A DNA stretch of 64,000 nt. Origin: a virus. Made by a program: the position numbers and the translations under genes. The notes under the pieces are model-generated. The model did no database searches. It had not been told where the DNA came from and was given only the letters and a program-made list of their open reading frames with translations. Location of the stretch: IMG/VR virus record IMGVR_UViG_3300028196_001473; one strand, 5' to 3'. Positions 1-64,000 of this stretch are shown in pieces; position 1 is the first letter of the stretch, and each line of letters begins with the position of its first letter.

Positions 1-652
1 TATTAAAGACCATAAATCGTTCTCTAAAGTGTGTCGAGATACAATAAATCATTACATTAAACATAGTGGTAATATTGATAACGAAGAATACGGGTCATGT
101 TATATAGAACAATTAATGTTACACACAAACTTAAGAATAAGTGACAAAAAATATAGGAAATCATCGGACAAAAATAATCATGTTATTTTTAATGACATAC
201 CAACGATACAAGTAGACGCACATAACAATGTACCCAACATTAATGACGTTAAATTTCCATTTAGATTACATAACATTAAGGGTAAACATTTTAATTACGG
301 AGATGGTGAGGTGATAACAAAATTATCTAAAATTAAGAATTATAGTAAACTAACTAAAAAGAAAAAAATAGATAAAATAACAATTAAAGATAGAGAAAAT
401 ATTTTGGATTTTCTAAACCAAGAGTTCAACGGGTTTTTCCATGTAACTTATATGAAATGGTACGATATTATGCAAGTTTATGTAATTCATAGATTGAGAA
501 TGGAGGTTGGGGATGACAAAATAAGAGAAATACATAAATATTTTAAATCAAGACATATAAAACTCAATTTACCGTCTATTTCGGGAGGTGAGAAATTATA
601 TTCAGAATTAACGGGTTTTAAATTCGATTTAAGTAAAAAAAATATCATATGA
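1..652 (+). CDS. Hypothetical basic protein, 5' end outside window
   Basis: ORF 29..652; the frame is open back to position 2, so the gene is truncated by the window edge; Lys-rich, no recognised motif. Confidence 0.6.
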   Translation, partial: IKDHKSFSKVCRDTINHYIKHSGNIDNEEYGSCYIEQLMLHTNLRISDKKYRKSSDKNNHVIFNDIPTIQVDAHNNVPNINDVKFPFRLHNIKGKHFNYGDGEVITKLSKIKNYSKLTKKKKIDKITIKDRENILDFLNQEFNGFFHVTYMKWYDIMQVYVIHRLRMEVGDDKIREIHKYFKSRHIKLNLPSISGGEKLYSELTGFKFDLSKKNII

Positions 653-1422
653 AGAAAGTAATTGTCTCCGGCTGTAGTTTCACTTTTGAAGATTGGAATT
701 GGCCTAAGTTTTTAATAAAACATTTAAAGATACGTAAAGAAAATCTTAATAATGTTGGTATGGCATCCCAAGGAAATGGTCTAATTTCTAAAAAACTAAT
801 TTATGCAGTAAATAAAGAATTAGAAACCACAAAACCTGAGGATATTTTAGTTGGGGTTATGTGGAGTGGTGTTGATAGATTTGATTTTCATAGTGAGAAT
901 AACTATAGTAGTGATAATTGGGGTAATAACGGACATGTTAGTCATATTGACAACCCTACTAAAGTTGCTGTAGAAAAAAAGTGGTATTTCATAAATCCAG
1001 GGTGGGATGGTTTAGAGAATCCACACCCACTTATGAAATCATATTACGAATATTTTCATTCCGATATTGGTATGTTAATTAACACAATACACTCCATACT
1101 ATTAGTTCAATGGTACTTAAAGGAAAAAGGAATAAAATACTTTATGACGACATTTATGGATATATTTAATAGATATCCTAAAAATATTTTAGAGTCTGAA
1201 GACGTGAGTTACCTATTAGAATTAATAGATTTCAATAATTTCTTAAATGTTGATGGTTGTTATGAATACGTATCCAAAAATTTCCCATCAGGTATGCCTA
1301 ACTCCGAAAACCCAGGTATTCATCCATTAGAGTCGGGCCATAAGTATTTCACAGATACCGTAATAATCCCCCACCTTAATAAAATGGGAATAAAATCAAA
1401 TAGCGATAGGGACCTAATATAG
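649..1422 (+). CDS. SGNH/GDSL hydrolase-like phage protein
   Basis: N-terminal VIVSGCSFT (block I-like), oxyanion-like ASQGN, C-terminal IHPLESGH (HP motif); ATGA overlap with upstream stop. Confidence 0.55.
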   Translation: MKKVIVSGCSFTFEDWNWPKFLIKHLKIRKENLNNVGMASQGNGLISKKLIYAVNKELETTKPEDILVGVMWSGVDRFDFHSENNYSSDNWGNNGHVSHIDNPTKVAVEKKWYFINPGWDGLENPHPLMKSYYEYFHSDIGMLINTIHSILLVQWYLKEKGIKYFMTTFMDIFNRYPKNILESEDVSYLLELIDFNNFLNVDGCYEYVSKNFPSGMPNSENPGIHPLESGHKYFTDTVIIPHLNKMGIKSNSDRDLI

Positions 1423-1482
1423 AAAAAATTTATTTAGTGGTTATAAATCTTACCAAAACCAAATTACTATTGAATTATAAAG

Positions 1483-1489
1483 TATTTAT
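1483..1489 (+). promoter_or_regulatory. Putative late promoter core TATTTAT upstream of tail fibre
   Basis: TATTTAT 25 nt before ATG 1514; same motif precedes other structural/late-type genes. Confidence 0.45.
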
Positions 1490-1513
1490 CTAATAAGAAA
1501 AACGTTTATATAG

Positions 1514-4500
1514 ATGAATATATTTGATCCACACATTACAGGATCCCTATCCGTCTCCGCATCGGCGGAAATACAAGGGGATTTAACAGTACAAGGAACT
1601 ATCTATGGTACTGCACAGATTGACGGAAGTGTTGATAATGCAATAAGTGCATCACACGCCGCCTCCTACTTACTCACATCAAGTTTTAATGATTATAAAA
1701 ATACCGCAGCTACTACTGGAAGTAATGTATTCATTGGGGATCAAACAATTAGTGGATCATTGTTACCTCAAGGAACACTTACTCATGATTTGGGTAGCGA
1801 TACTAAAAGATGGAATGATATATATTTAGCGGGAAGTACTATTGATTTGGGTGGTACAAAAATAACTAAGAATAGTGATGGTGATGTACAACTTCACGAT
1901 AGTGGTAACACCTTAAAAAGATTAATTGCGTCTGAAATTGAATTAGGTCACGGATCAAACAAGAAAGTTCTTAAAGTAAATAATGGTCGTTTAAAGTTAA
2001 TGGCCACTAACGACAGTGATGAAGAGTTAGCTCAATTATCGGGTTCGTTCACTGGTTCTTTTAGGGGAGATGGTAGTGGTTTAATTAATGTTCCCGCAAG
2101 TGGGGTTACGGGTCTAAGTTTAGATCGGATTGCAAGTACAACAGCAACCGCGTCGATATCCTCAGACAGTTTGATAACTAATGTTTCAATTATACCTAGT
2201 ATCACAAATACAATTGATTTAGGTGCACCCGACAAGGAGTGGAGAGATTTATATCTTTCATCAGGGTCATTATATATAAATGGACAACAAGTACTCTCAA
2301 CTACAGGTACTGAATTAAGAGTCACTACAGATAGTGGTGAATCAATAAAAATATTAGAAACGGGTTCTGATACTATCACACTACAAACAGTTGATGGTGA
2401 TATTACATTAAGTTCTTCAGGAACGGGTAACATAGAATTAGACGCACCTATACAAATAACAGCCGGTAACAAAGTAATATCTTCTGACGGAAACTCAATT
2501 GTTTTCGGTAATGGATTAATTGTAACAGGTAGTATAGATTTAACAGGGACTGTTGATGGAGTTGATATATCATTATTAAAAACAGATGTGGATGCTATTT
2601 TAGATTCTTCTGATGCTGATAAGAATTCATTCGCAGAAATCGTAGGACTTATTAATAGTGTTGACACCACAAATGATGAAGCGTTTGCGGCCCATTATAC
2701 TGCAAGTAATAATAGATTCACGTCGTTAGAAACGACAAGTGGGTCACACGATGGGAGGTTAGACCTATTAGAAACATTTACTGGTAGTGTGGATGGTACT
2801 ATGAGATCTGACTTTAACACTCATACCGCATCCAATGATTCAACCAACACAACACAAAATAGTAGGTTAAGTAGTTTAGAGACTAAAAGTGGTTCTTTGA
2901 CTACAGATATTAAATCAAAACTAAATACGGAAAATGTTGTCTCAGGTTCTGAATTTGTTTTAAATTCAACCTCACCAATAACACAATATGTTGACGTTAC
3001 CGTAACTGCAAGTGGTGGTGTATATTACATAGATGGTGTAGAACAACAAATTGTCTCATTAGCAAAAGGACTAGTTTATAGGTTTGATGTATCTCACTCA
3101 TCAAATTCAGGACACCCATTCAGATTTTCATTAACTAACAATAGTCAATATACAGACGGTGTTACCGTAAATGGTACCGAAGGTTTATCAGGAGCATACG
3201 TTCAAATAGTTGTAAATCAAGATACCCCACAAACATTATTATATTATTGTACCAACCATAATGGTATGGGTAACAAAGTTTTTGTCGGTGGAGCAGGTGA
3301 TACAGATTCAATCACCGAAGGAACAACCAATCTTTATTATACAGATGATAGAGTTAAAACTAAATTAAATACAGAAACCGTAATTAGTAGTTCCATACAA
3401 GTGGATATTACTGGAACAACTAATTATAATTTGGTTGATGGTAGGTTAGACAGTATAGAATCCTTTACCGCAAGTATCGATGACACATATGCAACTGATA
3501 CTGATTTAACCACTTTGAGAGGTGATTTAAATACTTATACCTCATCCAACGATTCTACCAATATTACTCAAAATAGTAGATTAGGTAGTTTAGAAACAAC
3601 AAGTGGTTCACACGATGGTAGGTTAGACAGTATAGAATCATTCACGGCAAGTATCGATGACACATATGCAACCGACTCGGATATAACTAATCTAAGAGGT
3701 GATTTAAATACTTATACCTCATCCAACGATTCAACTAACACATCACAAAACAATAGGTTAGGTTCTTTAGAAACCAAAACTGGTAGTTTAAATACAGATA
3801 TATCTAACCTAAGGGGTGATCTAAATACTTACACTTCGTCCAACGAAACAGATAAACAAAACTTAAGTGGTAGGATAGACTCTTTAGAAACTAAGTCAGG
3901 AAGTTTAAGTGGTGATATTTCCACATTAGATGGTAGAGTTGATTCTTTAGAAGTCGTAAGTGGATCACAAAAAACAAAATTAGGGGAACATAAAAACAGA
4001 TTAGATTCTTTAGAAACTAAAACAGGTAGTTTAGAAGGTGATATTTCCACATTAAATGGAGATATTTCTACATTAGATAGTAGAGTCGATTCTATTGAAA
4101 CCAAGACGGGTAGTCTATCCACAGACGTATCTAACTTAGGTAATAGGGTAGATGCGTTAGAGGAGTTCACTTCGAGTATTGATGATACATATGCTACTGA
4201 TACTGACGTAACAACACTTAGAACTGATTTAAATACTTATACCTCATCTAATAACACTACTAACTCAAACCAAGATCTTAGATTAGTTTCTTTAGAGACT
4301 GAAAGTGGTAGTATTAGAACAACTTTTAATTCATATACATCTTCTAATGATAGTACTAATACAACCCAAAATAATAGGTTAAATAGTATAGAAACGACAA
4401 GTGGTTCACACGATGGAAGGTTAGATTCTTTAGAGACTAAGACTGGAAGTTTAAATGGTGATATTACAGGTTTAGACAGTAGATTAGACACGATAGAAGG

Positions 4501-7500
4501 TGGTTTAGAATTTACAGGGTCTAACGTAACTATTAAGGGGGATCTTTTAATTAAAGGAACAGAAACAAGAGTAGATTCAACAACTGTCGAGATAGGGGAT
4601 AACATTATATCTTTAAATGGTAGTGGAGCACAAAATGCAGGTATCGAAGTTAGAGATAACACATCTCCTGACTTATTATCTGGTTCTTTAATATGGGACG
4701 GACAAACCAACTATTGGAAGGGTGGTCAAAAAGGATCTGAAGAAAGATTATTAGATAATACGGACTTAACCACTTTAGATAGTAGATTAGATGGTATTGA
4801 GGCGGAAACAGGAAGTTATCTTACAGATTACAACAATGAATACACAACAGGAGCAACATTTAATAGTGGTAATGGTGTAATTACATTTAAAAGAAATGAT
4901 GGTGACACATTTACTGTTGATATAGACGGTAGATTTTTAGACACAAGGGCACAAGTACATAGTGAATTATATAGTACAAATGGTGACGCTAATGATTATA
5001 CAGAATTTGGTATATATAGAAATTTCGCGTCTAACGGACCTATCAGTGGTCACAACACAATATTACATGTATCTCAAACAGACGGTAATTATGGTTTCCA
5101 ATTAGGGGGATCAACATTAGTTAATGGAGACGGATTATACTTTAGAAATTTTGCGGGTACTAACACAATAACGGGATCAACATGGTATCATATTGCAACA
5201 AGAGATTGGGTTGGTGATCAAAATTACCTAACAGATTATAATGATGAATATACGACAGGTGCCACATTTAATAGTGGTAATGGTGTAATTACATTTAAAA
5301 GAAATGATGGGGATACATTTACTGTCGATATAGACGGTAGGTATTTAACAAGTTATTCTGAAACAGACACTTTAGATAGTGTGGTTGCAAGGGGTAATAC
5401 CACCTCAAGAGGAATAACATTAGGTAGTGGATCACCATGGGCACCATTAGTAATTAACGCGAGTGCTGGTGAATCCTCCGCAAATGCCGGTGTGGCAATT
5501 GCATTAGATGGTACGGATTATAGTGAATATGGATATAGGTTCAAAGCAAACGGTTCTAATTATTACCAAGTTTTATATGATGGTTCTGCAATTAATTGGA
5601 AACATTATAATAGTGGGTACACCACTAAAATGTCATTATCTAATGGTGGTAACCTTACAGCGACTTCATTTATTAAGAGTGGTGGTACATCATCACAATT
5701 CTTAAAGGCGGATGGTAGTGTAGATTCAAATACGTATTTAACACAACACCCACCAATTGCATCACCGGCATCTTCTAACAATAGTGGAAGAACATATATC
5801 CAAGATATTCTATTAGACGGTAATGGACACGTAACAGGACTAACCACTGCCACTGAAACAGTAACAGATAGTGGTAATGACAATTACTACGTTGATGGTG
5901 TAGAATTTAATTTATCTACTGGTGTCTTTACCGCAAGTGTTAATGGATCGACAAATCAAACCGTTGATTTAGATGGTAGATATGTAAAATTAGGTGGAGA
6001 CACCATGACAGGTACTCTTACCGTACCTACCGTACAAATGGGTAACGCAAGTTTTGGTAGGAGTGGTGACCAAAATCATGTACATTTTGTTGGAACCGCA
6101 TTAATACCAAACACATCAACCACAGCCTCTAACTCAAATATGGGTACATCTACATACAGATGGAAAGGTGTTTATGGTGGTCTTGGTGATTTTAGTGGTG
6201 TTGTAACCGCATCAGGAGGTAATTCAGGAAATTGGAATACAGCATATGGATGGGGTGATCACTCTACCGAAGGGTATATCACAGGATATAGTGAAGTGGA
6301 CACTTTAGATAGTGTAACCGATAGAGGTGCGACCACTTCGAATATTATTACTGTTGGTGGGGTAAACCTTAACGACGGTAATTCAATAATAGAGGAAGCG
6401 GCTGGTAATGCGTTTAGATTTAAAACATCTACAGGTTATATTGATATTGGTTCTAAGAACTCAGGGTGGATACATTTCGAAGGTAATAAACCATTCTATT
6501 TTGGTACTTCATCAACTGTCTTCGACGGAGATGTTAGACCATACACCAACAACACAAGAAGTTTAGGTTCGTCATCATATAGATGGTCAGGAATATACGC
6601 AAATGGTGGTGATTCATCACAATGGAATACAGCGTACGGATGGGGAGATCATTCAACTGAAAATTATCTAAAAGAATATAATGATGAGTACACAACAGGA
6701 GCAACATGGAATGGTGGGACAGGAATTGTTACATTCACAAGAAATGATGGCGACACATACTCAGTAGATATATCATCAGCATTAACGGAAGTTACTGTTA
6801 CAGGTGGTACATATAATGATGGTAACCAAACATTAACATTAACAAAATCAGACGGGACTACTGTTGAAGTTACGGGATTTGCACTTGATAATACAAATAA
6901 TTTTACAACGGGTGCAACGTTTAATACCGGTAACGGTATTATAACAGGAACACGTAATGGAGGTGATACATGGACTGTTGATATTGATGGTAGGTATTTA
7001 CCACTAGATGGTGGTACTATTTCAAGCAGTAACACATATAGTTTAAAGTTAGAAAACTCAAGTAATGGGTTAGGTACGGGAATTGAATTTAGTGATAACC
7101 CAGGGACTGGTACACAAAGAGCATATATAACACATTACCATGGTGACGGTTCTAGTTATGGTTCTGGTGCGTCTATAGTGTTATCAACAAATCAACCCAC
7201 AATGACAATACTTGCCGATGGTAAGTTAATGTACAAAGAAGGTATATACTCCAAACCGGCGACAGGTACAGGTGCGGGTACAAGAAAAGATACTAATTGG
7301 GATACCGCATATGGATGGGGTGACCACTCACAAGTTGGATATATTACAGGATTTACAAATACAAATGAATTTACAACAGGTGCGACATTTAACACAGGTA
7401 ACGGTATTATTACATTCACTAGAAATAATGGTGGTGATACGTTCAATGTCGATTTAGATGGTAGATACGCACTAAGTTCACATAATCATGACGATAGATA

Positions 7501-10500
7501 TTTCCAAGATAATAAAGGAAGTATAAGTTTAACAGGTGGTAATCCGTTTGATGATTCTAAGACAGAAACCAGAGTTACGGGTAGTGGAAGTTATGTCATA
7601 AATTACACGGGAGCGAGTGCACACCTATTTTCAAGTAATGTAGGTGGTTCAGCATCTATGTTTCAGATAGGTGCACACTATAACGGATCAGATTTTTACA
7701 TGAGGACCAGAACGGACAGTTCAACATGGCAAACATGGAAACAATTATGGCACAGTGGTGATTTTAGTTCAACTAACATCTCACAATGGAATACAGCATA
7801 TGGATGGGGAGATCATTCAGTAGCGGGATACACAGGTGACCAAGACTTAAGCGGTTATTTATTAAACACTACAGATACGTTCACAGGATCATTGACTGTC
7901 AATGGAGATATAAGGGGTGCGGGACAACACTTAATATTGAATGCTGGTGAATCTTACGCTTACGCTACGGGACAAGGAAATGAATATGTTTATATCAATG
8001 CAGAACAAGGTCTTGAGGTTAATTCAGAAACAGGTAATTGGTCAGGTGGATGGGCGGCAAGAAAAACCGCACTACTTAGAGGGGATTTACTTAGGTTAGA
8101 TGGGGAAGACCTCACCAAAACTAATATCCAAAACTTTAAAACCGCATATGGATGGGGTGACCATTCCACTGAAGGGTATGTGAAAAATGACGAGTATACA
8201 ACAGGTGCCACATTTAATAGTGGTAATGGTATAATCACATTTACAAGAAATGATGGTGACACATATACGGTTGATGTAGACAATAGATATCTACAATTGT
8301 CGGGAGGATCGTTATCGGGTAATCTTAATATGACAGGTACTAACCCAATGATAAAGTTTGTTCCGACAGGAACTAATGATGGTGCGGGTATTAGATTTAA
8401 CTACACCAATAATGATGGTGAAATGGAGTTTTGGACTTCTGATGATTATAGTGAACCATTTGTTTGGAGAGCATACGATGTAGGTTTAGATGGGACTGGA
8501 AACTATCAAGAGTGGATGAAACTCTACCAAAAGAAACTTTATATTGACGGTGAGGAATTAAGTAAAACAAACATACAAAACTTTAAAACCGCATATGGAT
8601 GGGGAGACCACAATACTGCAGGGTACATAACAGGATATACCGATACTAATGAATATACGACAGGTGCCACTTTTAATGGTGGTTCAGGTACCCTTGAATT
8701 CACAAGAAATGATGGAGATACTTACAGTGTAAGTATAGCATCAGCCCTAATAGACGTTACTGTAACGGGTGGTACATATAACAGTGGTAATCAGATACTA
8801 ACCTTAACCAAATCAAACGGAAGTACCGTAGATGTTTCAGGGTTTGCGGTTGATACAGATGTTAACTGGTATACGACAAGTGCATCATTCAATACGGGTA
8901 ACGGTATTATAACAGGGACACACCATGGAGGTACATGGACTGTCGCTATTGATGGTAGGTATGGTTTAAAATCACTTTCAGAAAATAAAACATATACAAG
9001 TGGTGGTAATGCTGTTGGTTCCTATTTAGGTGGACACTACTCAGCTGGTGGTACAGAAAAACCAAATTCAGCAACGTTTGGATCAGGAAAACTGAAGATA
9101 GCGATGCTATCAAACACTAACCTTGGATTCGGGGGATCTTGGAATGATGTACTTTGGATTAGTGCATATAATGGTGGTGATGTAAAAGGGTCACACGCAT
9201 TGGTGTTCGACAAGTACAGTACAAATGTTTACGTCTCTGACCAATCATACGACTCGGCGTCATGGGGTACTGGATACCAATTATGGCACACCGGACACTT
9301 TCAACAAAGTAGTATTAATAATTGGAATACCGCATATGGATGGGGAGACCACTCAGCGGCAGGATATGCATCAGGTGACTTCCTACTAAAATCCGGTGGA
9401 ACTATGAGTGGTGCCATTAACATGAACGGTAGTGGTATTAATATGGTTAATGGTTCAATAAGTAATGTTAACCATATTACAATTGCAGACCCAGGACCAA
9501 CAGAAGGTATCGAATGGTTAGGTGGTAACGGATTTAGAATTGTTGAATCACCAAATGATCTAACAACAAACAGTGGTGGTAACTTACAATTCGTTAAATC
9601 AAGTACAAGAATATTAACTTTAGGATCAAATGGTCAGTCAGAATTTACTGATAAACTAACGTTGACATCATCCACATCGGGATCAACAATATTCGATATC
9701 CAAGGTACAAGTGGTCAGTTATTCTCAATTACAGATGATTTAACAGGTGATTTATTTGCCGTCTCTGATTCGTCAGGTGTTCCAATTTTTAATGTTAATG
9801 CAAGTGGTGCTATTACTATTGACCCACTTGGTTCATTATACGTTGGAAACAATAAAGTAATTAACGGAAGTGGTAATATTGAGTTTGATGGACCTGTAAC
9901 CACATCCAACCAAGGTAGAGGTATCTATTGGACAGGTTATGATAAAGAAGATACCACAGATTCCTCAGATACCGCACATATATTACACACAAGTAATAGT
10001 GGTGGATTGTCAGGTTCTGTCATTGAGATTAAATCACATAACGATGCGACTGATGGTGTTAACTTTGTGGTTAATGGTAACAGTGCGGTTAGAATCAACG
10101 GTAACATTGTGGTTCACGCAGGTAACTATACTTCATACCAACAACACCCAACGATCACCGCGGCTACTTCTTCAGATAACTCGGGTAGAACATATATACA
10201 AGACATCTTATTAGATGGTAATGGACACGTTACGGGTGTTACAACAGCAACAGAGACAGTCACCGATAGTGGAAATGATAATGATATAGATTACATAAGT
10301 GGAGCTACGTTTGATGATGCTACAGGTGTAATTACAGGTACAGGAACAGGTAATGCTGGATTTACTGTCGATATTGATGGTAGGTATTTAACCTCTGAAA
10401 GTTATACAGCCCACGATAATATTACTGCGGCCACATCTTCTAACAATAGTGGTAGAACGTATGTTCAGGACATTTTAGTGGATGGTAACGGACACGTTAC

Positions 10501-11431
10501 GGGTATAACTACGGCCACAGAAACAGTCACCGATAGTGGAAATGATAATTACTATGTTGATGGATTAAGTTTCGATACTAGTACTGGTGTTCTTACGGCG
10601 AGTGTGAATGGGGCAACTGATCAGACAGTCGATTTAGACGGTAGATATGCATATTCATCTCACGACCACAATAGAATTACCGAGAACTCATCAATTACGT
10701 TCGGTACGGGTCAATTCCAATGGATGGATCAGAGTGGTGCGGGAGGTACAGGTATGAATGGTGAGGCACCACAAAACCCAAATACTGATTGGCACCACCA
10801 AATAATAATGAACCACGCAAATAGTGCTGGTTACTATGTACAAATGGCGTTTGATTTCCATGATGACCAAGTATGGTTCCAAAGAATGGAAAATGGTTCA
10901 TTAGAGGGTTGGAGAGAATTTATACACTCAGGAAATATTGGATCCCAATCAGTGAGTTACGCATCCACAGCGGGATCAGCAGATATGATTGATGGTGTCG
11001 CATTTAGAAACACAAATTCAGGTGCAGGGATTGATGCGGACTCCTTAGATAGTGCGGGTATCACATACTACACAGGTGGTGTGACAAACTTCTCAGGTAA
11101 CGCAACTGACGGAGCACTCTACTCACAAATATATAGTTCAGCATGGCAACATCAAATTGCGGGTGACTATAGAAGTGGACGAATTGCGGTTAGAGGTAAA
11201 AATAGTGGTACTTGGCAATCTTGGAAAAAGATACCGGCGGTTAATGTTTCTACATTCAGTAATGTGGGTACCGTTACTTTTACCCATGGTTTAGGAACCG
11301 ACAACGTGATTGTACAGGTATATGATAGTAATGGTGATTTATTTTTCCCTTCGGCAATAAATTCTTTAAATGGGGTGGTTGTGGTTAAATTTGAAACAAG
11401 TAGATCAGGAAGAGTAGTCGTAACAGGATAA
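1514..11431 (+). CDS. Giant modular tail fibre / receptor-binding protein (3305 aa)
   Basis: Gly/Ser/Thr/Asn-rich; coiled-coil repeats RLDSLETKTGSL; cupredoxin-like module; recurrent TAYGWGDH and TTGATFNxGNG...DGR linkers; knob-like modules ending in WxxWxxxxHSG. Confidence 0.85.
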   Translation: MNIFDPHITGSLSVSASAEIQGDLTVQGTIYGTAQIDGSVDNAISASHAASYLLTSSFNDYKNTAATTGSNVFIGDQTISGSLLPQGTLTHDLGSDTKRWNDIYLAGSTIDLGGTKITKNSDGDVQLHDSGNTLKRLIASEIELGHGSNKKVLKVNNGRLKLMATNDSDEELAQLSGSFTGSFRGDGSGLINVPASGVTGLSLDRIASTTATASISSDSLITNVSIIPSITNTIDLGAPDKEWRDLYLSSGSLYINGQQVLSTTGTELRVTTDSGESIKILETGSDTITLQTVDGDITLSSSGTGNIELDAPIQITAGNKVISSDGNSIVFGNGLIVTGSIDLTGTVDGVDISLLKTDVDAILDSSDADKNSFAEIVGLINSVDTTNDEAFAAHYTASNNRFTSLETTSGSHDGRLDLLETFTGSVDGTMRSDFNTHTASNDSTNTTQNSRLSSLETKSGSLTTDIKSKLNTENVVSGSEFVLNSTSPITQYVDVTVTASGGVYYIDGVEQQIVSLAKGLVYRFDVSHSSNSGHPFRFSLTNNSQYTDGVTVNGTEGLSGAYVQIVVNQDTPQTLLYYCTNHNGMGNKVFVGGAGDTDSITEGTTNLYYTDDRVKTKLNTETVISSSIQVDITGTTNYNLVDGRLDSIESFTASIDDTYATDTDLTTLRGDLNTYTSSNDSTNITQNSRLGSLETTSGSHDGRLDSIESFTASIDDTYATDSDITNLRGDLNTYTSSNDSTNTSQNNRLGSLETKTGSLNTDISNLRGDLNTYTSSNETDKQNLSGRIDSLETKSGSLSGDISTLDGRVDSLEVVSGSQKTKLGEHKNRLDSLETKTGSLEGDISTLNGDISTLDSRVDSIETKTGSLSTDVSNLGNRVDALEEFTSSIDDTYATDTDVTTLRTDLNTYTSSNNTTNSNQDLRLVSLETESGSIRTTFNSYTSSNDSTNTTQNNRLNSIETTSGSHDGRLDSLETKTGSLNGDITGLDSRLDTIEGGLEFTGSNVTIKGDLLIKGTETRVDSTTVEIGDNIISLNGSGAQNAGIEVRDNTSPDLLSGSLIWDGQTNYWKGGQKGSEERLLDNTDLTTLDSRLDGIEAETGSYLTDYNNEYTTGATFNSGNGVITFKRNDGDTFTVDIDGRFLDTRAQVHSELYSTNGDANDYTEFGIYRNFASNGPISGHNTILHVSQTDGNYGFQLGGSTLVNGDGLYFRNFAGTNTITGSTWYHIATRDWVGDQNYLTDYNDEYTTGATFNSGNGVITFKRNDGDTFTVDIDGRYLTSYSETDTLDSVVARGNTTSRGITLGSGSPWAPLVINASAGESSANAGVAIALDGTDYSEYGYRFKANGSNYYQVLYDGSAINWKHYNSGYTTKMSLSNGGNLTATSFIKSGGTSSQFLKADGSVDSNTYLTQHPPIASPASSNNSGRTYIQDILLDGNGHVTGLTTATETVTDSGNDNYYVDGVEFNLSTGVFTASVNGSTNQTVDLDGRYVKLGGDTMTGTLTVPTVQMGNASFGRSGDQNHVHFVGTALIPNTSTTASNSNMGTSTYRWKGVYGGLGDFSGVVTASGGNSGNWNTAYGWGDHSTEGYITGYSEVDTLDSVTDRGATTSNIITVGGVNLNDGNSIIEEAAGNAFRFKTSTGYIDIGSKNSGWIHFEGNKPFYFGTSSTVFDGDVRPYTNNTRSLGSSSYRWSGIYANGGDSSQWNTAYGWGDHSTENYLKEYNDEYTTGATWNGGTGIVTFTRNDGDTYSVDISSALTEVTVTGGTYNDGNQTLTLTKSDGTTVEVTGFALDNTNNFTTGATFNTGNGIITGTRNGGDTWTVDIDGRYLPLDGGTISSSNTYSLKLENSSNGLGTGIEFSDNPGTGTQRAYITHYHGDGSSYGSGASIVLSTNQPTMTILADGKLMYKEGIYSKPATGTGAGTRKDTNWDTAYGWGDHSQVGYITGFTNTNEFTTGATFNTGNGIITFTRNNGGDTFNVDLDGRYALSSHNHDDRYFQDNKGSISLTGGNPFDDSKTETRVTGSGSYVINYTGASAHLFSSNVGGSASMFQIGAHYNGSDFYMRTRTDSSTWQTWKQLWHSGDFSSTNISQWNTAYGWGDHSVAGYTGDQDLSGYLLNTTDTFTGSLTVNGDIRGAGQHLILNAGESYAYATGQGNEYVYINAEQGLEVNSETGNWSGGWAARKTALLRGDLLRLDGEDLTKTNIQNFKTAYGWGDHSTEGYVKNDEYTTGATFNSGNGIITFTRNDGDTYTVDVDNRYLQLSGGSLSGNLNMTGTNPMIKFVPTGTNDGAGIRFNYTNNDGEMEFWTSDDYSEPFVWRAYDVGLDGTGNYQEWMKLYQKKLYIDGEELSKTNIQNFKTAYGWGDHNTAGYITGYTDTNEYTTGATFNGGSGTLEFTRNDGDTYSVSIASALIDVTVTGGTYNSGNQILTLTKSNGSTVDVSGFAVDTDVNWYTTSASFNTGNGIITGTHHGGTWTVAIDGRYGLKSLSENKTYTSGGNAVGSYLGGHYSAGGTEKPNSATFGSGKLKIAMLSNTNLGFGGSWNDVLWISAYNGGDVKGSHALVFDKYSTNVYVSDQSYDSASWGTGYQLWHTGHFQQSSINNWNTAYGWGDHSAAGYASGDFLLKSGGTMSGAINMNGSGINMVNGSISNVNHITIADPGPTEGIEWLGGNGFRIVESPNDLTTNSGGNLQFVKSSTRILTLGSNGQSEFTDKLTLTSSTSGSTIFDIQGTSGQLFSITDDLTGDLFAVSDSSGVPIFNVNASGAITIDPLGSLYVGNNKVINGSGNIEFDGPVTTSNQGRGIYWTGYDKEDTTDSSDTAHILHTSNSGGLSGSVIEIKSHNDATDGVNFVVNGNSAVRINGNIVVHAGNYTSYQQHPTITAATSSDNSGRTYIQDILLDGNGHVTGVTTATETVTDSGNDNDIDYISGATFDDATGVITGTGTGNAGFTVDIDGRYLTSESYTAHDNITAATSSNNSGRTYVQDILVDGNGHVTGITTATETVTDSGNDNYYVDGLSFDTSTGVLTASVNGATDQTVDLDGRYAYSSHDHNRITENSSITFGTGQFQWMDQSGAGGTGMNGEAPQNPNTDWHHQIIMNHANSAGYYVQMAFDFHDDQVWFQRMENGSLEGWREFIHSGNIGSQSVSYASTAGSADMIDGVAFRNTNSGAGIDADSLDSAGITYYTGGVTNFSGNATDGALYSQIYSSAWQHQIAGDYRSGRIAVRGKNSGTWQSWKKIPAVNVSTFSNVGTVTFTHGLGTDNVIVQVYDSNGDLFFPSAINSLNGVVVVKFETSRSGRVVVTG
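3437..4500 (+). repeat. Coiled-coil repeat region of tail fibre with DNA-level duplication
   Basis: Many RLDS(L/I)ET motifs; exact 38-nt repeat agaggtgatttaaatacttatacctcatccaacgattc at 3518 and 3695 (177 nt apart). Confidence 0.8.
5745..10560 (+). repeat. Three copies of a ~47-aa module SxNSGRTY(I/V)QDILxDGNGHVTGxTTATETVTDSGNDN
   Basis: Copies at about 5745-5885, 10140-10285 and 10410-10550 in the translation. Confidence 0.85.
6233..9355 (+). repeat. Seven TAYGWGDH linker repeats in tail fibre
   Basis: (WN/WD/FK)TAYGWGDH(S/N) at about 6233, 6622, 7299, 7787, 8136, 8582 and 9323. Confidence 0.85.
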
Positions 11432-11442
11432 AAAAGAGTTAA

Positions 11443-12582
11443 ATGATTAGAGAAAACGTAATAGTTAGTGGTTCACTTGACGTGAGTGGACAATTTATCA
11501 TACCAAGAGGTAGTAGAGGGGAAAGACCCACTTCACCTGAGACAGGTTCTATGTACTTAGAAGAATCTACAAGTGGTAGTTTCGTTGTTACATACACTGG
11601 TTCATCTAATTATGATGATGGTTGGGAACCCGTGGGTTCACAAGATACTGACAGAACAGGATTCAAATACAGACAAATAATAAACTATTCATATTTGGCA
11701 GGTGGATATAAGTCAGGTTCACCTTGGAAGAATGTACATAAAACAATTAACGCAACTGACCAAACATCTCACTTAGGTGAGTTATTAGATTACCCCGCAA
11801 ATTATACCTCAGGAGTATGTAGTAAGACTAAACTATTCTTATGGTCAACAAATACAGATGGTGGTCATAAAGGGGCTACCACAATACATTCAACTCACAC
11901 ATCTGGTATTGATATGGTGAATGAAACAACATACGCACACCAATCTAAGTGGGATTTATTAAATGCAAGGGATGATTGTGGAACTTTGTTTAAGGAAACC
12001 GAATTTGCATATGTTTTTGGTGGATCGGTAGCTACTGTAGAAAAATTTAATTTAACTAATGAGACAATGTATACCACTTATTATCCAGGTGGGTCACCTT
12101 ATGTTACAACAACATTATCCATTACGAGTACATTAGGTTCTTCAGGGTTTTCTGATGAAAACTATGGTTATGGGTATGGTTCTGAAAGTGGAAACAAATG
12201 TCACTTTGCTACTGATGTGTTCGAGACAAGGGCATCCTCATGGGCATCTAGTGGGCAACAGAAAGGGATAAGTTCTAAAGTTGGTAAAGGTTATTGTGGA
12301 AATGAAGGTACATATAATGGAGGTTACAATTTAAGAAGGTGGGACGTTTTCACTGAAACTAATATTGGTAATGTCCCTAAACCACATGCAAATTGTGGAG
12401 AAGAGAATTTCACATTAGGACAAGACCATCAATACATGTTAGCAACATATGATGGTACAGGTCAAACAAATACAAGTTGGAAATTCTCATATACGACAGA
12501 TACGGGTACGGTAAATCCTGCAGGGTTAGCACCAGGTGTTAACGCAGGTGCATCATCAGGACATTGTGGTTGGAGAAATTAA
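11443..12582 (+). CDS. Tail-associated protein, paralogue 1 (predicted beta-propeller-like)
   Basis: N-terminal VSGSL motif as in the fibre; shared blocks YSYLAGGYKSxSPWKNVHK, GISSKVGKGY, CGEENF, SSGHCGWR with the next two ORFs. Confidence 0.65.
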   Translation: MIRENVIVSGSLDVSGQFIIPRGSRGERPTSPETGSMYLEESTSGSFVVTYTGSSNYDDGWEPVGSQDTDRTGFKYRQIINYSYLAGGYKSGSPWKNVHKTINATDQTSHLGELLDYPANYTSGVCSKTKLFLWSTNTDGGHKGATTIHSTHTSGIDMVNETTYAHQSKWDLLNARDDCGTLFKETEFAYVFGGSVATVEKFNLTNETMYTTYYPGGSPYVTTTLSITSTLGSSGFSDENYGYGYGSESGNKCHFATDVFETRASSWASSGQQKGISSKVGKGYCGNEGTYNGGYNLRRWDVFTETNIGNVPKPHANCGEENFTLGQDHQYMLATYDGTGQTNTSWKFSYTTDTGTVNPAGLAPGVNAGASSGHCGWRN

Positions 12583-12583
12583 C

Positions 12584-12590
12584 TATTTAT
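12584..12590 (+). promoter_or_regulatory. Putative late promoter core TATTTAT
   Basis: In the 12-nt gap before ATG 12595; very close to the start codon, so uncertain. Confidence 0.3.
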
Positions 12591-12594
12591 AGAT

Positions 12595-13713
12595 ATGATA
12601 TTTGAAAATTTAGAAATTAGTGGATCATTAAGAGGACAAGGACCTACAAGACCTCCTTCAGGTTTGAAGGCGAGTAGACCATCTTCACCAGAAAACGGGT
12701 CCCTATATTTGGAAATGACAACCTCAGGTAGTTTTGATAATAGTTTCTTGATGGTTTATACAGGTAACGGAAACGATGGTGGATGGGAAAGAATTTCAAA
12801 TCAAAGTAATTTTGGTAAAACGAGTTTCAAGTACAATCAGATAATAAATTATTCATATCTAGCCGGTGGTTACAAATCAAGTTCACCTTGGAAGAACGTA
12901 CACAAAACGGTTAATTCAACAGATCAGACAACTCACTTAGGTGAGTTATTGGATTATCCTGCATCATATACCTCAGGAGCATGTAGTAGAACTATTTTCT
13001 ACGTATGGTCTGTTAATAGTGATGGTGCATGGAAGAGTGCGGGTAATGTACATGGTACAACCACATCAGCGGTAAATATGATAACTGACACCAACTATGC
13101 ACATACTGCGGCGATGGATACAACTATATCAAGAAGTGATTTAGGTACTATGCATAAAGAAACTGATATGGCATACCTTTTTAGTGGTGGTTCGGCAACC
13201 GTGGAGTTATTTAACTTAACCACGGAATCTTTACATACCGCATATACATTAACAACAATAAACGGTAGTGACGGTGCTTCCGCATTTTCAGATGAACTTC
13301 ATGGTTATGGGTGGACTTCAAGTGCTGGTGTTAAACTAAACTTCGCAACTGAAACATTTGCAACCTCGGATCGTTGGGGTAATCACTCACAACAGAAAGG
13401 GATTAGTTCTAAAGTTGGTAAAGGTTATGCTGGTAATGAAGGTTCTTATAATGGAGGTTACAACTTGAGAAGATGGAGTAATCAAACAGACACAAATATT
13501 GGTAACGTCGTGAAACCTGACGGAAATTGTGGTGAAGAAAACTTTACTATGGGTCAGGATTGGCAGTATATGTTAGGTAATTATAATGGTTTACAAAATA
13601 ATAATTCGTGGAAATTCACGTACGCAACAGACACAGGAACTACAAGTGTTACAGGTTTAAATCCCGCGGTAAACCCGGGGACTTCCTCTGGACATTGTGG
13701 TTGGAGAGAATAA
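12595..13713 (+). CDS. Tail-associated protein, paralogue 2
   Basis: Same conserved blocks; ends SSGHCGWRE. Confidence 0.65.
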   Translation: MIFENLEISGSLRGQGPTRPPSGLKASRPSSPENGSLYLEMTTSGSFDNSFLMVYTGNGNDGGWERISNQSNFGKTSFKYNQIINYSYLAGGYKSSSPWKNVHKTVNSTDQTTHLGELLDYPASYTSGACSRTIFYVWSVNSDGAWKSAGNVHGTTTSAVNMITDTNYAHTAAMDTTISRSDLGTMHKETDMAYLFSGGSATVELFNLTTESLHTAYTLTTINGSDGASAFSDELHGYGWTSSAGVKLNFATETFATSDRWGNHSQQKGISSKVGKGYAGNEGSYNGGYNLRRWSNQTDTNIGNVVKPDGNCGEENFTMGQDWQYMLGNYNGLQNNNSWKFTYATDTGTTSVTGLNPAVNPGTSSGHCGWRE

Positions 13714-13725
13714 AATAAAAAGAAT

Positions 13726-14841
13726 ATGATATACGAAAATATGTCCGTTAGTGGTTCACTTAAAGTGGACAGAGTCACTGCAAGACCACCAAAAGGTGTT
13801 AAGTCACAGAGACCGTCGAACCCATTATCCGGTTCTCTATTCTTAGAAGAATCATCCGAACACACAAATTACCTTATGGTTTATACAGGTGTTTCAAATA
13901 TAGAAAATGGTTGGGAACGAATATCGGCACAACAGAATGAAGGAACTAACTTTAAGTACAGACAAATAATTAATTATTCGTATATGGCTGGCGGATACAA
14001 ATCAAGTTCACCTTGGAAGAATGTACACAAGGCAACCAACGCAACCGATCAGACAACTCACATTGGTGAGTTATTAGATTACCCTGCAAACTATACTTCA
14101 GGTGCGTGTAGTAAAACTATATTTTATATGTGGTCCGTAAACACCGATAGTGCACACAAAGGACCAACAACCCTACATAGTAACACAACTTCGGCGGTTA
14201 ACATGATGACCGATACTAATTACGCACACCAATCTAACCACGACTTACAATATAGTAGGTCCGATTGTGGAACCATGTGGAAAGAACATGAGTTTGCTTG
14301 GATTTTTGCGGGTAACAGAACTGAGGTAGATAAATTTAATTTAAGTAATGAAACGACAATAACAAACTACGGGGTAACCTCGATAAGTAGTAGTGGTGGA
14401 GCGAGTTCTTTTTGTAATGAAACCCATGGATATGGATGGAGTACAAGTAGTATAAAAATGGAATTCTCTACGGAGACTATATCAAGTTCATCAAGTTCAT
14501 GGTCAGCACACGGACAACAAAAAGGTATTGCGTCTAAAGTTGGTAAGGGTTATGCCGGTAATGAGGGATCTTACCAAGGTGGTTACAATTTGAGAAGATG
14601 GGATACATCTACAGATACCAATATTGGTAATATTCCTAAGTTAAGATCTAATTCCGGTGAAGAAAATTTCGCAATGGGACAGGATTGGCAATACATGTTA
14701 GGTTGTTATGGTAGTAGTCTTCAAAATAACGATAGTTGGAAGATGTATTATCAAACAGACACAGGTGTTTTAAATCCGGCGGGTCTCCCACCAGCAGTGA
14801 ATGCGGGTACATCTTCAGGTCATTGTGGTTGGAGAGAATAA
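13726..14841 (+). CDS. Tail-associated protein, paralogue 3
   Basis: Same conserved blocks; ends SSGHCGWRE. Confidence 0.65.
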   Translation: MIYENMSVSGSLKVDRVTARPPKGVKSQRPSNPLSGSLFLEESSEHTNYLMVYTGVSNIENGWERISAQQNEGTNFKYRQIINYSYMAGGYKSSSPWKNVHKATNATDQTTHIGELLDYPANYTSGACSKTIFYMWSVNTDSAHKGPTTLHSNTTSAVNMMTDTNYAHQSNHDLQYSRSDCGTMWKEHEFAWIFAGNRTEVDKFNLSNETTITNYGVTSISSSGGASSFCNETHGYGWSTSSIKMEFSTETISSSSSSWSAHGQQKGIASKVGKGYAGNEGSYQGGYNLRRWDTSTDTNIGNIPKLRSNSGEENFAMGQDWQYMLGCYGSSLQNNDSWKMYYQTDTGVLNPAGLPPAVNAGTSSGHCGWRE

Positions 14842-14901
14842 TACCATTTTACACTTTATTTAATACTTTTTTATACTTATATTATAGTAAAATTTTATTA
14901 T

Positions 14902-15648
14902 ATGCAAGACTTTAAATACGAAAGAGATGGTGCAAACTCTAAACTCATAGAAATAGCGGAACAGGTATCATTTGCACTACCGAGATATAAGGCAGAGACT
15001 TTTGTTGGGGGAGCACAAATTACCCCATACGCAAAATTGAAACAGTGGTTACTTGAACTCAGAGGTCGTGAAGATGCGGTCGAACATTTAGAGTATACTG
15101 TACAAAAACAAGACTTAGAAATACAAATACAAGAGGAGAGTAAAGAATTTCTTACCGACCCTAAAAGAAAACAATTAGTTGACCTTAATATTGCGGATAT
15201 GAAGATTGACCTTAGAAAGTTTAAAAGAAACTTGAAGGACGCTTATATTGAGAGACAAGGGTTTATTGATCTAATAAAAGATTTCTTAAACACTGATGAT
15301 GCCAAATTACCTGACGGTTCTAATTTAATAGATGTCATAGGTAATAAAGATTTAGAAGATAAATTTGAACATGAGTATTGGACAGTCAGAATGGCAAAAC
15401 AAGCCATGTTAGATATGATATCGTATGGTAGAGTGGGTACAGGTAACTTAGATTCTATTTTAATGATGTCGGCCGAACAACAGAAACAAGTTTTATCACT
15501 TGCTTCCTCTTACACAGTATTTATAGATAAGAACATTAATCAACTAATGTCTAACGCGACCACAAATAGTTTCTCAATTGAAGAATCGTTGAGAAATCAA
15601 CTTAAGTTGGGTAAGGCAGATAAACCTGATACTGAAAAACTTTTATAA
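14902..15648 (+). CDS. Hypothetical coiled-coil protein in tail operon
   Basis: Central helical heptad-like region; TAATG coupling to next gene. Confidence 0.6.
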   Translation: MQDFKYERDGANSKLIEIAEQVSFALPRYKAETFVGGAQITPYAKLKQWLLELRGREDAVEHLEYTVQKQDLEIQIQEESKEFLTDPKRKQLVDLNIADMKIDLRKFKRNLKDAYIERQGFIDLIKDFLNTDDAKLPDGSNLIDVIGNKDLEDKFEHEYWTVRMAKQAMLDMISYGRVGTGNLDSILMMSAEQQKQVLSLASSYTVFIDKNINQLMSNATTNSFSIEESLRNQLKLGKADKPDTEKLL

Positions 15649-16388
15649 TGAGACATATTATTTTTAAAATAACTGGTGAAATACCTGGATACATCAGAGT
15701 TGTTGGATCCTACATGAATTATTACTACGGTCGTATTGAAGATATATATGATGACATGAGATTAGATTTGGATAAGTTTAATGCGTCTGTCATAACTGAG
15801 GACGTTGGAAAAGGTTTTATTTTTGCGGACATATATAAAAGTTATGTAAGTATAAGAACAAATTCATCAATGATGGATGAGGTACCTGTTTTAGCTGAGT
15901 CTTCAGAAACTGAAGAAGAAAAAGTTAAATACACACTTACAGATGAGGACAAACAATTGGGTGTTGATTTTAATAAGGCGGTTCTTCTAAAGGTTATTGC
16001 GGATAGATTCTTTACGAGGTATAAAGATCTTATGGTTGATACGTCTGATTTAGAGAAAGATACGTGGGAGGAACAGAAGAGAGAGGCGTTCGCATATCAA
16101 GAGAACAGTAACTACCCAACACCTGTGATAGATATACTTTCAAGTGGTAGGGGTATTGACAAACAAGTATTGGTGGATAAGATTATATCTAATGTTACAA
16201 CATATAACACAAAATTAGCAACACTACTTCTTGAACAACAACTTTTAGAAACAAAAGTTAAAAATTGTAACACTATAGCGGATTGTCACAGAGTAAGACA
16301 TGAGAAATTTGGTGTAGGTATGAGTAGACAACAAAAGATTGATGAGGAAATTGAGACAACCCCACTGACACTGAAGATAGATTTCTAA
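15648..16388 (+). CDS. Tail fibre assembly-like protein (DUF4376/Tfa-like C-terminal domain)
   Basis: Motif EKDTWEEQKREAFAY...PTPVIDILSSGRGIDKQVLVDKI matches the E..TW..Q..EA...TP....A..RG.....L..K pattern of fibre-associated chaperones. Confidence 0.6.
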   Translation: MRHIIFKITGEIPGYIRVVGSYMNYYYGRIEDIYDDMRLDLDKFNASVITEDVGKGFIFADIYKSYVSIRTNSSMMDEVPVLAESSETEEEKVKYTLTDEDKQLGVDFNKAVLLKVIADRFFTRYKDLMVDTSDLEKDTWEEQKREAFAYQENSNYPTPVIDILSSGRGIDKQVLVDKIISNVTTYNTKLATLLLEQQLLETKVKNCNTIADCHRVRHEKFGVGMSRQQKIDEEIETTPLTLKIDF

Positions 16389-16398
16389 AAATAACTAA

Positions 16399-17397
16399 AT
16401 GAATTTAGCAATAAATGGTACATGTGCTAAAGGTTGTTCGTTCTGTTTTACAAAAGAAGATGCAAGACTAAAACACACTCTTGGTGAAATGTCAATAGAA
16501 AAGGTTGGTGAACTACTTGACCACTTTGACGTAAAAGGTTCTAGAGAAGAGGTTACCATTTTAGGTGGTGAACCGACACAACATTCAAACTTTATTGGAC
16601 TAATGGATTATATAATCTCTAGAGGTTATAAAGTTAATCTTGTAAGTAACTTATTATTTGGTAAGAGAACATTAGATTACATAACCACTAATATAAGACA
16701 TATTCAATGGGTCCTACCTAATGGTGCGGAGTTAGATGAAAAGAATAGATTAAATCTATTTAAAAAGAATTATCTATCACTCTACACGGCGTATGCCAAT
16801 ACGTGGGGTTTTGAAGAAAATCCAAGATTATTCATTGCACTAACACTATCGTCAGATTGGAAAGAAAGAAAAATGTATGATTACATAAAGTGGTTGTACC
16901 ATGCGTTAGATGGTAAACTAAATGCAATAAGGTTAGGTTTAGATCTAACAGGTACCTATCTAATTAATAATAAGGAGATGGGTAAGGAGGTTACCAAGAT
17001 ACTTAAATTTGGAATGTACAACAATATAAGGGTTACATCCGATTGTCAAGTACCACCATGTTTATGGGAGGGTAAAACAAAAGAATCAATTATACAAAAC
17101 TCATTCGACTTCGCCACTTTTAAAGTAAAAGGGTACGATAAGATATGTGGGTTTATGCCATTAGATATTTTTCCTGATGGTTCATCTATTCATTGTTATC
17201 CTTTACAAGATAAAGTTAAGATAGATAATGTATTGAAAATTTCGGGAGAAAATAGTATATTAACTCTAAGAGATGAGTTCGACGACCTTTATAGAGATAA
17301 TCATAAAAATTATAAAATACCACAAGACTGTTTAGATTGTGTTTTTTACAAGACAGAATGTAATGGAATATGTGGGGGATGTTTAGAGAATGAGTAA
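16399..17397 (+). CDS. Radical SAM / SPASM-domain protein
   Basis: CAKGCSFC (CxxxCxxC), ILGGEPT, C-terminal CGF...DGSSIHC and CLDCxxxxxxCxxxCGGC auxiliary cluster motif. Confidence 0.9.
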   Translation: MNLAINGTCAKGCSFCFTKEDARLKHTLGEMSIEKVGELLDHFDVKGSREEVTILGGEPTQHSNFIGLMDYIISRGYKVNLVSNLLFGKRTLDYITTNIRHIQWVLPNGAELDEKNRLNLFKKNYLSLYTAYANTWGFEENPRLFIALTLSSDWKERKMYDYIKWLYHALDGKLNAIRLGLDLTGTYLINNKEMGKEVTKILKFGMYNNIRVTSDCQVPPCLWEGKTKESIIQNSFDFATFKVKGYDKICGFMPLDIFPDGSSIHCYPLQDKVKIDNVLKISGENSILTLRDEFDDLYRDNHKNYKIPQDCLDCVFYKTECNGICGGCLENE

Positions 17398-18430
17398 GAT
17401 TTTTTCAATACCGTTAAATCCAATGTTAAGTGAGCAAGCGTTCACACATGTATTCTACCCTTTTTTAAAGGAACATAAGGATTGGATTTATGATATATAT
17501 TTCACATGTAGGATACCACCATTTACTCAAGATGCGATGGGATCAATCATAGATGATAATGACAGAAACTCTGTTTTTGAAAATGCAATGATGATACAAG
17601 AATCGTTAGGAATAAAAGTAAGTGCAACTTTTAATAACTTTAACGTATCACCAAAGTATGAAAACTATAAACTCTTTATTGATAATTTAAAACCCCTTTA
17701 TGAGAAAGGGTTAAGGTCTATGACAATTCCTCATGGTCATTGGGTTGCTATGGGTCTAAAGGATCATTTTCCTGAGATGCATATTAAAAATACCATACTT
17801 AGGAAGGTTAATACTGCACAAGATTTTTGGTATTCCGCTGAACAAGGTTTTGATTATATTAATGTGGACAGAATACTAATGAGGGATGTGGAAGAATTGA
17901 AAAATATTAGAAGGGCACAACTGATGTTTCAACAGAAACACGGTAGGTATATTGAAATTGCATTACTAACTAATGAAGGTTGTTTAGGTAGGTGTCCCGT
18001 TATGGATGAACACTACTCATACAATAACTTAAGAAAACCAAACGAATTACCATACTTTCACCATGAAATATCTAAAGTAACTTGTGAACACAAATGGGAA
18101 GACGAGGTTGATGCATTCTTTTTTAAAACCGCAACAATTCCTCCATTCAAAGAGGAGTTTAATGAATACCTGAACCATGTTGACGTTTTTAAAATGCATG
18201 GTAGAGATAGTTTTGATAGACTTAACGAAACTATGGAAATTATTGAGTCATATTCCAAAGGTAAAGAGGTATTGTCGTCATCCTCTAAAACATATTTAGA
18301 TGGTGTACCATACGAAGAGTTGAGAGGGTGGAGAAAGAAAATTAAGAAATGTAAATTTCAGTGTTGGGATTGTAACTACTGTGATATAGTGTCGGAACAT
18401 AAAAAAAGAAAACTTAATGGATCTAATTAA
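17390..18430 (+). CDS. U32 peptidase-family-like Fe-S protein
   Basis: NEGCLGRC, TCEH, FKMHGR and C-terminal CKFQCWDCNYC; TIM-barrel-like pattern; overlaps upstream gene. Confidence 0.6.
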   Translation: MSKIFSIPLNPMLSEQAFTHVFYPFLKEHKDWIYDIYFTCRIPPFTQDAMGSIIDDNDRNSVFENAMMIQESLGIKVSATFNNFNVSPKYENYKLFIDNLKPLYEKGLRSMTIPHGHWVAMGLKDHFPEMHIKNTILRKVNTAQDFWYSAEQGFDYINVDRILMRDVEELKNIRRAQLMFQQKHGRYIEIALLTNEGCLGRCPVMDEHYSYNNLRKPNELPYFHHEISKVTCEHKWEDEVDAFFFKTATIPPFKEEFNEYLNHVDVFKMHGRDSFDRLNETMEIIESYSKGKEVLSSSSKTYLDGVPYEELRGWRKKIKKCKFQCWDCNYCDIVSEHKKRKLNGSN

Positions 18431-19082
18431 ACACATAGACGACTCAATTAGGTGGGGTGAAAGAGAAGTATCTAAACTTAACCAAGATGTATTGAATATT
18501 CACGGAATTACAAGTAACAAAGTAAGATCGTTACTCAACAACATATGTTCAATAGAGGGGACGTATTTAGAGGTTGGTGTTTTTAGAGGTGCAACGTTCT
18601 GTTCCGCCATTTATAATAATGATAAACTACACGCTATAGGTATTGATAACTTCGCATCACCTAACTTAATGCCGATGGGTGTTAGTCAAAAATTGGCATC
18701 GTACTTAAAACAAGGGTTAGATGTAACACCACAGGAAAACTTCATAGATAATGTTAATCGGTTTGGGGATCCCGATAGGTTGGATATATACAAAACAGAT
18801 TATACAACCTTTGATTATTCCCAACTACCTAAATTAGATATTGTTTTCTATGATGGGGACACTAAGTTTCACGATCAGTATGTTACACTTAAAAAATTAA
18901 TCCCTCAATTCTCAGACAAGACAATACTGATAATGGACGATTGGAATTGGGATAGTGGAGCACTTTATAGAATCATAGACGAGGAAAAATTGTTTGTATC
19001 ACACCAAAAAGAAATCTTTACTAAGGGTGAGGATATGAAAGACTTTTGGAATGGAATTGGGGTATTTCTTTTAGAAAAGTAG
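18417..19082 (+). CDS. Class I SAM-dependent methyltransferase (Methyltransf_24-like)
   Basis: YLEVGVFRGAT motif I, IGIDNF, VFYDGD, ILIMDD. Confidence 0.85.
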   Translation: MDLIKHIDDSIRWGEREVSKLNQDVLNIHGITSNKVRSLLNNICSIEGTYLEVGVFRGATFCSAIYNNDKLHAIGIDNFASPNLMPMGVSQKLASYLKQGLDVTPQENFIDNVNRFGDPDRLDIYKTDYTTFDYSQLPKLDIVFYDGDTKFHDQYVTLKKLIPQFSDKTILIMDDWNWDSGALYRIIDEEKLFVSHQKEIFTKGEDMKDFWNGIGVFLLEK

Positions 19083-19131
19083 TTGACTTTCATATAAAAT
19101 TTATTTAAATTATCGTTAAATACTTTAAAAA

Positions 19132-19989
19132 ATGAACAGAATATTAATATTATTATTAATCACATTATCTACCAATCAGGTCTTCGCACAATACACTTCG
19201 AGATCTCTAAATAACGGTCAAAAAGACAGTACAGAAGTGAAGTCACTTGATGAAGTGGTGGTCACAGCTAAAAAATATTCCCAATTTGAGTTGGTTGGTG
19301 AGAATAAACAACCCGCGTGGACTCTTGTTAGAAAATTTCCAGCAACAAGAACTTACATAATGGTACCTAAAGGTACTGTAATGTATGAAAAATGGTTTGA
19401 CATGAGAACACCAAGAGGTGGTGATCCTACAGAGGTTAGGATGAGAGATGAGTTTGCATTTGGATTAGCCGAAAGATTAGAATTAGATTTATATATTCAT
19501 ACCGTCTATAAATCAGGTGGTTATGAATCCTCGTTTGGGTTCAGAGGGTTCTCATGGGAAATAAGATACGCACTGGCGGAGTGGGGTAAGATATGGGGTA
19601 ACCCAACACTATATTTCGAACATAAATTATTAGATGGAAAGTACCAAGGTATTGAACCTAAAATACTTTTGGGTGATAGGATTGGAAAGAAGGGTATATG
19701 GGGTGTAAATCTTATTTATGAGGCATATACGGCACCTAATAGAGAGGATCAAAAAAGACAGTACGCATATACCGCATCTTACGGTAGTATAATTAATGAC
19801 GATCTAACCATAGGAATTTCAAATATGTTTAGACATAATGATGTAGATGGTTCAAATGAATGGTATGTTGGACCCGCTGTACAATATAGGTTTAATGGAA
19901 ACTCCTACCTTAACTTTGAGATACTACCAGGATTAAATCAAGACGCTAAAAAATTTAGAAATACCCTTATATTTGGATGGAGGTTTTAA
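19132..19989 (+). CDS. Exported outer-membrane beta-barrel-like protein
   Basis: Signal peptide MNRILILLLITLSTNQVFA; LDEVVVTA motif; alternating aromatic beta-strands; C-terminal FGWRF. Confidence 0.6.
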   Translation: MNRILILLLITLSTNQVFAQYTSRSLNNGQKDSTEVKSLDEVVVTAKKYSQFELVGENKQPAWTLVRKFPATRTYIMVPKGTVMYEKWFDMRTPRGGDPTEVRMRDEFAFGLAERLELDLYIHTVYKSGGYESSFGFRGFSWEIRYALAEWGKIWGNPTLYFEHKLLDGKYQGIEPKILLGDRIGKKGIWGVNLIYEAYTAPNREDQKRQYAYTASYGSIINDDLTIGISNMFRHNDVDGSNEWYVGPAVQYRFNGNSYLNFEILPGLNQDAKKFRNTLIFGWRF

Positions 19990-20990
19990 CGAATAACCAA
20001 CACTTCCTAATTTACCTCTCATTTATAATGGTAATAACGGGAATCTTAAAAGAAAAGGGTTACCTATTAGATGTGTTTAGTTTAATACTAAAAACAGTTA
20101 AATCCAAGAAGGTCGTCTTATTTTTAATATCTTTATTTGGTGGGATATTACCCATACCTGGTAGGGTTGCGGTTTCAGCGGGTATACTCGACACCGTTGC
20201 ACCCAAAGATAAACAAGGGAGAGAAAATTACGGAATAATTGACTACCTATCAACACACCATTATTACATATGGTCACCATTAGAAAAAACAGTCATAATA
20301 CCTATGGCCATTTTAGGTGTTACGTATGGTGAATTAATGGGTATGGTGTATCCATTACTTATAATATCTATACTTGTAATAGGTGTATACATTTACAAAT
20401 TCCAAGACGGAAACATTGAAATACCAAAACATCATCAGGTCAATTATAAGAACATATATTCAATATTCCTACCCTTCATACTAACATTAGTATTGGCGGG
20501 TCTAACGGATCGTTATTTACCTTTATTTTGTGGATTCACCCTTTACTTAGTAAGTTACTCCAACTCGTGGGGTAAATTATTAAAACACGTTAGATGGAGA
20601 TTAGTTTTAAGTGTGGGTATTGTGATTATTGTTTCTAATCTTATTTCATTATATGGTAATGAAATAAAGACTAATTTAGGTGGGGTTACATCCGACCATA
20701 ATATACTCTTAGTTGGTACGTTATGTTTTATAGGTTCTTTTCTATTAGGGTCATCAGGGAAGTACGCAGGGATAGTTTCATTAGTGACCTCCATTATGGG
20801 AATACAATATTTTCTATTCTTATTTACCATGTGCTATTCAGGTTACCTTTTATCTCCAACACATAAATGTATATATATTGGACAACAGTATTTTGGTACT
20901 CCAATTAAAAAATATTTATTATCCATTTCGGTTTGGGTAATAATTATGATTGTCTATAGTTCTTTAGACTTGACTTTTACAATTAAATAA
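19977..20990 (+). CDS. Polytopic inner-membrane protein, DUF401/ion-transporter-superfamily-like
   Basis: About ten hydrophobic segments; GILPIPG, STHHYYIWSP and SPTHKC motifs. Confidence 0.55.
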   Translation: MEVLTNNQHFLIYLSFIMVITGILKEKGYLLDVFSLILKTVKSKKVVLFLISLFGGILPIPGRVAVSAGILDTVAPKDKQGRENYGIIDYLSTHHYYIWSPLEKTVIIPMAILGVTYGELMGMVYPLLIISILVIGVYIYKFQDGNIEIPKHHQVNYKNIYSIFLPFILTLVLAGLTDRYLPLFCGFTLYLVSYSNSWGKLLKHVRWRLVLSVGIVIIVSNLISLYGNEIKTNLGGVTSDHNILLVGTLCFIGSFLLGSSGKYAGIVSLVTSIMGIQYFLFLFTMCYSGYLLSPTHKCIYIGQQYFGTPIKKYLLSISVWVIIMIVYSSLDLTFTIK

Positions 20991-21014
20991 ACTATATTTC
21001 TAAAAAATAACATT

Positions 21015-21458
21015 ATGTCAACAAAGTTAACAATCGATCAAATCCTACAATTGGACGCAGAAATAAATGGGTATACTAATCCTCAAAACGGTGAAGTAAT
21101 CTATGAAGGTTTTGCAGCACAACCACTATCAATCTTATTGAAGTATGAACTTAGAGAACTCTCTGAGAAATTAAAAGATGAAAGAGGTAAAGTTGATGAA
21201 CTAAGAAACGAACTAATTGAAAAGTTTGGTGAGAAAACAGAAGAAGGTGGTGTACAAATAACACCAACAATCGAAAAAAAGAAAGGGAAGAAAACTGAAA
21301 CGGTTAAAAATCCTAAGTATGTAGAATTCTTAAATGAATATAATAAGTTACTTACTAAAGAGATAGAATTGGATCACCCAGTAATCACTAAGGACGACCT
21401 TAAAGATGCGGGTAAAACAAAAGACCAATACAATATCTTATTTAATTTAGTGGGGTAG
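21015..21458 (+). CDS. Hypothetical helical phage protein (DUF1617-like)
   Basis: DELRNELIEKFGEK...EYNKLLTKEIEL pattern; last gene of the plus-strand run. Confidence 0.45.
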   Translation: MSTKLTIDQILQLDAEINGYTNPQNGEVIYEGFAAQPLSILLKYELRELSEKLKDERGKVDELRNELIEKFGEKTEEGGVQITPTIEKKKGKKTETVKNPKYVEFLNEYNKLLTKEIELDHPVITKDDLKDAGKTKDQYNILFNLVG

Positions 21459-21459
21459 T

Positions 21460-22560
21460 TTAAACTTTCTTTTTAATTATGATTTTCAAATTTCCGATTT
21501 GATATTCTCCTACATCGTAGTGTGGAATTGATAATCGGATTTTGTTTATTACATGAAGATCTTCCTCGTTCATTATTTCGGTCTCAATGATCATTACATC
21601 CACAACATCACATAATAAAAATTTAGATCTTAAATCATAGTTAGTGTTAGGTTGTTCATTTGCAATATATTCGGTGGGTGCAGTACCACCTAAATATAGT
21701 TTATCAAAATAAGGTTCCAACCTATATAAGTGTTTGTCACTCCTTAATTCAATACCCATATTAAACGTCGGATAATTAAAAATTTCATCTTCCCAATAAT
21801 ACAGTTCGTTGAATGTCGGTATTGTGATACCCCATTTACGTATAAAGTTACGTATGTTTCTGTGTTCACTTAATTTACTTTCTTCGGACCGCAACACTCT
21901 ACTTGTTTTAGAAACAAAATGATATACTACAGCACACTCTGTTGTTTTAAGTGAGTAACCTTTTAATTTGGATCTAATAATGAAATCATCATCTTCACAG
22001 AAAAAAGGATCAAAAGTAAAACCATCAAATAAACCAACATCAATAAACGTTTTCTTATAACCCGACATAAAAAATGTACCCCCATTAACTAAGTCCTTTC
22101 TTTCCTTAACTTTGTCAACGTATTGGTCAAATAAGTGATAATTAAAATCGTTGAATCCTCTACCCAATTCTAATATAACTTTACCAGGTCTTTTATGTCC
22201 TTTAAAAATTGGGGGTTCAATAGTGGTATACGTGATAAGAGACTTTTCATCAATCAGTTCCGATAGATTCTCTAAAAAATTCTTACCGATCACCATATCA
22301 TTATGAATCAAAACCAACTTATCGGTATCAACTAACTTGATGGCCGAATTATAATTGTCTGAGAAAGTTAATTGATCGTCATCATGTATATAGGAAAGGT
22401 TATCGTCATCCAAAGACTGTAACCAATCTAACGTACCATCTGTAGATCCACCACTACTAATAACCATAGGAGCGTCAGGGTATATATCTCTTACCCTTTG
22501 ATATGTATTCTTGGTATAGTCTAAGTTATTAAAAACAGCAAGTACTAAAGAGATATCCAT
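21460..22560 (-). CDS. Glycosyltransferase family 2
   Basis: ISLVLAVFN start, LIHNDMV (DxD-like), FFCEDDDFIIR, VYHFVSKT. Confidence 0.85.
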   Translation of the reverse strand: MDISLVLAVFNNLDYTKNTYQRVRDIYPDAPMVISSGGSTDGTLDWLQSLDDDNLSYIHDDDQLTFSDNYNSAIKLVDTDKLVLIHNDMVIGKNFLENLSELIDEKSLITYTTIEPPIFKGHKRPGKVILELGRGFNDFNYHLFDQYVDKVKERKDLVNGGTFFMSGYKKTFIDVGLFDGFTFDPFFCEDDDFIIRSKLKGYSLKTTECAVVYHFVSKTSRVLRSEESKLSEHRNIRNFIRKWGITIPTFNELYYWEDEIFNYPTFNMGIELRSDKHLYRLEPYFDKLYLGGTAPTEYIANEQPNTNYDLRSKFLLCDVVDVMIIETEIMNEEDLHVINKIRLSIPHYDVGEYQIGNLKIIIKKKV

Positions 22561-23192
22561 TATTTATTGGTGTTATCGAATATTGAAATGAATAGTCGTT
22601 CGAAGATCCACGGACCTAATACTTTATTGATACATAATTCATTAGCCCTTTTATAAAACTCCACACTTCTCATTCTAATAGTCTCTCTACTAACCGCAAA
22701 TATTGCACCGGCGGTAAATGGATATAGTTCAAGAGGTGGATCTTCAAATAGTTCTACCCAAACACCATTTATATCCATACCTCCGTGATGGGGAGTCCCG
22801 TCTGGTCTCGAATGTAAAACTCTTTTAAAGGGACCATCACTAAAAAATAGTAATTGATTAGGTTTTTCAAAAACTATTGATTTGGTGGTATTTGGAAATT
22901 CTTTTAAGATCTCTTTGTAATTTCTAACGTGATCAAATGGGTGCCCTTGAGTAAAGAATACCCACTCACCTAAATTATCATAATTTTTTATTATGTGGGT
23001 TAGATACGTGTTACCTTCTCGACCAACGTTAGGTAAATTAATTGAACCTTCGATAGGTTCCCCTTTATTATATAAGAAAATTCTATAATCAGAAAACTCC
23101 GATAACCAAGTTATGTCTTCTCTATATCTACTTACAATTAAATCACCTTTGTAGTTCATCATAATAGTTATTTTGTTTCTCTTGTCGATCAA
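22560..23192 (-). CDS. DUF3431-like protein
   Basis: IVSRYREDITWL, LPNVGREGNTYLTHII, FFTQGHPFDH, PWIFERL. Confidence 0.7.
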   Translation of the reverse strand: MIDKRNKITIMMNYKGDLIVSRYREDITWLSEFSDYRIFLYNKGEPIEGSINLPNVGREGNTYLTHIIKNYDNLGEWVFFTQGHPFDHVRNYKEILKEFPNTTKSIVFEKPNQLLFFSDGPFKRVLHSRPDGTPHHGGMDINGVWVELFEDPPLELYPFTAGAIFAVSRETIRMRSVEFYKRANELCINKVLGPWIFERLFISIFDNTNK

Positions 23193-23772
23193 TATTCTTA
23201 TGATGTATTAAAGAAAATGATTCATCTTCAGGTAAGTTAGTGTACGTATTATAATTTACTAACCTCTCATGTACTTTACCGTACCATCTTATTCTACTCT
23301 CTCTTTTCCATATTCTTGCTTGAGAGTCAGGAAAATTAACCCACCCTTTTGAGTTGACATTCCATTTCCATTTCTTAATGTGTTCGTCAGTTAAACCTTC
23401 GACAGTATTCACTCTTGAAACTAAAAATACTTCGTTCTTAGGGTTCGCATCAATTATTGTTGGTAGGTAATTAATTAAATTTAAATGAGGTATTTCGTCC
23501 GCATCAATTTGAAAAATGTAATCACCCTCACAATAGTCTAATAATTTATTCTTCCACTCACCAAAATGACCATCAAAATAACCCCTCCACATTTGGAAGT
23601 TGGGTAATTTATTGTGTTTAACCAACCACTCGGCGATTTCATCAGAACCATTTTTTTGGTCATATAAAACCACTATGTTGTCACTTGGTCTTTTATTCCT
23701 AAGTAGAAATCCGACTAAACGTTTTATTTCCTCAAATTCATTACAGACAGTAATTGCGTAAGTAATTTTCAT
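23143..23772 (-). CDS. Glycosyltransferase family 2
   Basis: ITYAITVCNE, YIFQIDADE (DxD), WYGKVHERL. Confidence 0.85.
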   Translation of the reverse strand: MKITYAITVCNEFEEIKRLVGFLLRNKRPSDNIVVLYDQKNGSDEIAEWLVKHNKLPNFQMWRGYFDGHFGEWKNKLLDYCEGDYIFQIDADEIPHLNLINYLPTIIDANPKNEVFLVSRVNTVEGLTDEHIKKWKWNVNSKGWVNFPDSQARIWKRESRIRWYGKVHERLVNYNTYTNLPEDESFSLIHHKNIDRQEKQNNYYDELQR

Positions 23773-24621
23773 TTATAGGGTTTTTATATAGTCTTCCAAT
23801 CTATCTTTAGGTGACCAACCTAATTTATTTAAAGTATCGTCATTCTCTCTTTTAGTGGATCTATAGTTACCTGGTTGATCAGGTATGTTAATTTTTGGAT
23901 GATCACCAAACCTTTCAGTAAACATATTGTAAACCTGATTTATCGAGTAGTTCATACCTGTCCCCAATTCCCATGCATCCTCATGTTTTTCATTCCCTGT
24001 ACCCACTTTATAAAGTGCGTCAACAATGTCAATGACATGAGTGAAATCTCTTCTTTGTTCCCCATCACCAACTATCGTAATAGGTTCCCCTTTTGATACT
24101 TGGTGTCTCCATATACCTATCACTGCAGCCCATGTACCATCCACCAATTCGTTAGGGCCATACACGTTATAAAATCTACAGATTTCGAAGTCACAACCAT
24201 AAGCGGTTCTGTACATTTTGAATATATCTTCACCTGTTCTCTTATAAGTTGCATACGGAGATGTTTGAGGGTTGCACCATCTTGAGGAGGAACCCGCATA
24301 AACCACTTTAATATTGTTTTCCTTAGCCCAATCAGCAACATACTGACAACCACCAGCATTAACTCTAAATGTTTCAGTAGGATCATCAAACGAGGGTTGT
24401 ATTCTTGACAACGCAGCTAAATGATAACATATGTCAAAATTACCACCTATCGAATTGATTTGTTCAATGTCATTGTAATGGTAATCACACCCATCTATTT
24501 CGTATTCCTTTAATCCCGTGGATAAATCATCAATTGAAGATACTTCATGTCCCTCACTCAATAATCTACCAATTAGGTTAGAACCAATAAATCCATTCCC
24601 ACCTGTTACTAATATTTTCAT
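23773..24621 (-). CDS. NAD-dependent epimerase/dehydratase (extended SDR)
   Basis: ILVTGGNGFIG, HLAA, YATYK (YxxxK), RFYNVYGP, RRDFTHV. Confidence 0.9.
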   Translation of the reverse strand: MKILVTGGNGFIGSNLIGRLLSEGHEVSSIDDLSTGLKEYEIDGCDYHYNDIEQINSIGGNFDICYHLAALSRIQPSFDDPTETFRVNAGGCQYVADWAKENNIKVVYAGSSSRWCNPQTSPYATYKRTGEDIFKMYRTAYGCDFEICRFYNVYGPNELVDGTWAAVIGIWRHQVSKGEPITIVGDGEQRRDFTHVIDIVDALYKVGTGNEKHEDAWELGTGMNYSINQVYNMFTERFGDHPKINIPDQPGNYRSTKRENDDTLNKLGWSPKDRLEDYIKTL

Positions 24622-24622
24622 A

Positions 24623-25888
24623 CTATTCTTCTATTTTTTTTAACTCAGGTAAAACCAATTTAGTTTTCTTTGGTTTAACCGCGTTTATTATTACTGATTT
24701 TAAAATATCTTTAAACTTGACTGTCGTTGATTCTAAAGAGAAGTTACTTTCATTATCTTCTTTAAGAAGTTTAGACTTTTCTAAGAACTCTTCATACTTG
24801 TCTTTCACAATTTTAAACACCTCAACAACTTCACCGTAATTACATGTAAACCATTTAGATTCTTTAAGTATGAAATCATCTGAGGCACTCTCATGTACGT
24901 TGGTTAATTTACCACCTAACATTATTGCCTTATCCATTGGTAGGAAATCTTTGTGACCCGACCAATTAGACGCAATTATCGGTTTACCCGTCATAGAAAA
25001 TTCTAACAGGGGTCTTCCAAATCCTTCACCCTTTGTTAGAGTTACCATTGACTTTACTTTAGGGTGATTATATAGGTCATTCATCTCATCATCGGTAAGT
25101 TGCCCAAATAACAAATAAATGTTAGGTGGGTTACTATAAGACGATGTAATCCTCTGTATCTTCTTTCTCATCACTTCCCTTTGTTTAATTGAGAAGTTAG
25201 CACTGGATGTCTTTAAAATTAATCCAGGAGAATCATCAACACCGTTAAACGAATCACAGAAACACTTAATTAACATACCTACGTCTTTCCTGTCTTGTCC
25301 GATGTCACCCTTTAACCAATGACCAACAAATAAGTAATTAAAATCATCTTCTAAGTCTAACTCTAAGTCTGATTCTTTCTCATAGTATATTGAAGTATCC
25401 ACACCTTCATGAAGAACTTCTAAATCTACATTTATTTTATGTTGAGAGATTAACTTACCCGTTACTTTATCTGTTTCGTTATAGACGGTTTGTAGTAAAA
25501 CATCTCTTGAGAAGGTGGATGTGGTTATAACCTTATCCATTCTATTTATCCCATCTATCCATTCCTTAGGTGCTGCGGTGGTTTCTATCCCCGCTGTGAC
25601 ACCAATATTATACTTACCTTTCCGTTGAAATTCATTAGGTACGGTCACTTGGATATACACGTCAGGTATGAAATCTAAACTACTTACAATGTTTTCCTCT
25701 ATCCAAGTGTGAAATAAATTTACCTCGGGTTCTAAAGCAGTCATGGGGGTCTTACCCCAATTACAACTGTCAATGTATATGTCAAATGAGTCCATATCAT
25801 ATAAGGACTTTAACAAATCTCTTGAGTGAGAACCATAACCACTTAAGGTCTTAATTGGTCCTCTAAATAATAGTTTCTGTTTAATCAT
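24623..25888 (-). CDS. Glycosyltransferase family 4 (GT-B)
   Basis: TLSGYG, KGEGFGRPLLEFSMTGKPIIASNWSGH. Confidence 0.85.
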   Translation of the reverse strand: MIKQKLLFRGPIKTLSGYGSHSRDLLKSLYDMDSFDIYIDSCNWGKTPMTALEPEVNLFHTWIEENIVSSLDFIPDVYIQVTVPNEFQRKGKYNIGVTAGIETTAAPKEWIDGINRMDKVITTSTFSRDVLLQTVYNETDKVTGKLISQHKINVDLEVLHEGVDTSIYYEKESDLELDLEDDFNYLFVGHWLKGDIGQDRKDVGMLIKCFCDSFNGVDDSPGLILKTSSANFSIKQREVMRKKIQRITSSYSNPPNIYLLFGQLTDDEMNDLYNHPKVKSMVTLTKGEGFGRPLLEFSMTGKPIIASNWSGHKDFLPMDKAIMLGGKLTNVHESASDDFILKESKWFTCNYGEVVEVFKIVKDKYEEFLEKSKLLKEDNESNFSLESTTVKFKDILKSVIINAVKPKKTKLVLPELKKIEE

Positions 25889-25904
25889 ATAATTTTAAAT
25901 AAAC

Positions 25905-26117
25905 CTAATCTATTGGAAAATACTTATCCAATGTTGATAATTTATCGTCAGCATCTACCAGCATTGATAATGCCTCTTCTGCGTTTTTATAGAAGTCACC
26001 TGTTGAGTGGTCTCCGATACCCGACCCTTTAGTTCCTAAAAGATCTAAAGTTAAGAGTGCCTTTGATTTCTCCGCCAACGCACCCGTCCTTAACATTTCT
26101 ATTAATTTTTCATTCAT
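25905..26117 (-). CDS. Hypothetical protein
   Basis: 70-aa ORF in the same minus-strand run. Confidence 0.55.
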   Translation of the reverse strand: MNEKLIEMLRTGALAEKSKALLTLDLLGTKGSGIGDHSTGDFYKNAEEALSMLVDADDKLSTLDKYFPID

Positions 26118-26131
26118 ATTATAGTTTTTAA

Positions 26132-27514
26132 TTATGTTATTTTAAATAATTCAAATTTGTTCTTAGGGGTGAATTTGGATAATGATTTCTCAATACCTTT
26201 AACTAATGAATTACACATAGTCTTGGTTGAGAAGTTTTTTACCATATATTTTCTTCCTACGAGTCCTCGTCTCTTTCTTTCATCTCTACCTAAATTGTAC
26301 ATTTCTCTTATAGAAGAAACAACATCATAGTGATTAATACGGTCATCAAAAATATAAGGGGTATTAACTGACCCATTTAGTGTTGTTGATGCTGGCCATA
26401 CAGGACTTACCCACTCACCATGAGTAACTTTACCTTCCCACTTCTTAGGGTCATGGAGTGTACCTATCTCTATGTAGTCATCGGCCGTTATTAACTTACC
26501 ATCCAATTCAAATCCACACTGGTCCTGTAATCCACCAGTGACATTTACTATTATTGGAGTACCACACATTACAGATTCAGCAGTGGTCAAACCAAAACCT
26601 TCATTGTTTGCAATGTTAATAGTACAATCAACTGTATTATAAATTCTATTTAACTTGTCCTGATCAAACTTGTCGTTAGTAAATTTTACATCATACTTAG
26701 GACACAACTCATTAACGACCGCAACTAAGTCAGTTCCGTTTTTATCTATAGACCTCGTATGCATTAGGAGTAAACATTTACTTGATTCTTCTTCAGTAAG
26801 TGTGTCACAAAATGTTTTGTATGAGTATATTACATCGGACGGTTGTTTACGTTTAATATTTCTATTATTAAAGAACAATATAAAATCATAGTCTTTGTCG
26901 CCGTGTATAAATTTCCTCATTTCATCATCAACCTCTACAGGTTTAAAAGTTTCAGGATTTATACCGTGAGGTACATAACTGACTTGCCACTTCTTCAATG
27001 GTTTATGAGTGACCTCCCTATTTGACATACCAACCCTATTAACTATACCATAGGTTTGTTTTGAAATACAACCTAACCAATCACAAGATTCGTAGTAATC
27101 CCTATTATAATAAGGATCTGGTAAGTCATCCCATATATGGTAAAAGAAAATGGGGATCTGTTGTCTTATTTCGTGCTCACTGTCGTATAACCATTGCCAA
27201 TAGTGTGGATCAGTAAAATGTAAAATTGCGTCAGGTTTCTCAATTGAAATTAATTCCCGTAACCTCTCAATATTACCATAGCCGTTTGAGGGATATATTT
27301 TTACACTTGCGTCTTTTACTCCTGTTTTATTTCGTACATCGGAATTAAGATCAACAATTTTACCAAACTCAGGGTGTTTTATAGCGGCACCCAACTGAAC
27401 CCAATCAAATTTATCCACACTACCTATGACCATTTCTTTTGACATGGTCGCCACACCTGATGTCATTCTCATGTCATCAGATAAAAGTAAAATCTTTTTC
27501 TTACTCATACTCAT
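26132..27514 (-). CDS. Glycosyltransferase family 4 (GT-B)
   Basis: KILLLSDD, VPHGIN, NNRNIKRK, NEGFGLTTAESVMCGTPII. Confidence 0.85.
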   Translation of the reverse strand: MSMSKKKILLLSDDMRMTSGVATMSKEMVIGSVDKFDWVQLGAAIKHPEFGKIVDLNSDVRNKTGVKDASVKIYPSNGYGNIERLRELISIEKPDAILHFTDPHYWQWLYDSEHEIRQQIPIFFYHIWDDLPDPYYNRDYYESCDWLGCISKQTYGIVNRVGMSNREVTHKPLKKWQVSYVPHGINPETFKPVEVDDEMRKFIHGDKDYDFILFFNNRNIKRKQPSDVIYSYKTFCDTLTEEESSKCLLLMHTRSIDKNGTDLVAVVNELCPKYDVKFTNDKFDQDKLNRIYNTVDCTINIANNEGFGLTTAESVMCGTPIIVNVTGGLQDQCGFELDGKLITADDYIEIGTLHDPKKWEGKVTHGEWVSPVWPASTTLNGSVNTPYIFDDRINHYDVVSSIREMYNLGRDERKRRGLVGRKYMVKNFSTKTMCNSLVKGIEKSLSKFTPKNKFELFKIT

Positions 27515-27718
27515 TTAAAATCTTGAACCACTAACGGCTAATACATTATGACTATCAATCAAACTTCTAAACTCTTCATTAGTGTTATATAAATCTAAAG
27601 AACGATTTACCAATTTTTGAAAGTTGAGTCCGTCAGTCTCTATTGTTTTGATTCTGAATTGTTTGTAAGTGTTTTCTATAACGTTAACTGTAGTTAACTT
27701 TGTCTTTGCTTTACTCAT
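27515..27718 (-). CDS. Small putative DNA-binding protein (ribbon-helix-helix-like)
   Basis: LTTVNV strand followed by two helices (FQKLVNRSLDLY); first gene of the GT cluster. Confidence 0.4.
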   Translation of the reverse strand: MSKAKTKLTTVNVIENTYKQFRIKTIETDGLNFQKLVNRSLDLYNTNEEFRSLIDSHNVLAVSGSRF

Positions 27719-27752
27719 ACTTGTATATATTTCTATATATATAATTTATATC

Positions 27753-27787
27753 AAAAAAATACCACGGTAGGTTAATACTGTGGCATT
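27753..27787 (-). terminator. Intrinsic terminator after MGCGC peptide gene
   Basis: Minus strand AATGCCACAGTA-TTAACC-TACCGTGGTATT followed by a U-tract. Confidence 0.65.
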
Positions 27788-27816
27788 TAGTGGATTTATA
27801 ACTTCACGTCTGTGAG

Positions 27817-27942
27817 TTACGAATTTTTCTTAGCCTCCTCAACCTTAACTATAATAGGACTGTTTGGTCCCTGTTGGATAGTTTTAGTTGTAGTCTCATT
27901 AGTTGTTTGTTGTGTGTTCTTTTTTTTACATCCACATCCCAT
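27817..27942 (-). CDS. 41-aa peptide MGCGCKKK... (not in ORF track)
   Basis: Manual translation MGCGCKKKNTQQTTNETTTKTIQQGPNSPIIVKVEEAKKNS; TATTTAT upstream (28006-28012) and terminator downstream. Confidence 0.7.
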   Translation of the reverse strand: MGCGCKKKNTQQTTNETTTKTIQQGPNSPIIVKVEEAKKNS

Positions 27943-28127
27943 AATATAAAGTGTTTTATAATAATTATTCGGTTTTATTAAAAAGTAACGATACTTTTAT
28001 ACAGTATAAATATTTCTATAGTAATAATCAATAGTTAACATAAACAAAAGTTTTGTTTTATTTCCGTTGGGGGGTTTCTTTTCTCATTTATTTTCTGTAT
28101 ATTTTATTATAATCAAACTCAAATAGA

Positions 28128-28814
28128 ATGGAAGAAGTACAAAAAGATTTTAAAATGGTGAAGAGTGTATATAACTCTAATTTTGAAACCATAACTAATA
28201 TTATGCATCTATATGGTATTGAGAAGTTTGATTTGGATTGTACGTACTCTAAGGGTAATTTTTGGAAAGGACTACCAGACCCAACACATAAGACAGATTT
28301 AATCCCACATTACGAACATGTAATTCAGTCTGATTCCGAGAACCTCCCATTTGAAAATGAATCAATGAGTGCGATAATGTACGACCCACCATTTATTATT
28401 GTTGGTAGTGGTAAAGGTTATAAGAAAAATGGACCTAATAGTTCCATCATTGCAAAAAGGTTCGAGGGTTACGGAACATATAATGATTTAAAAGAAAATT
28501 ATTATAATACACTAAAAGAACTATACAGACTAACTAAGAAAGATGGGTTTGTGGTAATGAAATGTCAAGACACCGTTTCTGGAGGTAAACAACACTTCAG
28601 TCATGTTATGGTTATGAATATGGCATATTCTTTAGGTTTCTACCCAAGAGATATGTTTGTACTAACATCTAACGTTAGGGTTAATGCATTCAATGGAACT
28701 AAGTGGAAGAAACAACACCACGCTAGAAAATATCATTCATATTTTTGGGTATTTGAAAAACGTAAACCGAGGGTTCCTTATGACTTTAACCCATTGGTTC
28801 AAAGTGAAGATTAA
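28128..28814 (+). CDS. Amino-type (N6A/N4C) DNA methyltransferase-like protein
   Basis: LDCTYSKG (motif I-like), MYDPPF (motif IV), KCQD. Confidence 0.65.
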   Translation: MEEVQKDFKMVKSVYNSNFETITNIMHLYGIEKFDLDCTYSKGNFWKGLPDPTHKTDLIPHYEHVIQSDSENLPFENESMSAIMYDPPFIIVGSGKGYKKNGPNSSIIAKRFEGYGTYNDLKENYYNTLKELYRLTKKDGFVVMKCQDTVSGGKQHFSHVMVMNMAYSLGFYPRDMFVLTSNVRVNAFNGTKWKKQHHARKYHSYFWVFEKRKPRVPYDFNPLVQSED

Positions 28815-29136
28815 CTCTATCACCCACCTTAAAATTATCTTTACAGGTCCCTGAGGGGAATTCGATAACGTGATCACCTATTCCCGAATATCTATGTTCA
28901 CAATCGATGTCACATGGTTGACAATCATGATGTATACCACTGATCCTTTTGTTGTTTACAAACATAATATCTAAAGGTATTAAACATCTTCTCATCCAAA
29001 AACGATGATGACCTTTACCCATGTTGAAAACCATACAACCATCTAAGGACTTACGCCCCATCATGCCTTGTTTAATTTCCTCAGGTGAAGTCATATATTC
29101 GGCATTAAAAATCTGATCATTAATCTTTACGTTCAT
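28786..29136 (-). CDS. DUF192 family protein
   Basis: QGMMGRKSL..MVF...FWMRRCLIPLDIMFV...HVIEF pattern. Confidence 0.75.
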   Translation of the reverse strand: MNVKINDQIFNAEYMTSPEEIKQGMMGRKSLDGCMVFNMGKGHHRFWMRRCLIPLDIMFVNNKRISGIHHDCQPCDIDCEHRYSGIGDHVIEFPSGTCKDNFKVGDRVNLHFEPMG

Positions 29137-29187
29137 ACTTATAACTAGTTGATAATTTAATTTAATTTACGTATATTTTTACTAATT

Positions 29188-29535
29188 ATGAAGTACAATG
29201 ATTTATTTATTGGCGTTTTACTTTTCACCGTAGCACATTTCCTAACATTCTATCAGTTGAATGGTCAGTTTATATGGAAATGGTTTCAAAAAAACGAATG
29301 GTTAATAATTGTTAGTGGGTCTCTACTATCAATATTCTATGTGTGGGGAACTAAATATGCCGTTTCAGGTACAGGTGGGTTATTATGGCCGGCTAGATTT
29401 ATAGGGTTTGGTATAGGTATGGTTCTATACGCAATATTGGTTAACCACCATTTTAATGAAGGTCTTAACACTAAAACAGTGGTTAGTTTGTTTTTGTGTT
29501 GTGCATTAATATGTATACAAGTATTTTGGAAATGA
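29188..29535 (+). CDS. Small four-TM membrane protein (SMR/EamA-like size)
   Basis: Four hydrophobic segments in 115 aa. Confidence 0.55.
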   Translation: MKYNDLFIGVLLFTVAHFLTFYQLNGQFIWKWFQKNEWLIIVSGSLLSIFYVWGTKYAVSGTGGLLWPARFIGFGIGMVLYAILVNHHFNEGLNTKTVVSLFLCCALICIQVFWK

Positions 29536-29591
29536 AAAAACATTTAGTAGTAATAGGACATCCAGATAAAAAATCAGAAATAGTAGGATAG
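29532..29591 (+). pseudogene. 19-aa remnant resembling the N-terminus of a flavodoxin-like NAD(P)H oxidoreductase
   Basis: MKKHLVVIGHPDKKS then stop; ATGA-coupled to upstream gene. Confidence 0.35.
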
Positions 29592-29600
29592 TAACCTTTA

Positions 29601-30131
29601 ATGGTAGACGTAAATAAAATAGTACAGTACAGAATGGTTGATGGGGATCTAACGTCACATAACCCTTCACCATATTATTCCCTTCAATACGTTGATATAA
29701 ATAATTACAAAACATATATTGATGATATTAGGGAAGTCTCCAACCTAATTATAAAACAAATTCCTGATTGGGGAGATGCACCGACAGTGGAAACGGTTAT
29801 TAAAAGGTTTGAATCGAAATCGTACACTTATTTATTTTACTATAAAGATAGGTGTATAGGGTGGAATTGGGGTAATCCTAATTTTACGTATAATTGGATT
29901 GATATTGATCAAGAACTAGGAGATGATGAAACTTATTTGGGTGGATGTTTTGTGAATTTGGATAAAGATGATAGACCTAATAATTCGGGATATTCTATGT
30001 GTTACTTGTTCTTTAAAGAAGAGAGTGACAGAGGAATAAAATCCATGTATGGTGTGACCGATGATTGGAATAGACGAGCATCTATTCTGTACTATAGGTT
30101 GGGTTGGAAAACATATAATTTTATAAAATAA
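29601..30131 (+). CDS. GNAT-like acetyltransferase
   Basis: YLGGCFV...NNSGY, WNRRASILYYRLGW (N..A..LY.KLG.) motif. Confidence 0.6.
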   Translation: MVDVNKIVQYRMVDGDLTSHNPSPYYSLQYVDINNYKTYIDDIREVSNLIIKQIPDWGDAPTVETVIKRFESKSYTYLFYYKDRCIGWNWGNPNFTYNWIDIDQELGDDETYLGGCFVNLDKDDRPNNSGYSMCYLFFKEESDRGIKSMYGVTDDWNRRASILYYRLGWKTYNFIK

Positions 30132-30136
30132 TTATT

Positions 30137-31183
30137 ATGAATAAATTAGACATACAGTATCTCGGTATATTAGAAAACGTTTTACATCACGGTACTGAGA
30201 AAAAAGATCGTACAGGTACAGGAACATTATCTTTATTCGGTAGACAAATACGTCATAATATGAGTGACGGGTTTCCACTACTAACCACTAAGAAAATGGC
30301 GATAAAATCTGTCATGACGGAATTAAAGTGGTTTTTAAAGGGAGATACTAATATCAAATATTTGGTAGATAACGGTTGTAAGATTTGGAATGGTGACGCA
30401 TACAAGAATTACCTAAACATTTATAATTATAACTTTAAAGATGATGATACTATTGAACCTCTCACCATGGAGGAGTTTATGGAGGACTTTGGGGAAGATA
30501 AAGAATTCAGAGACCAATGGGGTGAGTTAGGACCAATCTATGGAAAGCAGTGGAGAAATTGGACTGAATATTATGTTGAGAAATTCAATGGTGGTAATCC
30601 TATTATAGTAGAGAGAACTAAAGACCAAATTGCAAATCTAATTGAAGAACTAAAAACAAATCCTGATAGTAGGAGATTAATGGTTAATGCATGGAATGTT
30701 GGAGAGTTAGATCAAATGGTGCTACCACCTTGTCATTATGGATTCCAAGTATATACTCGAGAGTTAGGTTTGGACGAGAGAATAGATTATATGAATAAAG
30801 GTAAGATATCTAAATCTTCGGATTACTTTCATGAACATTTAGATTCAATGGGGATACCTAAACGATCACTCTCACTAATGTGGAGTCAGAGAAGTGTGGA
30901 TACATTTTTAGGATTACCATTCAATATTGCATCTTATGGTATGTTATTATTATTATTGGCTGACGAAGTTGGTATGATACCTGGTGAGTTAATAGGAAAT
31001 TTAGGTGATGTACATCTATATAAGAACCATATACTTCAAGCGGAAGAACAACTAAAAAGAGAACCACACAAATTTTTACCAAAACTAAAATTAAAAAGTT
31101 CAGATATACTGAACGGTGAATTTGATTATGAAATACTACACTATCATTCTCACCCTACAATTAAAGCACCCCTTAGTAACTAA
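30137..31183 (+). CDS. thyA: Thymidylate synthase
   Basis: DRTGTGT, ELGPIYGKQWR, PDSRR, LPPCH, QRSVDTFLGLPFNIASY, HLYKNH. Confidence 0.97.
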   Translation: MNKLDIQYLGILENVLHHGTEKKDRTGTGTLSLFGRQIRHNMSDGFPLLTTKKMAIKSVMTELKWFLKGDTNIKYLVDNGCKIWNGDAYKNYLNIYNYNFKDDDTIEPLTMEEFMEDFGEDKEFRDQWGELGPIYGKQWRNWTEYYVEKFNGGNPIIVERTKDQIANLIEELKTNPDSRRLMVNAWNVGELDQMVLPPCHYGFQVYTRELGLDERIDYMNKGKISKSSDYFHEHLDSMGIPKRSLSLMWSQRSVDTFLGLPFNIASYGMLLLLLADEVGMIPGELIGNLGDVHLYKNHILQAEEQLKREPHKFLPKLKLKSSDILNGEFDYEILHYHSHPTIKAPLSN

Positions 31184-31575
31184 TGCAATTAATAACAACA
31201 CACCCAATAAAGAAATCTGATTTAGGATTTCACGCAAACCTATTTGGAGGTAAACTATTAGCATGGTTAGATGCCGCAGGTGCCGCCTACGCCATGGAAA
31301 TATGTGACACACCAAGAATGGTTACTGTTATGATTGATAAATGTCTATTTAAGAAACCCGCTAAAGAGGGACAACTGATCAAAATTTATGGAGATGTTGT
31401 TCACGTTGGGAACACTTCAATCACATTTTACTTAGAGGCGAGAGCACATAACGTATATTCAGGTAGTCAAACAGTTATACTACAAACTAATATTAGGTTT
31501 GTTAGAGTCGACGAAAATGGGGATTCAGTACCTATCTCAGAAAAAGTAAGAAACAAGTATGGACCAAAAGAATAA
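31183..31575 (+). CDS. Acyl-CoA thioesterase (hot-dog fold, YciA-like)
   Basis: NLFGGKLLAWLD, FKKPAKEG, VGNTS, FVRVDENG. Confidence 0.85.
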   Translation: MQLITTHPIKKSDLGFHANLFGGKLLAWLDAAGAAYAMEICDTPRMVTVMIDKCLFKKPAKEGQLIKIYGDVVHVGNTSITFYLEARAHNVYSGSQTVILQTNIRFVRVDENGDSVPISEKVRNKYGPKE

Positions 31576-31858
31576 TTATAATTTTCGTTTAGACATATTA
31601 AGAAGAAAGATTGATGTTTTTGATGATGTATTGTATGATTCTATCAAAAAAAGATTTAAGGATACTAACCTAATAGGTAAGTTAAAAAGAGAATGCCATA
31701 TTACGGATATGTGTGAGAAACGTAAAGAAGAAATTTATGGAAGACTTGAAACTAAATGTAATGATGATGGTCTGCCACCACAATTACTTAAAGATATATA
31801 CAACCTAATATTTGAGTACTCAATAAAAGATCAGAAAAGAATAATCGGTGAGAAGTAA
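31559..31858 (+). CDS. Stand-alone chorismate mutase type II-like protein
   Basis: LRRKIDVFDD...KRF...IGKLK...RKEEI...IF..S AroQ pattern. Confidence 0.6.
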   Translation: MDQKNNYNFRLDILRRKIDVFDDVLYDSIKKRFKDTNLIGKLKRECHITDMCEKRKEEIYGRLETKCNDDGLPPQLLKDIYNLIFEYSIKDQKRIIGEK

Positions 31859-32081
31859 TGTTATTGATTTACATGGGCTAAACCGAACGGAATCGTTCAT
31901 TCTTGTCGAAGATGAGTTATTAATCAGATCTAATAGTGGAACGTTCAGTCTAACAATAATCACCGGTAATAGTAAACCCATGAGAGATGGGGTTATCCGT
32001 ATATGTGAAACACACGGTTTTAGTTACGTAGTGCCATCACACAATATGGGTGAAATAATAGTTAACTATTTTTCGTTATAG
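31848..32081 (+). CDS. Small Smr-domain protein
   Basis: IDLHGL, IITGNS, NMG. Confidence 0.65.
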   Translation: MRSNVIDLHGLNRTESFILVEDELLIRSNSGTFSLTIITGNSKPMRDGVIRICETHGFSYVVPSHNMGEIIVNYFSL

Positions 32082-32336
32082 AACCCCTCTTTTTATAAGT
32101 TCTTTCTTAATTATATTCTTTTTTTTGTTATATGAGGGAGATTCGTACAGTTTTTTTAATTCTTCAGTGGAAGTATTGTCAGTAGTATAGTGCTTATAAT
32201 ACCATTTACTGTTCATTATTTTACCTTTAGAATCTCTCATGTATTCTTTAGAGGAAGGTTTAATTTTATTTGATGCCATAATTTTATAAATATTATTATA
32301 AATACCTATATAAATTACTAAAATAACACTACACAA
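32076..32336 (-). CDS. Hypothetical basic protein
   Basis: Likely ATG start near 32281; two TATTTAT motifs upstream on minus strand. Confidence 0.5.
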   Translation of the reverse strand: MCSVILVIYIGIYNNIYKIMASNKIKPSSKEYMRDSKGKIMNSKWYYKHYTTDNTSTEELKKLYESPSYNKKKNIIKKELIKRGVL

Positions 32337-32364
32337 TTATTTTTTTTTCACCTAAATTATTGGT

Positions 32365-33795
32365 GTGGAGAAGGTATTCAATTACAAACAAAACAAGAAA
32401 ACAGATAAAGGTAAATGTCAGGAGAAATGTTCTATTGACATATATCATTATGATGATACTTTAATACTTGAACTTTCATATCTATTCACATATATGAGGT
32501 TCGACGAGAGTAATCAGAATGAGTTCGAATTAAAGAGACGTGTCGAAACGGAACACAGGTTATCAATAGACCTAAATAGTTCTGACTTTCGTGTCTTCAC
32601 TCAAACCACAAACAAAGGGTTCTTAGGTGGTAACAAATCATCAAATGGTAGAGATCATAGAAATAAGTTCTCACAATTAGAAGACATTACTAGTGTGGGG
32701 TTCTTCGGAGGATCTAAGAAAGGTTCTAATTGGGGTGTTAGGTACAGAAAAAAAACAGAGGAAGCGTGGAATTTAATAAGGGAAATAATTCAACCAAGAA
32801 TAAAAGACGAATATCTATCAAAAAAAGGATACCACAAAGTCGAGATAGATCCTTTGTACGACCTAATTGTTGATTTTCATTTAGATAAAAAAAATATCAA
32901 AGGTCACGATCTAATATACATCGACATCCAAGAGGATTATCCAAAACAAAAATACCTAAAAAACAATGATCGTAAATTTGTACCCGCTGTTTTAGAACAG
33001 TATGGAATAAAAAATAGACAATTTATAGGTTCAATAAATAATAATGATGAGGGGATGCCGATAATAATTAAATCACTTAATTATTTTAGTAAGTTATTCG
33101 GTGATAACTATATCGATTACATGAATAAAATTGATTGGCATTTACATTGTTATAAGTCACCACCCAATAGAAAAGTTCACCCACTAAAAAATGAGACCGA
33201 AAAGAGAAACATGGTTAAGTTAATTAAAAGGTGGGAAGAAGAAGGTTTAAGATTAAACACAGATTTAACATCAGACGGGACATTAATAATGTCCTTGTAT
33301 CGTTTATTTGAATTAAGAAACAAGATCGAAAAAAGGGGAATTGAATTAAAGTTTACCGCAACAACAGATTCAGAATTGGATACACTATTTGAGGAATGGG
33401 AATCCTTAAGAAAATACCTACAGAAAGGATATAGGGTTAGGTATCTTTTCCCCGAAGATTTCGTTAAATATGTTGAACAACCTATCAAGGTTGGTGATGT
33501 GGTATACCAACCCAAAGTCTTATCTAAAGAAGAGGAGTTTAAAGTTGAGGGACACATAATGAAAAATTGTATGGGTAATCAGTTCGCACATGGGATTGCA
33601 TCAATATTTATCTCTTTAAGGAAGGGAAAAAGATGGGTGGATGTTCAATATAGAAAAGGTAAGAAAACCATGTGTTATGGTAAGGCAAACTCACCGACAC
33701 CTTCCGATTTTAAAAGTGCAATAGACACACTCAACAAACGTATGGGTAACTTTGACAAAGTAAAGTGGGTTAAAGAAAAGTATGATTTGATATAA
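32365..33795 (+). CDS. PcfJ-like domain protein
   Basis: C-terminal EEFKVEGHIMKNCM (EG..M..C); paralogous to 59039..60619. Confidence 0.6.
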   Translation: MEKVFNYKQNKKTDKGKCQEKCSIDIYHYDDTLILELSYLFTYMRFDESNQNEFELKRRVETEHRLSIDLNSSDFRVFTQTTNKGFLGGNKSSNGRDHRNKFSQLEDITSVGFFGGSKKGSNWGVRYRKKTEEAWNLIREIIQPRIKDEYLSKKGYHKVEIDPLYDLIVDFHLDKKNIKGHDLIYIDIQEDYPKQKYLKNNDRKFVPAVLEQYGIKNRQFIGSINNNDEGMPIIIKSLNYFSKLFGDNYIDYMNKIDWHLHCYKSPPNRKVHPLKNETEKRNMVKLIKRWEEEGLRLNTDLTSDGTLIMSLYRLFELRNKIEKRGIELKFTATTDSELDTLFEEWESLRKYLQKGYRVRYLFPEDFVKYVEQPIKVGDVVYQPKVLSKEEEFKVEGHIMKNCMGNQFAHGIASIFISLRKGKRWVDVQYRKGKKTMCYGKANSPTPSDFKSAIDTLNKRMGNFDKVKWVKEKYDLI

Positions 33796-33822
33796 ATTTT
33801 TATTTTTCGTATATTTTATAGT

Positions 33823-34152
33823 ATGGTAGACGTAACAGAAATAGCAATAGAAAAAATAGTTGGTTTAATGATGGAAGGTGGTATAACACCTGACACTCAC
33901 AACCTTAGGGTTGGTGTAAGTGGTGGCGGTTGTAGTGGTTTGCAATATGAAATGGATTTTGACGATAAGATAAATGAGGGAGATAGTGTATTTGAAGTGG
34001 ATGCAATCAAGGTGGTCATTAATAAACCTTCATTACTTTATTTAGCAGGTACAGTGTTAGATTTCCAAGGGGGATTAAACGGTAAAGGGTTTGAATGGAT
34101 CAACCCAAATGCATCGAGAACCTGTGGATGTGGGGAAAGTTTTAGTTTATAA
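33823..34152 (+). CDS. iscA: Fe-S cluster assembly A-type carrier (HesB/IscA/SufA family)
   Basis: LRVGVSGGGCSGLQY, NPNASRTCGCGESF. Confidence 0.92.
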   Translation: MVDVTEIAIEKIVGLMMEGGITPDTHNLRVGVSGGGCSGLQYEMDFDDKINEGDSVFEVDAIKVVINKPSLLYLAGTVLDFQGGLNGKGFEWINPNASRTCGCGESFSL

Positions 34153-34173
34153 GGTTTAAACCAATAAATAAAG

Positions 34174-34180
34174 TATTTAT
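34174..34180 (+). promoter_or_regulatory. Putative late promoter core TATTTAT
   Basis: 16 nt before ATG 34197. Confidence 0.45.
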
Positions 34181-34196
34181 ATATAAAAACAATCTA

Positions 34197-35774
34197 ATGG
34201 AAGAATTAAGCAAAAAAGATATTTTAACTCTGATTGGTGAGAATCTAACCACCATAAGACGACCTGGGTATAAAGGTTTCGATGAATCTAAGGAGTTAGA
34301 TGAAATGCCATTAAGACCAGATCAACTACCAAGCAAAGAAGTTGAACCAGGTAAACCCACAAAAAAATCTAAAAAAATTGTTTTAACTTTAGATAATGGT
34401 GAGGAGATGACATATAGTACATCTCAATCAGTTATAAAAGTTGACGGAGAAAATAAGAGTACTGTTAAGGTAACTCAAATACAGGCTGGTGATGTTATTG
34501 TTGATGACAATAGGAGTGAACAAACAGTATCAAGTGTGGATCAGAAAGAAGTGATTCCACCTTGGACGGCAATGTTTGAAATAGATAATGAGGGTAAACC
34601 AATAGAACATGTTGGGTGGTACCGATACGATAATGGGGAGGTTACTCCGATTATATTTACTTGTGAGTGGGATGAATTAACAGAAAGACATCCTGATTTG
34701 GTTAGTAAACTAAAAGAGAAGTTTGGTAAAGTTAAACTAAAAGAGCAGAAGTGTGCGTCCTACAAACCAAGAGGTAGGGATATTGATGGTGTAAAACCTA
34801 TTCCTGGTGAAGATGGAGATGAGGTTAGTTTTGATAACTCAGATCAAGTACCAGACGCCTCAGGAAGTAGAACAACATATACTAGAGAGAAGATAAATAG
34901 AACATTTAATTCTGTTTTAAAAGATGAGTTGGTTGATGATAAAGATTTTGTAAATACACTAAAGAGAATAAGTTTACCTGAAATAGTTATACTTAATCCA
35001 AAACACAGAAATAAATACAGTGAAGTAAACGATAAAGAGATTACATTCCAGTCACACAATATAAATTTATATAAAACACAGGAAGAGTTCCAAAATACCA
35101 CAAGGAAAACGGTTATGAGAGGTAGAACACCTGAGTATTTTGAAAGCGATGAGTACAACCCAAAAAAATCCAATAGTTTAAGAAGACAATACAATTCAGG
35201 ATATTCTAATTGGTCTAAAACACGTTTTACTCAACAAGGTGCTGGATACGGTAAAACACCTGTATTCAAATTAGATAGAGGTGATTTTCCAAATGAAGAA
35301 GATTTTTCAGTAATGGTATCATCTGATTTAGAAATAAAAGGTATTGCTCAGGGTGAAGGTGAGATGACATCTGGATATAGATGGGAATTAGTCTATACCG
35401 TTGAATACGCAAAGAAATTACCTACTGATAGAGTAGCAAGAAAAATATTCAAGGATGAGGATGTATCAATAAATCTTTTTGTTGATGTTGATTTAAGTGA
35501 AGAAAAGGATTTTGATGGTAAAGTAGATAAACAACAAGACGGTAAAATTGTTGGTGGGGACACAGGAGATAATCACCCATTAACAGATGTTAACATTGTC
35601 CAAGGACTAAAAGAAATTTTAGATAACTTCAAGAAAGAAATGAGTGGTAAGAAACAATTCCAATTGGCAGCTAAAAGGGCTCAAATGACAAGACAGGATG
35701 TGGATACTGCTGATATGAGGTTAAATGAAGAAGAAATAAAAGACATCATAAAGAAAACAATAAACAAGAAGTAA
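34197..35774 (+). CDS. Putative internal virion protein with Hint-like segment
   Basis: IGEN/LDEM near N-terminus, LNEE near C-terminus; LTLDNG...VDG...IQAGDVIV segment. Confidence 0.45.
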   Translation: MEELSKKDILTLIGENLTTIRRPGYKGFDESKELDEMPLRPDQLPSKEVEPGKPTKKSKKIVLTLDNGEEMTYSTSQSVIKVDGENKSTVKVTQIQAGDVIVDDNRSEQTVSSVDQKEVIPPWTAMFEIDNEGKPIEHVGWYRYDNGEVTPIIFTCEWDELTERHPDLVSKLKEKFGKVKLKEQKCASYKPRGRDIDGVKPIPGEDGDEVSFDNSDQVPDASGSRTTYTREKINRTFNSVLKDELVDDKDFVNTLKRISLPEIVILNPKHRNKYSEVNDKEITFQSHNINLYKTQEEFQNTTRKTVMRGRTPEYFESDEYNPKKSNSLRRQYNSGYSNWSKTRFTQQGAGYGKTPVFKLDRGDFPNEEDFSVMVSSDLEIKGIAQGEGEMTSGYRWELVYTVEYAKKLPTDRVARKIFKDEDVSINLFVDVDLSEEKDFDGKVDKQQDGKIVGGDTGDNHPLTDVNIVQGLKEILDNFKKEMSGKKQFQLAAKRAQMTRQDVDTADMRLNEEEIKDIIKKTINKK

Positions 35775-35803
35775 TATTGGTTTTGGTTCTATTCAAAACT
35801 ATT

Positions 35804-35836
35804 AAGGGGTTCAATGTAAATTGGGTCCCTTTTTTC
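35804..35836 (+). terminator. Intrinsic terminator
   Basis: AGGGGTTCAAT-GTAA-ATTGGGTCCCT followed by a T-run. Confidence 0.7.
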
Positions 35837-35889
35837 ATTTAGTTGATATATTGTAAAAATATCCTTATATTAATAATAAAATTAAAAGT

Positions 35890-36099
35890 ATGGTAAGTTT
35901 ATTAAGAAAAGAATGGTTAATAGATCCAAAACTTAAAAAGTGGAATTCTGTTGACTGTACTGAGGTCGGTAAGTGTAACTGCAACACCGATAAAAATCAT
36001 GTAGAACTTTGGGAACAAGATTCCTGTGTAAGAGGTAGAATAGATACAATAATTTGTACCCTGTGTGATACCATTAAATCATTTAGAATAGTACGATGA
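35890..36099 (+). CDS. Small Cys-rich protein
   Basis: CTEVGKCNC and CTLC motifs in 69 aa. Confidence 0.55.
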   Translation: MVSLLRKEWLIDPKLKKWNSVDCTEVGKCNCNTDKNHVELWEQDSCVRGRIDTIICTLCDTIKSFRIVR

Positions 36100-36215
36100 T
36101 AGGTGGTATGGTGGACATGTCTTGGAACTGTGGTTGTGGTGCTCTTAATTCGGGCACAAGAGAAACATGTGGTTCATGTGGGAAACCTAAACCCACACTT
36201 AAAATTATCTATTAA
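36096..36215 (+). CDS. 39-aa zinc-ribbon microprotein (not in ORF track)
   Basis: Manual translation ...WNCGCGALNSGTRETCGSCGKPK; W-x-C-x-C...N...C-x2-C. Confidence 0.55.
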   Translation: MIGGMVDMSWNCGCGALNSGTRETCGSCGKPKPTLKIIY

Positions 36216-36228
36216 AATTTTAAACAGA

Positions 36229-36235
36229 TATTTAT
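36229..36235 (+). promoter_or_regulatory. Putative late promoter core TATTTAT
   Basis: Directly before ATG 36240. Confidence 0.35.
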
Positions 36236-36239
36236 TGTT

Positions 36240-36515
36240 ATGAAGATTGATTTTAAAAAGATACTTGAGGCGTATAAAATAAAAATTAGCCCAACTATAG
36301 AACAAAAAGATCTGGCACTAAAAAGATTGGAAATTTGTAAAGGATGTGAATTTCTTAAGGGTGGTGTTGAGGATAATTTTTGTAGTTGTGGTGCTTGTGG
36401 TTGTTTTATACATGGTAAGATATTTACTAATAAAGGGGATGAGTGTCCAAAAGGTAAATGGAGTGAAATAGACCGAGGACACTTTAAAACAAAAGTTAAA
36501 AACACATTAATATGA
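36240..36515 (+). CDS. DUF6171-like Cys-rich protein
   Basis: KRLEICKGC...CSCGACGC...CPKGKW. Confidence 0.65.
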   Translation: MKIDFKKILEAYKIKISPTIEQKDLALKRLEICKGCEFLKGGVEDNFCSCGACGCFIHGKIFTNKGDECPKGKWSEIDRGHFKTKVKNTLI

Positions 36516-38557
36516 GAGCAGTTTTGGTAGGTAATGATTACCTTAAAGATAATAACGGTAATTTTAGACACTTAGAAAGTAACACTTCTGTTTTACCTTC
36601 ATTTGCAAGAGCCGAAGACTATTTTAACAAGTCCGTATTTGATCAGTTTCTTTTAGATAATAACATAACAAGTATTGTCATTATAGATCCTTTAGGTTCT
36701 AACTTCGTACAAGATGGGTTAGACAAACAACATGACGGTAGTTCTCCTTACCAAAAGATTAGTCATATGTTATCTAATGTTTATGGTGAAACTCATAGTG
36801 TTAGTTTTATCACTCAAAATCAAGATGGGTCTTTACCATTGATCGAGGATGCAGACGATAAATTAATCTTAAGAATTGCATATGACGACAATGCTTTAGT
36901 TGATGAATCATACTGTAAAGATAATTTCGGGTTTCTAAAATTGATATCTGACAGTAATCCTAACTCATTACCTAACGTATTTTTTAATGACGGGAATGAA
37001 ATTAGTGTAGATACTATAGGTACGACGATAACAAACAATGGTAACCATCCTAACTTTATTATTAAGGAAAGGTATCCTACGATCAACTATGGAAATTATC
37101 CTAAAGTATATAGAATTAATAGTGTTGAGGAATTAAACACACTTAAAAACGGATTAAATAGTAACGAATTACTTCAGGAATATATTTGTAACACTAACGA
37201 TTTAATTGATGGTAAATTAAAAACGTACAGACATATTACAATACTATATGGAAGTGACCTATCAGTTTTAAATCCGTTCGACGTATTCTGTCATTCTAAT
37301 AGGTTACCAATAACAGATGCTGTGGATTACGATGGTACAACAAATGAACTATCCCCATGGGAGAGACCTAAGTACTTACAAAAAACAGGGTCAACGGCAG
37401 CTTCGAAACTTTATACTGGATCTGAAAACGATAATGTTAAAAAAAGTGATGGTTCATTAGTTAAACTAAAAGATCTTAGAGTAGGTGATACCCTCTCAAG
37501 TGTTATATTAACTGGTTTAGGACCTGATGACGAATCTCATATTAATTTTGTTTCGAATATAAGTGATTTAAATCGTAGCGATATAGTATATTCGCCCGTA
37601 TTTGATGGGCCATTTGGGGGTATGTCTTATACTAAAGAAGAAGGTCACGATCCAACATACAATAACCCAACCACATCTAACGAATGGGGTGGTTTTGCAA
37701 ATACCAATACAGAATTATCAAACATTGGGTTTCCTGAAGGTGGTCGAATAACGTTCAATGCTTCTTGTGAGGGTAGTGCTCAAGTTATGTTTCTATTAGA
37801 GAAAGATGTATATGATGCAAACGGTAATGGTAATGAGGATACTGAACCCAATTACACAACCGATTCAGTCACTATTAGTGGTACGGGGACTACGAAATAT
37901 TCTCTTGAGATATCTCCGACTAATGAATATAGTTCTTTTGTAATGAAGGTCATGACTCAAGATTTGGATGTCAATATATCTAATACTAAGATTACATCTT
38001 ACGTAAGTGGACTCACCGATACTTCAGTTAGTACTGATAGTATTATTTCCGAAGAGTCGGGATTTTTTGAACACATAATAACCTTAAGTGGGGGTAAAAC
38101 ATATACCTTTTTAGGTAGAAGTCAAATCCTATCATCAGGACCAAATGAGGACTCGTATCGATTCATGATTGCGGATAATTTATTGGTTGGGTGTAAAGTA
38201 ATAACAAGAGAATTAAGTGGGGGGAACCTTATTCCCGAAACGATAGTTTCTATGGGTTATAGGTACGTCCATGAAGTTGCATATAGTATAGATGTCGAAG
38301 AGGTAGATTACTATTTCAGAACAGATAGTTCTGAAACCCCTACACAAAGTGTTATTCATCACAATAAAGAAGTGATTGGGTGTGGGTGTTACTATAAACA
38401 ACTAGAATGGGCCAGGTGCTTTTGTAACAGTCCATGTATTTATGCTCCGGGTGAGTGTGATGACTCCCGTGGATTCATAGATTGTTGTTCTGCGGCACCC
38501 ATTTGTGATGGAGGTTCATTTAACGCCGGACCTTGCGGTGATTCAGGTAAAGAATAA
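36512..38557 (+). CDS. Fusion: permuted ATP-grasp-like domain + Hint domain (with insertion) + Cys-rich C-terminal peptide
   Basis: GNDYLKDNNGNFRHLESNT; FIIKERYP; LLQEY; VKKSDGSLVKLKDLRVGD; YSIDVEEVDYYF...VIHHN; 10 Cys in last 63 aa. Confidence 0.65.
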   Translation: MRAVLVGNDYLKDNNGNFRHLESNTSVLPSFARAEDYFNKSVFDQFLLDNNITSIVIIDPLGSNFVQDGLDKQHDGSSPYQKISHMLSNVYGETHSVSFITQNQDGSLPLIEDADDKLILRIAYDDNALVDESYCKDNFGFLKLISDSNPNSLPNVFFNDGNEISVDTIGTTITNNGNHPNFIIKERYPTINYGNYPKVYRINSVEELNTLKNGLNSNELLQEYICNTNDLIDGKLKTYRHITILYGSDLSVLNPFDVFCHSNRLPITDAVDYDGTTNELSPWERPKYLQKTGSTAASKLYTGSENDNVKKSDGSLVKLKDLRVGDTLSSVILTGLGPDDESHINFVSNISDLNRSDIVYSPVFDGPFGGMSYTKEEGHDPTYNNPTTSNEWGGFANTNTELSNIGFPEGGRITFNASCEGSAQVMFLLEKDVYDANGNGNEDTEPNYTTDSVTISGTGTTKYSLEISPTNEYSSFVMKVMTQDLDVNISNTKITSYVSGLTDTSVSTDSIISEESGFFEHIITLSGGKTYTFLGRSQILSSGPNEDSYRFMIADNLLVGCKVITRELSGGNLIPETIVSMGYRYVHEVAYSIDVEEVDYYFRTDSSETPTQSVIHHNKEVIGCGCYYKQLEWARCFCNSPCIYAPGECDDSRGFIDCCSAAPICDGGSFNAGPCGDSGKE

Positions 38558-38575
38558 ATTAAAAACTAAGTTATT

Positions 38576-38719
38576 ATGTCAGAAGTAAATAAAAATACCC
38601 TTTATAACAATAAAAATCAAATTAGACCAATTATTGATAAATCCTCTACGGAAGATAAAACAAGTATTGAGAACCTAACTAATAGTTTTGTCCAACTAAT
38701 AAAAGACAAACATCTTTAG
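38576..38719 (+). CDS. 47-aa helical microprotein (not in ORF track)
   Basis: Manual translation MSEVNKNTLYNNKNQIRPIIDKSSTEDKTSIENLTNSFVQLIKDKHL. Confidence 0.5.
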   Translation: MSEVNKNTLYNNKNQIRPIIDKSSTEDKTSIENLTNSFVQLIKDKHL

Positions 38720-38757
38720 TATTTGATTTATTAAAATATTATTCGTATATTATTTAT

Positions 38758-39015
38758 ATGAGTAATATTGAAAAAATACACGACCAATTTCCCGAACTTG
38801 AAGTTCTTCAGGCAGATGGGTTCGATGATGCAATTATTGGTTTAGAACCACTAAGTGGTAAATTAATCTATGACATCTCTAAAATGATAGACGTACTTTT
38901 GGAAGAAGGTTTATCTCATGAAGATGCAATAGAGTACCTAGATTTTAATGTACTTAACGCATATGTGGGTGAAAATACCCCACTATATATTCACACTATA
39001 GAGGAAAGTTTATGA
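38758..39015 (+). CDS. Conserved hypothetical phage protein
   Basis: LQADGFDDAIIG...DAIEYLDFNVLNAYVGENTP. Confidence 0.65.
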   Translation: MSNIEKIHDQFPELEVLQADGFDDAIIGLEPLSGKLIYDISKMIDVLLEEGLSHEDAIEYLDFNVLNAYVGENTPLYIHTIEESL

Positions 39016-39212
39016 GTCTAAGTAAAACATATAAAAAGGCGTTGAAGGTTATTGATAGTTGTCACACTAAGGAACAAATCAAAGGAGCCACAAATTACGT
39101 AAATCTTTTTCTTAGTCACTTCACCAAAATGGGTGAGGACTCCGAACTAATAAAAATATACTATACGGAGTTAAATGGGTCGATTCAAAATAAGTTGAAT
39201 GAGGGTTTCTAA
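39012..39212 (+). CDS. Hypothetical protein
   Basis: ATGA-coupled ORF. Confidence 0.55.
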   Translation: MSLSKTYKKALKVIDSCHTKEQIKGATNYVNLFLSHFTKMGEDSELIKIYYTELNGSIQNKLNEGF

Positions 39213-39741
39213 GACCAAAATAAAAGATTGTTACATAATTGAGTACGATAAGTATTTCGATGAAAGAGGACACTTCTCCGTACCTTTTAATGTGGGTGAT
39301 TTTAACAACCAAACAGGGTTAGACTTCCAAATAGTTCAAGAAAACGAATCCTTCTCAAAAAGGAACACTATAAGGGGTCTGCATTTTCAAAAACCCCCAT
39401 TCGAACAATCTAAATTAGTAAGATGTATCCATGGTAAAGTCACAGATGTGATTGTGGATATTAGAAAAACATCTGACACTTATGGTGAGGTGGTTACGGT
39501 TGAGTTGGATGAACACGATGTTAAATCCGTATTTGTGCCTAAAGGATGTGCACATGGATTCTCAACACAATCATCGGCGGTATTCCAATACAAAGTTGAT
39601 AATCAATACAATAAGGATAGTGAGTGTGGTATAATCTATAACGATCCCGATCTTAAAATAGAATGGAACGTAGATCATAACCCCAAAATAAGTAAAAAGG
39701 ATTTATTACTTCCCTTTTTAAAAGATTTAGATATTTATTAG
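39199..39741 (+). CDS. rfbC: dTDP-4-dehydrorhamnose 3,5-epimerase
   Basis: DERGHF, QENESFS, IRGLHFQ, VDIRK, FVPKGCAHGF, IIYNDPDL. Confidence 0.95.
   Translation: MRVSKTKIKDCYIIEYDKYFDERGHFSVPFNVGDFNNQTGLDFQIVQENESFSKRNTIRGLHFQKPPFEQSKLVRCIHGKVTDVIVDIRKTSDTYGEVVTVELDEHDVKSVFVPKGCAHGFSTQSSAVFQYKVDNQYNKDSECGIIYNDPDLKIEWNVDHNPKISKKDLLLPFLKDLDIY
39732..39738 (+). promoter_or_regulatory. Putative late promoter core TATTTAT
   Basis: 15 nt before ATG 39754. Confidence 0.45.
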
Positions 39742-39753
39742 TAAACTATTATT

Positions 39754-40023
39754 ATGTCAAAAGTCATTAAATTAAAACAAGAGGATCTTGAGAAGTTAGT
39801 TCAAGACGTAATTAACGAACAAGAAGAGTGGAAGGGTTCCACAGATCCTGAGATAATGCAAATGGGTCAAGAAGGTCCTGAAGAAATGGGTGACGAACCT
39901 GAGAGTGTAGAAAGTGACGAAGATGGTGTCCCACTTAGATTGGGTAAAGATGGTAAAGGTAATTATTTTGTCTTTAAAGACGACGGATCGGAATCACCAA
40001 CAGTATTCAAAATAAATAAGTAA
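39754..40023 (+). CDS. Small acidic putative internal head protein
   Basis: Leader MSKVIKLKQEDLEKLVQDVINEQ. Confidence 0.5.
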   Translation: MSKVIKLKQEDLEKLVQDVINEQEEWKGSTDPEIMQMGQEGPEEMGDEPESVESDEDGVPLRLGKDGKGNYFVFKDDGSESPTVFKINK

Positions 40024-40026
40024 TAT

Positions 40027-40050
40027 AAACCCCACACAGTGGGGTTTCTT
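40027..40050 (+). terminator. Intrinsic terminator
   Basis: AAACCCCAC-ACA-GTGGGGTTT hairpin. Confidence 0.7.
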
Positions 40051-40064
40051 ATTTAAAATCAAAC

Positions 40065-40071
40065 TATTTAT
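40065..40071 (+). promoter_or_regulatory. Putative late promoter core TATTTAT
   Basis: Just before ATG 40076, after a terminator. Confidence 0.4.
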
Positions 40072-40075
40072 CAAT

Positions 40076-40915
40076 ATGAAGTTATCTTTTCTTTTTGAAG
40101 AACTGAGCTCTAAAAAAGTTCAGGCAATTATAAAACGTAAACCTGATTTTTTCCAAAACAGAGTTAGGTTTGTTTTGGGTGCAAATAATGGTGTGTTTGA
40201 TTTTGAGATACATATAAGTCCTGAAGATATTGGTGACTATGTTGGTGGTGACTACAACATACGTAGTTACACAACTAAAGATAATAGAAAAGTTGACATT
40301 GGACTTTTTGAAACCATATTAGATGGTGATACTTTCGATATTTATGAAAATCACTATTACGATGGAGATTGGGAGTCAGTTTTAGATTATTATCTAAGTC
40401 CCGAAAATGAAGAGACAATTAAAGGTTTCGTCAATCAACTAATTAAGAGGGAAGGTAAGGAAATGGAGGACCATGAGGGGGAGACTTTACAGGACCTAAT
40501 TGATCAGTACGACACTGAAGACCACATTAAAAATGTTTTAAGGGATAGTTTAAGTAATGCCCAAGCAGATGACTATGTAAATTACCTAAAAGACCAATTA
40601 AGAGAATGTTTGATGGAATATGGGAATATTAAAAGTTTTGACCATGAAGGGGTTACACTTAAAGTAGAATTCTCAACAATGATGGATATGTTAGGTCTCG
40701 ATGTCGATGATGTAGATGTGATAGATAAGATGGACGAGGATTGTGGATACGACCCTAAATGTTATTTCGAGGAAATGTTTTATAAAAACACTTACGACTC
40801 ACCTAAGTTTAGTCCTGATGATAGATATTCTGGAGATGCTAGTAACGATGATGTTAACGACATGATTAAAGAAAGATTAGGAGAGATCGAATACGATTAT
40901 AGATTGAAGGTATGA
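40076..40915 (+). CDS. Acidic hypothetical protein, putative virion-internal
   Basis: Leader MKLSFLFEE; very Asp/Glu-rich. Confidence 0.5.
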   Translation: MKLSFLFEELSSKKVQAIIKRKPDFFQNRVRFVLGANNGVFDFEIHISPEDIGDYVGGDYNIRSYTTKDNRKVDIGLFETILDGDTFDIYENHYYDGDWESVLDYYLSPENEETIKGFVNQLIKREGKEMEDHEGETLQDLIDQYDTEDHIKNVLRDSLSNAQADDYVNYLKDQLRECLMEYGNIKSFDHEGVTLKVEFSTMMDMLGLDVDDVDVIDKMDEDCGYDPKCYFEEMFYKNTYDSPKFSPDDRYSGDASNDDVNDMIKERLGEIEYDYRLKV

Positions 40916-42735
40916 GATTAATAGAAACAATTTACGAACTTATTCTTGAGGCGAGACCAAAAGAAATTTACAACAAATACTATTCAGACATAGAATGGAA
41001 TGTGTTTCTTAACATAATAAGTTTAGACCCTAAAACAAAACTTAAAGAAATACCAAAAGATTATGAGATAGTAAAGATTGGTAAGTATGCTAAGTTACTT
41101 ATTAAAATGTTTAAATCGGGTAAACTAAAACCCGAGGATTACCCGAAGGCAAAAGAGTACCTCACATTAGTCTACAAACACCAAGTACCTGTTGATTCAA
41201 ACAAAGTAAAAGAACTCGGTGACTTGTATGCCCTTGTAGAGAAATACTATGTTAAGGATGGGGATCGTAATTATTTTGATGTGGTTAATAATTTGACTGA
41301 TTCTGATCATAAAGTATTAATGAGTGGTGAGAAATGGATCATATACACCCCAACAACTGAGAAGGGAGCCGCTTACTTAGGTCACGGAACACAATGGTGT
41401 ACCGCTTGGGGACCATATTCAACTAATGACCAATATAAAGGACGTAGTAACCACTTCTCACAACACAACAACAAAGGAAGTCTATATGTTATTGTGAAAA
41501 GGGACGAACCAACACAGAAATTCCAATTCCATTTTGAAACTAAACAATTTATGAATCCCGCGGATAGAGGAATTTCTACCTCAGATTTCTTTAACAAACA
41601 TAGGGAAGTTACAAAATACTTCTTCCCATCATTGTTTGATGATACACCAGTCGACAGTACTGAATTAGATAGAATGGATTTCTTAGGTTATGTGGATGTG
41701 GCCACATTAACTGAAAAAGAGATTGGGGATACCGACAATAAGTTGGTAGAAATACTAATTAATAACAATGGTGACGAACTTATTGAAAAACTAAATGAGG
41801 GGTCATTTATTAACGACGGTAATGTATTAGATGTGTCGTCGGACCAACGAGACAATAATAGAATAGTATTTACACTTAGTGAGATAGGTGATGACGTTGA
41901 AACGACAAAATATGCGTTAGATGGGTATAAGTCCGCTTCAGGTCATTATTCAGATCACGGGGAATACCTTAGGAGTGACATAACAGATACTGACGAAGAT
42001 CAGCAAAAAGAAATATTAACACCAATACTCGAAGCATTCTACGATAAAAATTATATCCCTTATGCAAACAGTCGTGATGAATTTATTAAGAAAATAAGTT
42101 TTACGTATTTTGATGAACTTATCAATGATCTTGCAGATGAATACTCACAGTTAAATGAGGAGGGTGTTAGGTCCGCAAACGAAGTTAAAGAGAATGAAAT
42201 AACAAAGTATATAGACATTGATGAAGATCGTAATAGTCATGACATATACATACCGGTAATGAGGTTAGCTCTGTTTATATCCAAAGAAAATATTACACAA
42301 ATAACCGATAGTGAGAGTTTATTTGATGCATATGTTGATAGTAAAGATCTTAACTATGAGTACGAGAACCCAATGTGGGAAATTCCATTAGAACAAGTAT
42401 CACTTAAAGATATGGAAACCCATATCGAGGGTTACTCATCTAAATTAGAAGAAGAATTTGAATCACATCCCGAATGTGAAAAATCAAGAAACGAGTTACA
42501 AGAAATACTAAATAAGTATTTTACAAAATATGGTGGTTATAATACGATATACCGTTTTAATAACGAACATGTACAGGTAACAATACAAGATAAATTCGAT
42601 TGTGAAAAGAATGGAGTACCTGTAGAGGTTATAATCGAAGAGAAAGGTGAACAAAAAAGAGAACGATACACAGGTACTATCTCAATTGAGAAAGTGAAAG
42701 AATACATTTCCATGGAACCCCTTATGGAAGAATAA
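40912..42735 (+). CDS. Large-phage protein with GTxWC domain, putative virion-internal
   Basis: Leader MRLIETIYELILEA; AAYLGHGTQWCT...GSLYVI...KFQFHFETKQFM domain. Confidence 0.55.
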   Translation: MRLIETIYELILEARPKEIYNKYYSDIEWNVFLNIISLDPKTKLKEIPKDYEIVKIGKYAKLLIKMFKSGKLKPEDYPKAKEYLTLVYKHQVPVDSNKVKELGDLYALVEKYYVKDGDRNYFDVVNNLTDSDHKVLMSGEKWIIYTPTTEKGAAYLGHGTQWCTAWGPYSTNDQYKGRSNHFSQHNNKGSLYVIVKRDEPTQKFQFHFETKQFMNPADRGISTSDFFNKHREVTKYFFPSLFDDTPVDSTELDRMDFLGYVDVATLTEKEIGDTDNKLVEILINNNGDELIEKLNEGSFINDGNVLDVSSDQRDNNRIVFTLSEIGDDVETTKYALDGYKSASGHYSDHGEYLRSDITDTDEDQQKEILTPILEAFYDKNYIPYANSRDEFIKKISFTYFDELINDLADEYSQLNEEGVRSANEVKENEITKYIDIDEDRNSHDIYIPVMRLALFISKENITQITDSESLFDAYVDSKDLNYEYENPMWEIPLEQVSLKDMETHIEGYSSKLEEEFESHPECEKSRNELQEILNKYFTKYGGYNTIYRFNNEHVQVTIQDKFDCEKNGVPVEVIIEEKGEQKRERYTGTISIEKVKEYISMEPLMEE

Positions 42736-42790
42736 TTAGTATATTCTAAAAATATTCTTAGAATTTAGTTGTATATAATAAAATAATTAT

Positions 42791-42798
42791 TATCTTTG
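42791..42798 (+). promoter_or_regulatory. Bacteroidota-type -7 promoter box TATCTTTG
   Basis: Matches TAnnTTTG; TTG about 20 nt upstream. Confidence 0.65.
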
Positions 42799-42825
42799 TC
42801 AGTATAAAGGTAAAAATTATATATC

Positions 42826-43113
42826 ATGACAATTAAAGAAATTCAATTCGAACCCCACCAAGTAGGTGGATTCAAATCCAAAACTAACATTAAAGATAAT
42901 ATAGATATCTCCATTGTATGTGGTCAGTTTTTCTACTGTTCACCGAGAGCTAACCTATCACACCCACTTGAATACGATTCTTATGAGATTGCCATTTTTA
43001 GAGATGGTGAGTTCACAAGGGAATTCTATGACGAGTTTCATGGTGATGATGTAGTCGGATATATAAGTGAAGATGAAATTACAAGTTTAATTAATAAAAT
43101 AAAAAAATCATGA
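42826..43113 (+). CDS. Hypothetical protein
   Basis: YCSPR...YEIAI...DDVVGY pattern; downstream of early-type promoter. Confidence 0.6.
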   Translation: MTIKEIQFEPHQVGGFKSKTNIKDNIDISIVCGQFFYCSPRANLSHPLEYDSYEIAIFRDGEFTREFYDEFHGDDVVGYISEDEITSLINKIKKS

Positions 43114-43220
43114 TACCAAAATTCGAAGATTTAAATCCAAAACTACAAGGGTTCGTAATAGGTGTGGGAGTTACACTACTTACGGTTTTTACTACAGGAA
43201 TATACTTAACACATTTTTAA
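43110..43220 (+). CDS. 36-aa single-TM microprotein (not in ORF track)
   Basis: Manual translation; ATGA-coupled; one hydrophobic segment. Confidence 0.45.
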   Translation: MIPKFEDLNPKLQGFVIGVGVTLLTVFTTGIYLTHF

Positions 43221-43221
43221 A

Positions 43222-43707
43222 ATGATATTATTTAATAATCTTAGATACAAAATATTCTGTGATATGGATGGTGTTCTTGTCGATTTCGAGAAGGGTTACT
43301 TTGAACTCACAGGTTTAGATATATCGGGTCAGTGGCACACCACACCTGAATTTTGGAACCCTATAAATGAAAAGGGTCAGGAGTTTTGGGACAATTTAGA
43401 ATGGATGAAGGACGGTAAAAAGTTATGGTCGTATATTGAAGAATATTATCCCGTACTATTGTCCTCCCCATCTCGTAACGGATACGGATCGAGAAAAGGT
43501 AAAAACTCTTGGGTTAATAGAGAGTTGCCAGGAGTACCACTTCTATTGGAGTACTCAAACAATAAAAAGAAATATGCAGGTGAAGACTGTATATTAATTG
43601 ATGATAGGGATTCTAACATAGAACAGTGGATATCTAATGGTGGTATAGGTATTTTACATAAAGATTTTGATACTACCGTAATTGAATTAGAAAAATTAGG
43701 ATTATGA
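43222..43707 (+). CDS. HAD-family 5'(3')-deoxyribonucleotidase-like protein
   Basis: FCDMDGVLVDF (DxDxV), LLSSP, ILIDDR. Confidence 0.85.
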   Translation: MILFNNLRYKIFCDMDGVLVDFEKGYFELTGLDISGQWHTTPEFWNPINEKGQEFWDNLEWMKDGKKLWSYIEEYYPVLLSSPSRNGYGSRKGKNSWVNRELPGVPLLLEYSNNKKKYAGEDCILIDDRDSNIEQWISNGGIGILHKDFDTTVIELEKLGL

Positions 43708-44165
43708 TTAATAACACAAATAGTTTTCAAACAAATTTAAATGGATCATCAGTTGATAAACCATCACAATGGATAAAAATACCTTGGTTTGTATTGGCCA
43801 TAGGTGTAACATATTTCTCACCAGAATTTGGTTTAATCCCTTTGGTAATATGGTTATACCATGTAGTTGACCTATACTTTTGGTCATGGACATATACCTC
43901 AGATTCCATTATTGAGAGAAGGGGTATATTAAACGTGAATACAGAAGAGATACAATACTTTAGAATAAAAGACGTTCAATTGTATGAACCATTTCTATAT
44001 AGGTTAGTCGGGTTGTCTAAAATCATTTTAATCACCTCAGACAAAACAAAACCAATTATAGTACTTGATGGTATTGTGGATGGAGAAGGTAAACGAGAGA
44101 TGTTTAAAACGTTCGCCCTGAAGTCAAGAAGGTCTGAAGGTATACGTGAATTTGACATTAGATAA
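43704..44165 (+). CDS. Membrane-flanked bacterial PH-domain (bPH_2) protein
   Basis: Two TM segments, then IERRGILN...YFRIKDVQLYEPFLYRLVGL. Confidence 0.75.
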   Translation: MINNTNSFQTNLNGSSVDKPSQWIKIPWFVLAIGVTYFSPEFGLIPLVIWLYHVVDLYFWSWTYTSDSIIERRGILNVNTEEIQYFRIKDVQLYEPFLYRLVGLSKIILITSDKTKPIIVLDGIVDGEGKREMFKTFALKSRRSEGIREFDIR

Positions 44166-44388
44166 AAAATTATGTATATTTATTATGAAACAGGTATTAA
44201 CCATGATTTATTTAAGTTCGGTTGACTCGTACTATGATCAACAAACAGGTCTTGTTTATGTATGTAAATCAAAATCATGTAGGGACACCAATGAAGGTAT
44301 AATACTAAAAGAGATGAAGGAGCAATGGTGGGAAAGTCTCACATCTTCAGATCTATCAAGGATCCACTCAAATGGGGGTTTGTATTAA
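44146..44388 (+). CDS. Hypothetical protein
   Basis: ORF track; real start probably a downstream ATG. Confidence 0.45.
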   Translation: MNLTLDKKLCIFIMKQVLTMIYLSSVDSYYDQQTGLVYVCKSKSCRDTNEGIILKEMKEQWWESLTSSDLSRIHSNGGLY

Positions 44389-44772
44389 ATGAAATTTGCA
44401 CTTATAGCACACGATAACAAAAAGGCGGACATGGTCGCATTTGTGTCAAAAAGATTACCATTTTTTAATAGGGAAGATGTAGATATAGTAACTACGGGAA
44501 CAACAGGTAAACACTGTAAACATGCCGGTATTGAGAATTTAGAGACAGTAAATTCAGGACCACTTGGTGGAGACGCTGAGATTGCCACTAAAGTCGTTAA
44601 TGGTGAAATAACGGGTGTCATATTTATGAGAGACCCTTTAGATAAACATCCACATGATGTTGATATCAGTATGTTGATGAGGTTATGTGATGTTCATAAC
44701 GTCCCACTCGCAACAAACTACAAAACTGCGAGTATCCTTATTAAGTGGTTTAAGATGAACAACGTAAAATAA
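44389..44772 (+). CDS. mgsA: Methylglyoxal synthase
   Basis: ALIAHDNKK, TTGTTG, SGPLGGDAEI, RDPL..HPHDVD, RLCDVHNVPLATN. Confidence 0.95.
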   Translation: MKFALIAHDNKKADMVAFVSKRLPFFNREDVDIVTTGTTGKHCKHAGIENLETVNSGPLGGDAEIATKVVNGEITGVIFMRDPLDKHPHDVDISMLMRLCDVHNVPLATNYKTASILIKWFKMNNVK

Positions 44773-44906
44773 TTATATGTTTGAGTACCTTTTTAATTTG
44801 TTTTTGGGTGGAAGTTTTTTCCTAATCATTATATTCTTGATTAAGAGTATTAAGAGTGATAAGAAAAAATAATCACTAGTATATATTAAAAATTTTTAGT
44901 ATTTTG

Positions 44907-44936
44907 TTTGTATATTCAAAAATATTGTTATCTTTG
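44907..44936 (+). promoter_or_regulatory. Bacteroidota-type promoter (TTTG-N18-TATCTTTG)
   Basis: -33 TTTG 44907-44910; -7 box 44929-44936. Confidence 0.7.
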
Positions 44937-44960
44937 TATAAGAATAAAAAATTAAATATT

Positions 44961-45242
44961 ATGAAAAAGTTAATTGTAATGATGGTGTTAGGGGTATGTT
45001 TTACCTCTTGTGTTGAAACTAAAGAAGTACCTAAATGTCAAAGTACTGAGGTTGTGTCTGTGGAAGACCCGAACAAAGAATGGTTTGAACTTATGGATAG
45101 AAATGACGGTGTACAATACTACTGGTTTAAGGATAAATACTATACTGAAACTCAACTCGATTCAATCATGGAGGTTTTACACGTAAAGGTCACTGAGGAA
45201 ATGATTAGAGAGTTAGATTCTATTTCTCAACTTTCCCAATAG
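44961..45242 (+). CDS. Lipoprotein
   Basis: MKKLIVMMVLGVCFTSC lipobox; start moved to ATG 44961, downstream of the promoter. Confidence 0.65.
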   Translation: MKKLIVMMVLGVCFTSCVETKEVPKCQSTEVVSVEDPNKEWFELMDRNDGVQYYWFKDKYYTETQLDSIMEVLHVKVTEEMIRELDSISQLSQ

Positions 45243-46698
45243 GGTTACCACATAAATCCGTTTCTATTAAAGTAACTTCACTTAAATCACCTCTTGCAAT
45301 AGAAACCGAAGGGTATCCACTATATCTATTATCACTTTCACCCTCTTTTTTTATTCTAACGTAAGGTACATCACTATGAGATCCACTACTGTAGTACTGT
45401 TTAAATTGACCTGAAGGACCTACTAAAGGTACCATGGAAAGAGTTATTTTATTCTGATTACCTTTACCCTTTGCAAAAATTTCTTTAGCCAAGGCAGTAT
45501 CAATTTTAAATGTTTGTGTTCTTTTACCCCCTATTACTTTATCTGAAGTTCTACCAGCTTGACTAGTTATTTTGTTATGAAGATCAACGTTAGGTTGTTT
45601 TATTTTTTTCGCGTCAAACTTGAATGTCACACCAAGAGGTACTATTTTCATATAGTATTTATATTGTGAGGCGTTAATTGGTCCGGCAGTATCCTTACTT
45701 GCCGCTACCATTTTCTTTAGGTAATCCTCATCAAAAATATCATTATCCGAATATGTCAGTTGGTTTGGTTTGTTTTCTTTGTAGTAAGATGGTACAAGGT
45801 CTTTATACGCTGCGTATCCACCAATCTCTCTAATTGTCTTTCCGACAAATTTATATCCGTCCAACCATTTTCTTTCACTTGATGGACCGTTTTTAGGGTC
45901 CCTCCTCCATTTGTCAAATTTTGTCGTTTCCCTCTGGATCGCAGAAGTAACTTGACTCGTATTGATCCTAGCAATACGACCCTTTACAGGACTTAACACG
46001 TCAGGTTTAACTTCAGTGGGGCGAAATCCATTTACATCAAATGTTCCATTATTTAAGTTAGCTATACCTAATGGAACCTTATTCATTAGTAATTGGAATA
46101 TTGCCTGATCACATTGATGTCCTTTATCTTTTATCCAACCTATCATAACTTCTAACCCAATTAGACACTCACTCTGACTTGTTGCGGTTACTTTTAACCT
46201 AACAAATTGTTCTTTCTTATATTTTGGATCCTGTGGATTGTCTCCTAACTTTCTATCGTAACGTGTGGAACCTACAATAGTTTTAGGTTTTGGAATTTCA
46301 GGGTATGTAAATGACATTCCCCCATTTTCTAATTTTTTAAAGAAAGTATTTAAATAATTAACCAATGACTGACCTCTTTTAGAAGAAAGGTAACCTTCAG
46401 GTACTGCCTTACCCCCTGATTCATTATCTGCGTTTGTTACCTTAGATTCACCCGCTTCAACCTGAATACTTAATTTAGTTTGAGGGTTTTTAGCTAAGAA
46501 ATTTTGAATAACCTTCATTTGGTTATTTAAGTTTTGGATCTGGTTACTTGTCAGTTTCCAATAACCCGCTCTCCAAACAGAATTAAAATTAACCGTTTCT
46601 GTTTTTGTTTCAGGATTAAACCCAACGGATTGTTCATTAATTGTTTTATAGTCACTAATTAATTTTTTAACCTGACTTTCTTTAAGGTGTATTTTCAT
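45220..46698 (-). CDS. Putative virion-internal protein with OmpA-like domain
   Basis: Leader MKIHLKESQVKKLISDYKTINEQ; IQVEAGES...YLSSKRGQSLVNYL...EQFVRL; TATTTAT upstream (46716-46722). Confidence 0.5.
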   Translation of the reverse strand: MKIHLKESQVKKLISDYKTINEQSVGFNPETKTETVNFNSVWRAGYWKLTSNQIQNLNNQMKVIQNFLAKNPQTKLSIQVEAGESKVTNADNESGGKAVPEGYLSSKRGQSLVNYLNTFFKKLENGGMSFTYPEIPKPKTIVGSTRYDRKLGDNPQDPKYKKEQFVRLKVTATSQSECLIGLEVMIGWIKDKGHQCDQAIFQLLMNKVPLGIANLNNGTFDVNGFRPTEVKPDVLSPVKGRIARINTSQVTSAIQRETTKFDKWRRDPKNGPSSERKWLDGYKFVGKTIREIGGYAAYKDLVPSYYKENKPNQLTYSDNDIFDEDYLKKMVAASKDTAGPINASQYKYYMKIVPLGVTFKFDAKKIKQPNVDLHNKITSQAGRTSDKVIGGKRTQTFKIDTALAKEIFAKGKGNQNKITLSMVPLVGPSGQFKQYYSSGSHSDVPYVRIKKEGESDNRYSGYPSVSIARGDLSEVTLIETDLCGNPIGKVEK

Positions 46699-46746
46699 AG
46701 TATCTTGATATTACTATAAATATCATAAAAAATATAATAAATTTAT

Positions 46747-46777
46747 TTTGATATATCAACAAATAACTTTATATTTG
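46747..46777 (+). promoter_or_regulatory. Bacteroidota-type promoter (TTTG-N19-TATATTTG)
   Basis: Both elements present with canonical spacing. Confidence 0.75.
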
Positions 46778-46804
46778 TAGTGTAAAACGTTAAAAAAGGT
46801 AATT

Positions 46805-48064
46805 ATGAAAACAAATAGTTTAAAATTTTTAGTATTAATCATACTTTTCTTTGTATTTTCTTGTCAGAAAGAAGAGTTATTTGTTGAAGAAGATGTATTT
46901 GTTGAGGAAATTGTAGAACCTTTATCTATAGAAGGTGGTGAATACTTGGAGGTACCCGAATATCTATCCACACCTATAAGTGGTTCAGAATTAGTTATAC
47001 CCACAATTATAATAAATTACATACCATCTAATGATGGGACCACTATTAAAGATGAGTTTGCCGAATTGGAGGCGGTGAGAGATTGGGGGGATAATGTTGT
47101 TTATGGTTTAAGTGTTGAGTCGGTGATGAATTATTTTAAAGGTAGTGACATTAGACAAAAATGGTCTATGGAAGAGGGTTCTAGATATCACGGTCAAGAA
47201 GATATCAACTCATCACCGTACTTAGGTTTTGATGTAATTGAATATATTAATATATATGAAATGGATTTCACTGAAGATGGTCAAATCGATTATTTTAAGT
47301 TGTTTGAAAAATTAGGTATTGAAGGTAAGGTGGAAGATTTAGGTGTAAAAGAAATATGGTTTAATCATTTCCCTGATGGTTATAGTATACCTGAAAGTAA
47401 CATGAGTAGTCCCCATAAAATATTTACACATAATGGATTGTTAACTAGTGATGTATCAAACAGTTACCGTAATGACGACGACTTACCAATATATGATAAA
47501 ACATATGTGGTCTATGGACAAACAGGTTGGTACGCTAACAATGTACACAACAGGGGTCATCAAATTGAAGCTCAGTTAAGTGTGTGGGAAACATATAGAA
47601 ATAATTATGATTTATCTTATTTGTTTTATCAGAAATTTGGAGGTTATCCTGAGGGTGACCCACAACCATATTATAGGGGTGGTAGAGTTGGTTTAGTACA
47701 CTACCCACCAAATGCGGATGGTGATTACCATTATGATAGTGATGTTCCTGTTGAGAGTGATATATTAGATTGGATACCTAATGGGGGTGGATCTACTAAA
47801 ACAATCAGTAAAAGTGATTGGGCATACCCAAGAACAATGGAAACACCCACACCCACTATTAATGATCATGGTAAATTTGGTTCGTATGGTGGTAGTTACG
47901 AGGTTGGTGGAGACCCACATGGTGGTTGGTTAATATACTGGATGCAGTCTATACCATCTAAGGATAATAACATTCAATACGGGGAGTACACAATAACAAA
48001 TTGGTGGGATATAATCTATAAATGGGACGAAACCATAACGAATAACCATAACTTGTTTGAATAA
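46805..48064 (+). CDS. Lipoprotein with degenerate zincin-like motif
   Basis: Lipobox FFVFSC; VHNRGHQIEAQL. Confidence 0.55.
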   Translation: MKTNSLKFLVLIILFFVFSCQKEELFVEEDVFVEEIVEPLSIEGGEYLEVPEYLSTPISGSELVIPTIIINYIPSNDGTTIKDEFAELEAVRDWGDNVVYGLSVESVMNYFKGSDIRQKWSMEEGSRYHGQEDINSSPYLGFDVIEYINIYEMDFTEDGQIDYFKLFEKLGIEGKVEDLGVKEIWFNHFPDGYSIPESNMSSPHKIFTHNGLLTSDVSNSYRNDDDLPIYDKTYVVYGQTGWYANNVHNRGHQIEAQLSVWETYRNNYDLSYLFYQKFGGYPEGDPQPYYRGGRVGLVHYPPNADGDYHYDSDVPVESDILDWIPNGGGSTKTISKSDWAYPRTMETPTPTINDHGKFGSYGGSYEVGGDPHGGWLIYWMQSIPSKDNNIQYGEYTITNWWDIIYKWDETITNNHNLFE

Positions 48065-48090
48065 ATTTAGTATATTACAAAAAAGATTAG

Positions 48091-48098
48091 TATATTTG
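48091..48098 (+). promoter_or_regulatory. Bacteroidota-type -7 box TATATTTG
   Basis: Matches TAnnTTTG, 25 nt before ATG 48124. Confidence 0.65.
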
Positions 48099-48123
48099 TA
48101 TTAATAACAAAAAAAAGTAAAAG

Positions 48124-48678
48124 ATGAAGACATTAGTAATTCACCCCAATGACAGAAGTACGTGGTTCTTAGATGTTGTTTATAAAAATATCAAAGACCT
48201 AACCTTAGTAACGGGTAATGTAAGTAGAAACGAAGTAAAATCAATGATAAGAGATCATGATCGTGTTATGATGATGGGACATGGGTCACCAGGTGGTCTG
48301 TTTAGTGTTGGTCAGTTTCCTTCTCAATCTAATAACGGTTATATTATTGATGGTGAGATGGTAGAACTTTTAAAAGAGAAGGACAATTCTATATTCATAT
48401 GGTGTAACGCCGATCAGTTCGTTGAAAAACACGATCTAAAAGGTTTTTATACGGGTATGTTTATTAGTGAAGTGGGTGAAGCAATGTATTGTGGGTTACC
48501 TAAAACGAGACAACCTGAAGTAGACGAGTCTAATTTCTCCTTTGTTGAAATCATGGGAGAGTGTATAGACAATGACTCAACTACCATATACACTATTGCC
48601 AAAGAAAAATATGGGGAGTTAGTTGGTACAAACCCTGTGGCAAAATACAATCACGAACGTTTATATCTAAATCAATAA
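48124..48678 (+). CDS. Conserved hypothetical phage protein
   Basis: LVIHPNDRST, MMMGHGSPGGLF, IWCNAD, GMFISE. Confidence 0.6.
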   Translation: MKTLVIHPNDRSTWFLDVVYKNIKDLTLVTGNVSRNEVKSMIRDHDRVMMMGHGSPGGLFSVGQFPSQSNNGYIIDGEMVELLKEKDNSIFIWCNADQFVEKHDLKGFYTGMFISEVGEAMYCGLPKTRQPEVDESNFSFVEIMGECIDNDSTTIYTIAKEKYGELVGTNPVAKYNHERLYLNQ

Positions 48679-48681
48679 GTT

Positions 48682-48777
48682 ATGGTATCTGAATGTTGTG
48701 GAGCCACTGAGTGGATTGAAGGTTCAAATAGATGTGGGGATTGTAAAGAGTGGTGTGAATTTGTTAACGAAGAATAG
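48682..48777 (+). CDS. 31-aa Cys-rich microprotein (not in ORF track)
   Basis: Manual translation MVSECCGATEWIEGSNRCGDCKEWCEFVNEE. Confidence 0.5.
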   Translation: MVSECCGATEWIEGSNRCGDCKEWCEFVNEE

Positions 48778-48785
48778 AGATTAGT

Positions 48786-49316
48786 ATGGAATGGTATTTA
48801 GAGACAGATATAATGATTGCGTACCTAGTAGTCGCTATCGGTATCATAGGATTATTATTACAGAATAGATACGGATATAATCCGAAACTTAGGGATATGG
48901 AAGATCCTCATATTATGGACGCCATAGATACCTTTGGAACAATGATGAGTAATGTCTATTCTTTACCACCAGTTAAAATAGTAATTGAAGATCTAAGTAA
49001 TGAAAGTGCCGTTTACGTTGATGGACCTATTGAGGCGTGTTTTATGCCTAAAGATAAAAACGGTTCAAGAATAATTATTGACTTAGAGAGATTAAAAAGT
49101 GATGGTTGGGACCTAAGTACCTTATGTTCTGTTGTAATTCATGAGTATACCCATTACTATGACTGTTCCCTTTTTGATGATTACAAAGATTGGTTAAAGG
49201 ATTATGAATCCAATCCATGGCACTACGAATTACGTTCCGAACAATCTGAAAAAGATTACACAAAAACACTTATGAAAGAGTATTGTGAACTTACTAAACA
49301 AACTAATAGTTTGTAA
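48786..49316 (+). CDS. Membrane-anchored zincin-like metallopeptidase
   Basis: N-terminal TM; VVIHEYTH (HExxH); downstream E in YELRS. Confidence 0.65.
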   Translation: MEWYLETDIMIAYLVVAIGIIGLLLQNRYGYNPKLRDMEDPHIMDAIDTFGTMMSNVYSLPPVKIVIEDLSNESAVYVDGPIEACFMPKDKNGSRIIIDLERLKSDGWDLSTLCSVVIHEYTHYYDCSLFDDYKDWLKDYESNPWHYELRSEQSEKDYTKTLMKEYCELTKQTNSL

Positions 49317-49337
49317 ACTCACTAAAAAATAAACTAT

Positions 49338-49964
49338 ATGGCAAAGTATAAATTAGAAATGTATGGATGGGAAGTTGAGTCAACAGGACATTCAATTACA
49401 GATGAACAGGTCAAATCTATTGAAGATTTAATTAAAACTAAGGGTGTTGATGAACTATGGGAAGTTCGTTTCGACCTTGAAGATGAGGGGATAATTGAGG
49501 ATCTTTATAATCCTGATTTATGGCACGTATCAAGAGCATCAGATAATGGTGGGTTATGGTTTGTTGTAAACGATGAGAATGGTAAAGAGGTCTTGACTTT
49601 CAATGGTGAGGACATGAATGATTTTTACGAAGTATTAGGTGATGATGCCGATGACGTACCATATGAAGGGTACTTAGCAATACCTGGTGAAGGTGATAAA
49701 TCAAAGGTGGAAAACATATTTGTAACCTTTGATGAAAATAAAGGTGGTGTAGCTGAGTTTGAACCTTTTGAATCAGACACAGTACCAACTGCGAAAGATT
49801 TCTGTTATCAAAGTGGTGACATTGGAACACCTGAAGGTGATTGGGATTTTGTCTCTAAAGTATTTTTTAGGGGTAAAGAGTTGGATGTTTATGATCACTT
49901 AGATAATCGTGGTAAATCATCCACAGTCGAAATTTACCGTAAAAACAAACCCACAATTTCATAA
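49338..49964 (+). CDS. Acidic hypothetical protein
   Basis: 208-aa ORF, no recognised motif. Confidence 0.6.
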   Translation: MAKYKLEMYGWEVESTGHSITDEQVKSIEDLIKTKGVDELWEVRFDLEDEGIIEDLYNPDLWHVSRASDNGGLWFVVNDENGKEVLTFNGEDMNDFYEVLGDDADDVPYEGYLAIPGEGDKSKVENIFVTFDENKGGVAEFEPFESDTVPTAKDFCYQSGDIGTPEGDWDFVSKVFFRGKELDVYDHLDNRGKSSTVEIYRKNKPTIS

Positions 49965-50013
49965 ACGGTTGATTAATTCAAATTATTTATCTATATTTTA
50001 AAAAAAGTATAGT

Positions 50014-50259
50014 ATGGATAGTAATGAATTTGTAATATGGTTAAGAGGTTTCGTTGAAGCGTCAGGTACAGAATTAAGTGTCACTCAACTAAGTACCGTA
50101 AAAAATAAATTAGAGACCGTCACTGAGGTTGAATGTGGTTATAATAATCCATTAATACCCCCAACTTACTCTCCACCTACTATTTCACCAAACACCCCTT
50201 TTGATACTCCAGACAAAATATGGTGTTCCACAAATACGGGAGGAGTTGATTTTAACTAA
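50014..50259 (+). CDS. Hypothetical protein
   Basis: MDSNEFVIWLRGF start, a common small phage protein pattern. Confidence 0.55.
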   Translation: MDSNEFVIWLRGFVEASGTELSVTQLSTVKNKLETVTEVECGYNNPLIPPTYSPPTISPNTPFDTPDKIWCSTNTGGVDFN

Positions 50260-50276
50260 TAGAAAATTTAAATTAT

Positions 50277-51242
50277 ATGATTAGAACCGCAGAATGTGTA
50301 TCCCCAATGCACCCAGACAAGATGTGTGATAGAATTTCGGACACATTATTAGACCTACACTTAGAACAAGACCCTAATTCACGATGTGCAATTGAGACAT
50401 GTGGTGGTTTAGGTGAGGTTTACATTACAGGAGAAGTTACCTCTAACGCGATAGTAACAAGAGAAAATATTGTAAAGGTGGTTCACGATATAACTACTGA
50501 CGATTCAATTAATGTAATCATTAATATTAATACCCAATCACCTGAGATATCACAAGGGGTTGACGTTGGTGGTGCGGGTGATCAGGGGATCATGATAGGA
50601 TATGCATGTAATGACAACGAACAAAAATTACCACAAGAATATTTTTTAGCACGTGAACTGAATAAACTTGTATACCAATTTTTTCCATATGATGGTAAAA
50701 CCCAAGTTACAATAGACGGACTTAAGGTACGAGTCGTATGTTCATTTCAAAATGCACCTAAAAATAAATTAGAGGAATTGGTTGTTTTATTCTTTGAAGA
50801 AAGATATGATAAATATACCATACAATCATTACATTGTAACCCTGCAGGAGATTGGAACATTGGTGGTTTCACTGCAGATGCAGGATTAACAGGTAGAAAA
50901 CTCGCAGTAGATAACTATGGACCGCGTGTACCTATTGGTGGTGGTGCGTTTAGTGGTAAGGACGCAACTAAGGTTGATAGATCGGCAGCATATATGGCAA
51001 GAAGAATTGCTGTGGACTATCTAGAGTTATATGGTGGTGATGAGTGTATTGTAACCTTGGCGTATGCTATAGGATACGACCAACCATTACAAGCAACAGC
51101 AGACTGTAACGGACATATCGTACCTATCGAAGGTTACGACTTAACCCCTCGGGGTATAATAGATTTCTTAGAGTTAAGGAATCCGATTTACAAAGAAACT
51201 TCAATGTTTGGTCACATGGGATGTGATTTTACGTGGAAGTAG
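50277..51242 (+). CDS. metK: S-adenosylmethionine synthetase
   Basis: ECVSPMHPDKMCD, GAGDQG, DGKTQV, DAGLTGRK, GGGAFSGKDATKVDRS. Confidence 0.96.
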   Translation: MIRTAECVSPMHPDKMCDRISDTLLDLHLEQDPNSRCAIETCGGLGEVYITGEVTSNAIVTRENIVKVVHDITTDDSINVIININTQSPEISQGVDVGGAGDQGIMIGYACNDNEQKLPQEYFLARELNKLVYQFFPYDGKTQVTIDGLKVRVVCSFQNAPKNKLEELVVLFFEERYDKYTIQSLHCNPAGDWNIGGFTADAGLTGRKLAVDNYGPRVPIGGGAFSGKDATKVDRSAAYMARRIAVDYLELYGGDECIVTLAYAIGYDQPLQATADCNGHIVPIEGYDLTPRGIIDFLELRNPIYKETSMFGHMGCDFTWK

Positions 51243-51273
51243 TTGACTATTAAAATTATTTATAGTATATTTG
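51243..51273 (+). promoter_or_regulatory. Bacteroidota-type promoter (TTG-N20-TATATTTG)
   Basis: Upstream of the Hc1-like gene. Confidence 0.7.
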
Positions 51274-51305
51274 TAATATCATAATAAAAAATTAATTTTA
51301 AACAC

Positions 51306-51473
51306 ATGAGTAAGAAAGCAGAAATTTTCGAACAGATTCAAGAACACTTCACAGCGTTCACAGAGAATCACAATGCAACAACCAAGGCGGGTGCAACAAG
51401 AGCACGTAAACACATTGGTGAAGTTAAGAAATTAGTTACTGACTACAGAAAGGCGTCAGTTGCTGAATCTTAA
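51306..51473 (+). CDS. Histone H1-like nucleoid protein (Hc1 family-like), 55 aa (not in ORF track)
   Basis: Manual translation ...TKAGATRARKHIGEVKKLVTDYRKASV; own promoter and terminator. Confidence 0.75.
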   Translation: MSKKAEIFEQIQEHFTAFTENHNATTKAGATRARKHIGEVKKLVTDYRKASVAES

Positions 51474-51501
51474 TATCGTATATCGAGATACACGATAATA
51501 G

Positions 51502-51532
51502 AAAACCCTCACAGAAATGTGAGGGTTTTTTT
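51502..51532 (+). terminator. Intrinsic terminator, possibly bidirectional
   Basis: AAAACCCTCACA-GAAA-TGTGAGGGTTTT between convergent genes. Confidence 0.85.
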
Positions 51533-51555
51533 ATTTAAACTAATATTTGTGCCAA

Positions 51556-51957
51556 TTAGAATTTATTACCTTCCCGTAATTCATCTACCTCTTCTTGAAT
51601 CTCCACTAAATCTTTTGGGAGTACCAAATCTAAACCAGACTTAATCGATTTCTCTAAAACCCCATCAACAAATATGAGTAGAGTCGGAGCCATACGGATC
51701 CTATATTTCTTTTTAGCATTTGGTGCTGATTCCACATTACATCTAAGATAGGTTACTCCTTTTAAAGATTTCCATTCCTTAAACTCATTTACCTTATTAA
51801 ACTCAACCCAAAACTCAACAACCGTTATGGTGACCTCATCATCACCAAATGGATGTTTTTGTTGAACTTCAGATTCAAAGTTTGAATCATTAATCCACTG
51901 TTGTGAATATAATTGTGTAGATATTAATAAGGATAGTAATATAATTATACCTCTCAT
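51556..51957 (-). CDS. Exported thioredoxin-fold protein lacking CxxC
   Basis: Signal peptide from ATG 51957; VVEFWVEFN in place of FWAxWC; YRIRMAPTLLIF.DG. Confidence 0.6.
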   Translation of the reverse strand: MRGIIILLSLLISTQLYSQQWINDSNFESEVQQKHPFGDDEVTITVVEFWVEFNKVNEFKEWKSLKGVTYLRCNVESAPNAKKKYRIRMAPTLLIFVDGVLEKSIKSGLDLVLPKDLVEIQEEVDELREGNKF

Positions 51958-51958
51958 T

Positions 51959-52243
51959 TTAGTTCTTTTTTTGTAACTCATACAATCTCCCATCAATCTT
52001 CTCTAACTCTCTCAATATAGACTCCACATCTTCTTGAGTATCCATAATGGTTTGTCTGATCAACTCATCTTTAAGATCATATTCTGTCCTAGTTATGTTT
52101 GGTTTGGGTAATTCCTTAGCTTCATTGATATCGGACTGTAAAGTAAACCACATACCTACAACAGTCGCAACAAAGAATAAAATAATACCAATTGTTTTTA
52201 AATCTAATGTAATTTTTGTCCCTTCACTTAATTGTTTGGCCAT
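51959..52243 (-). CDS. Single-TM coiled-coil protein
   Basis: TM IGIILFFVATVVGMWF followed by a heptad-rich region. Confidence 0.6.
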   Translation of the reverse strand: MAKQLSEGTKITLDLKTIGIILFFVATVVGMWFTLQSDINEAKELPKPNITRTEYDLKDELIRQTIMDTQEDVESILRELEKIDGRLYELQKKN

Positions 52244-52250
52244 GATTATC

Positions 52251-53480
52251 TTATCTAAATGTATAGTTTAATCCGAATGTACTGTAGAAAAATTCTGTAT
52301 CCCACATTCTTGTATATTCTCCTTCAACGAAAATTCCTAACTTTCTTCCTACTTTCCAACCAATGTTAGCACCGAATTGAAAATCGTTCCACTGTTCAAA
52401 TTCAGAATCTTGTCTTAATCCACCTTTACCCCAATTGTTTCTATTACCATAATCGAAGTCATCATCACCCATTACGTAGGAATGGTAAGGTAATATGTAG
52501 TTACCATAAGCATGTGCCCAAAATTTTGGGGTGTAGTGATAGAAATCAAAACCAACTACAGGAGACACTAATCCAAACTGACCAATTTCATCCCACATTT
52601 CATTGTTGAAGTCATTAATTAAATCTCTGAATACACCATCTCTAAATTCTAAATCTGAATCAGCCACTCTTTCACCATCTTCGTTTTGCCAAAACCAATC
52701 GTTTCTTTCTACCTCGTCACCAGTAACTGGATCTATGTATGTTTCTGTATAATATTGGTCCGTATAACCATTATCATATCCTAAAGTGTACCAAGGGTTT
52801 ATTGGGTTACCATCCACATCTTCTTCATTTACCCACACTTCAAATGGATTATACCCATACGCTCTATCATGTGTTCTGAACATTACACCGCCCGATAAAG
52901 AAAATTTCTTACCTATTGGTAATCTTGCTCTCACTTCCGCTGATTTATATTTGAAATCGAATGCACCTTGCTCTCTTGATTCTAATTTGACTATATGGTA
53001 TTTACCTGTGTGTCTAATGAAGTATCTTGAGTTGTTCCAAACATCACCTCTGTTACGTTCTTTCTCCCAATGAAATAGGTATTCAAATCCTTGAACTGCC
53101 GATGTAGGGGCGGACAACGCAATTTGTCGTTCTCTATCAGCATTACCTGTCCAAAAATTACCGGGTTTTCTTTCATAATCAAACCTAGCTAACTTTCTAA
53201 TACCAAAACCTATTCTATAATCAAATGGGTTATACTCAGTCCCGTCAACTACAACAGGTATACTGTAGATACTACCATTATCGTTAGTTCTTACAAAATA
53301 TTCTTTCCTTGCTGGTTCATACGAGTTACGGATGTCTCCCGCCCCATAAATTGTTCCATATTTTAAAAAATCATTGTAGAATTCCTTAAGAAAAGAGTCT
53401 TTTTTCTCTTTTACTTCCTTTTGTGCAAGTGCGGGTGTCGCACATAGAATACACATTAATAATACTATTACGTTTCTCAT
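52251..53480 (-). CDS. Exported outer-membrane beta-barrel-like protein
   Basis: Signal peptide ending ALA; aromatic-rich alternating strands; C-terminal GLNYTFR; TATTTAT upstream (53524-53530). Confidence 0.6.
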   Translation of the reverse strand: MRNVIVLLMCILCATPALAQKEVKEKKDSFLKEFYNDFLKYGTIYGAGDIRNSYEPARKEYFVRTNDNGSIYSIPVVVDGTEYNPFDYRIGFGIRKLARFDYERKPGNFWTGNADRERQIALSAPTSAVQGFEYLFHWEKERNRGDVWNNSRYFIRHTGKYHIVKLESREQGAFDFKYKSAEVRARLPIGKKFSLSGGVMFRTHDRAYGYNPFEVWVNEEDVDGNPINPWYTLGYDNGYTDQYYTETYIDPVTGDEVERNDWFWQNEDGERVADSDLEFRDGVFRDLINDFNNEMWDEIGQFGLVSPVVGFDFYHYTPKFWAHAYGNYILPYHSYVMGDDDFDYGNRNNWGKGGLRQDSEFEQWNDFQFGANIGWKVGRKLGIFVEGEYTRMWDTEFFYSTFGLNYTFR

Positions 53481-53556
53481 CTTTTAATTAAAGTGTTTTT
53501 TAATCATTATTTTTACTTTAACTATAAATATCTGGCCTTTATTAAAAAAATATTAT

Positions 53557-53564
53557 TATATTTG
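53557..53564 (+). promoter_or_regulatory. Bacteroidota-type -7 box TATATTTG
   Basis: Matches TAnnTTTG upstream of ATG 53579. Confidence 0.6.
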
Positions 53565-53578
53565 TATAAATAAATATT

Positions 53579-53743
53579 ATGAGCTACCAAGATATAATAA
53601 GAAACCTAACACAGATAAAGGGTCTATGTGATGATGATTGTCCAAAGATGGCATCGGAAAGGATAAGTTGGTTGATAACCGACATAAAAAAACACACTGA
53701 GAGACTATCTCTATGGGATAGATTAACTTCCTTAAATAAGTAA
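53579..53743 (+). CDS. 54-aa hypothetical protein (not in ORF track)
   Basis: Manual translation MSYQDIIRNLTQIKGLCDDDCPK... Confidence 0.45.
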   Translation: MSYQDIIRNLTQIKGLCDDDCPKMASERISWLITDIKKHTERLSLWDRLTSLNK

Positions 53744-53850
53744 AAATGAAAAAAAAATCCACTTACAATATTGTATTTGCATTATTTTTAACATTATATA
53801 TACTCTCAAGAGTCATTAGATATATTATTAATAATTAAATTAAGTAAATT

Positions 53851-54051
53851 ATGAAACTTTACGACGTACCAAGAAATAGTAGAATTAAAGTGATCAGTGA
53901 TATTAAGGTTCCACCCGCAGCACCCCATATCGAGGAACAGGAAGAACTTAATTTCAGATCCATAGATGGAATGTATAGTTATTGTACACGAGACAATGGT
54001 GAGGTGGTTCATTTGGTGGCTTGGGCGGATGTTGAAGTCATAAATAAGTAA
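53851..54051 (+). CDS. Small conserved phage protein
   Basis: MKLYDVPRNSRI...IDGMYSYC...VHL. Confidence 0.6.
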   Translation: MKLYDVPRNSRIKVISDIKVPPAAPHIEEQEELNFRSIDGMYSYCTRDNGEVVHLVAWADVEVINK

Positions 54052-54071
54052 ATTAAACTATTTATAGTATT

Positions 54072-54242
54072 ATGATAGAATTTTTTAGACATATATTTGG
54101 ATTTTGTGGTGAACACTTCCACCCAAATGTATGGACTGCAATGGCATCGGCCCCGATCATTGCAACAACAGTACACTACATAAAATGTAAGTGTGGTGGT
54201 TGGTTCTTTCATAAAAAGAGTTGTGATGAGAAAAATAATTAA
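54072..54242 (+). CDS. 56-aa His/Cys-containing membrane microprotein (not in ORF track)
   Basis: Manual translation MIEFFRHIFGFCGEHFHPN...KCKCGGWFFHKKSC. Confidence 0.55.
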   Translation: MIEFFRHIFGFCGEHFHPNVWTAMASAPIIATTVHYIKCKCGGWFFHKKSCDEKNN

Positions 54243-54438
54243 AATATCCCTGTTATTCTTATTGGTATTGAGTTTTACTTCTTGTGCATGTTATCATTGT
54301 CCAAGAGTATACAAAGATCGTAGTGTCCCAACCGGCATACATGTACCCCTCAAAAAGAATACAAAACAAAACAAGTACGGACCAAAAAAACCGTATTATG
54401 GTAAACCTGAAAAAAGAACCAGGTTAAGACCTTGGTAA
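54226..54438 (+). CDS. Small basic lipoprotein
   Basis: MRKIIKISLLFLLVLSFTSC lipobox; start at ATG 54226. Confidence 0.6.
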   Translation: MRKIIKISLLFLLVLSFTSCACYHCPRVYKDRSVPTGIHVPLKKNTKQNKYGPKKPYYGKPEKRTRLRPW

Positions 54439-54540
54439 TTACCTAAACTATTTAATCTTATACCCCTAAAACTTGACTTTTCCGTTGTTTTTAGTTATAT
54501 TTTTGTATACTTATATTAATACACTAATAATATCTAAAAA

Positions 54541-54825
54541 TTGAGAAATAAATTGTTTGACGACTTTGAAACACCTTCCGAATTTTATAATTTTGACGAT
54601 GAATTTAAACAAAGTTTAGATAATTCATACGACATATTCACGGGTAGAAGGACCTATGTTGAAATTATATGTGATTCTGAAAAACCTCACTTCTTTTTCT
54701 TTGAACCTACCGAGACCCCATCTAAAGAGGATATCGAGGATCTTGTTTATATATACGAGGACTATGAAGAATACGAAAGATGTGGAGAACTAATGAGTTT
54801 AATCAAATGTCCAATTGAAAGATAA
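54541..54825 (+). CDS. Acidic hypothetical protein
   Basis: C-terminal EDYEEYERCGEL motif. Confidence 0.5.
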   Translation: MRNKLFDDFETPSEFYNFDDEFKQSLDNSYDIFTGRRTYVEIICDSEKPHFFFFEPTETPSKEDIEDLVYIYEDYEEYERCGELMSLIKCPIER

Positions 54826-55006
54826 GATAATATATAGGTTAGTTACAGGTATCCTAATCGTGTTAGTTATTTTAATTGTTGGGGACTACATAATCGCGTA
54901 TAGCGAGGGTAGACCAATCAATGAAAAAATAATTAACTTAATTCACATAACTATTGCTGGTTTAATTGGAATTATAGGTACTTATTATGGTATGAAAAAT
55001 AAATAA
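54815..55006 (+). CDS. Two-TM microprotein
   Basis: Two hydrophobic segments; GLIGIIGTYYG. Confidence 0.55.
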   Translation: MKDKIIYRLVTGILIVLVILIVGDYIIAYSEGRPINEKIINLIHITIAGLIGIIGTYYGMKNK

Positions 55007-55007
55007 A

Positions 55008-55163
55008 ATGAGAACACAATTCCTACAAAAATTAATAGAACAGTTTCCGAATGATTATCAATTAGGTCAGGCGATTAGAAAGTATCACCAATTGAGATCA
55101 GGGGGAAAAATAAAACCAGATTGCGAGAAGATTGTATTAAGATCAACCTTCGACGATAACTAA
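55008..55163 (+). CDS. 51-aa hypothetical protein (not in ORF track)
   Basis: Manual translation MRTQFLQKLIEQFPNDYQLG... Confidence 0.5.
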   Translation: MRTQFLQKLIEQFPNDYQLGQAIRKYHQLRSGGKIKPDCEKIVLRSTFDDN

Positions 55164-55172
55164 GTAAAAACA

Positions 55173-55316
55173 ATGAGTCACGAACAACAAACTAATGGAA
55201 CTCCTCAACTACAAGGAGAAAGAAACTCTTTCAATCAGAAAGTAGGTTCTTATAGTATATTGGGTAGAACTAAGAAAGTTCTATGGTCTAACAGACGTAG
55301 GTGGAGAAACATATAG
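55173..55316 (+). CDS. 47-aa basic hypothetical protein (not in ORF track)
   Basis: Manual translation ending KKVLWSNRRRWRNI. Confidence 0.5.
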   Translation: MSHEQQTNGTPQLQGERNSFNQKVGSYSILGRTKKVLWSNRRRWRNI

Positions 55317-55404
55317 ATTGATAAAATACCTCCTTTTCTAATAGGGAGATATGGTTAGTACTCTCGAGTACATAATATTAGGATTAAATACATTTAAATA
55401 TAAT

Positions 55405-56229
55405 ATGGGAAATTGGTTTAAGAAGGCCGGAAAAACTATTAAAAAGTCTGCCGATAAAGTTGCAGATAAGGCGAAAGACACAACTAACACGGTTGTCAAA
55501 GAAACTACTAATGCGGCGAACACCGTTGCGAAAGAAACTACTAATGCGGCGAACACCGTTGCGAAAGAAACCACTAAGGTGGCTAACACAGTTGCCAAAA
55601 CAACTACAAATATTTATACTGACTCTAAAAAGGCAGTGGTAAAAACAACTAACGTAGTTGCTAAAAACACTGAGGAGGCCGCGAAACAAGGGTTGGATGT
55701 TGCATCTGATACTTGGAAGGAAGGAAGTTCACAAGCAATTGAGTTTGCAAAAGATGGATTAGAGGCGGTTGAGGACGCTGCGGAGTCAGCAGTTGATTGG
55801 TTAGATGAGAACGCATGTTACATAGGATTGAATATGGCATTAACAACAGGTTGTGTTGCGTACTTCACACCTAAACCAGCACCGGCAGATCCAGGTACCG
55901 TTACATCAACCACTATTAGTGCGACTATGTTGGCGGCGATGGCGTCGGTAGGTCAGAAAGTTGCGATAATGGTAGTATCTAAAGAGGTTGGTAAACTTTT
56001 AGCTGATGGTATATTTTTAATACCAGGTGTGAAAGGAAAGTGTGATAAAGAATTATTAACAAGAGTTCTTACTAATGTAGTTGGTAAGGCGAACCCTATA
56101 TATGCTACAGCAGCACTATCAACACCAGCGGGAGTTGGATTGTTTGTAGGGTCAGTAGTTTCACCAATTGTGGCAACACTAATTTGTGAGGGTGTGGTAC
56201 CAAATGGGTTCTCTAAATTAGACGATTAA
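55405..56229 (+). CDS. 11-mer amphipathic repeat protein with hydrophobic C-terminal domain
   Basis: Start likely ATG 55405 (MGNWFKKAGKTIKK); KETTNAANTVA repeats; Gly/Ala-rich hydrophobic C-terminal helices. Confidence 0.6.
   Translation: MGNWFKKAGKTIKKSADKVADKAKDTTNTVVKETTNAANTVAKETTNAANTVAKETTKVANTVAKTTTNIYTDSKKAVVKTTNVVAKNTEEAAKQGLDVASDTWKEGSSQAIEFAKDGLEAVEDAAESAVDWLDENACYIGLNMALTTGCVAYFTPKPAPADPGTVTSTTISATMLAAMASVGQKVAIMVVSKEVGKLLADGIFLIPGVKGKCDKELLTRVLTNVVGKANPIYATAALSTPAGVGLFVGSVVSPIVATLICEGVVPNGFSKLDD
55498..55571 (+). repeat. Exact 33-bp tandem repeat (2 copies + partial), in frame
   Basis: aaagaaactactaatgcggcgaacaccgttgcg at 55498 and 55531, then aaagaaac. Confidence 0.9.
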
Positions 56230-56281
56230 AAAAAAATATAAATATTTTTATTATTTTATTGATTTAATAAAAAATGTTTTA

Positions 56282-56289
56282 TATATTTG
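56282..56289 (+). promoter_or_regulatory. Bacteroidota-type -7 box driving an ORF-free region
   Basis: TATATTTG with TTG about 20 nt upstream. Confidence 0.65.
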
Positions 56290-56295
56290 TACCAA

Positions 56296-56802
56296 CAAAA
56301 GGGATAGGTTGAACAAAATGATACCGATTAACCCCTAACGTTCTTTAAAATATTGGAAAGTGACAGGATAACGATTGATCATCAATTTCCTGAGTGTATT
56401 GGAGAATAAACCTTTGGAAGGAGGTTAATCCACACCGACAGTAGACACGTTCTACTATTCTGGCTGAAGTTCGCAAGACTGATGTTGGGGTATCTTGACA
56501 GAGAAGAAGTGGTTGACATTAAAAACAGCAAGATAGCTAACTTTCAAACTCATTGTGAGACGATCGAAAGATCAACCTCACCTTGTGACTGAATAACCCT
56601 TCTGTTTGGGGGTAAAGTAAACTATAAGGGGTTGTACCCGCATTATTAGATTAACAGTCTAATGTTGAACTAAAGTAAAATTTAGTATAGTTGTATGAGT
56701 AAAAGACACAACAGAATGATCATCTAAGGCTAGCATACCTTAGTACACATTTACTTTCCTTTTTTATTAAACCCTTTTCTGGTAACAGTTAAGGGTTTTT
56801 TT
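56296..56802 (+). ncRNA. Candidate large structured non-coding RNA (~500 nt), family unknown
   Basis: No ORF of 60 aa or more; promoter and terminator at the ends; at least 7 helices incl. GATC-GAAA-GATC, AGTTC-GCAA-GACT and long-range TAACCCCT/AGGGGTTG. Confidence 0.7.
56769..56802 (+). terminator. Intrinsic terminator
   Basis: AAACCCTTTTCTG-GTAA-CAGTTAAGGGTTT plus T-run. Confidence 0.75.
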
Positions 56803-56834
56803 ATGCGGTAATATCAAAGAATTCCTATTATAAT

Positions 56835-56865
56835 TTTGTATATTCTAAAAAATATATTATATTTG
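56835..56865 (+). promoter_or_regulatory. Bacteroidota-type promoter (TTTG-N19-TATATTTG)
   Basis: Both elements with canonical spacing, before ATG 56880. Confidence 0.75.
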
Positions 56866-56879
56866 ATGAAATTTAAAGT

Positions 56880-57071
56880 ATGAAAATTTTTGCAGTTAAA
56901 AACGGTATAAGGTATTTCAGAGAAAGATTAGGTTCTACAGACAATAAAGAGAGAAAGATCTATTACAGAAATGAACTTTATAGGTTAGAAGAAAAACTAT
57001 ATAATTTACAATTTAAAGAAGACGAAAAACATTATGGTGAGATTATTCAGGAACGAGAAGGGACAGATTAA
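56880..57071 (+). CDS. Hypothetical protein
   Basis: First ORF after the promoter. Confidence 0.5.
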   Translation: MKIFAVKNGIRYFRERLGSTDNKERKIYYRNELYRLEEKLYNLQFKEDEKHYGEIIQEREGTD

Positions 57072-57225
57072 ATTATTGGAAGGTGAGGTCGAACTTGTGG
57101 GTTCAGACGGTAAAAAGATAAGACACCACCCAACTAAATTCTCAATATGTGGGTGCGGAAAAAGTAAAACAATATTATGTGATGGTTCACACAAACCAAA
57201 AGAAGATGAAAGTAAAGAAAGTTGA
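57034..57225 (+). CDS. CDGSH iron-sulfur domain protein
   Basis: ICGCGKSKTILCDGSH (C-x-C-x2-S-x3-x-C-D-G-S-H). Confidence 0.85.
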   Translation: MVRLFRNEKGQIKLLEGEVELVGSDGKKIRHHPTKFSICGCGKSKTILCDGSHKPKEDESKES

Positions 57226-57493
57226 TACACCATTAGAGGTTGTTTCCAAGGAAGTTCAAAGATGGATTGATAAAACAGAAGATGAGAACGCAAAGTTTCC
57301 TCTTCATGCAGTTTTAGAAATAATTAAAACCTTATCTGTAGAGGAAGAAAAGTTTGCGGGTAAAATGTACGATTATGGTGCAAGTGGTTGGTTTGGATAT
57401 ACCACGGGTAGAAAGTTTTATAAATCTGAATTTTTGGGGGATGGAAAAAAGAAAACCAAAGAAACTGAAGAGTTGGGAGTTTGTCAAGGATAA
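57206..57493 (+). CDS. Hypothetical protein
   Basis: Start likely ATG 57206 within ORF 57149..57493. Confidence 0.5.
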   Translation: MKVKKVDTPLEVVSKEVQRWIDKTEDENAKFPLHAVLEIIKTLSVEEEKFAGKMYDYGASGWFGYTTGRKFYKSEFLGDGKKKTKETEELGVCQG

Positions 57494-57661
57494 ACGACAC
57501 AACCTATCAACACTAAAAGACTACGATGATCCATCGAAATTTTATTACCAATTTGATGGGTATGTTTATTACCCAGCGGTACATAAGATAGATTTTGATA
57601 TGTTACATCAGGGTTAGTTATGTTATTTAAGTTAAAATAAGAATCTCAAAATAAATAAATT

Positions 57662-57841
57662 ATGAATCACTGGTTAAATGAGGGGAAACAAATACTATCT
57701 AAACCCCAAGTAGACGAACAAGAAATAGATGAAATTAATGGTATAGAAAGAAAACCCACCTTGGGTTGTATGATCATAGTTATAGGTACAATTATATTTT
57801 GGTCTATGGTTTATTGGTTATATAATCTAATTATCAGTTGA
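57662..57841 (+). CDS. 59-aa C-terminal TM microprotein (not in ORF track)
   Basis: Manual translation; hydrophobic C-terminus. Confidence 0.45.
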   Translation: MNHWLNEGKQILSKPQVDEQEIDEINGIERKPTLGCMIIVIGTIIFWSMVYWLYNLIIS

Positions 57842-57883
57842 TTATTTATAAAAAAAATCATATATTATTAATAACTAAAAAGA

Positions 57884-58249
57884 ATGATAATGGGAAAGAC
57901 TAAATGGTTTAGAAATATTAAAGATAAGGGTTATTTAGATTCGACCTTCATATTGTTAGGGTTAGCATTAGTATTATCAGTTATTATGTTAGTTGGTTCA
58001 TTAACTAATGGTTATGAATCACAACCAATCAAAGATAGTCGACAAAATGACACTGTATTTGTAACCGACACAATTTACGTAGATCAACTAATAAACTTAG
58101 ATAGGTTAGATAGTATAGAAGAGATATTATACTACGAAGTGGTTGATAATCAATTATATTTGTATACAAAGAAAGATTCCATTCAGGATGAAATAGAAAG
58201 ATACCATTACATAAAAAGTTTAGACTCCGAAAGTGAAGGGTGGGATTAA
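57884..58249 (+). CDS. Membrane-anchored hypothetical protein
   Basis: N-terminal TM; DTVFVTDTIYVD repeat typical of Bacteroidota exported proteins. Confidence 0.55.
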   Translation: MIMGKTKWFRNIKDKGYLDSTFILLGLALVLSVIMLVGSLTNGYESQPIKDSRQNDTVFVTDTIYVDQLINLDRLDSIEEILYYEVVDNQLYLYTKKDSIQDEIERYHYIKSLDSESEGWD

Positions 58250-58292
58250 CTATAGTTTGTATTATAAAAAGACCAAAATAAATTAATGAACA

Positions 58293-58445
58293 ATGTCAAA
58301 ATTTAAATTCACAACAAAGAATGGTACCCATGTTTCTGCATGTGAGACTAACACTGAAGAAAAAGCGTGGTTATGGATCTCTAAAGTTAAAGACCTAACC
58401 CTAAAACAATCGAAAGATTTGTATAATATTAAAAAATTAGATTAA
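58293..58445 (+). CDS. 50-aa hypothetical protein (not in ORF track)
   Basis: Manual translation MSKFKFTTKNGTHV... Confidence 0.45.
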   Translation: MSKFKFTTKNGTHVSACETNTEEKAWLWISKVKDLTLKQSKDLYNIKKLD

Positions 58446-58455
58446 ATAAAAACAA

Positions 58456-58830
58456 ATGAGTGAAAAAAGTTACGTCCGTAAAATTGAGACTTGGACAATC
58501 TCAGCTGCAAGTGAACCGATTGAGGTTAACATAGAAGCATTAAGAAAATGTGAACCACCATATAAGGGTGATTCAGAACAAGAATTGGTAAACTATCTAC
58601 AAAACGAAGTGTGGAATGAATATGATTTTTTAGATAATGAACACAATAAAGAAGTTTATGGTGAAGATGAATTACAAGATTTAGGTATGGAAGATGCCTA
58701 TTGTTCAAATGAGTTCTTTGATTCTCGTAATAAAGGTGAGGATGCATCACTACAAGTAGGTGTACCAAATGAGGAGTGGACAAAAACAGGTGGTTTCCAA
58801 CCATTAGCATATGGAGAAAACGAATATTAA
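58456..58830 (+). CDS. Acidic hypothetical protein
   Basis: 124-aa ORF. Confidence 0.6.
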   Translation: MSEKSYVRKIETWTISAASEPIEVNIEALRKCEPPYKGDSEQELVNYLQNEVWNEYDFLDNEHNKEVYGEDELQDLGMEDAYCSNEFFDSRNKGEDASLQVGVPNEEWTKTGGFQPLAYGENEY

Positions 58831-58835
58831 TATAT

Positions 58836-59018
58836 ATGGACAAAGGACAACAATACGAACAGTTTCTATCTGAATATCACAGATTAGATAACCAAATAGG
58901 TCAAATTAAAATGAATAAATTTGATTTAAATGCAGAGGACCAAAAGAAGGTGGACCTATTAGAAAGAAAGAAAACCTATATCATGGGTAGAGTGGAGGAG
59001 TTACAAAGAAAGTTTTAA
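58836..59018 (+). CDS. Small coiled-coil hypothetical protein
   Basis: Start likely ATG 58836. Confidence 0.55.
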   Translation: MDKGQQYEQFLSEYHRLDNQIGQIKMNKFDLNAEDQKKVDLLERKKTYIMGRVEELQRKF

Positions 59019-59038
59019 TTAATAACCCGTGATGAACC

Positions 59039-60619
59039 ATGGAAATTGTACAAAAATATAATCAAGTAACTAAACAACAGGAGTTAACTGGTTCAGAGGA
59101 GATTATCACGGATCAGGATGAGATCAAAAAACTATATGGGGATATAAACTACCGTATAGAAACCAACACCTTAGAAAGAAAATTAATTATAGAGGATAAT
59201 GTCCTCGTACTCAAAAGAAGTACCCTAATAAAGACTCGTAGAGAAGGTAAACTATTCTTTGGGAAGAAATTAGAAGTTAGATATCTAAAAATAGATTTTA
59301 ACACCGGCAATTTTCTAACTCTATATAGTTTCGGGGGGGTGAAAAAGAAGAGACAGTTAATCATAAGAAGAAATTGTTTTGATAAGTTGGAATCGTTCCT
59401 TGATTTCAATAACAGTGAGTTTTGGGATTCAGGTATATTCAGACATGTTGTATATGGTGAGGAGATTTTAGATAACCATACCCTACAAACACCAATTACC
59501 GAATTTTTTAAGAAGAACTACTCATCTCCGTGGTTAAGTCAAGACCTTATGGGGTTATTTACTCGTATTTTTATAGAGAAGAAGGGAATAAAATCACCAG
59601 ATAATGATATTGATAGACTAATCACATGTTTCTATCCCACACAGAAATTCCTAAAGAAAAATAGTAATAAGTTGGTTCAATCTGTATTGGATTATATGGG
59701 TATGAAAGACAGTTACACTGTAAAGTTGGTTCATAAGTATTCTGAATTGGATTATAGGTTATTAAAAACTCTTCACCACGTATTGGGTGGATCAAAGTAT
59801 CTAAGTAATGTGAACGTAAATGTGTTTGGGGGAGACTCTGATTTTATAGATCAAGGAGCGGTAGTAAATGATCCAAACATAAATAAATTCAGTATACGAT
59901 TATTAGAACAAAATTTAAAAGAACTACCTGAGTTAACTGATAAAGAAAAAGGTAACTTGGTTAAGGTCTTAAATGATGTGACAAGTTTCACTATATTAAA
60001 GAGTATACCCTACCATATGATCATGGATCATCTAAATATGATTGGAAAGATACGACCTTACGATCCAAACGTAGGTTTACATTCAACCACATTTAGAACA
60101 TTCGACCAAGAGCACACCGAACTTTCAGAAGACGTGACTAAAATACGTAAAGGGTACGTTGTTTCTTATGTGTTTAATCCTTTAATGGTCAAAGATGTGG
60201 AAACACCCTTAGGTCTTAATGGTGAGTATGTACCATACATACTTAAAGATGAGAACGACTATGTTGAAGAGGGTAGGTATATGAAACATTGCGTGGGTTC
60301 TTACTATGATAAAGACAAGTCAATCATTGTGTCTTTAAGAAACAACAGTAAGTTCACATTAGGTGGTCGAAATGAAAGATGGACAGTAGAGTTTGATACA
60401 AAGAATGGTAACCTGATACAATGTATGGGTAAACAAAACACTCAACCACCAACGTTTATATTGGATATGGTTAATAATAATATATTAAAGAAAACACGTA
60501 CGTGGTCAACCGCCAATAAATTGAAGTCCGTGGAGAAAATAATAACCCCACTAAAAATAAACGGAAAAGAAATAGATGTGTCTGAACACGAAAGACACGA
60601 TATTGATTTACCATTCTAA
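59039..60619 (+). CDS. PcfJ-like domain protein
   Basis: EEGRYMKHCVGSY...SIIVSLR...TVEF; paralogous to 32365..33795. Confidence 0.7.
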   Translation: MEIVQKYNQVTKQQELTGSEEIITDQDEIKKLYGDINYRIETNTLERKLIIEDNVLVLKRSTLIKTRREGKLFFGKKLEVRYLKIDFNTGNFLTLYSFGGVKKKRQLIIRRNCFDKLESFLDFNNSEFWDSGIFRHVVYGEEILDNHTLQTPITEFFKKNYSSPWLSQDLMGLFTRIFIEKKGIKSPDNDIDRLITCFYPTQKFLKKNSNKLVQSVLDYMGMKDSYTVKLVHKYSELDYRLLKTLHHVLGGSKYLSNVNVNVFGGDSDFIDQGAVVNDPNINKFSIRLLEQNLKELPELTDKEKGNLVKVLNDVTSFTILKSIPYHMIMDHLNMIGKIRPYDPNVGLHSTTFRTFDQEHTELSEDVTKIRKGYVVSYVFNPLMVKDVETPLGLNGEYVPYILKDENDYVEEGRYMKHCVGSYYDKDKSIIVSLRNNSKFTLGGRNERWTVEFDTKNGNLIQCMGKQNTQPPTFILDMVNNNILKKTRTWSTANKLKSVEKIITPLKINGKEIDVSEHERHDIDLPF

Positions 60620-60628
60620 AATAACAAT

Positions 60629-60814
60629 ATGAGTAAAGACGAAATTAAAGATTTAGAGTTTGATGTGGACAGCATCGATTCGTTGGAGGTAATAAGAGTT
60701 ACCGATAAAAGTGAGTACCAGCTCGTTTTCAAATTAGAAAAGGGAGAACACTACCAAGACATAGAGTTTGGTGTGGGTGAAGATGGTAACTCACTAAGAA
60801 TATTTGTTAAATAA
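60629..60814 (+). CDS. Hypothetical protein
   Basis: 61-aa acidic ORF. Confidence 0.5.
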   Translation: MSKDEIKDLEFDVDSIDSLEVIRVTDKSEYQLVFKLEKGEHYQDIEFGVGEDGNSLRIFVK

Positions 60815-60815
60815 G

Positions 60816-61124
60816 ATGGGAAAAGTTAAAGATCATTTAAAAAAGTACATAGGTTATTACTTCTTGGTAATGGCGTCTTGGTTAATCTATGAAGGAGAAG
60901 GATGGGGATGGTTCCTTGTATTAGTTACCTTCCTAAAGGCACCACCATTTGATTGGATCGGTAGATTAGAGTCGTGGGGTGGGGAACTATCTTATAAATG
61001 GGGGATGAAACTAAGAAGGTGGAAAGAACAACAGGTTAAACCGATCAGAATATTAGTCACAGTTATCTGTATCATTATAATAATATTAATTTTTTGGTTC
61101 ACACCTGAATGTGAACTGTGTTAA
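60816..61124 (+). CDS. Membrane hypothetical protein
   Basis: Start likely ATG 60816; hydrophobic N- and C-terminal segments. Confidence 0.55.
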   Translation: MGKVKDHLKKYIGYYFLVMASWLIYEGEGWGWFLVLVTFLKAPPFDWIGRLESWGGELSYKWGMKLRRWKEQQVKPIRILVTVICIIIIILIFWFTPECELC

Positions 61125-61182
61125 CCCCGAAGGGTCCGTTTCGGTCTGAGGCGGTCGTTAGGGTAAAACGAGGGAGTAAATT

Positions 61183-61437
61183 ATGATAAAAGACATATAT
61201 ACGTACGAAGAAAACATGCATCTTATAGACCATGTGATCAATGAGTTAATGATTGTAAGAACCACACAGGAAATCGAGGGGTTCGACAAGGCAATTATGA
61301 TAACGTTCCTAACTATGTTCCCATCAGTATCTAAAAAGGGGGATATAATAGAGGAAATGTTTAATAAATATTGTGACGACTATACGGTAAAGGAATGGTA
61401 CGAGAGTTTATTCAAAGTAAAAATAACAAAGAGATGA
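61183..61437 (+). CDS. Hypothetical protein
   Basis: ORF with GGGAG upstream. Confidence 0.55.
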   Translation: MIKDIYTYEENMHLIDHVINELMIVRTTQEIEGFDKAIMITFLTMFPSVSKKGDIIEEMFNKYCDDYTVKEWYESLFKVKITKR

Positions 61438-61613
61438 TAAGTCAAAAAATGTTAATGGATAACATCAACAGAGATGATGTATGGGATAGTGCAAAACACG
61501 ATTATGCCTCGATTCTATTAGAGACTTATGATTCAGAAGATACAAGGAAGTTCCTATGGGATAAATTCAAAACCACGGGGGATTATTACTATTGTTCAAT
61601 ACTAAAAGGATAA
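61434..61613 (+). CDS. Hypothetical protein
   Basis: Start likely ATG 61434 (ATGA coupling). Confidence 0.5.
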   Translation: MISQKMLMDNINRDDVWDSAKHDYASILLETYDSEDTRKFLWDKFKTTGDYYYCSILKG

Positions 61614-61616
61614 AAT

Positions 61617-61778
61617 ATGTTCGGATTATTCAAAAGGAAGAGTAAAAAAGAAAAGTTAAGAGAGAAGTATACGTCTTTACTAAAGGAGGCGTTTCATCTA
61701 TCAAAGATAAACAGGTCTCAAAGTGATAAGAAGTACGCTGAAGCGGATGAGGTCCTAAACGAGTGGGGAAAATTATAA
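61617..61778 (+). CDS. Lacal_2735-family-like small protein, 53 aa (not in ORF track)
   Basis: Manual translation MFGLFKRKSKKEKLREKY..LLKEAFHLSKINRSQSDKKYAEADEVL. Confidence 0.7.
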   Translation: MFGLFKRKSKKEKLREKYTSLLKEAFHLSKINRSQSDKKYAEADEVLNEWGKL

Positions 61779-62008
61779 TGTTAAAAGAAAAAAAGAGATG
61801 GGTTAATATCCCTTCCGTAGGTAGAGTAAGATTATATACAAAAAAGATAGACGTAAATGGTATGGATCATTTAGATGTAGCAAAGGTAAAGTTACATAAC
61901 GTATGGTTTATATTCGATATAGAATCTGAAGAGGTGATATCTCAGGGACTTACGTGGACTGATTGTTTAGACATGTTAAAATCGGGGGGACTACTTAATC
62001 AAAAATAG
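61778..62008 (+). CDS. Hypothetical protein
   Basis: TAATG-coupled; start likely ATG 61778. Confidence 0.5.
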   Translation: MLKEKKRWVNIPSVGRVRLYTKKIDVNGMDHLDVAKVKLHNVWFIFDIESEEVISQGLTWTDCLDMLKSGGLLNQK

Positions 62009-62035
62009 AAGAAATGTATAATAAATAAATAAAAG

Positions 62036-62788
62036 ATGGAAACAAAACCAATAGAGTACGTTTATGTAGGAAGAATAATAGATCATTTAAATAGGTTTGT
62101 GGACGATTACCATAAGATAGGGGTATCGACCAAACTTATGGCAAGAGAGAAACAATTAAGTCCCACTCATTATCCCCATGATGTTCAGTTAGTCAGGATA
62201 TTTAAAACAGAAAATATGAGAAGGACTGAAGCGATACTACACACTTGTTTCACAGACTACAGGGTAAAGAAGACCTACAATAAGAAAAAGAAAAAAACGG
62301 AATGGTTCTATATAACAGAACCTGAGATATTGGACGCTAGGATTGATAAGTTGGTACGTAATCTGCCGGGGGTTGAAGAAGTAGATATTGAAGTTGCAAT
62401 TAATGCAGATAAGGATATACTGAAGAACGATAAGAAAGGAATGATCGATAACCATAGGAAATCGAGAACAAGACTACAGTTAATATACAAGGGGGAAAAT
62501 ATAACTAAGAATACATCAACAGATACATACCTCACTACTTTAGGTTTGATTGCAGAACAATCGGGGTGGGATAAACTAATGAACAATGAAGTTAGGATAA
62601 CAACCACTAAGACTGAATTGTGGGAGAGAAATCCAAGTTCAAGTGAGAGTCAGATAAAATTATATAAGAAACATTGGTTTTTCACGGGGAATAACAATGA
62701 AGTAAAGACAAAGAATCTTAATAAACTAATAAAGAAACTTGATATAAAGGATATGGAGGTTTCCATATTAGAGTATACACCAATATAA
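62036..62788 (+). CDS. GIY-YIG (T5orf172-like) nuclease domain protein
   Basis: YVYVG...YHKIGVS...REKQL...EAILH...TEWF. Confidence 0.75.
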   Translation: METKPIEYVYVGRIIDHLNRFVDDYHKIGVSTKLMAREKQLSPTHYPHDVQLVRIFKTENMRRTEAILHTCFTDYRVKKTYNKKKKKTEWFYITEPEILDARIDKLVRNLPGVEEVDIEVAINADKDILKNDKKGMIDNHRKSRTRLQLIYKGENITKNTSTDTYLTTLGLIAEQSGWDKLMNNEVRITTTKTELWERNPSSSESQIKLYKKHWFFTGNNNEVKTKNLNKLIKKLDIKDMEVSILEYTPI

Positions 62789-62902
62789 CAAAGAAATGAG
62801 TAGTAAATTTAGAGTTAGAGCGTTAATAATAGTATTGTATTTGTTATTCTGTGTGGGGTATACCACAATACAATTAGTACGTATGATTATTAATTTAATA
62901 TA

Positions 62903-63526
62903 GTGAATCCATTTAAGTTCAATTATAAGGTAGGTACTATTTTCACAGAACAGGAATGTAATGATATTCTTAAAGATATATCTTCACAAGATGATAGGTT
63001 TATAGTAACTCCTGATCATGGTGAGTTAGACATTTCAGTGTACGAGACTGCAATTGATAATCTTAATACTTGTGTGGGTAAGAGTATTATAAAGAATAAG
63101 ATTAAGGAATTAGAAAAAAGGTTAGGGGTTAACTATGATGGTGATAGATTCATTATCAGGTATAGTGACGATAAACTTGAGATGAAACCTCACTATGATG
63201 CATATGCGGATAGTACTCTTATTTATTTAACTACAGATTTTGAGGGTGGATCCACTAACTTTCCCATTGCGGGGGTGGAACATAAACCACAAGATTATAA
63301 ACCAGGTCACTACATACATTATAACTCGAGACACTTATTATCTTTTCACGGGGGGATGCCTGTAACAAAGGGTGTTAAGATTGTAATTGTTCTAAGAGCT
63401 ACAAAGAATAATATATTGACTTATGTATTGGGTATACCATGGATGTTTATTTGCGTGGGGTTTCTTTATACAATAGAAAAGTTCTTTAATAAGGGTATAA
63501 GAAAGAATCCTAAAAATGAAAAATGA
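62903..63526 (+). CDS. 2OG-Fe(II) oxygenase (prolyl-hydroxylase-like)
   Basis: PHYD (HxD), DFEGGSTNF, FHGGMPVTKGVK (distal H); hydrophobic C-terminus. Confidence 0.8.
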   Translation: MNPFKFNYKVGTIFTEQECNDILKDISSQDDRFIVTPDHGELDISVYETAIDNLNTCVGKSIIKNKIKELEKRLGVNYDGDRFIIRYSDDKLEMKPHYDAYADSTLIYLTTDFEGGSTNFPIAGVEHKPQDYKPGHYIHYNSRHLLSFHGGMPVTKGVKIVIVLRATKNNILTYVLGIPWMFICVGFLYTIEKFFNKGIRKNPKNEK

Positions 63527-64000
63527 GTAGACGCAATAAATGGACATACGATAAAATAAAAGAGGTTACTAAAAACTATCAGGGGGAATCTCTTAATAGT
63601 TTAAAAAAGAAACATGGATACTCAGGTATGGTAGGTCATATAAAAAAACATGGGTATACTGCACAGGAATTTGGTTTAGTAATTAGAAAGATTCGGGAGG
63701 ATCGACAACATCGGGGGAAGTATAATATTTCTTCTGAATGGTCTTCTTATAAGAATATGAGGTTACGATGTTATGATCCAAAACACAGGGCATACAAATG
63801 GTATGGTGGTAAAGGTATAAAGGTTTGTGAAAGATGGGTGAAACCACCTTATGGATTTCTAAATATGGTCAAAGATCTTGGGGAGAAACCTACACAAAAA
63901 CATCAGATAGATCGTATAGATTCAGATAAGGATTATGGTCCTGAGAATTGCGTGTGGTCCACTCATAAGGAAAATCAACAAAGGAAGAAAAAGCGGGGGT
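63523..64000 (+). CDS. HNH homing endonuclease-like protein, 3' end outside window (not in ORF track)
   Basis: Manual translation: SYKNMRLRC...YGGKGIKVCERW...IDRIDSDKDYGPENCVWSTHKEN; no stop before the window end. Confidence 0.8.
   Translation, partial: MSRRNKWTYDKIKEVTKNYQGESLNSLKKKHGYSGMVGHIKKHGYTAQEFGLVIRKIREDRQHRGKYNISSEWSSYKNMRLRCYDPKHRAYKWYGGKGIKVCERWVKPPYGFLNMVKDLGEKPTQKHQIDRIDSDKDYGPENCVWSTHKENQQRKKKRG

Follow-up and report, generated by a model that had tools for sequence, protein, structure and literature searches.

A candidate fibre-tip accessory cassette with a divergent U32-like enzyme and an O-methyltransferase in marine T4-like and jumbo myoviruses

The genes described here are best explained as one lineage's version of an accessory cassette for the fibre tip, conserved and expressed late, that occurs in marine T4-like and jumbo myoviruses. 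The conserved core of the cassette comprises Kelch, g248, g246, a U32-like enzyme with or without a methyltransferase, and a DUF401 protein, whereas the radical SAM gene found beside them is a lineage-specific addition. Our literature search found no published description of such a cassette. We analysed a window of 64,000 nucleotides from a marine jumbo phage (viral genome record IMGVR_UViG_3300028196_001473). Its sequence and open reading frame list place five closely spaced plus-strand genes at 14902-19082, within a tail-fibre gene block made up as follows.

1514..11431, plus strand: giant tail-fibre protein, 3305 aa, an open reading frame and the first gene of the block
11443..12582, plus strand: Kelch-propeller paralogue 1, 379 aa, phrog_1417, assigned by homology to the modelled paralogue 2
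12595..13713, plus strand: Kelch-propeller paralogue 2, 372 aa, AF2 model with pLDDT 85
13726..14841, plus strand: Kelch-propeller paralogue 3, 371 aa
14902..15648, plus strand: g248, 248 aa, phrog_1409, T4-GC353 counterpart, reads as helical from its sequence
15648..16388, plus strand: g246, 246 aa, phrog_1604, T4-GC352 counterpart, helical protein
16399..17397, plus strand: radical SAM enzyme (PF04055), 332 aa, nine-Cys C-terminal domain with SPASM-like spacing
17390..18430, plus strand: U32-fold TIM-barrel protein, 346 aa, from the predicted fold, with seven invariant Cys
18417..19082, plus strand: Methyltransf_24 methyltransferase, 221 aa, cation-dependent O-methyltransferase type (Pfam and PDB profile search)
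19132..19989, plus strand: small protein, 285 aa, hydrophobic N terminus like a signal peptide, variable member of the block
19977..20990, plus strand: DUF401/TIGR00529 polytopic membrane protein, 337 aa, profile match
21015..21458, plus strand: g147, 147 aa, phrog_1401, last plus-strand gene, kept after DUF401 in the clade of the window

The five reading frames of 14902-19082 lie where the initial annotation had placed them, and the overlaps it described between the radical SAM and U32-like genes (8 nt, 17390-17397) and between the U32-like and methyltransferase genes (14 nt, 18417-18430) are present. The g248/g246 junction is a TAATG with a 1-nt overlap at 15648. A spacer does separate g246 from the radical SAM gene, but it measures 10 nt (16389-16398) and not 11 nt. 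The plus strand of 14902-19082 contains no terminator-like hairpin, as had been observed; the number of terminator-like sites over 11000-22000 is not above that in shuffled sequences, and TATAAATA is found nowhere on the plus strand of the window before 28005. A DNA methyltransferase and a thymidylate synthase are also encoded in the window, a few kb from the cassette.

That the enzymes sit within a tail-fibre gene block was correctly recognized, and the order of the block is kept far beyond the phage of the window, recurring in marine viral contigs, cyanophages, Ralstonia jumbo phages and bacterial contigs. Eighty IMG/VR loci gave 21 U32 clusters; counting only those with enough flank, the U32-like gene has g248 upstream in 16 of 17 clusters and Kelch upstream in 10 of 11, and it is followed downstream by DUF401 in 9 of 12. 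The order is retained in contigs with radical SAM proteins at 44% and 57% identity, in the cyanophages S-ShM2, S-CAM4, P-HM2 and P-SSM4, in Ralstonia RP31, and in two bacterial contigs with tail collar fibre or sheath genes. Counted by record, it recurs in 123 from cyanophages (as T4-GC351-354), in three from Ralstonia jumbo phages and in two bacterial contigs of prophage-like character. Across 50,697 phage records, the U32-like gene and g248 each occur in 126 with an identical breakdown by organism name, and the Kelch paralogue in 123, the cyanophage part of that breakdown, although such co-occurrence overstates functional linkage because neighbouring genes are passed on, or lost, as a unit. 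The U32-like gene is accompanied most faithfully by g248, which has ten invariant, mostly polar residues and no relative found in the PDB or Pfam; its earlier label as fibre-assembly-like is unsupported, the gene belonging to a family (phrog_1409) without assigned function. In some relatives g246 is swapped for an unrelated gene of ~190 aa.

The cyanomyovirus genes T4-GC351-354 (P-SSM4 032-035, P-HM2 098-101, Syn19, Syn33, S-ShM2), all annotated as hypothetical or 'sericin 1 precursor-like', are homologous to those of the window at 24-45% identity. They too lie beside the giant fibre gene, with the U32-methyltransferase last, after Kelch and two small genes. In contrast to the window, the small genes stand in reverse order, the U32 and methyltransferase domains are fused, the single Kelch gene does not end in GWR, no radical SAM gene turned up, and DUF401 is either far away or missing.

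Gene content near the U32-like enzyme differs greatly among lineages. In relatives without the radical SAM gene, 2OG-Fe(II) oxygenases and a Trp halogenase flank the U32-methyltransferase, and in S-ShM2 an insertion of 12 unrelated genes, including petE and gnd, separates it from g248. This variability would fit a plastic fibre region of T4-like phages in which unrelated auxiliary genes travel by linkage and share no function, and cyanophage 2OG oxygenases and prnA have been classed as sporadic host-like genes (PMC3037559). We consider such an origin very improbable, as cyanophages, Ralstonia jumbo phages and prophage-like bacterial contigs still share the order of Kelch, g248/g246 and U32 at protein identities of 42-50%, S-ShM2 keeps its U32-methyltransferase despite the insertion, the overlapping codons of the window amount to translational coupling, and DUF401 accompanies the U32-like gene even when unlinked.

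The giant fibre protein is rich in T, G, S, N and D with one Cys, and its sole Pfam match is the DUF7310 coiled-coil. Its counterparts are an S74-bearing 3698-aa protein in L006, a 'tail fiber protein' in P-HM2 and a 'fiber' in P-SSM4. The model of Kelch paralogue 2 is a six-bladed propeller resembling the Keap1 Kelch domain (E ~1e-14, TM by target 0.82), and its viral matches include a cyanophage 'sericin 1-like' protein and a protein of Ralstonia RP12. Kelch paralogue 1 is presumed to be a fibre-tip protein; in the bacterial contigs L094 and L098 the Kelch domain forms the C-terminal end of fibre-like proteins of 1523-1589 aa. The Kelch-repeat virion proteins of the jumbo phages PhiPA3, CBB and BcepSaruman, some of which are annotated as structural, likewise have the six-bladed fold and belong to large myoviruses, but the similarity is at fold level only, and we know of no U32 or methyltransferase genes linked to them. 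The initial annotation had considered the GHCGWR paralogues, or the fibre, as substrates. In our model the terminal CGWRE is a strand (367-371), the last of the propeller. The GHCGWR tail occurs whether or not the radical SAM gene or the halogenase is there, showing no co-variation, and is absent from cyanophages that retain the U32-methyltransferase, which makes it ill suited as a site dedicated to modification.

The U32-like protein, a presumed Fe-S enzyme, is the enzyme that the cassette conserves. Its earlier assignment is supported by the fold, whereas U32 HMMs are silent, with no match by HMMER or hhalign; by hhalign, the family profile also gives nothing against E. coli UbiU and UbiV. 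The best PDB chain for the model (pLDDT 87) is the U32 peptidase 5d88 (Z 15.7, rmsd 3.3 Å), followed by another fold at Z 13.3. In AFDB Swiss-Prot the top fold match is the U32 protein MJ1657 (E 2.8e-12), with TrhP, PrtC and TrhP1/2 next in the ranking. The seven invariant Cys are C198, C202, C232, C321, C325, C328 and C331.

The methyltransferase was correctly placed in Methyltransf_24, which it matches at 27.6 bits (cut-off 26.3), as do 20 of 20 homologues. The only PDB match of its profile is YrrM/TrmR 5zw3 (E 1.2e-4), a weak match (25 bits) in the broad COMT-like class. Residues E52-x-G54-xxx-G58, D77, D146, D174, D175 and N177 are invariant, and the acidic and Asn positions align with TrmR/YrrM. 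In most relatives the methyltransferase and the U32-like domain form a single polypeptide, and phrog_1458 spans both genes.

By analogy with characterized enzymes, our best reading, held tentatively, is that a fibre-tip protein may undergo aromatic hydroxylation and then O-methylation, together with a radical step. One to three Kelch-propeller proteins follow the long tail fibre or are fused to its end, and the core adds g248, g246, a divergent U32-superfamily enzyme, presumably of Fe-S type, and usually the DUF401 membrane protein. Without O2, the U32-like enzyme would introduce a hydroxyl group at an aromatic or heteroaromatic carbon, as TrhP, RlhA, UbiU/UbiV and the TrhP/TrmR pair suggest, and a TrmR/COMT-type cation-dependent O-methyltransferase, usually fused or translationally coupled to it, would methylate the newly made hydroxyl group. 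The slot beside this pair takes up lineage-varying oxidative tailoring enzymes: a radical SAM enzyme with auxiliary clusters, which would add a radical-mediated step, in the clade of the window, and 2OG-Fe(II) oxygenases or Trp halogenases in relatives. Our data show the gene content, the folds, the synteny, the co-occurrence and the late timing of the homologues, and from these we infer the chemistry, the binding of Fe-S clusters and, most of all, which molecule is the substrate. The likeliest target is one of the fibre-tip proteins, modified in late morphogenesis. The tail-protein maturation pathway proposed initially is retained in part: the fibre-block setting, the co-occurrence and the late timing favour it, while the radical SAM gene is not core and the GHCGWR tail is a weak candidate site. 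To our knowledge, no characterized U32 enzyme acts on a protein, which counts against a protein target.

Among the closest known systems is TrhP with TrmR, which in Bacillus carry out tRNA U34 5-hydroxylation and then O-methylation (TrhP is YegQ, TrhP1/TrhP2 are YrrN/YrrO and TrmR is YrrM). Like the cassette, it pairs a U32-fold enzyme with a cation-dependent class I O-methyltransferase, the two activities being encoded adjacently or fused. This raises the possibility of nucleic-acid base modification, in which the U32-like enzyme would form a 5-hydroxypyrimidine in tRNA, rRNA or phage DNA, the TrmR-like domain would convert it to the 5-methoxy form, and the place beside fibre genes would be historical. 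The best fold matches include TrhP, TrhP1/2 and RlhA-type proteins, TrmR is the sole significant PDB match of the methyltransferase profile, and the DNA methyltransferase and thymidylate synthase lie nearby. Linkage to tail genes, whose loss in homologues the initial annotation had set against its proposal, is in part missing: a stand-alone clade of U32-like proteins, ~50% identical and with all seven Cys, is encoded by itself in a replication region (genes for DnaB, a nuclease, a ligase and nucleotide metabolism), and a 224-kb record of this clade, estimated as 85% complete, has no Kelch and no g248. This setting favours base modification and counts against our best reading, although the tree suggests that the stand-alone state is derived. 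We regard base modification as improbable. The phage enzyme differs from TrhP in that it has no Pfam U32 match and lacks both the canonical Cys motif of U32 proteins and their C-terminal domain, showing instead a C-x3-C ... C pattern plus a C-terminal C-x3-C-x2-C-x2-C; the TrmR match is weak within its broad class, and the strict linkage to Kelch and g248 would be left unexplained. The phage pair is also viral, late-expressed and flanked by fibre-tip genes on one side and a gene for a DUF401 membrane protein on the other. In P-HM2, PHM2_099-101 are Late (cluster D), next to Late fibre and Kelch genes of cluster E, whereas Mid timing is given for mazG, g41 and denV (PMC5082946 supplement), nucleotide and replication genes being middle genes. 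This late timing, shared with structural genes, favours the proposed link to tail structures.

The DUF401 gene ends the cassette in most non-cyanophage relatives. Its product resembles carriers of the ion-transporter superfamily (CitMHS) and has invariant His/Cys motifs. All 12 DUF401 records among the 50,697 come from phages in which the U32-like gene is present as well (Synechococcus S-H25, S-CAM4, ACG-2014j and metaG-MbCM1; Ralstonia RP12/RP31), even in S-CAM4, where the two lie 57 kb apart. In bacterial contigs DUF401 adjoins U32-like genes (L094, L096, L098) or radical SAM-like genes (L099-L101), two of them Pfam-confirmed rSAM-SPASM. That a polytopic, transporter-like protein goes with the enzyme is easier to explain by a step on a small molecule or a metal than by a substrate that is a protein, and so argues against our best reading. 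The U32-like enzyme and the O-methyltransferase might tailor an aromatic small molecule, such as a compound resembling a quinone or an indole, or one that serves the Kelch propeller as ligand or cofactor, with DUF401 and, in the phage of the window, a putative outer-membrane barrel moving substrate, product or metal for the Fe-S enzymes and the fibre neighbours sharing expression timing only. The barrel is suggested by weak Phenol_MetA_deg similarity of the 19132..19989 protein. UbiU/UbiV(/UbiT) perform the O2-independent, prephenate-dependent ring hydroxylation of ubiquinone and share with the cassette the U32 superfamily fold, presumed [4Fe-4S] binding, alternation of hydroxylation with O-methylation and a dedicated accessory protein. 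In contrast, the phage cassette shows no hhalign match to them and no isoprenoid-quinone genes, and its partners are Kelch, g248 and g246 in place of an SCP2 protein. U32 proteins have been linked to prephenate-dependent hydroxylation of aromatic rings, in line with the chemistry of our best reading as well, and ubiquinone synthesis pairs UbiU/UbiV hydroxylation with O-methylation (PMC10990095). Halogenase, 2OG oxygenases, methyltransferase and radical SAM enzyme together resemble a natural-product cluster; however, the block shows no enzyme that would build a scaffold (prenyltransferase, NRPS, PKS) and no precursor peptide, the cassette stays with Kelch, g248 and g246 in four very different phage groups, and cyanophages keep the U32-methyltransferase with DUF401 not nearby or absent altogether. 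We consider this route rather unlikely.

For the radical step in our preferred reading, the radical SAM assignment is solid (PF04055, 40.3 bits against a cut-off of 29.5), and all 34 homologues keep the cluster Cys C9, C13 and C16. The SPASM assignment fits the Cys spacing (C250-x15-C266 with GxxxxC; C311-x2-C314-x6-C321-x3-C325-x2-C328), but Pfam SPASM matched none of the 34. The profile weakly matches the SkfB, SuiB and PqqE cores; likeness to known enzymes is confined to the first ~170 residues, and the protein is equally close to viperin-like and lipid-modifying enzymes. It resembles the SPASM maturases (anSME, PqqE, MftC, SuiB, SkfB, QhpD) in its N-terminal CX3CX2C core, its Cys-rich C-terminal domain and its position next to candidate protein substrates, and differs from them in lacking a Pfam SPASM match, a recognition (RRE) domain and a short precursor peptide, neither of the latter two being found; the cluster motif starts at residue 9, which leaves no N-terminal RRE. 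By its distribution the gene is not a core member: of the 17 U32 clusters whose upstream flank is long enough, 4 have it, and the isolate phage collection yielded none.

Homologues of the cassette in cultured cyanophages and Ralstonia phages make the proposed modification testable there. The three cyanophages with virion proteomes (S-SM1, S-PM2, Syn9) are outside the genomes listing T4-GC351-354. Pieces of g147 occur in all four marine RNA libraries examined.

The window, a phage genome segment of about 33% GC, carries a block of plus-strand genes that opens with a giant fibre gene. The features of the block are as follows.

1514-11431, plus strand: fibre gene encoding 3305 aa, rich in Thr, Gly, Ser and Asn
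11443-14841, plus strand: three Kelch paralogues of 371-379 aa each, directly after the fibre gene
14902-15648, plus strand: g248, named by its length in aa
15648-16388, plus strand: g246, named likewise
16399-17397, plus strand: radical SAM enzyme
17390-18430, plus strand: U32-like Cys-rich protein
18417-19082, plus strand: methyltransferase
between the methyltransferase and the DUF401 gene, plus strand: a small protein, putatively an outer-membrane barrel, whose N terminus resembles a signal peptide
19977-20990, plus strand: DUF401 membrane protein
21015-21458, plus strand: g147, a 147-aa gene at the 3' end of the block

The junctions of the five genes from g248 to the methyltransferase are as the initial annotation described them. 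The genes g248 and g246 meet in a TAATG at 15648, a 10-nt spacer (16389-16398) precedes the radical SAM gene, and the next two junctions are overlaps of 8 nt (17390-17397) and 14 nt (18417-18430). The plus strand of 14902-19082 contains no terminator-like hairpin, again in agreement with that annotation, and the plus strand of the window is free of T4-type late-promoter boxes (TATAAATA) before 28005. The same genes are found on G001, a 26-kb fragment of the same virus, and on many marine metagenome contigs.

Conservation of gene order had been suggested as a check on the link between the enzymes and tail genes, and the order is indeed conserved. Metagenome contigs encoding radical SAM proteins 44% and 57% identical to that of the window show the same succession: a giant S74 fibre gene first, then three paralogues, the two small genes, the radical SAM gene and a fused U32-like domain and methyltransferase (U32-MT). 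From 80 IMG/VR loci, grouped into 21 clusters at 85% U32 identity, we scored only clusters with enough flank. The g248 gene lies directly upstream of the U32-like gene in 16 of 17; a Kelch gene precedes the U32-like gene in 10 of 11, and DUF401 follows it in 9 of 12. Only 4 of 17 have the radical SAM gene. Loci bearing it (the window's clade and the comparison loci L004 and L006) are scattered patchily over the U32 tree.

Searches of the isolate phage collection match 126 records with the U32-like gene and 126 with g248, and by organism name both sets divide alike (123 cyanophages, 3 Ralstonia RP12-like phages); a tblastn search with the Kelch gene returns 123 records, the cyanophage part of this breakdown. 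In the Ralstonia phage RP31, a diverged Kelch-like gene, ORF139, lies before the cassette. The cyanophage homologues of the Kelch, g246, g248 and U32-MT genes are the gene clusters T4-GC351-354, which were listed for P-SSM4, P-HM2, Syn19, Syn33 and S-ShM2 and left as hypothetical (Sullivan et al. 2010). The virion-proteome phages S-SM1, S-PM2 and Syn9 are not among the genomes listing them. Two bacterial MAG contigs, one of 6.4 Mb, combine a long fibre-like protein ending in a Kelch domain with g248, g246, the U32-like gene and DUF401. In these Pseudomonadales and Leptospirales contigs, L094 (676-5445) and L098 (756-5327), the fibre-like protein that the Kelch domain terminates is 1523-1589 aa long. 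Genes for tail collar fibre and sheath come after DUF401 in L094; both loci look like prophages or tailocin-like elements.

The designation of the Cys-rich protein as U32-like holds for its fold and fails for sequence-profile membership. Neither the protein nor any of 35 homologues matches PF01136 at E-values up to 10, and no match is present in G001; Pfam and NCBIfam as a whole return nothing for the protein, and hhalign against E. coli UbiU and UbiV gives probabilities of about 1% or less. The AlphaFold2 (AF2) model is a TIM barrel (pLDDT 87), for which the best PDB chain is the U32 peptidase MK0906 (5d88; Z 15.7, rmsd 3.3 Å, 223/247 residues), followed as the next fold by MTHFR (Z 13.3). 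Among Swiss-Prot models MJ1657 ranks first (E 2.8e-12, TM 0.66/0.69), and nine of the top 15 matches are U32 proteins, the best including MJ1657, TrhP, PrtC and TrhP1/2. Named AFDB clusters near this fold are mostly 'Peptidase U32', ESM-atlas clusters are named U32 too, and in one viral ESM-atlas cluster of near-identical fold 20% of the members carry PF01136. Another ESM-atlas neighbour (TM 0.74 by query) is a cluster of bacterial 622-aa 'radical SAM domain' proteins.

The four-Cys [4Fe-4S] motif of U32 proteins has a PROSITE-type C-x6-C core. The seven invariant Cys of the window's protein are arranged otherwise (C198-x3-C202, C232 and C321-x3-C325-x2-C328-x2-C331). The C-x3-C-x2-C-x2-C at residues 321-331 is spaced like the cluster motif of radical SAM enzymes, but lies C-terminally. 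Judged by its modelled fold, the protein represents a divergent and mostly viral branch within the U32 superfamily, a branch that comprises 533 clusters at 50% identity among 1.84 billion proteins. U32 proteins have been described as almost exclusively bacterial and archaeal, with most subfamilies uncharacterised (PMC10990095). TrhP, RlhA and UbiU/UbiV are Fe-S proteins needed for O2-independent hydroxylation of pyrimidine C5 or of a benzoquinol ring; prephenate is the oxygen donor for UbiU/UbiV, with direct in vitro activity not demonstrated (PMC10990095, PMC5727448).

The assignment of the third enzyme as a class I methyltransferase of the Methyltransf_24 family is confirmed by PF13578, matched above cut-off by the protein and by 20 of 20 homologues. 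The SAM-binding positions E52-x-G54-xxx-G58 (Rossmann motif I) and D77 (the acidic ribose ligand) are invariant. A profile of the 20 homologues has a single match in the PDB, Bacillus subtilis YrrM/TrmR (5zw3), in an alignment of just 25 bits that places the invariant D146 and D174/D175/N177 on its FID and DN segments. These segments hold the Asp/Asp/Asn metal ligands of YrrM, a feature of cation-dependent class I O-methyltransferases (Methyltransf_24/Methyltransf_3; COMT, CCoAOMT, TrmR), and the aligned residues are candidate counterparts. In most relatives the U32-like protein and the methyltransferase form one protein of 540-600 aa, and phrog_1458 covers both genes; their separation is kept throughout the window's clade and is therefore not a sequencing error. 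TrmR methylates the product of TrhP. By analogy, the fusion would most simply act on an aromatic carbon, which the U32-like domain would hydroxylate and the TrmR-like domain would then O-methylate at the new hydroxyl.

By its sequence, the product of 16399-17397 is a genuine radical SAM enzyme. It passes PF04055 with 40.3 bits against a cut-off of 29.5, the model also matches 34 of 34 homologues, and the CX3CX2C motif for the SAM-binding [4Fe-4S] cluster (C9-x3-C13-x2-C16) is invariant among these 34. The further assignment to the SPASM group is not borne out by profile searches. The SPASM model PF13186 matches none of the 34 homologues at E-values up to 1, hhalign against a genuine rSAM-SPASM protein (from comparison locus L100) aligns only residues 1-174, and profile comparisons with solved enzymes likewise extend over the first ~170 residues only; 'SPASM' is therefore a resemblance. 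It resides in nine conserved Cys of the C-terminal half (C216, C221, C250-x15-C266 with GxxxxC, C311-x2-C314-x6-C321-x3-C325 and C328), whose spacing is close to, and one residue longer than, the pattern CX9-15GX4C ... CX2CX5CX3C ... C. The seven Cys of the SPASM pattern are ligands for two auxiliary clusters. No RRE or PqqD-like domain was detected in the block by Pfam or NCBIfam, and since the cluster motif starts at residue 9, the enzyme has no room for an N-terminal RRE or peptide-recognition domain. No short precursor peptide gene was found among ORFs of 60 aa and over, the neighbouring genes all encoding at least 147 aa. Over that range the block shows neither mark of a RiPP-type maturase, the recognition domain or the precursor peptide gene, and the chemical step of the enzyme cannot be named from its sequence.

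The radical SAM gene has no match by megablast or tblastn among 50,697 phage records. A 34% identical homologue (L102) lies on a small phage contig, flanked by genes for a terminase and a Gly-rich structural protein, and the most distant one (L103, 29% identical) within a group of five radical SAM genes plus a carbamoyltransferase. Upstream of its S74 fibre gene, L004 carries a further radical SAM gene (1-298), of the B12-binding type.

In relatives without it, the position of the radical SAM gene, between g248 and U32-MT, is occupied by one or two 2OG-Fe(II) oxygenases; downstream of U32-MT follow one or two Trp halogenases and more 2OG oxygenases, then DUF401. Up to eight 2OG-Fe(II) oxygenase genes surround U32-MT in some loci (L066 8767-15639; L083, L076, L063, L071, L075, L077, L082, L085). 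Such loci may supply a context in which to view the 2OG oxygenase and prnA genes that cyanophages carry, so far unexplained. Two of the L066 genes (8767-9354 and 9375-9992) match phrog_274/phrog_2297 ('DNA endonuclease V'/'DNA endonuclease') and also Pfam 2OG-FeII_Oxy_3, so that both PHROG names may be misnomers, as perhaps is 'denV' for the gene that follows U32-MT in P-SSM4.

All 12 records with DUF401 in the phage collection also have the U32-like gene, and DUF401 accompanies it even when unlinked (S-CAM4). On bacterial MAG contigs (L094-L101), DUF401 adjoins U32-like or radical SAM-like genes, two of which are confirmed as rSAM-SPASM by Pfam; this association hints at a transported substrate or metal. 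The invariant DUF401 motifs THHYY.WSPLEK and SPTHKC suggest metal or substrate binding. The link between DUF401 and Fe-S enzymes rests on few cases, because a scan of prokaryote genomes gave 8 close loci only. The bacterial neighbourhoods would fit a small-molecule, cofactor or metal route that involves DUF401, a reading we consider possible and, on the whole, unlikely.

The AF2 model of a Kelch paralogue (pLDDT 85) is a six-bladed propeller with four-stranded blades, closed by the terminal strand, and resembles the Kelch domains of Keap1 and KLHL proteins (E ~1e-14, TM by target 0.82, rmsd ~3 Å). Pfam Kelch models do not match the paralogues, and sequence searches of PDB, Pfam, NCBIfam and the ESM atlas with the Kelch protein, g248 and g246 gave nothing usable. 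The g248 and g246 sequences read as helical, with no detectable relatives outside the cassette. The GHCGWR paralogues or the fibre had been proposed as substrates. We rejected SSGHCGW(R/K)x as a specific target of the radical SAM enzyme or halogenase, since it is present with and without either enzyme and CGWRE forms the last strand of the modelled propeller, where its role would be structural; its replacement in cyanophages that retain U32-MT also counts against such a target. An RP31 protein of 108 aa encoded upstream of the cassette (ORF144, L088 7142-7465) ends in GSGGGFHWR, which recalls the ending of the paralogues. U32 enzymes were formerly called collagenases, and P4H-like oxygenases are present in relatives. 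Collagen-type hydroxylation was rejected for the window phage, whose fibre protein has no G-X-Y runs and just 1.2% Pro; collagen-like runs were found only in RP31 and the comparison loci L065 and L068.

Homologues unlinked to tail genes, named at the outset as an observation against a role in tail maturation, do exist. A well-supported clade of stand-alone U32-like proteins (~370 aa, ~50% identical, all Cys kept) occurs among helicase, nuclease, ligase and nucleotide-metabolism genes, and a 224-kb record of this clade has no Kelch or g248 gene. The clade looks derived, as it is nested between cassette-bearing lineages in the midpoint-rooted tree. Judging by gene content, it shows that the U32-like enzyme could work without fibre-tip partners, and its replication-gene setting speaks against a fibre-tip protein as target, as does a tail motif not tied to the enzymes. 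An RNA or DNA base as the target appears rather improbable to us. On three large phage contigs (L062 of genome record G002, L092 and L093), the stand-alone gene lies near DnaB, PD-(D/E)XK nuclease, DNA ligase, adenylosuccinate synthetase and HD-domain genes, and no Kelch, g248 or methyltransferase genes accompany it.

Expression timing in P-HM2 places the fibre, GC514 and Kelch genes in Late cluster E and the homologues of g246, g248 and U32-MT in Late cluster D, with mazG, g41 and denV as Mid genes. Because of this late timing, the four-fold independent retention of the enzyme beside Kelch, g248 and g246, and the protein-type tailoring enzymes in the variable slot, we rank a fibre-tip protein first among the targets, with somewhat less than an even chance of being correct, ahead of the small-molecule or metal route and of a base; that the cassette genes have no common function at all comes last and is very unlikely. 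With a fibre-tip target, tailed phages would tailor their receptor-binding proteins: the viral U32 branch would hydroxylate, independently of O2, an aromatic side chain of the Kelch proteins or their partners, the fused TrmR-like domain would methylate it, and the radical SAM enzyme, 2OG oxygenases or halogenases, depending on the lineage, would add crosslinks, hydroxyls or halogens. We put this scheme forward tentatively, as one that is unlikely to hold in full. If true, this would be the first case of a U32 enzyme acting on a protein, and the first pathway of covalent maturation dedicated to tail fibres; it could also account for some of the 2OG oxygenase and prnA genes of cyanophages, long without an explanation.

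All the enzymes come from superfamilies already known; no paper that we found ties U32, radical SAM or SPASM enzymes to the tail fibres of phages, or to cyanophages. What is new is a distinct viral branch of U32 proteins that is fused to an O-methyltransferase and keeps constant company with Kelch tip proteins, g248, g246 and DUF401, which locks it into a tail-fibre block; new too is the lineage-specific addition of a radical SAM enzyme. Under the names T4-GC351-354, the four cyanophage counterparts have gone without annotation in model cyanophages since 2010, and the tie to Fe-S enzymes is the first functional handle on the DUF401 family. Enzymatic tailoring of a fibre-tip protein would add a new layer to phage-host recognition in the ocean; a base or metabolite as target would mean a new phage modification pathway. 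The question is testable in culture with P-HM2/MED4, P-SSM4/NATL2A, Syn19 and Ralstonia RP12/RP31.

Pieces 99-100% identical to the Kelch gene, g248, g246, the U32-like gene and g147 occur in four marine RNA libraries, each from a different study; being contigs, they do not prove transcription. Two of the pieces span the junction of g246 and the radical SAM gene, and g147 is the only gene with pieces in all four libraries. This last gene of the block (phrog_1401) is kept after DUF401 in the window's clade. It is abutted by a convergent minus-strand cassette of glycosyltransferase and nucleotide-sugar epimerase genes (21460-27514), beyond which lie a DNA methyltransferase (28128-28814) and a thymidylate synthase (30137-31183).

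Follow-up and report, generated by a model that had tools for sequence, protein, structure and literature searches.

A free-standing phage gene that encodes a structured non-coding RNA of roughly 460-510 nt, read from the + strand and belonging to the wider manA group, very probably lies at about 56295-56805 of the virus record IMGVR_UViG_3300028196_001473 (the window, a stretch of 64,000 nt that was analysed in full). Sequence and covariance models indicate that the 3' domain, about 40% of the whole RNA, is a distant homologue of manA RNA. The 5' domain (56357-56546, ~200 nt) is conserved and covarying and has no catalogued relative. Marine metatranscriptomes yield this RNA far more easily than the mRNAs of adjacent genes.

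The locus and its transcription signals

No ORF of at least 60 aa was found on either strand of 56230-56879, which bears out the ORF-free stretch of about 650 nt reported in a preliminary description of this DNA. The interval is flanked by a 292-aa ORF (55351-56229) and by small + strand ORFs from 56880. The longest + strand ORF inside it is 36 aa long and is broken by a 1-nt deletion in the closest relative (L120). The G+C content was 0.40-0.42 across 56300-56600 versus 0.23-0.26 in the AT-rich flanking spacers, so the interval is indeed more GC-rich than other spacers, as had been described. ARAGORN found neither a tRNA nor a tmRNA at the locus, in agreement with the same description, and the only match to the Rfam tRNA model in a permissive scan of 56150-56950 was one of 19.6 bits on the - strand (E 0.28). 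Within the 64-kb window, no Rfam family reached its gathering score. Single-sequence folding was modestly better than that of shuffled sequences on both strands, with z of -2.6 (+) and -3.6 (-). Folding energy settles nothing and gives no strand preference; the case for a structured RNA is built on covariation.

The features of the locus are as follows.

56259..56289, + strand: promoter, TTG, 20 nt, then TATATTTG as -7 box (56282-56289); sigma-70-like match
56300..56336, + strand: P0 hairpin, AGGG (56300-03) with CCCT (56333-36); 3 of 4 pairs covary; apex of variable length
56337..56356, + strand: linker AACGTTCTTTAAAATATTGG, apparently unpaired; nearly invariant in 15 sequences; no covarying partner found
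56357..56363, + strand: closing helix, 5' strand, AAAGTGA (AAAGAGG in most relatives); pairs with 56751-56757
56364..56392, + strand: H1 hairpin, apex is the invariant palindrome TGATCA (56376-56381); stem covaries, 2 pairs
56394..56435, + strand: H2, stem, GAATAA internal loop (56404-09), hairpin, TAA, closing stem; 3 covarying pairs
56441..56455, + strand: H3 hairpin, GTAGA with TCTAC; 1 covarying pair; 100% of cells paired
56458..56490, + strand: H4, outer stem and inner hairpin with invariant GCAA tetraloop (56473-76); 5-6 covarying pairs
56493..56504, + strand: H5 hairpin, TCTT GACA GAGA; 2 covarying pairs (TT/AA to CC/GG)
56506..56546, + strand: H6/H7 region, variable small hairpin AGC..GCT with conserved flanks, then the invariant junction ACTTTCAAACTCATT
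56554..56752, + strand: manA-like domain, Rfam manA over its full length; 10 of 46 pairs covary
56555-81, + strand: manA P1, invariant GAAA loop
56589-96 and 56596-613, + strand: manA P2, CTGAATAA and then the hairpin, with TAAA after the hairpin
56621-26 with 56686-91, + strand: manA P3, encloses P3a, P3b and P3c
56724-43, + strand: manA P5, 3 covarying pairs
56751..56757, + strand: closing helix, 3' strand, TTACTTT (CCTCTTT in most relatives); pairs with 56357-56363
56769-56805, + strand: intrinsic terminator, hairpin with 13-nt arms, then T7; 5 covarying pairs, T run invariant
56836..56865, + strand: second promoter, for the downstream genes, TTTG, 18 nt, TATATTTG; between the terminator and the next gene

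Transcription is predicted to start at about 56294-56296. The TTG element and the TATATTTG -7 box were kept in all lineages having upstream sequence. The promoter is of the Bacteroidota type: the TATATTTG box fits TAnnTTTG, the Bacteroidota sigma-A consensus. That the RNA has its own promoter and terminator, as had been proposed, was supported by the conservation of the -7 box at 56282-56289 and by the covariation of the terminator at 56769-56805. The + strand was assigned because the promoter and the terminator have the same direction, all model matches are on this strand and G-U pairs make up 15 of the 110 pairs of the fold. G-U pairs and GNRA loops had been said earlier to favour the + strand; the RNA does carry invariant GNRA loops, and the z-scores of single-sequence folding offer no choice between the strands.

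The P0 apex is longer in L164, where it holds a 20-nt insert, and is shortened or deleted in L154, L141, L149 and L148. An extra hairpin is located between the manA-like domain and the terminator in L141 (3190-3230) and L148 (2115-2150), and an insert of ~90 nt is found at the same place in L149 (3110-3270, - strand). Both the P0 apex and the gap between domain and terminator tolerate expansion. Downstream of the locus, the four small + strand ORFs at 56880-57617 (63 aa, a 63-aa CDGSH protein, 114 aa and 87 aa) overlap one another by 38-140 nt in different frames. All four are kept in L120 with 74-95% amino-acid identity; since they overlap and yet are conserved, their true start codons probably lie downstream of the starts given by the ORF finder.

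The fold and its two domains

Fifteen distinct full-length homologues with 70-97% identity were aligned (A3), all from marine or seawater samples; these 15 represent just ~6-7 independent lineages. They were obtained from contigs with homologues of the downstream 114-aa ORF and from one metagenome scan with the invariant junction ACTTTCAAACTCATTGTGAG. The preliminary description had proposed looking for covariation in homologues, and RNAalifold on this alignment gave 110 pairs, 33 of which carry compensatory double changes. In the alignment of the 5' domain (A6), 13 of 50 pairs showed double changes and 98.6% of cells were paired, while slid controls gave 1-3 and none of 500 shuffles was as high. 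In the alignment of the 3' domain (A8), double changes were found in 10 of 46 pairs with 98.8% of cells paired, slid controls gave 0-2, and shuffles as high numbered 28 of 500 by pairs and 0 of 500 by cells. Both A6 and A8 were fitted to models and lean towards structure; counts from MAFFT alignments agree with them, at 14/50 for the 5' domain and 10/45 for the 3' domain.

Most of the helices in the preliminary description were recovered. CAGGA/TCCTG is H1 in the 15 homologues, GTAGA/TCTAC is H3, the AGTT-CGCAA-GACT hairpin is the inner part of H4 with 3 covarying pairs, GTGAG/CTCAC with its GAAA loop is manA P1, the TTAGA/TCTAA hairpin is P3b, and CTAAGG/CCTTAG is P5. Two other helices had to be replaced. 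CCGACA/TGTTGG is broken in relatives, the real helix being TTCTGGC/GTTGGGG (56458-64 with 56484-90). The long-range pairing TAACCCCT/AGGGGTTG was wrong: CCCT pairs locally with AGGG in P0, and GGGG..CCC forms the P3a hairpin of manA. The long-range pairings of an RNAalifold fold of two sequences were mostly dropped when 15 sequences were used. In the H6/H7 region, pairing is compatible in all sequences, the outer pairs are without covariation and the variable part aligns poorly.

The 7-bp closing helix has 2 covarying pairs (GTGA/TTAC versus GAGG/CCTC) and 96.7% of its cells paired, and it clamps both domains. Each of the 15 homologues contains both domains in collinear order, and no copy of one domain without the other was found. 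These observations bear on whether the locus encodes two RNAs, one of ~250 nt at the 5' side and a manA-like one of ~200 nt, which are co-transcribed and then cut apart. Canonical manA is about 200 nt long, the 5' domain can close on itself through AAAG/CTTT, and in one metatranscriptome (X18) the contigs 56308-56553 and 56537-56714 meet near the domain border. In the three other runs, however, single contigs cross that border, and the covarying helix spans both domains, so that a pair of separated RNAs has little probability.

Invariant loops are carried on covarying stems at TGATCA, GCAA, GAAA, GTTGTA, GATTAACA and the P5 loop. Loops that behave in this way usually mark tertiary or intermolecular contacts. 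When further covarying pairs between loops were sought, the candidates obtained were all weak, namely GATGT with ACATT and GTGTAT with GTACAC.

The Rfam manA model (RF01745) matched 56554-56752 on the + strand over its full length, with 49.6 bits and an E-value of 1.4e-11 in the permissive scan of 56150-56950. Four relatives scored 47.3, 44.8, 44.6 and 49.2 bits, and E-values overall were 1e-9 to 1e-12. The covariance check against Rfam that had been suggested thus returned a match that is significant yet below the manA gathering score of 55.2 bits, a score missed by every family member that was scored. In the reverse direction, a model of the 3' domain built from the 15 homologues (R3) recovered 33 canonical manA RNAs, most of them at full length, with 24-41 bits and a best E-value of 8e-7 in 1.9 Mb searched. 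Further support for homology was given by nhmmer (E 3e-10). The preliminary description had inferred an RNA of unknown or divergent class; a structured RNA it is, while a wholly unknown one it is not, as the 3' domain matches manA in both search directions.

The features of manA were compared one by one. P2 with its conserved TGAATAA 5' internal loop and TAA 3' loop is present, and so is the P3 multi-stem junction with three hairpins followed by P5. P3, P3b, P3c and P5 have 1, 2, 3 and 3 covarying pairs, respectively. The long P4 hairpin of manA, between P3 and P5, is ill-defined here: the pairs of the Rfam model are partly non-canonical; the sole alternative is a short GTTGT/ACAAC stem, which overlaps P3 and shows no double changes. 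The GGGAG/CTCCC 'pseudoknot' pairing of manA is absent, its columns being deleted or unpaired in the Rfam alignment.

Weak SAM-III (SMK box) matches of 25.8 and 22.1 bits were observed at L148:1908-1981 and L141:2986-3059, respectively (gathering score 45). They overlie P1-P2 of the manA-like domain in these two contigs, and none was found in the window. The phage encodes a SAM synthetase at 50277-51242 of the window. A SAM-III identity was rejected; these matches are most likely due to chance, driven by CCCGAAAGG and GGGGG runs. Two further divergent manA RNAs from IMG/VR were recorded at L029:6433-6599 and L054:9989-10188, with 67.6 and 51.6 bits, one of them below the gathering score.

For the 5' domain, the permissive Rfam scan gave no + strand match within 56290-56553 at E up to 10. 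The possibility that this domain is a second whole manA was considered and rejected: Rfam gives no second match, the 3' domain model gives no second full match, and a model of canonical P1-P2 (R1) scores just 3-7 bits on H1-H2. Parts of it do resemble manA. The 3' domain model aligns its own P2 onto 56397-56431 with 11.5 bits (E 0.0014 in 261 nt), and a model of the 5' domain (R2) matches the divergent manA RNAs L054 and L029 at their P2. In addition, nhmmer weakly aligns H1-H2 with P1-P2 of canonical manA members having a TGATCA loop, and the YGATCA loop of H1 also occurs in P1 of several canonical manA RNAs. By its order of elements (stem, GAATAA, hairpin, TAA, stem), H2 is a second copy of the P2-type module of manA. 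The 5' domain is accordingly read as sharing modules with manA in part, with H3-H7 having no known relatives.

Homologues, gene contexts and transcripts

The RNA was found in three gene contexts.

Context 1: 292-aa gene, RNA, orf63, CDGSH protein, orf114
Context 2: 104-aa gene, RNA, 58-aa ORF, 2OG-Fe(II) oxygenase, orf114 homologue
Context 3: 46-aa ORF, RNA, DUF932 protein

Three mutually identical IMG/VR contigs carry the whole RNA with 87% identity, and exact-pattern scans of IMG/VR with three conserved stretches gave no contigs beyond these three. No match was found when the RNA and 12 kb of the window were compared by BLAST with 50,697 phage records. The locus is absent from the nearest virus record compared (G001), the RNA is missing at the site from 14 phage contigs in which the upstream 292-aa gene has a homologue, and manA was matched at no position of four large related contigs.

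A further copy is located on a contig of 248,233 nt (C1 of G007; L170, L171 and L172), which is collinear with the window and shows patches of 74-91% identity. G007 is a MAG named 'Flavobacteriaceae bacterium'; C1 is its largest contig, and the ribosomal protein S8 gene is on a different contig. C1 has the appearance of a jumbo-phage genome that was binned together with its probable host, or of a prophage. When the 5' domain model was run against 151 Flavobacteriaceae genomes, one strong match was obtained, on the phage-like contig in G007. The phage host is likely a flavobacterium and not a cyanobacterium or gamma-proteobacterium. In another Flavobacteriaceae genome (L173, C33 of G081, about 43458-43498), a 41-nt match of the H2 / P2-type module was observed with 22.2 bits (E 0.006). 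Rfam finds no manA in it, and a weak CRISPR-repeat-like match lies ~0.8 kb downstream; this module match is probably due to chance.

The stretch was present in 20 public runs from 16 studies, 6 of which were metatranscriptomes. Contigs of four RNA runs, from four studies, were placed on 54500-58500 as follows; being assembled contigs, they show neither strand nor exact ends.

X15: contig 56314-56746, depth 17.7
X17: contig 56301-56707, depth 76.8
X18: contigs 56308-56553 and 56537-56714, depths 12.4 and 16.9
X19: contig 56326-56775, depth 145.4

The contigs start at 56301-56326 and end by 56775. Depth was 0 over the flanking 3.5 kb in the four RNA runs, save for a few short and shallow contigs of X17, whose depth was 2-3 if they lay fully on the stretch; two that fitted partly reached ~7 and ~11. 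The RNA proposed in the preliminary description was seen as contigs on 56301-56775 in four marine metatranscriptomes, with the flanking genes hardly covered. For the adjacent 601-nt coding stretch, no RNA run contained half of the sampled words (maximum share 0.33), and none of the six RNA runs with the RNA stretch appeared. DNA carry-over is a conceivable source of the contigs; the empty flanks speak against it.

It is highly improbable that the locus encodes no functional RNA and is instead a gene in decay, the remnant of a mobile element or a region coding for a small protein. Small chance ORFs, and nothing more, speak for it; the compensatory changes in 33 pairs, the conservation of 70-97% in three gene contexts and the abundant RNA contigs speak against it. 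A coding reading was discarded, every small ORF being broken by indels in relatives.

A role as a cis-regulatory leader was also weighed, in which a manA-like aptamer would sense a ligand, as in a riboswitch, and govern readthrough of the terminator. Since 2010, manA has counted as an orphan 'riboswitch candidate'. It is typed as Cis-reg in Rfam and was placed in 5' UTRs by Weinberg et al. 2010 (PMC2864571). At this locus, the terminator begins ~12 nt after the fold, and same-strand genes follow 75 nt further on. However, a separate promoter stands between the terminator and the next gene (56836-56865) and is conserved in lineages whose downstream genes differ, which argues against a leader, and the downstream genes themselves differ among the three contexts. 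No contig of the four RNA libraries covers the ~1 kb past the terminator (56778 to about 57850). Moreover, ~200 nt of extra conserved structure lie upstream of the manA-like part, and no pairing that could serve as an alternative antiterminator was observed.

Canonical manA RNAs, in turn, sit inside tRNA arrays. Those at L036:3413-3835, L119:724-1925, L118:9003-9273 and L115:6743-7013 (115-126 bits, all on the - strand) are flush with tRNA genes, at 0-2 nt; in L036 and L119, a tRNA is found on both sides of manA, inside a phage tRNA array. As manA lies flush between tRNA genes, the canonical manA RNAs also look like released RNAs, and this arrangement suggests that they would be cut out as free RNAs by tRNA-processing enzymes and would not be 5' UTR switches. 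Because the locus has its own downstream promoter, varying downstream genes and no readthrough contigs, and because canonical manA occurs between tRNAs, a leader role is improbable. On a cyanophage-type contig, a PhotoRC-II RNA (L020:5888-5981, 61 bits) was observed 1.4 kb upstream of a canonical manA on the same strand, and non-coding RNAs cluster there.

Proposed mode of action and meaning for the manA group

The stand-alone RNA resembles manA in being phage-borne and marine and in having P1, P2 with its CTGAATAA / TAA loop, the P3 junction and P5 in its 3' domain; the TGATCA loop of H1 is the P1 loop of several canonical members. It differs from manA in several respects. The 3' domain scores 44.6-49.6 bits versus 115-137 in the 17 canonical cyanophage-type members scanned, which were taken from viral contigs fetched by manA pattern, and for this reason it is regarded as a distant relative. 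In place of GGGAG/CTCCC, AAAGAGG/CCTCTTT closes a much larger fold, and a conserved 5' domain of ~200 nt stands in front. The gene is free-standing with its own promoter and terminator, and the likely host is a flavobacterium. Among the few papers on manA RNA that were consulted, none describes an extended or stand-alone form.

In a cryo-EM preprint, five manA RNAs are reported to assemble in vitro, as decamers, octamers or a 60-mer T=1 cage, with kissing loops and a GNRA loop-receptor contact as the assembly contacts; no biological role is given there (10.64898/2026.07.01.735769). In the proposed mechanism, the host RNA polymerase would start at the Bacteroidota-type promoter near 56295 and stop at the terminator at 56769-56805. 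The RNA folds as two domains held by the 7-bp helix 56357-63 / 56751-57. It would work as a self-assembling particle and not as a cis switch, as canonical manA does in vitro. The predicted subunit contacts are the invariant loops, that is, the palindromic TGATCA, the GCAA and GAAA tetraloops, GTTGTA, GATTAACA and the P5 loop. In the infected cell, such a particle might serve as a scaffold, for sequestration or as a decoy, all of which are possible.

Self-assembly was proposed because of the homology to manA and the invariant palindromic and GNRA loops; it is extrapolated from in-vitro work on canonical manA RNAs shorter than 200 nt, and no partner loops were identified. By this analogy, it is possible, and put forward tentatively, that the RNA forms assemblies of its own, which the 5' domain would modify or decorate. 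The 5' domain might also prevent or change assembly. In a more specific and somewhat doubtful form of the proposal, the RNA would be a two-domain building block of an RNA-only particle in infected flavobacteria, with a manA-like oligomer core, and the 5' domain, with its palindromic TGATCA loop and GNRA loops, would either add a second contact layer or display or bind cargo.

Alternatively, the RNA may act in trans as a monomer, for example as a protein sponge, a decoy or a base-pairing regulator, and form no larger particles, which we consider a serious though minor possibility. The extra 5' domain and the loss of the manA pseudoknot could mean a different way of working, and the invariant loops could equally bind protein. 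On the other side, the RNA has a palindromic loop of 6 nt and two GNRA loops, all invariant and all of a kind typical of RNA-RNA contacts, and in the homologous family all five manA members tested oligomerise in vitro (10.64898/2026.07.01.735769).

The preliminary description had compared the locus with the RNAs ROOL and GOLLD. Both are large, ornate RNAs of phages and bacteria and build multimers from RNA alone. The present RNA is like them in being non-coding, large, rich in helices and associated with phages, in having GNRA loops and in its probable quaternary assembly; it is unlike them in being smaller (~0.5 kb) and in its manA-based architecture. Neither Rfam model, of ROOL or of GOLLD, matched at E up to 10 in 56150-56950. 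The comparison was therefore apt in spirit, given the cages of manA in vitro, and did not hold as a match to either family.

The self-assembling two-domain RNA, if true, would be the first case of a manA-type assembly to which a functional domain has been added, and its high expression in the sea is already known. The occurrence of a manA-type RNA as a discrete and abundant transcript argues against the cis-regulatory role under which manA is catalogued. The wider manA group extends to phages probably infecting Flavobacteriaceae, and a considerable number of manA relatives in phage metagenomes appear to be hidden by the Rfam cut-off for manA. The 15 aligned sequences give concrete candidate contact loops, and the manA core can be joined to another conserved domain, of ~200 nt, by a clamp helix that covaries.
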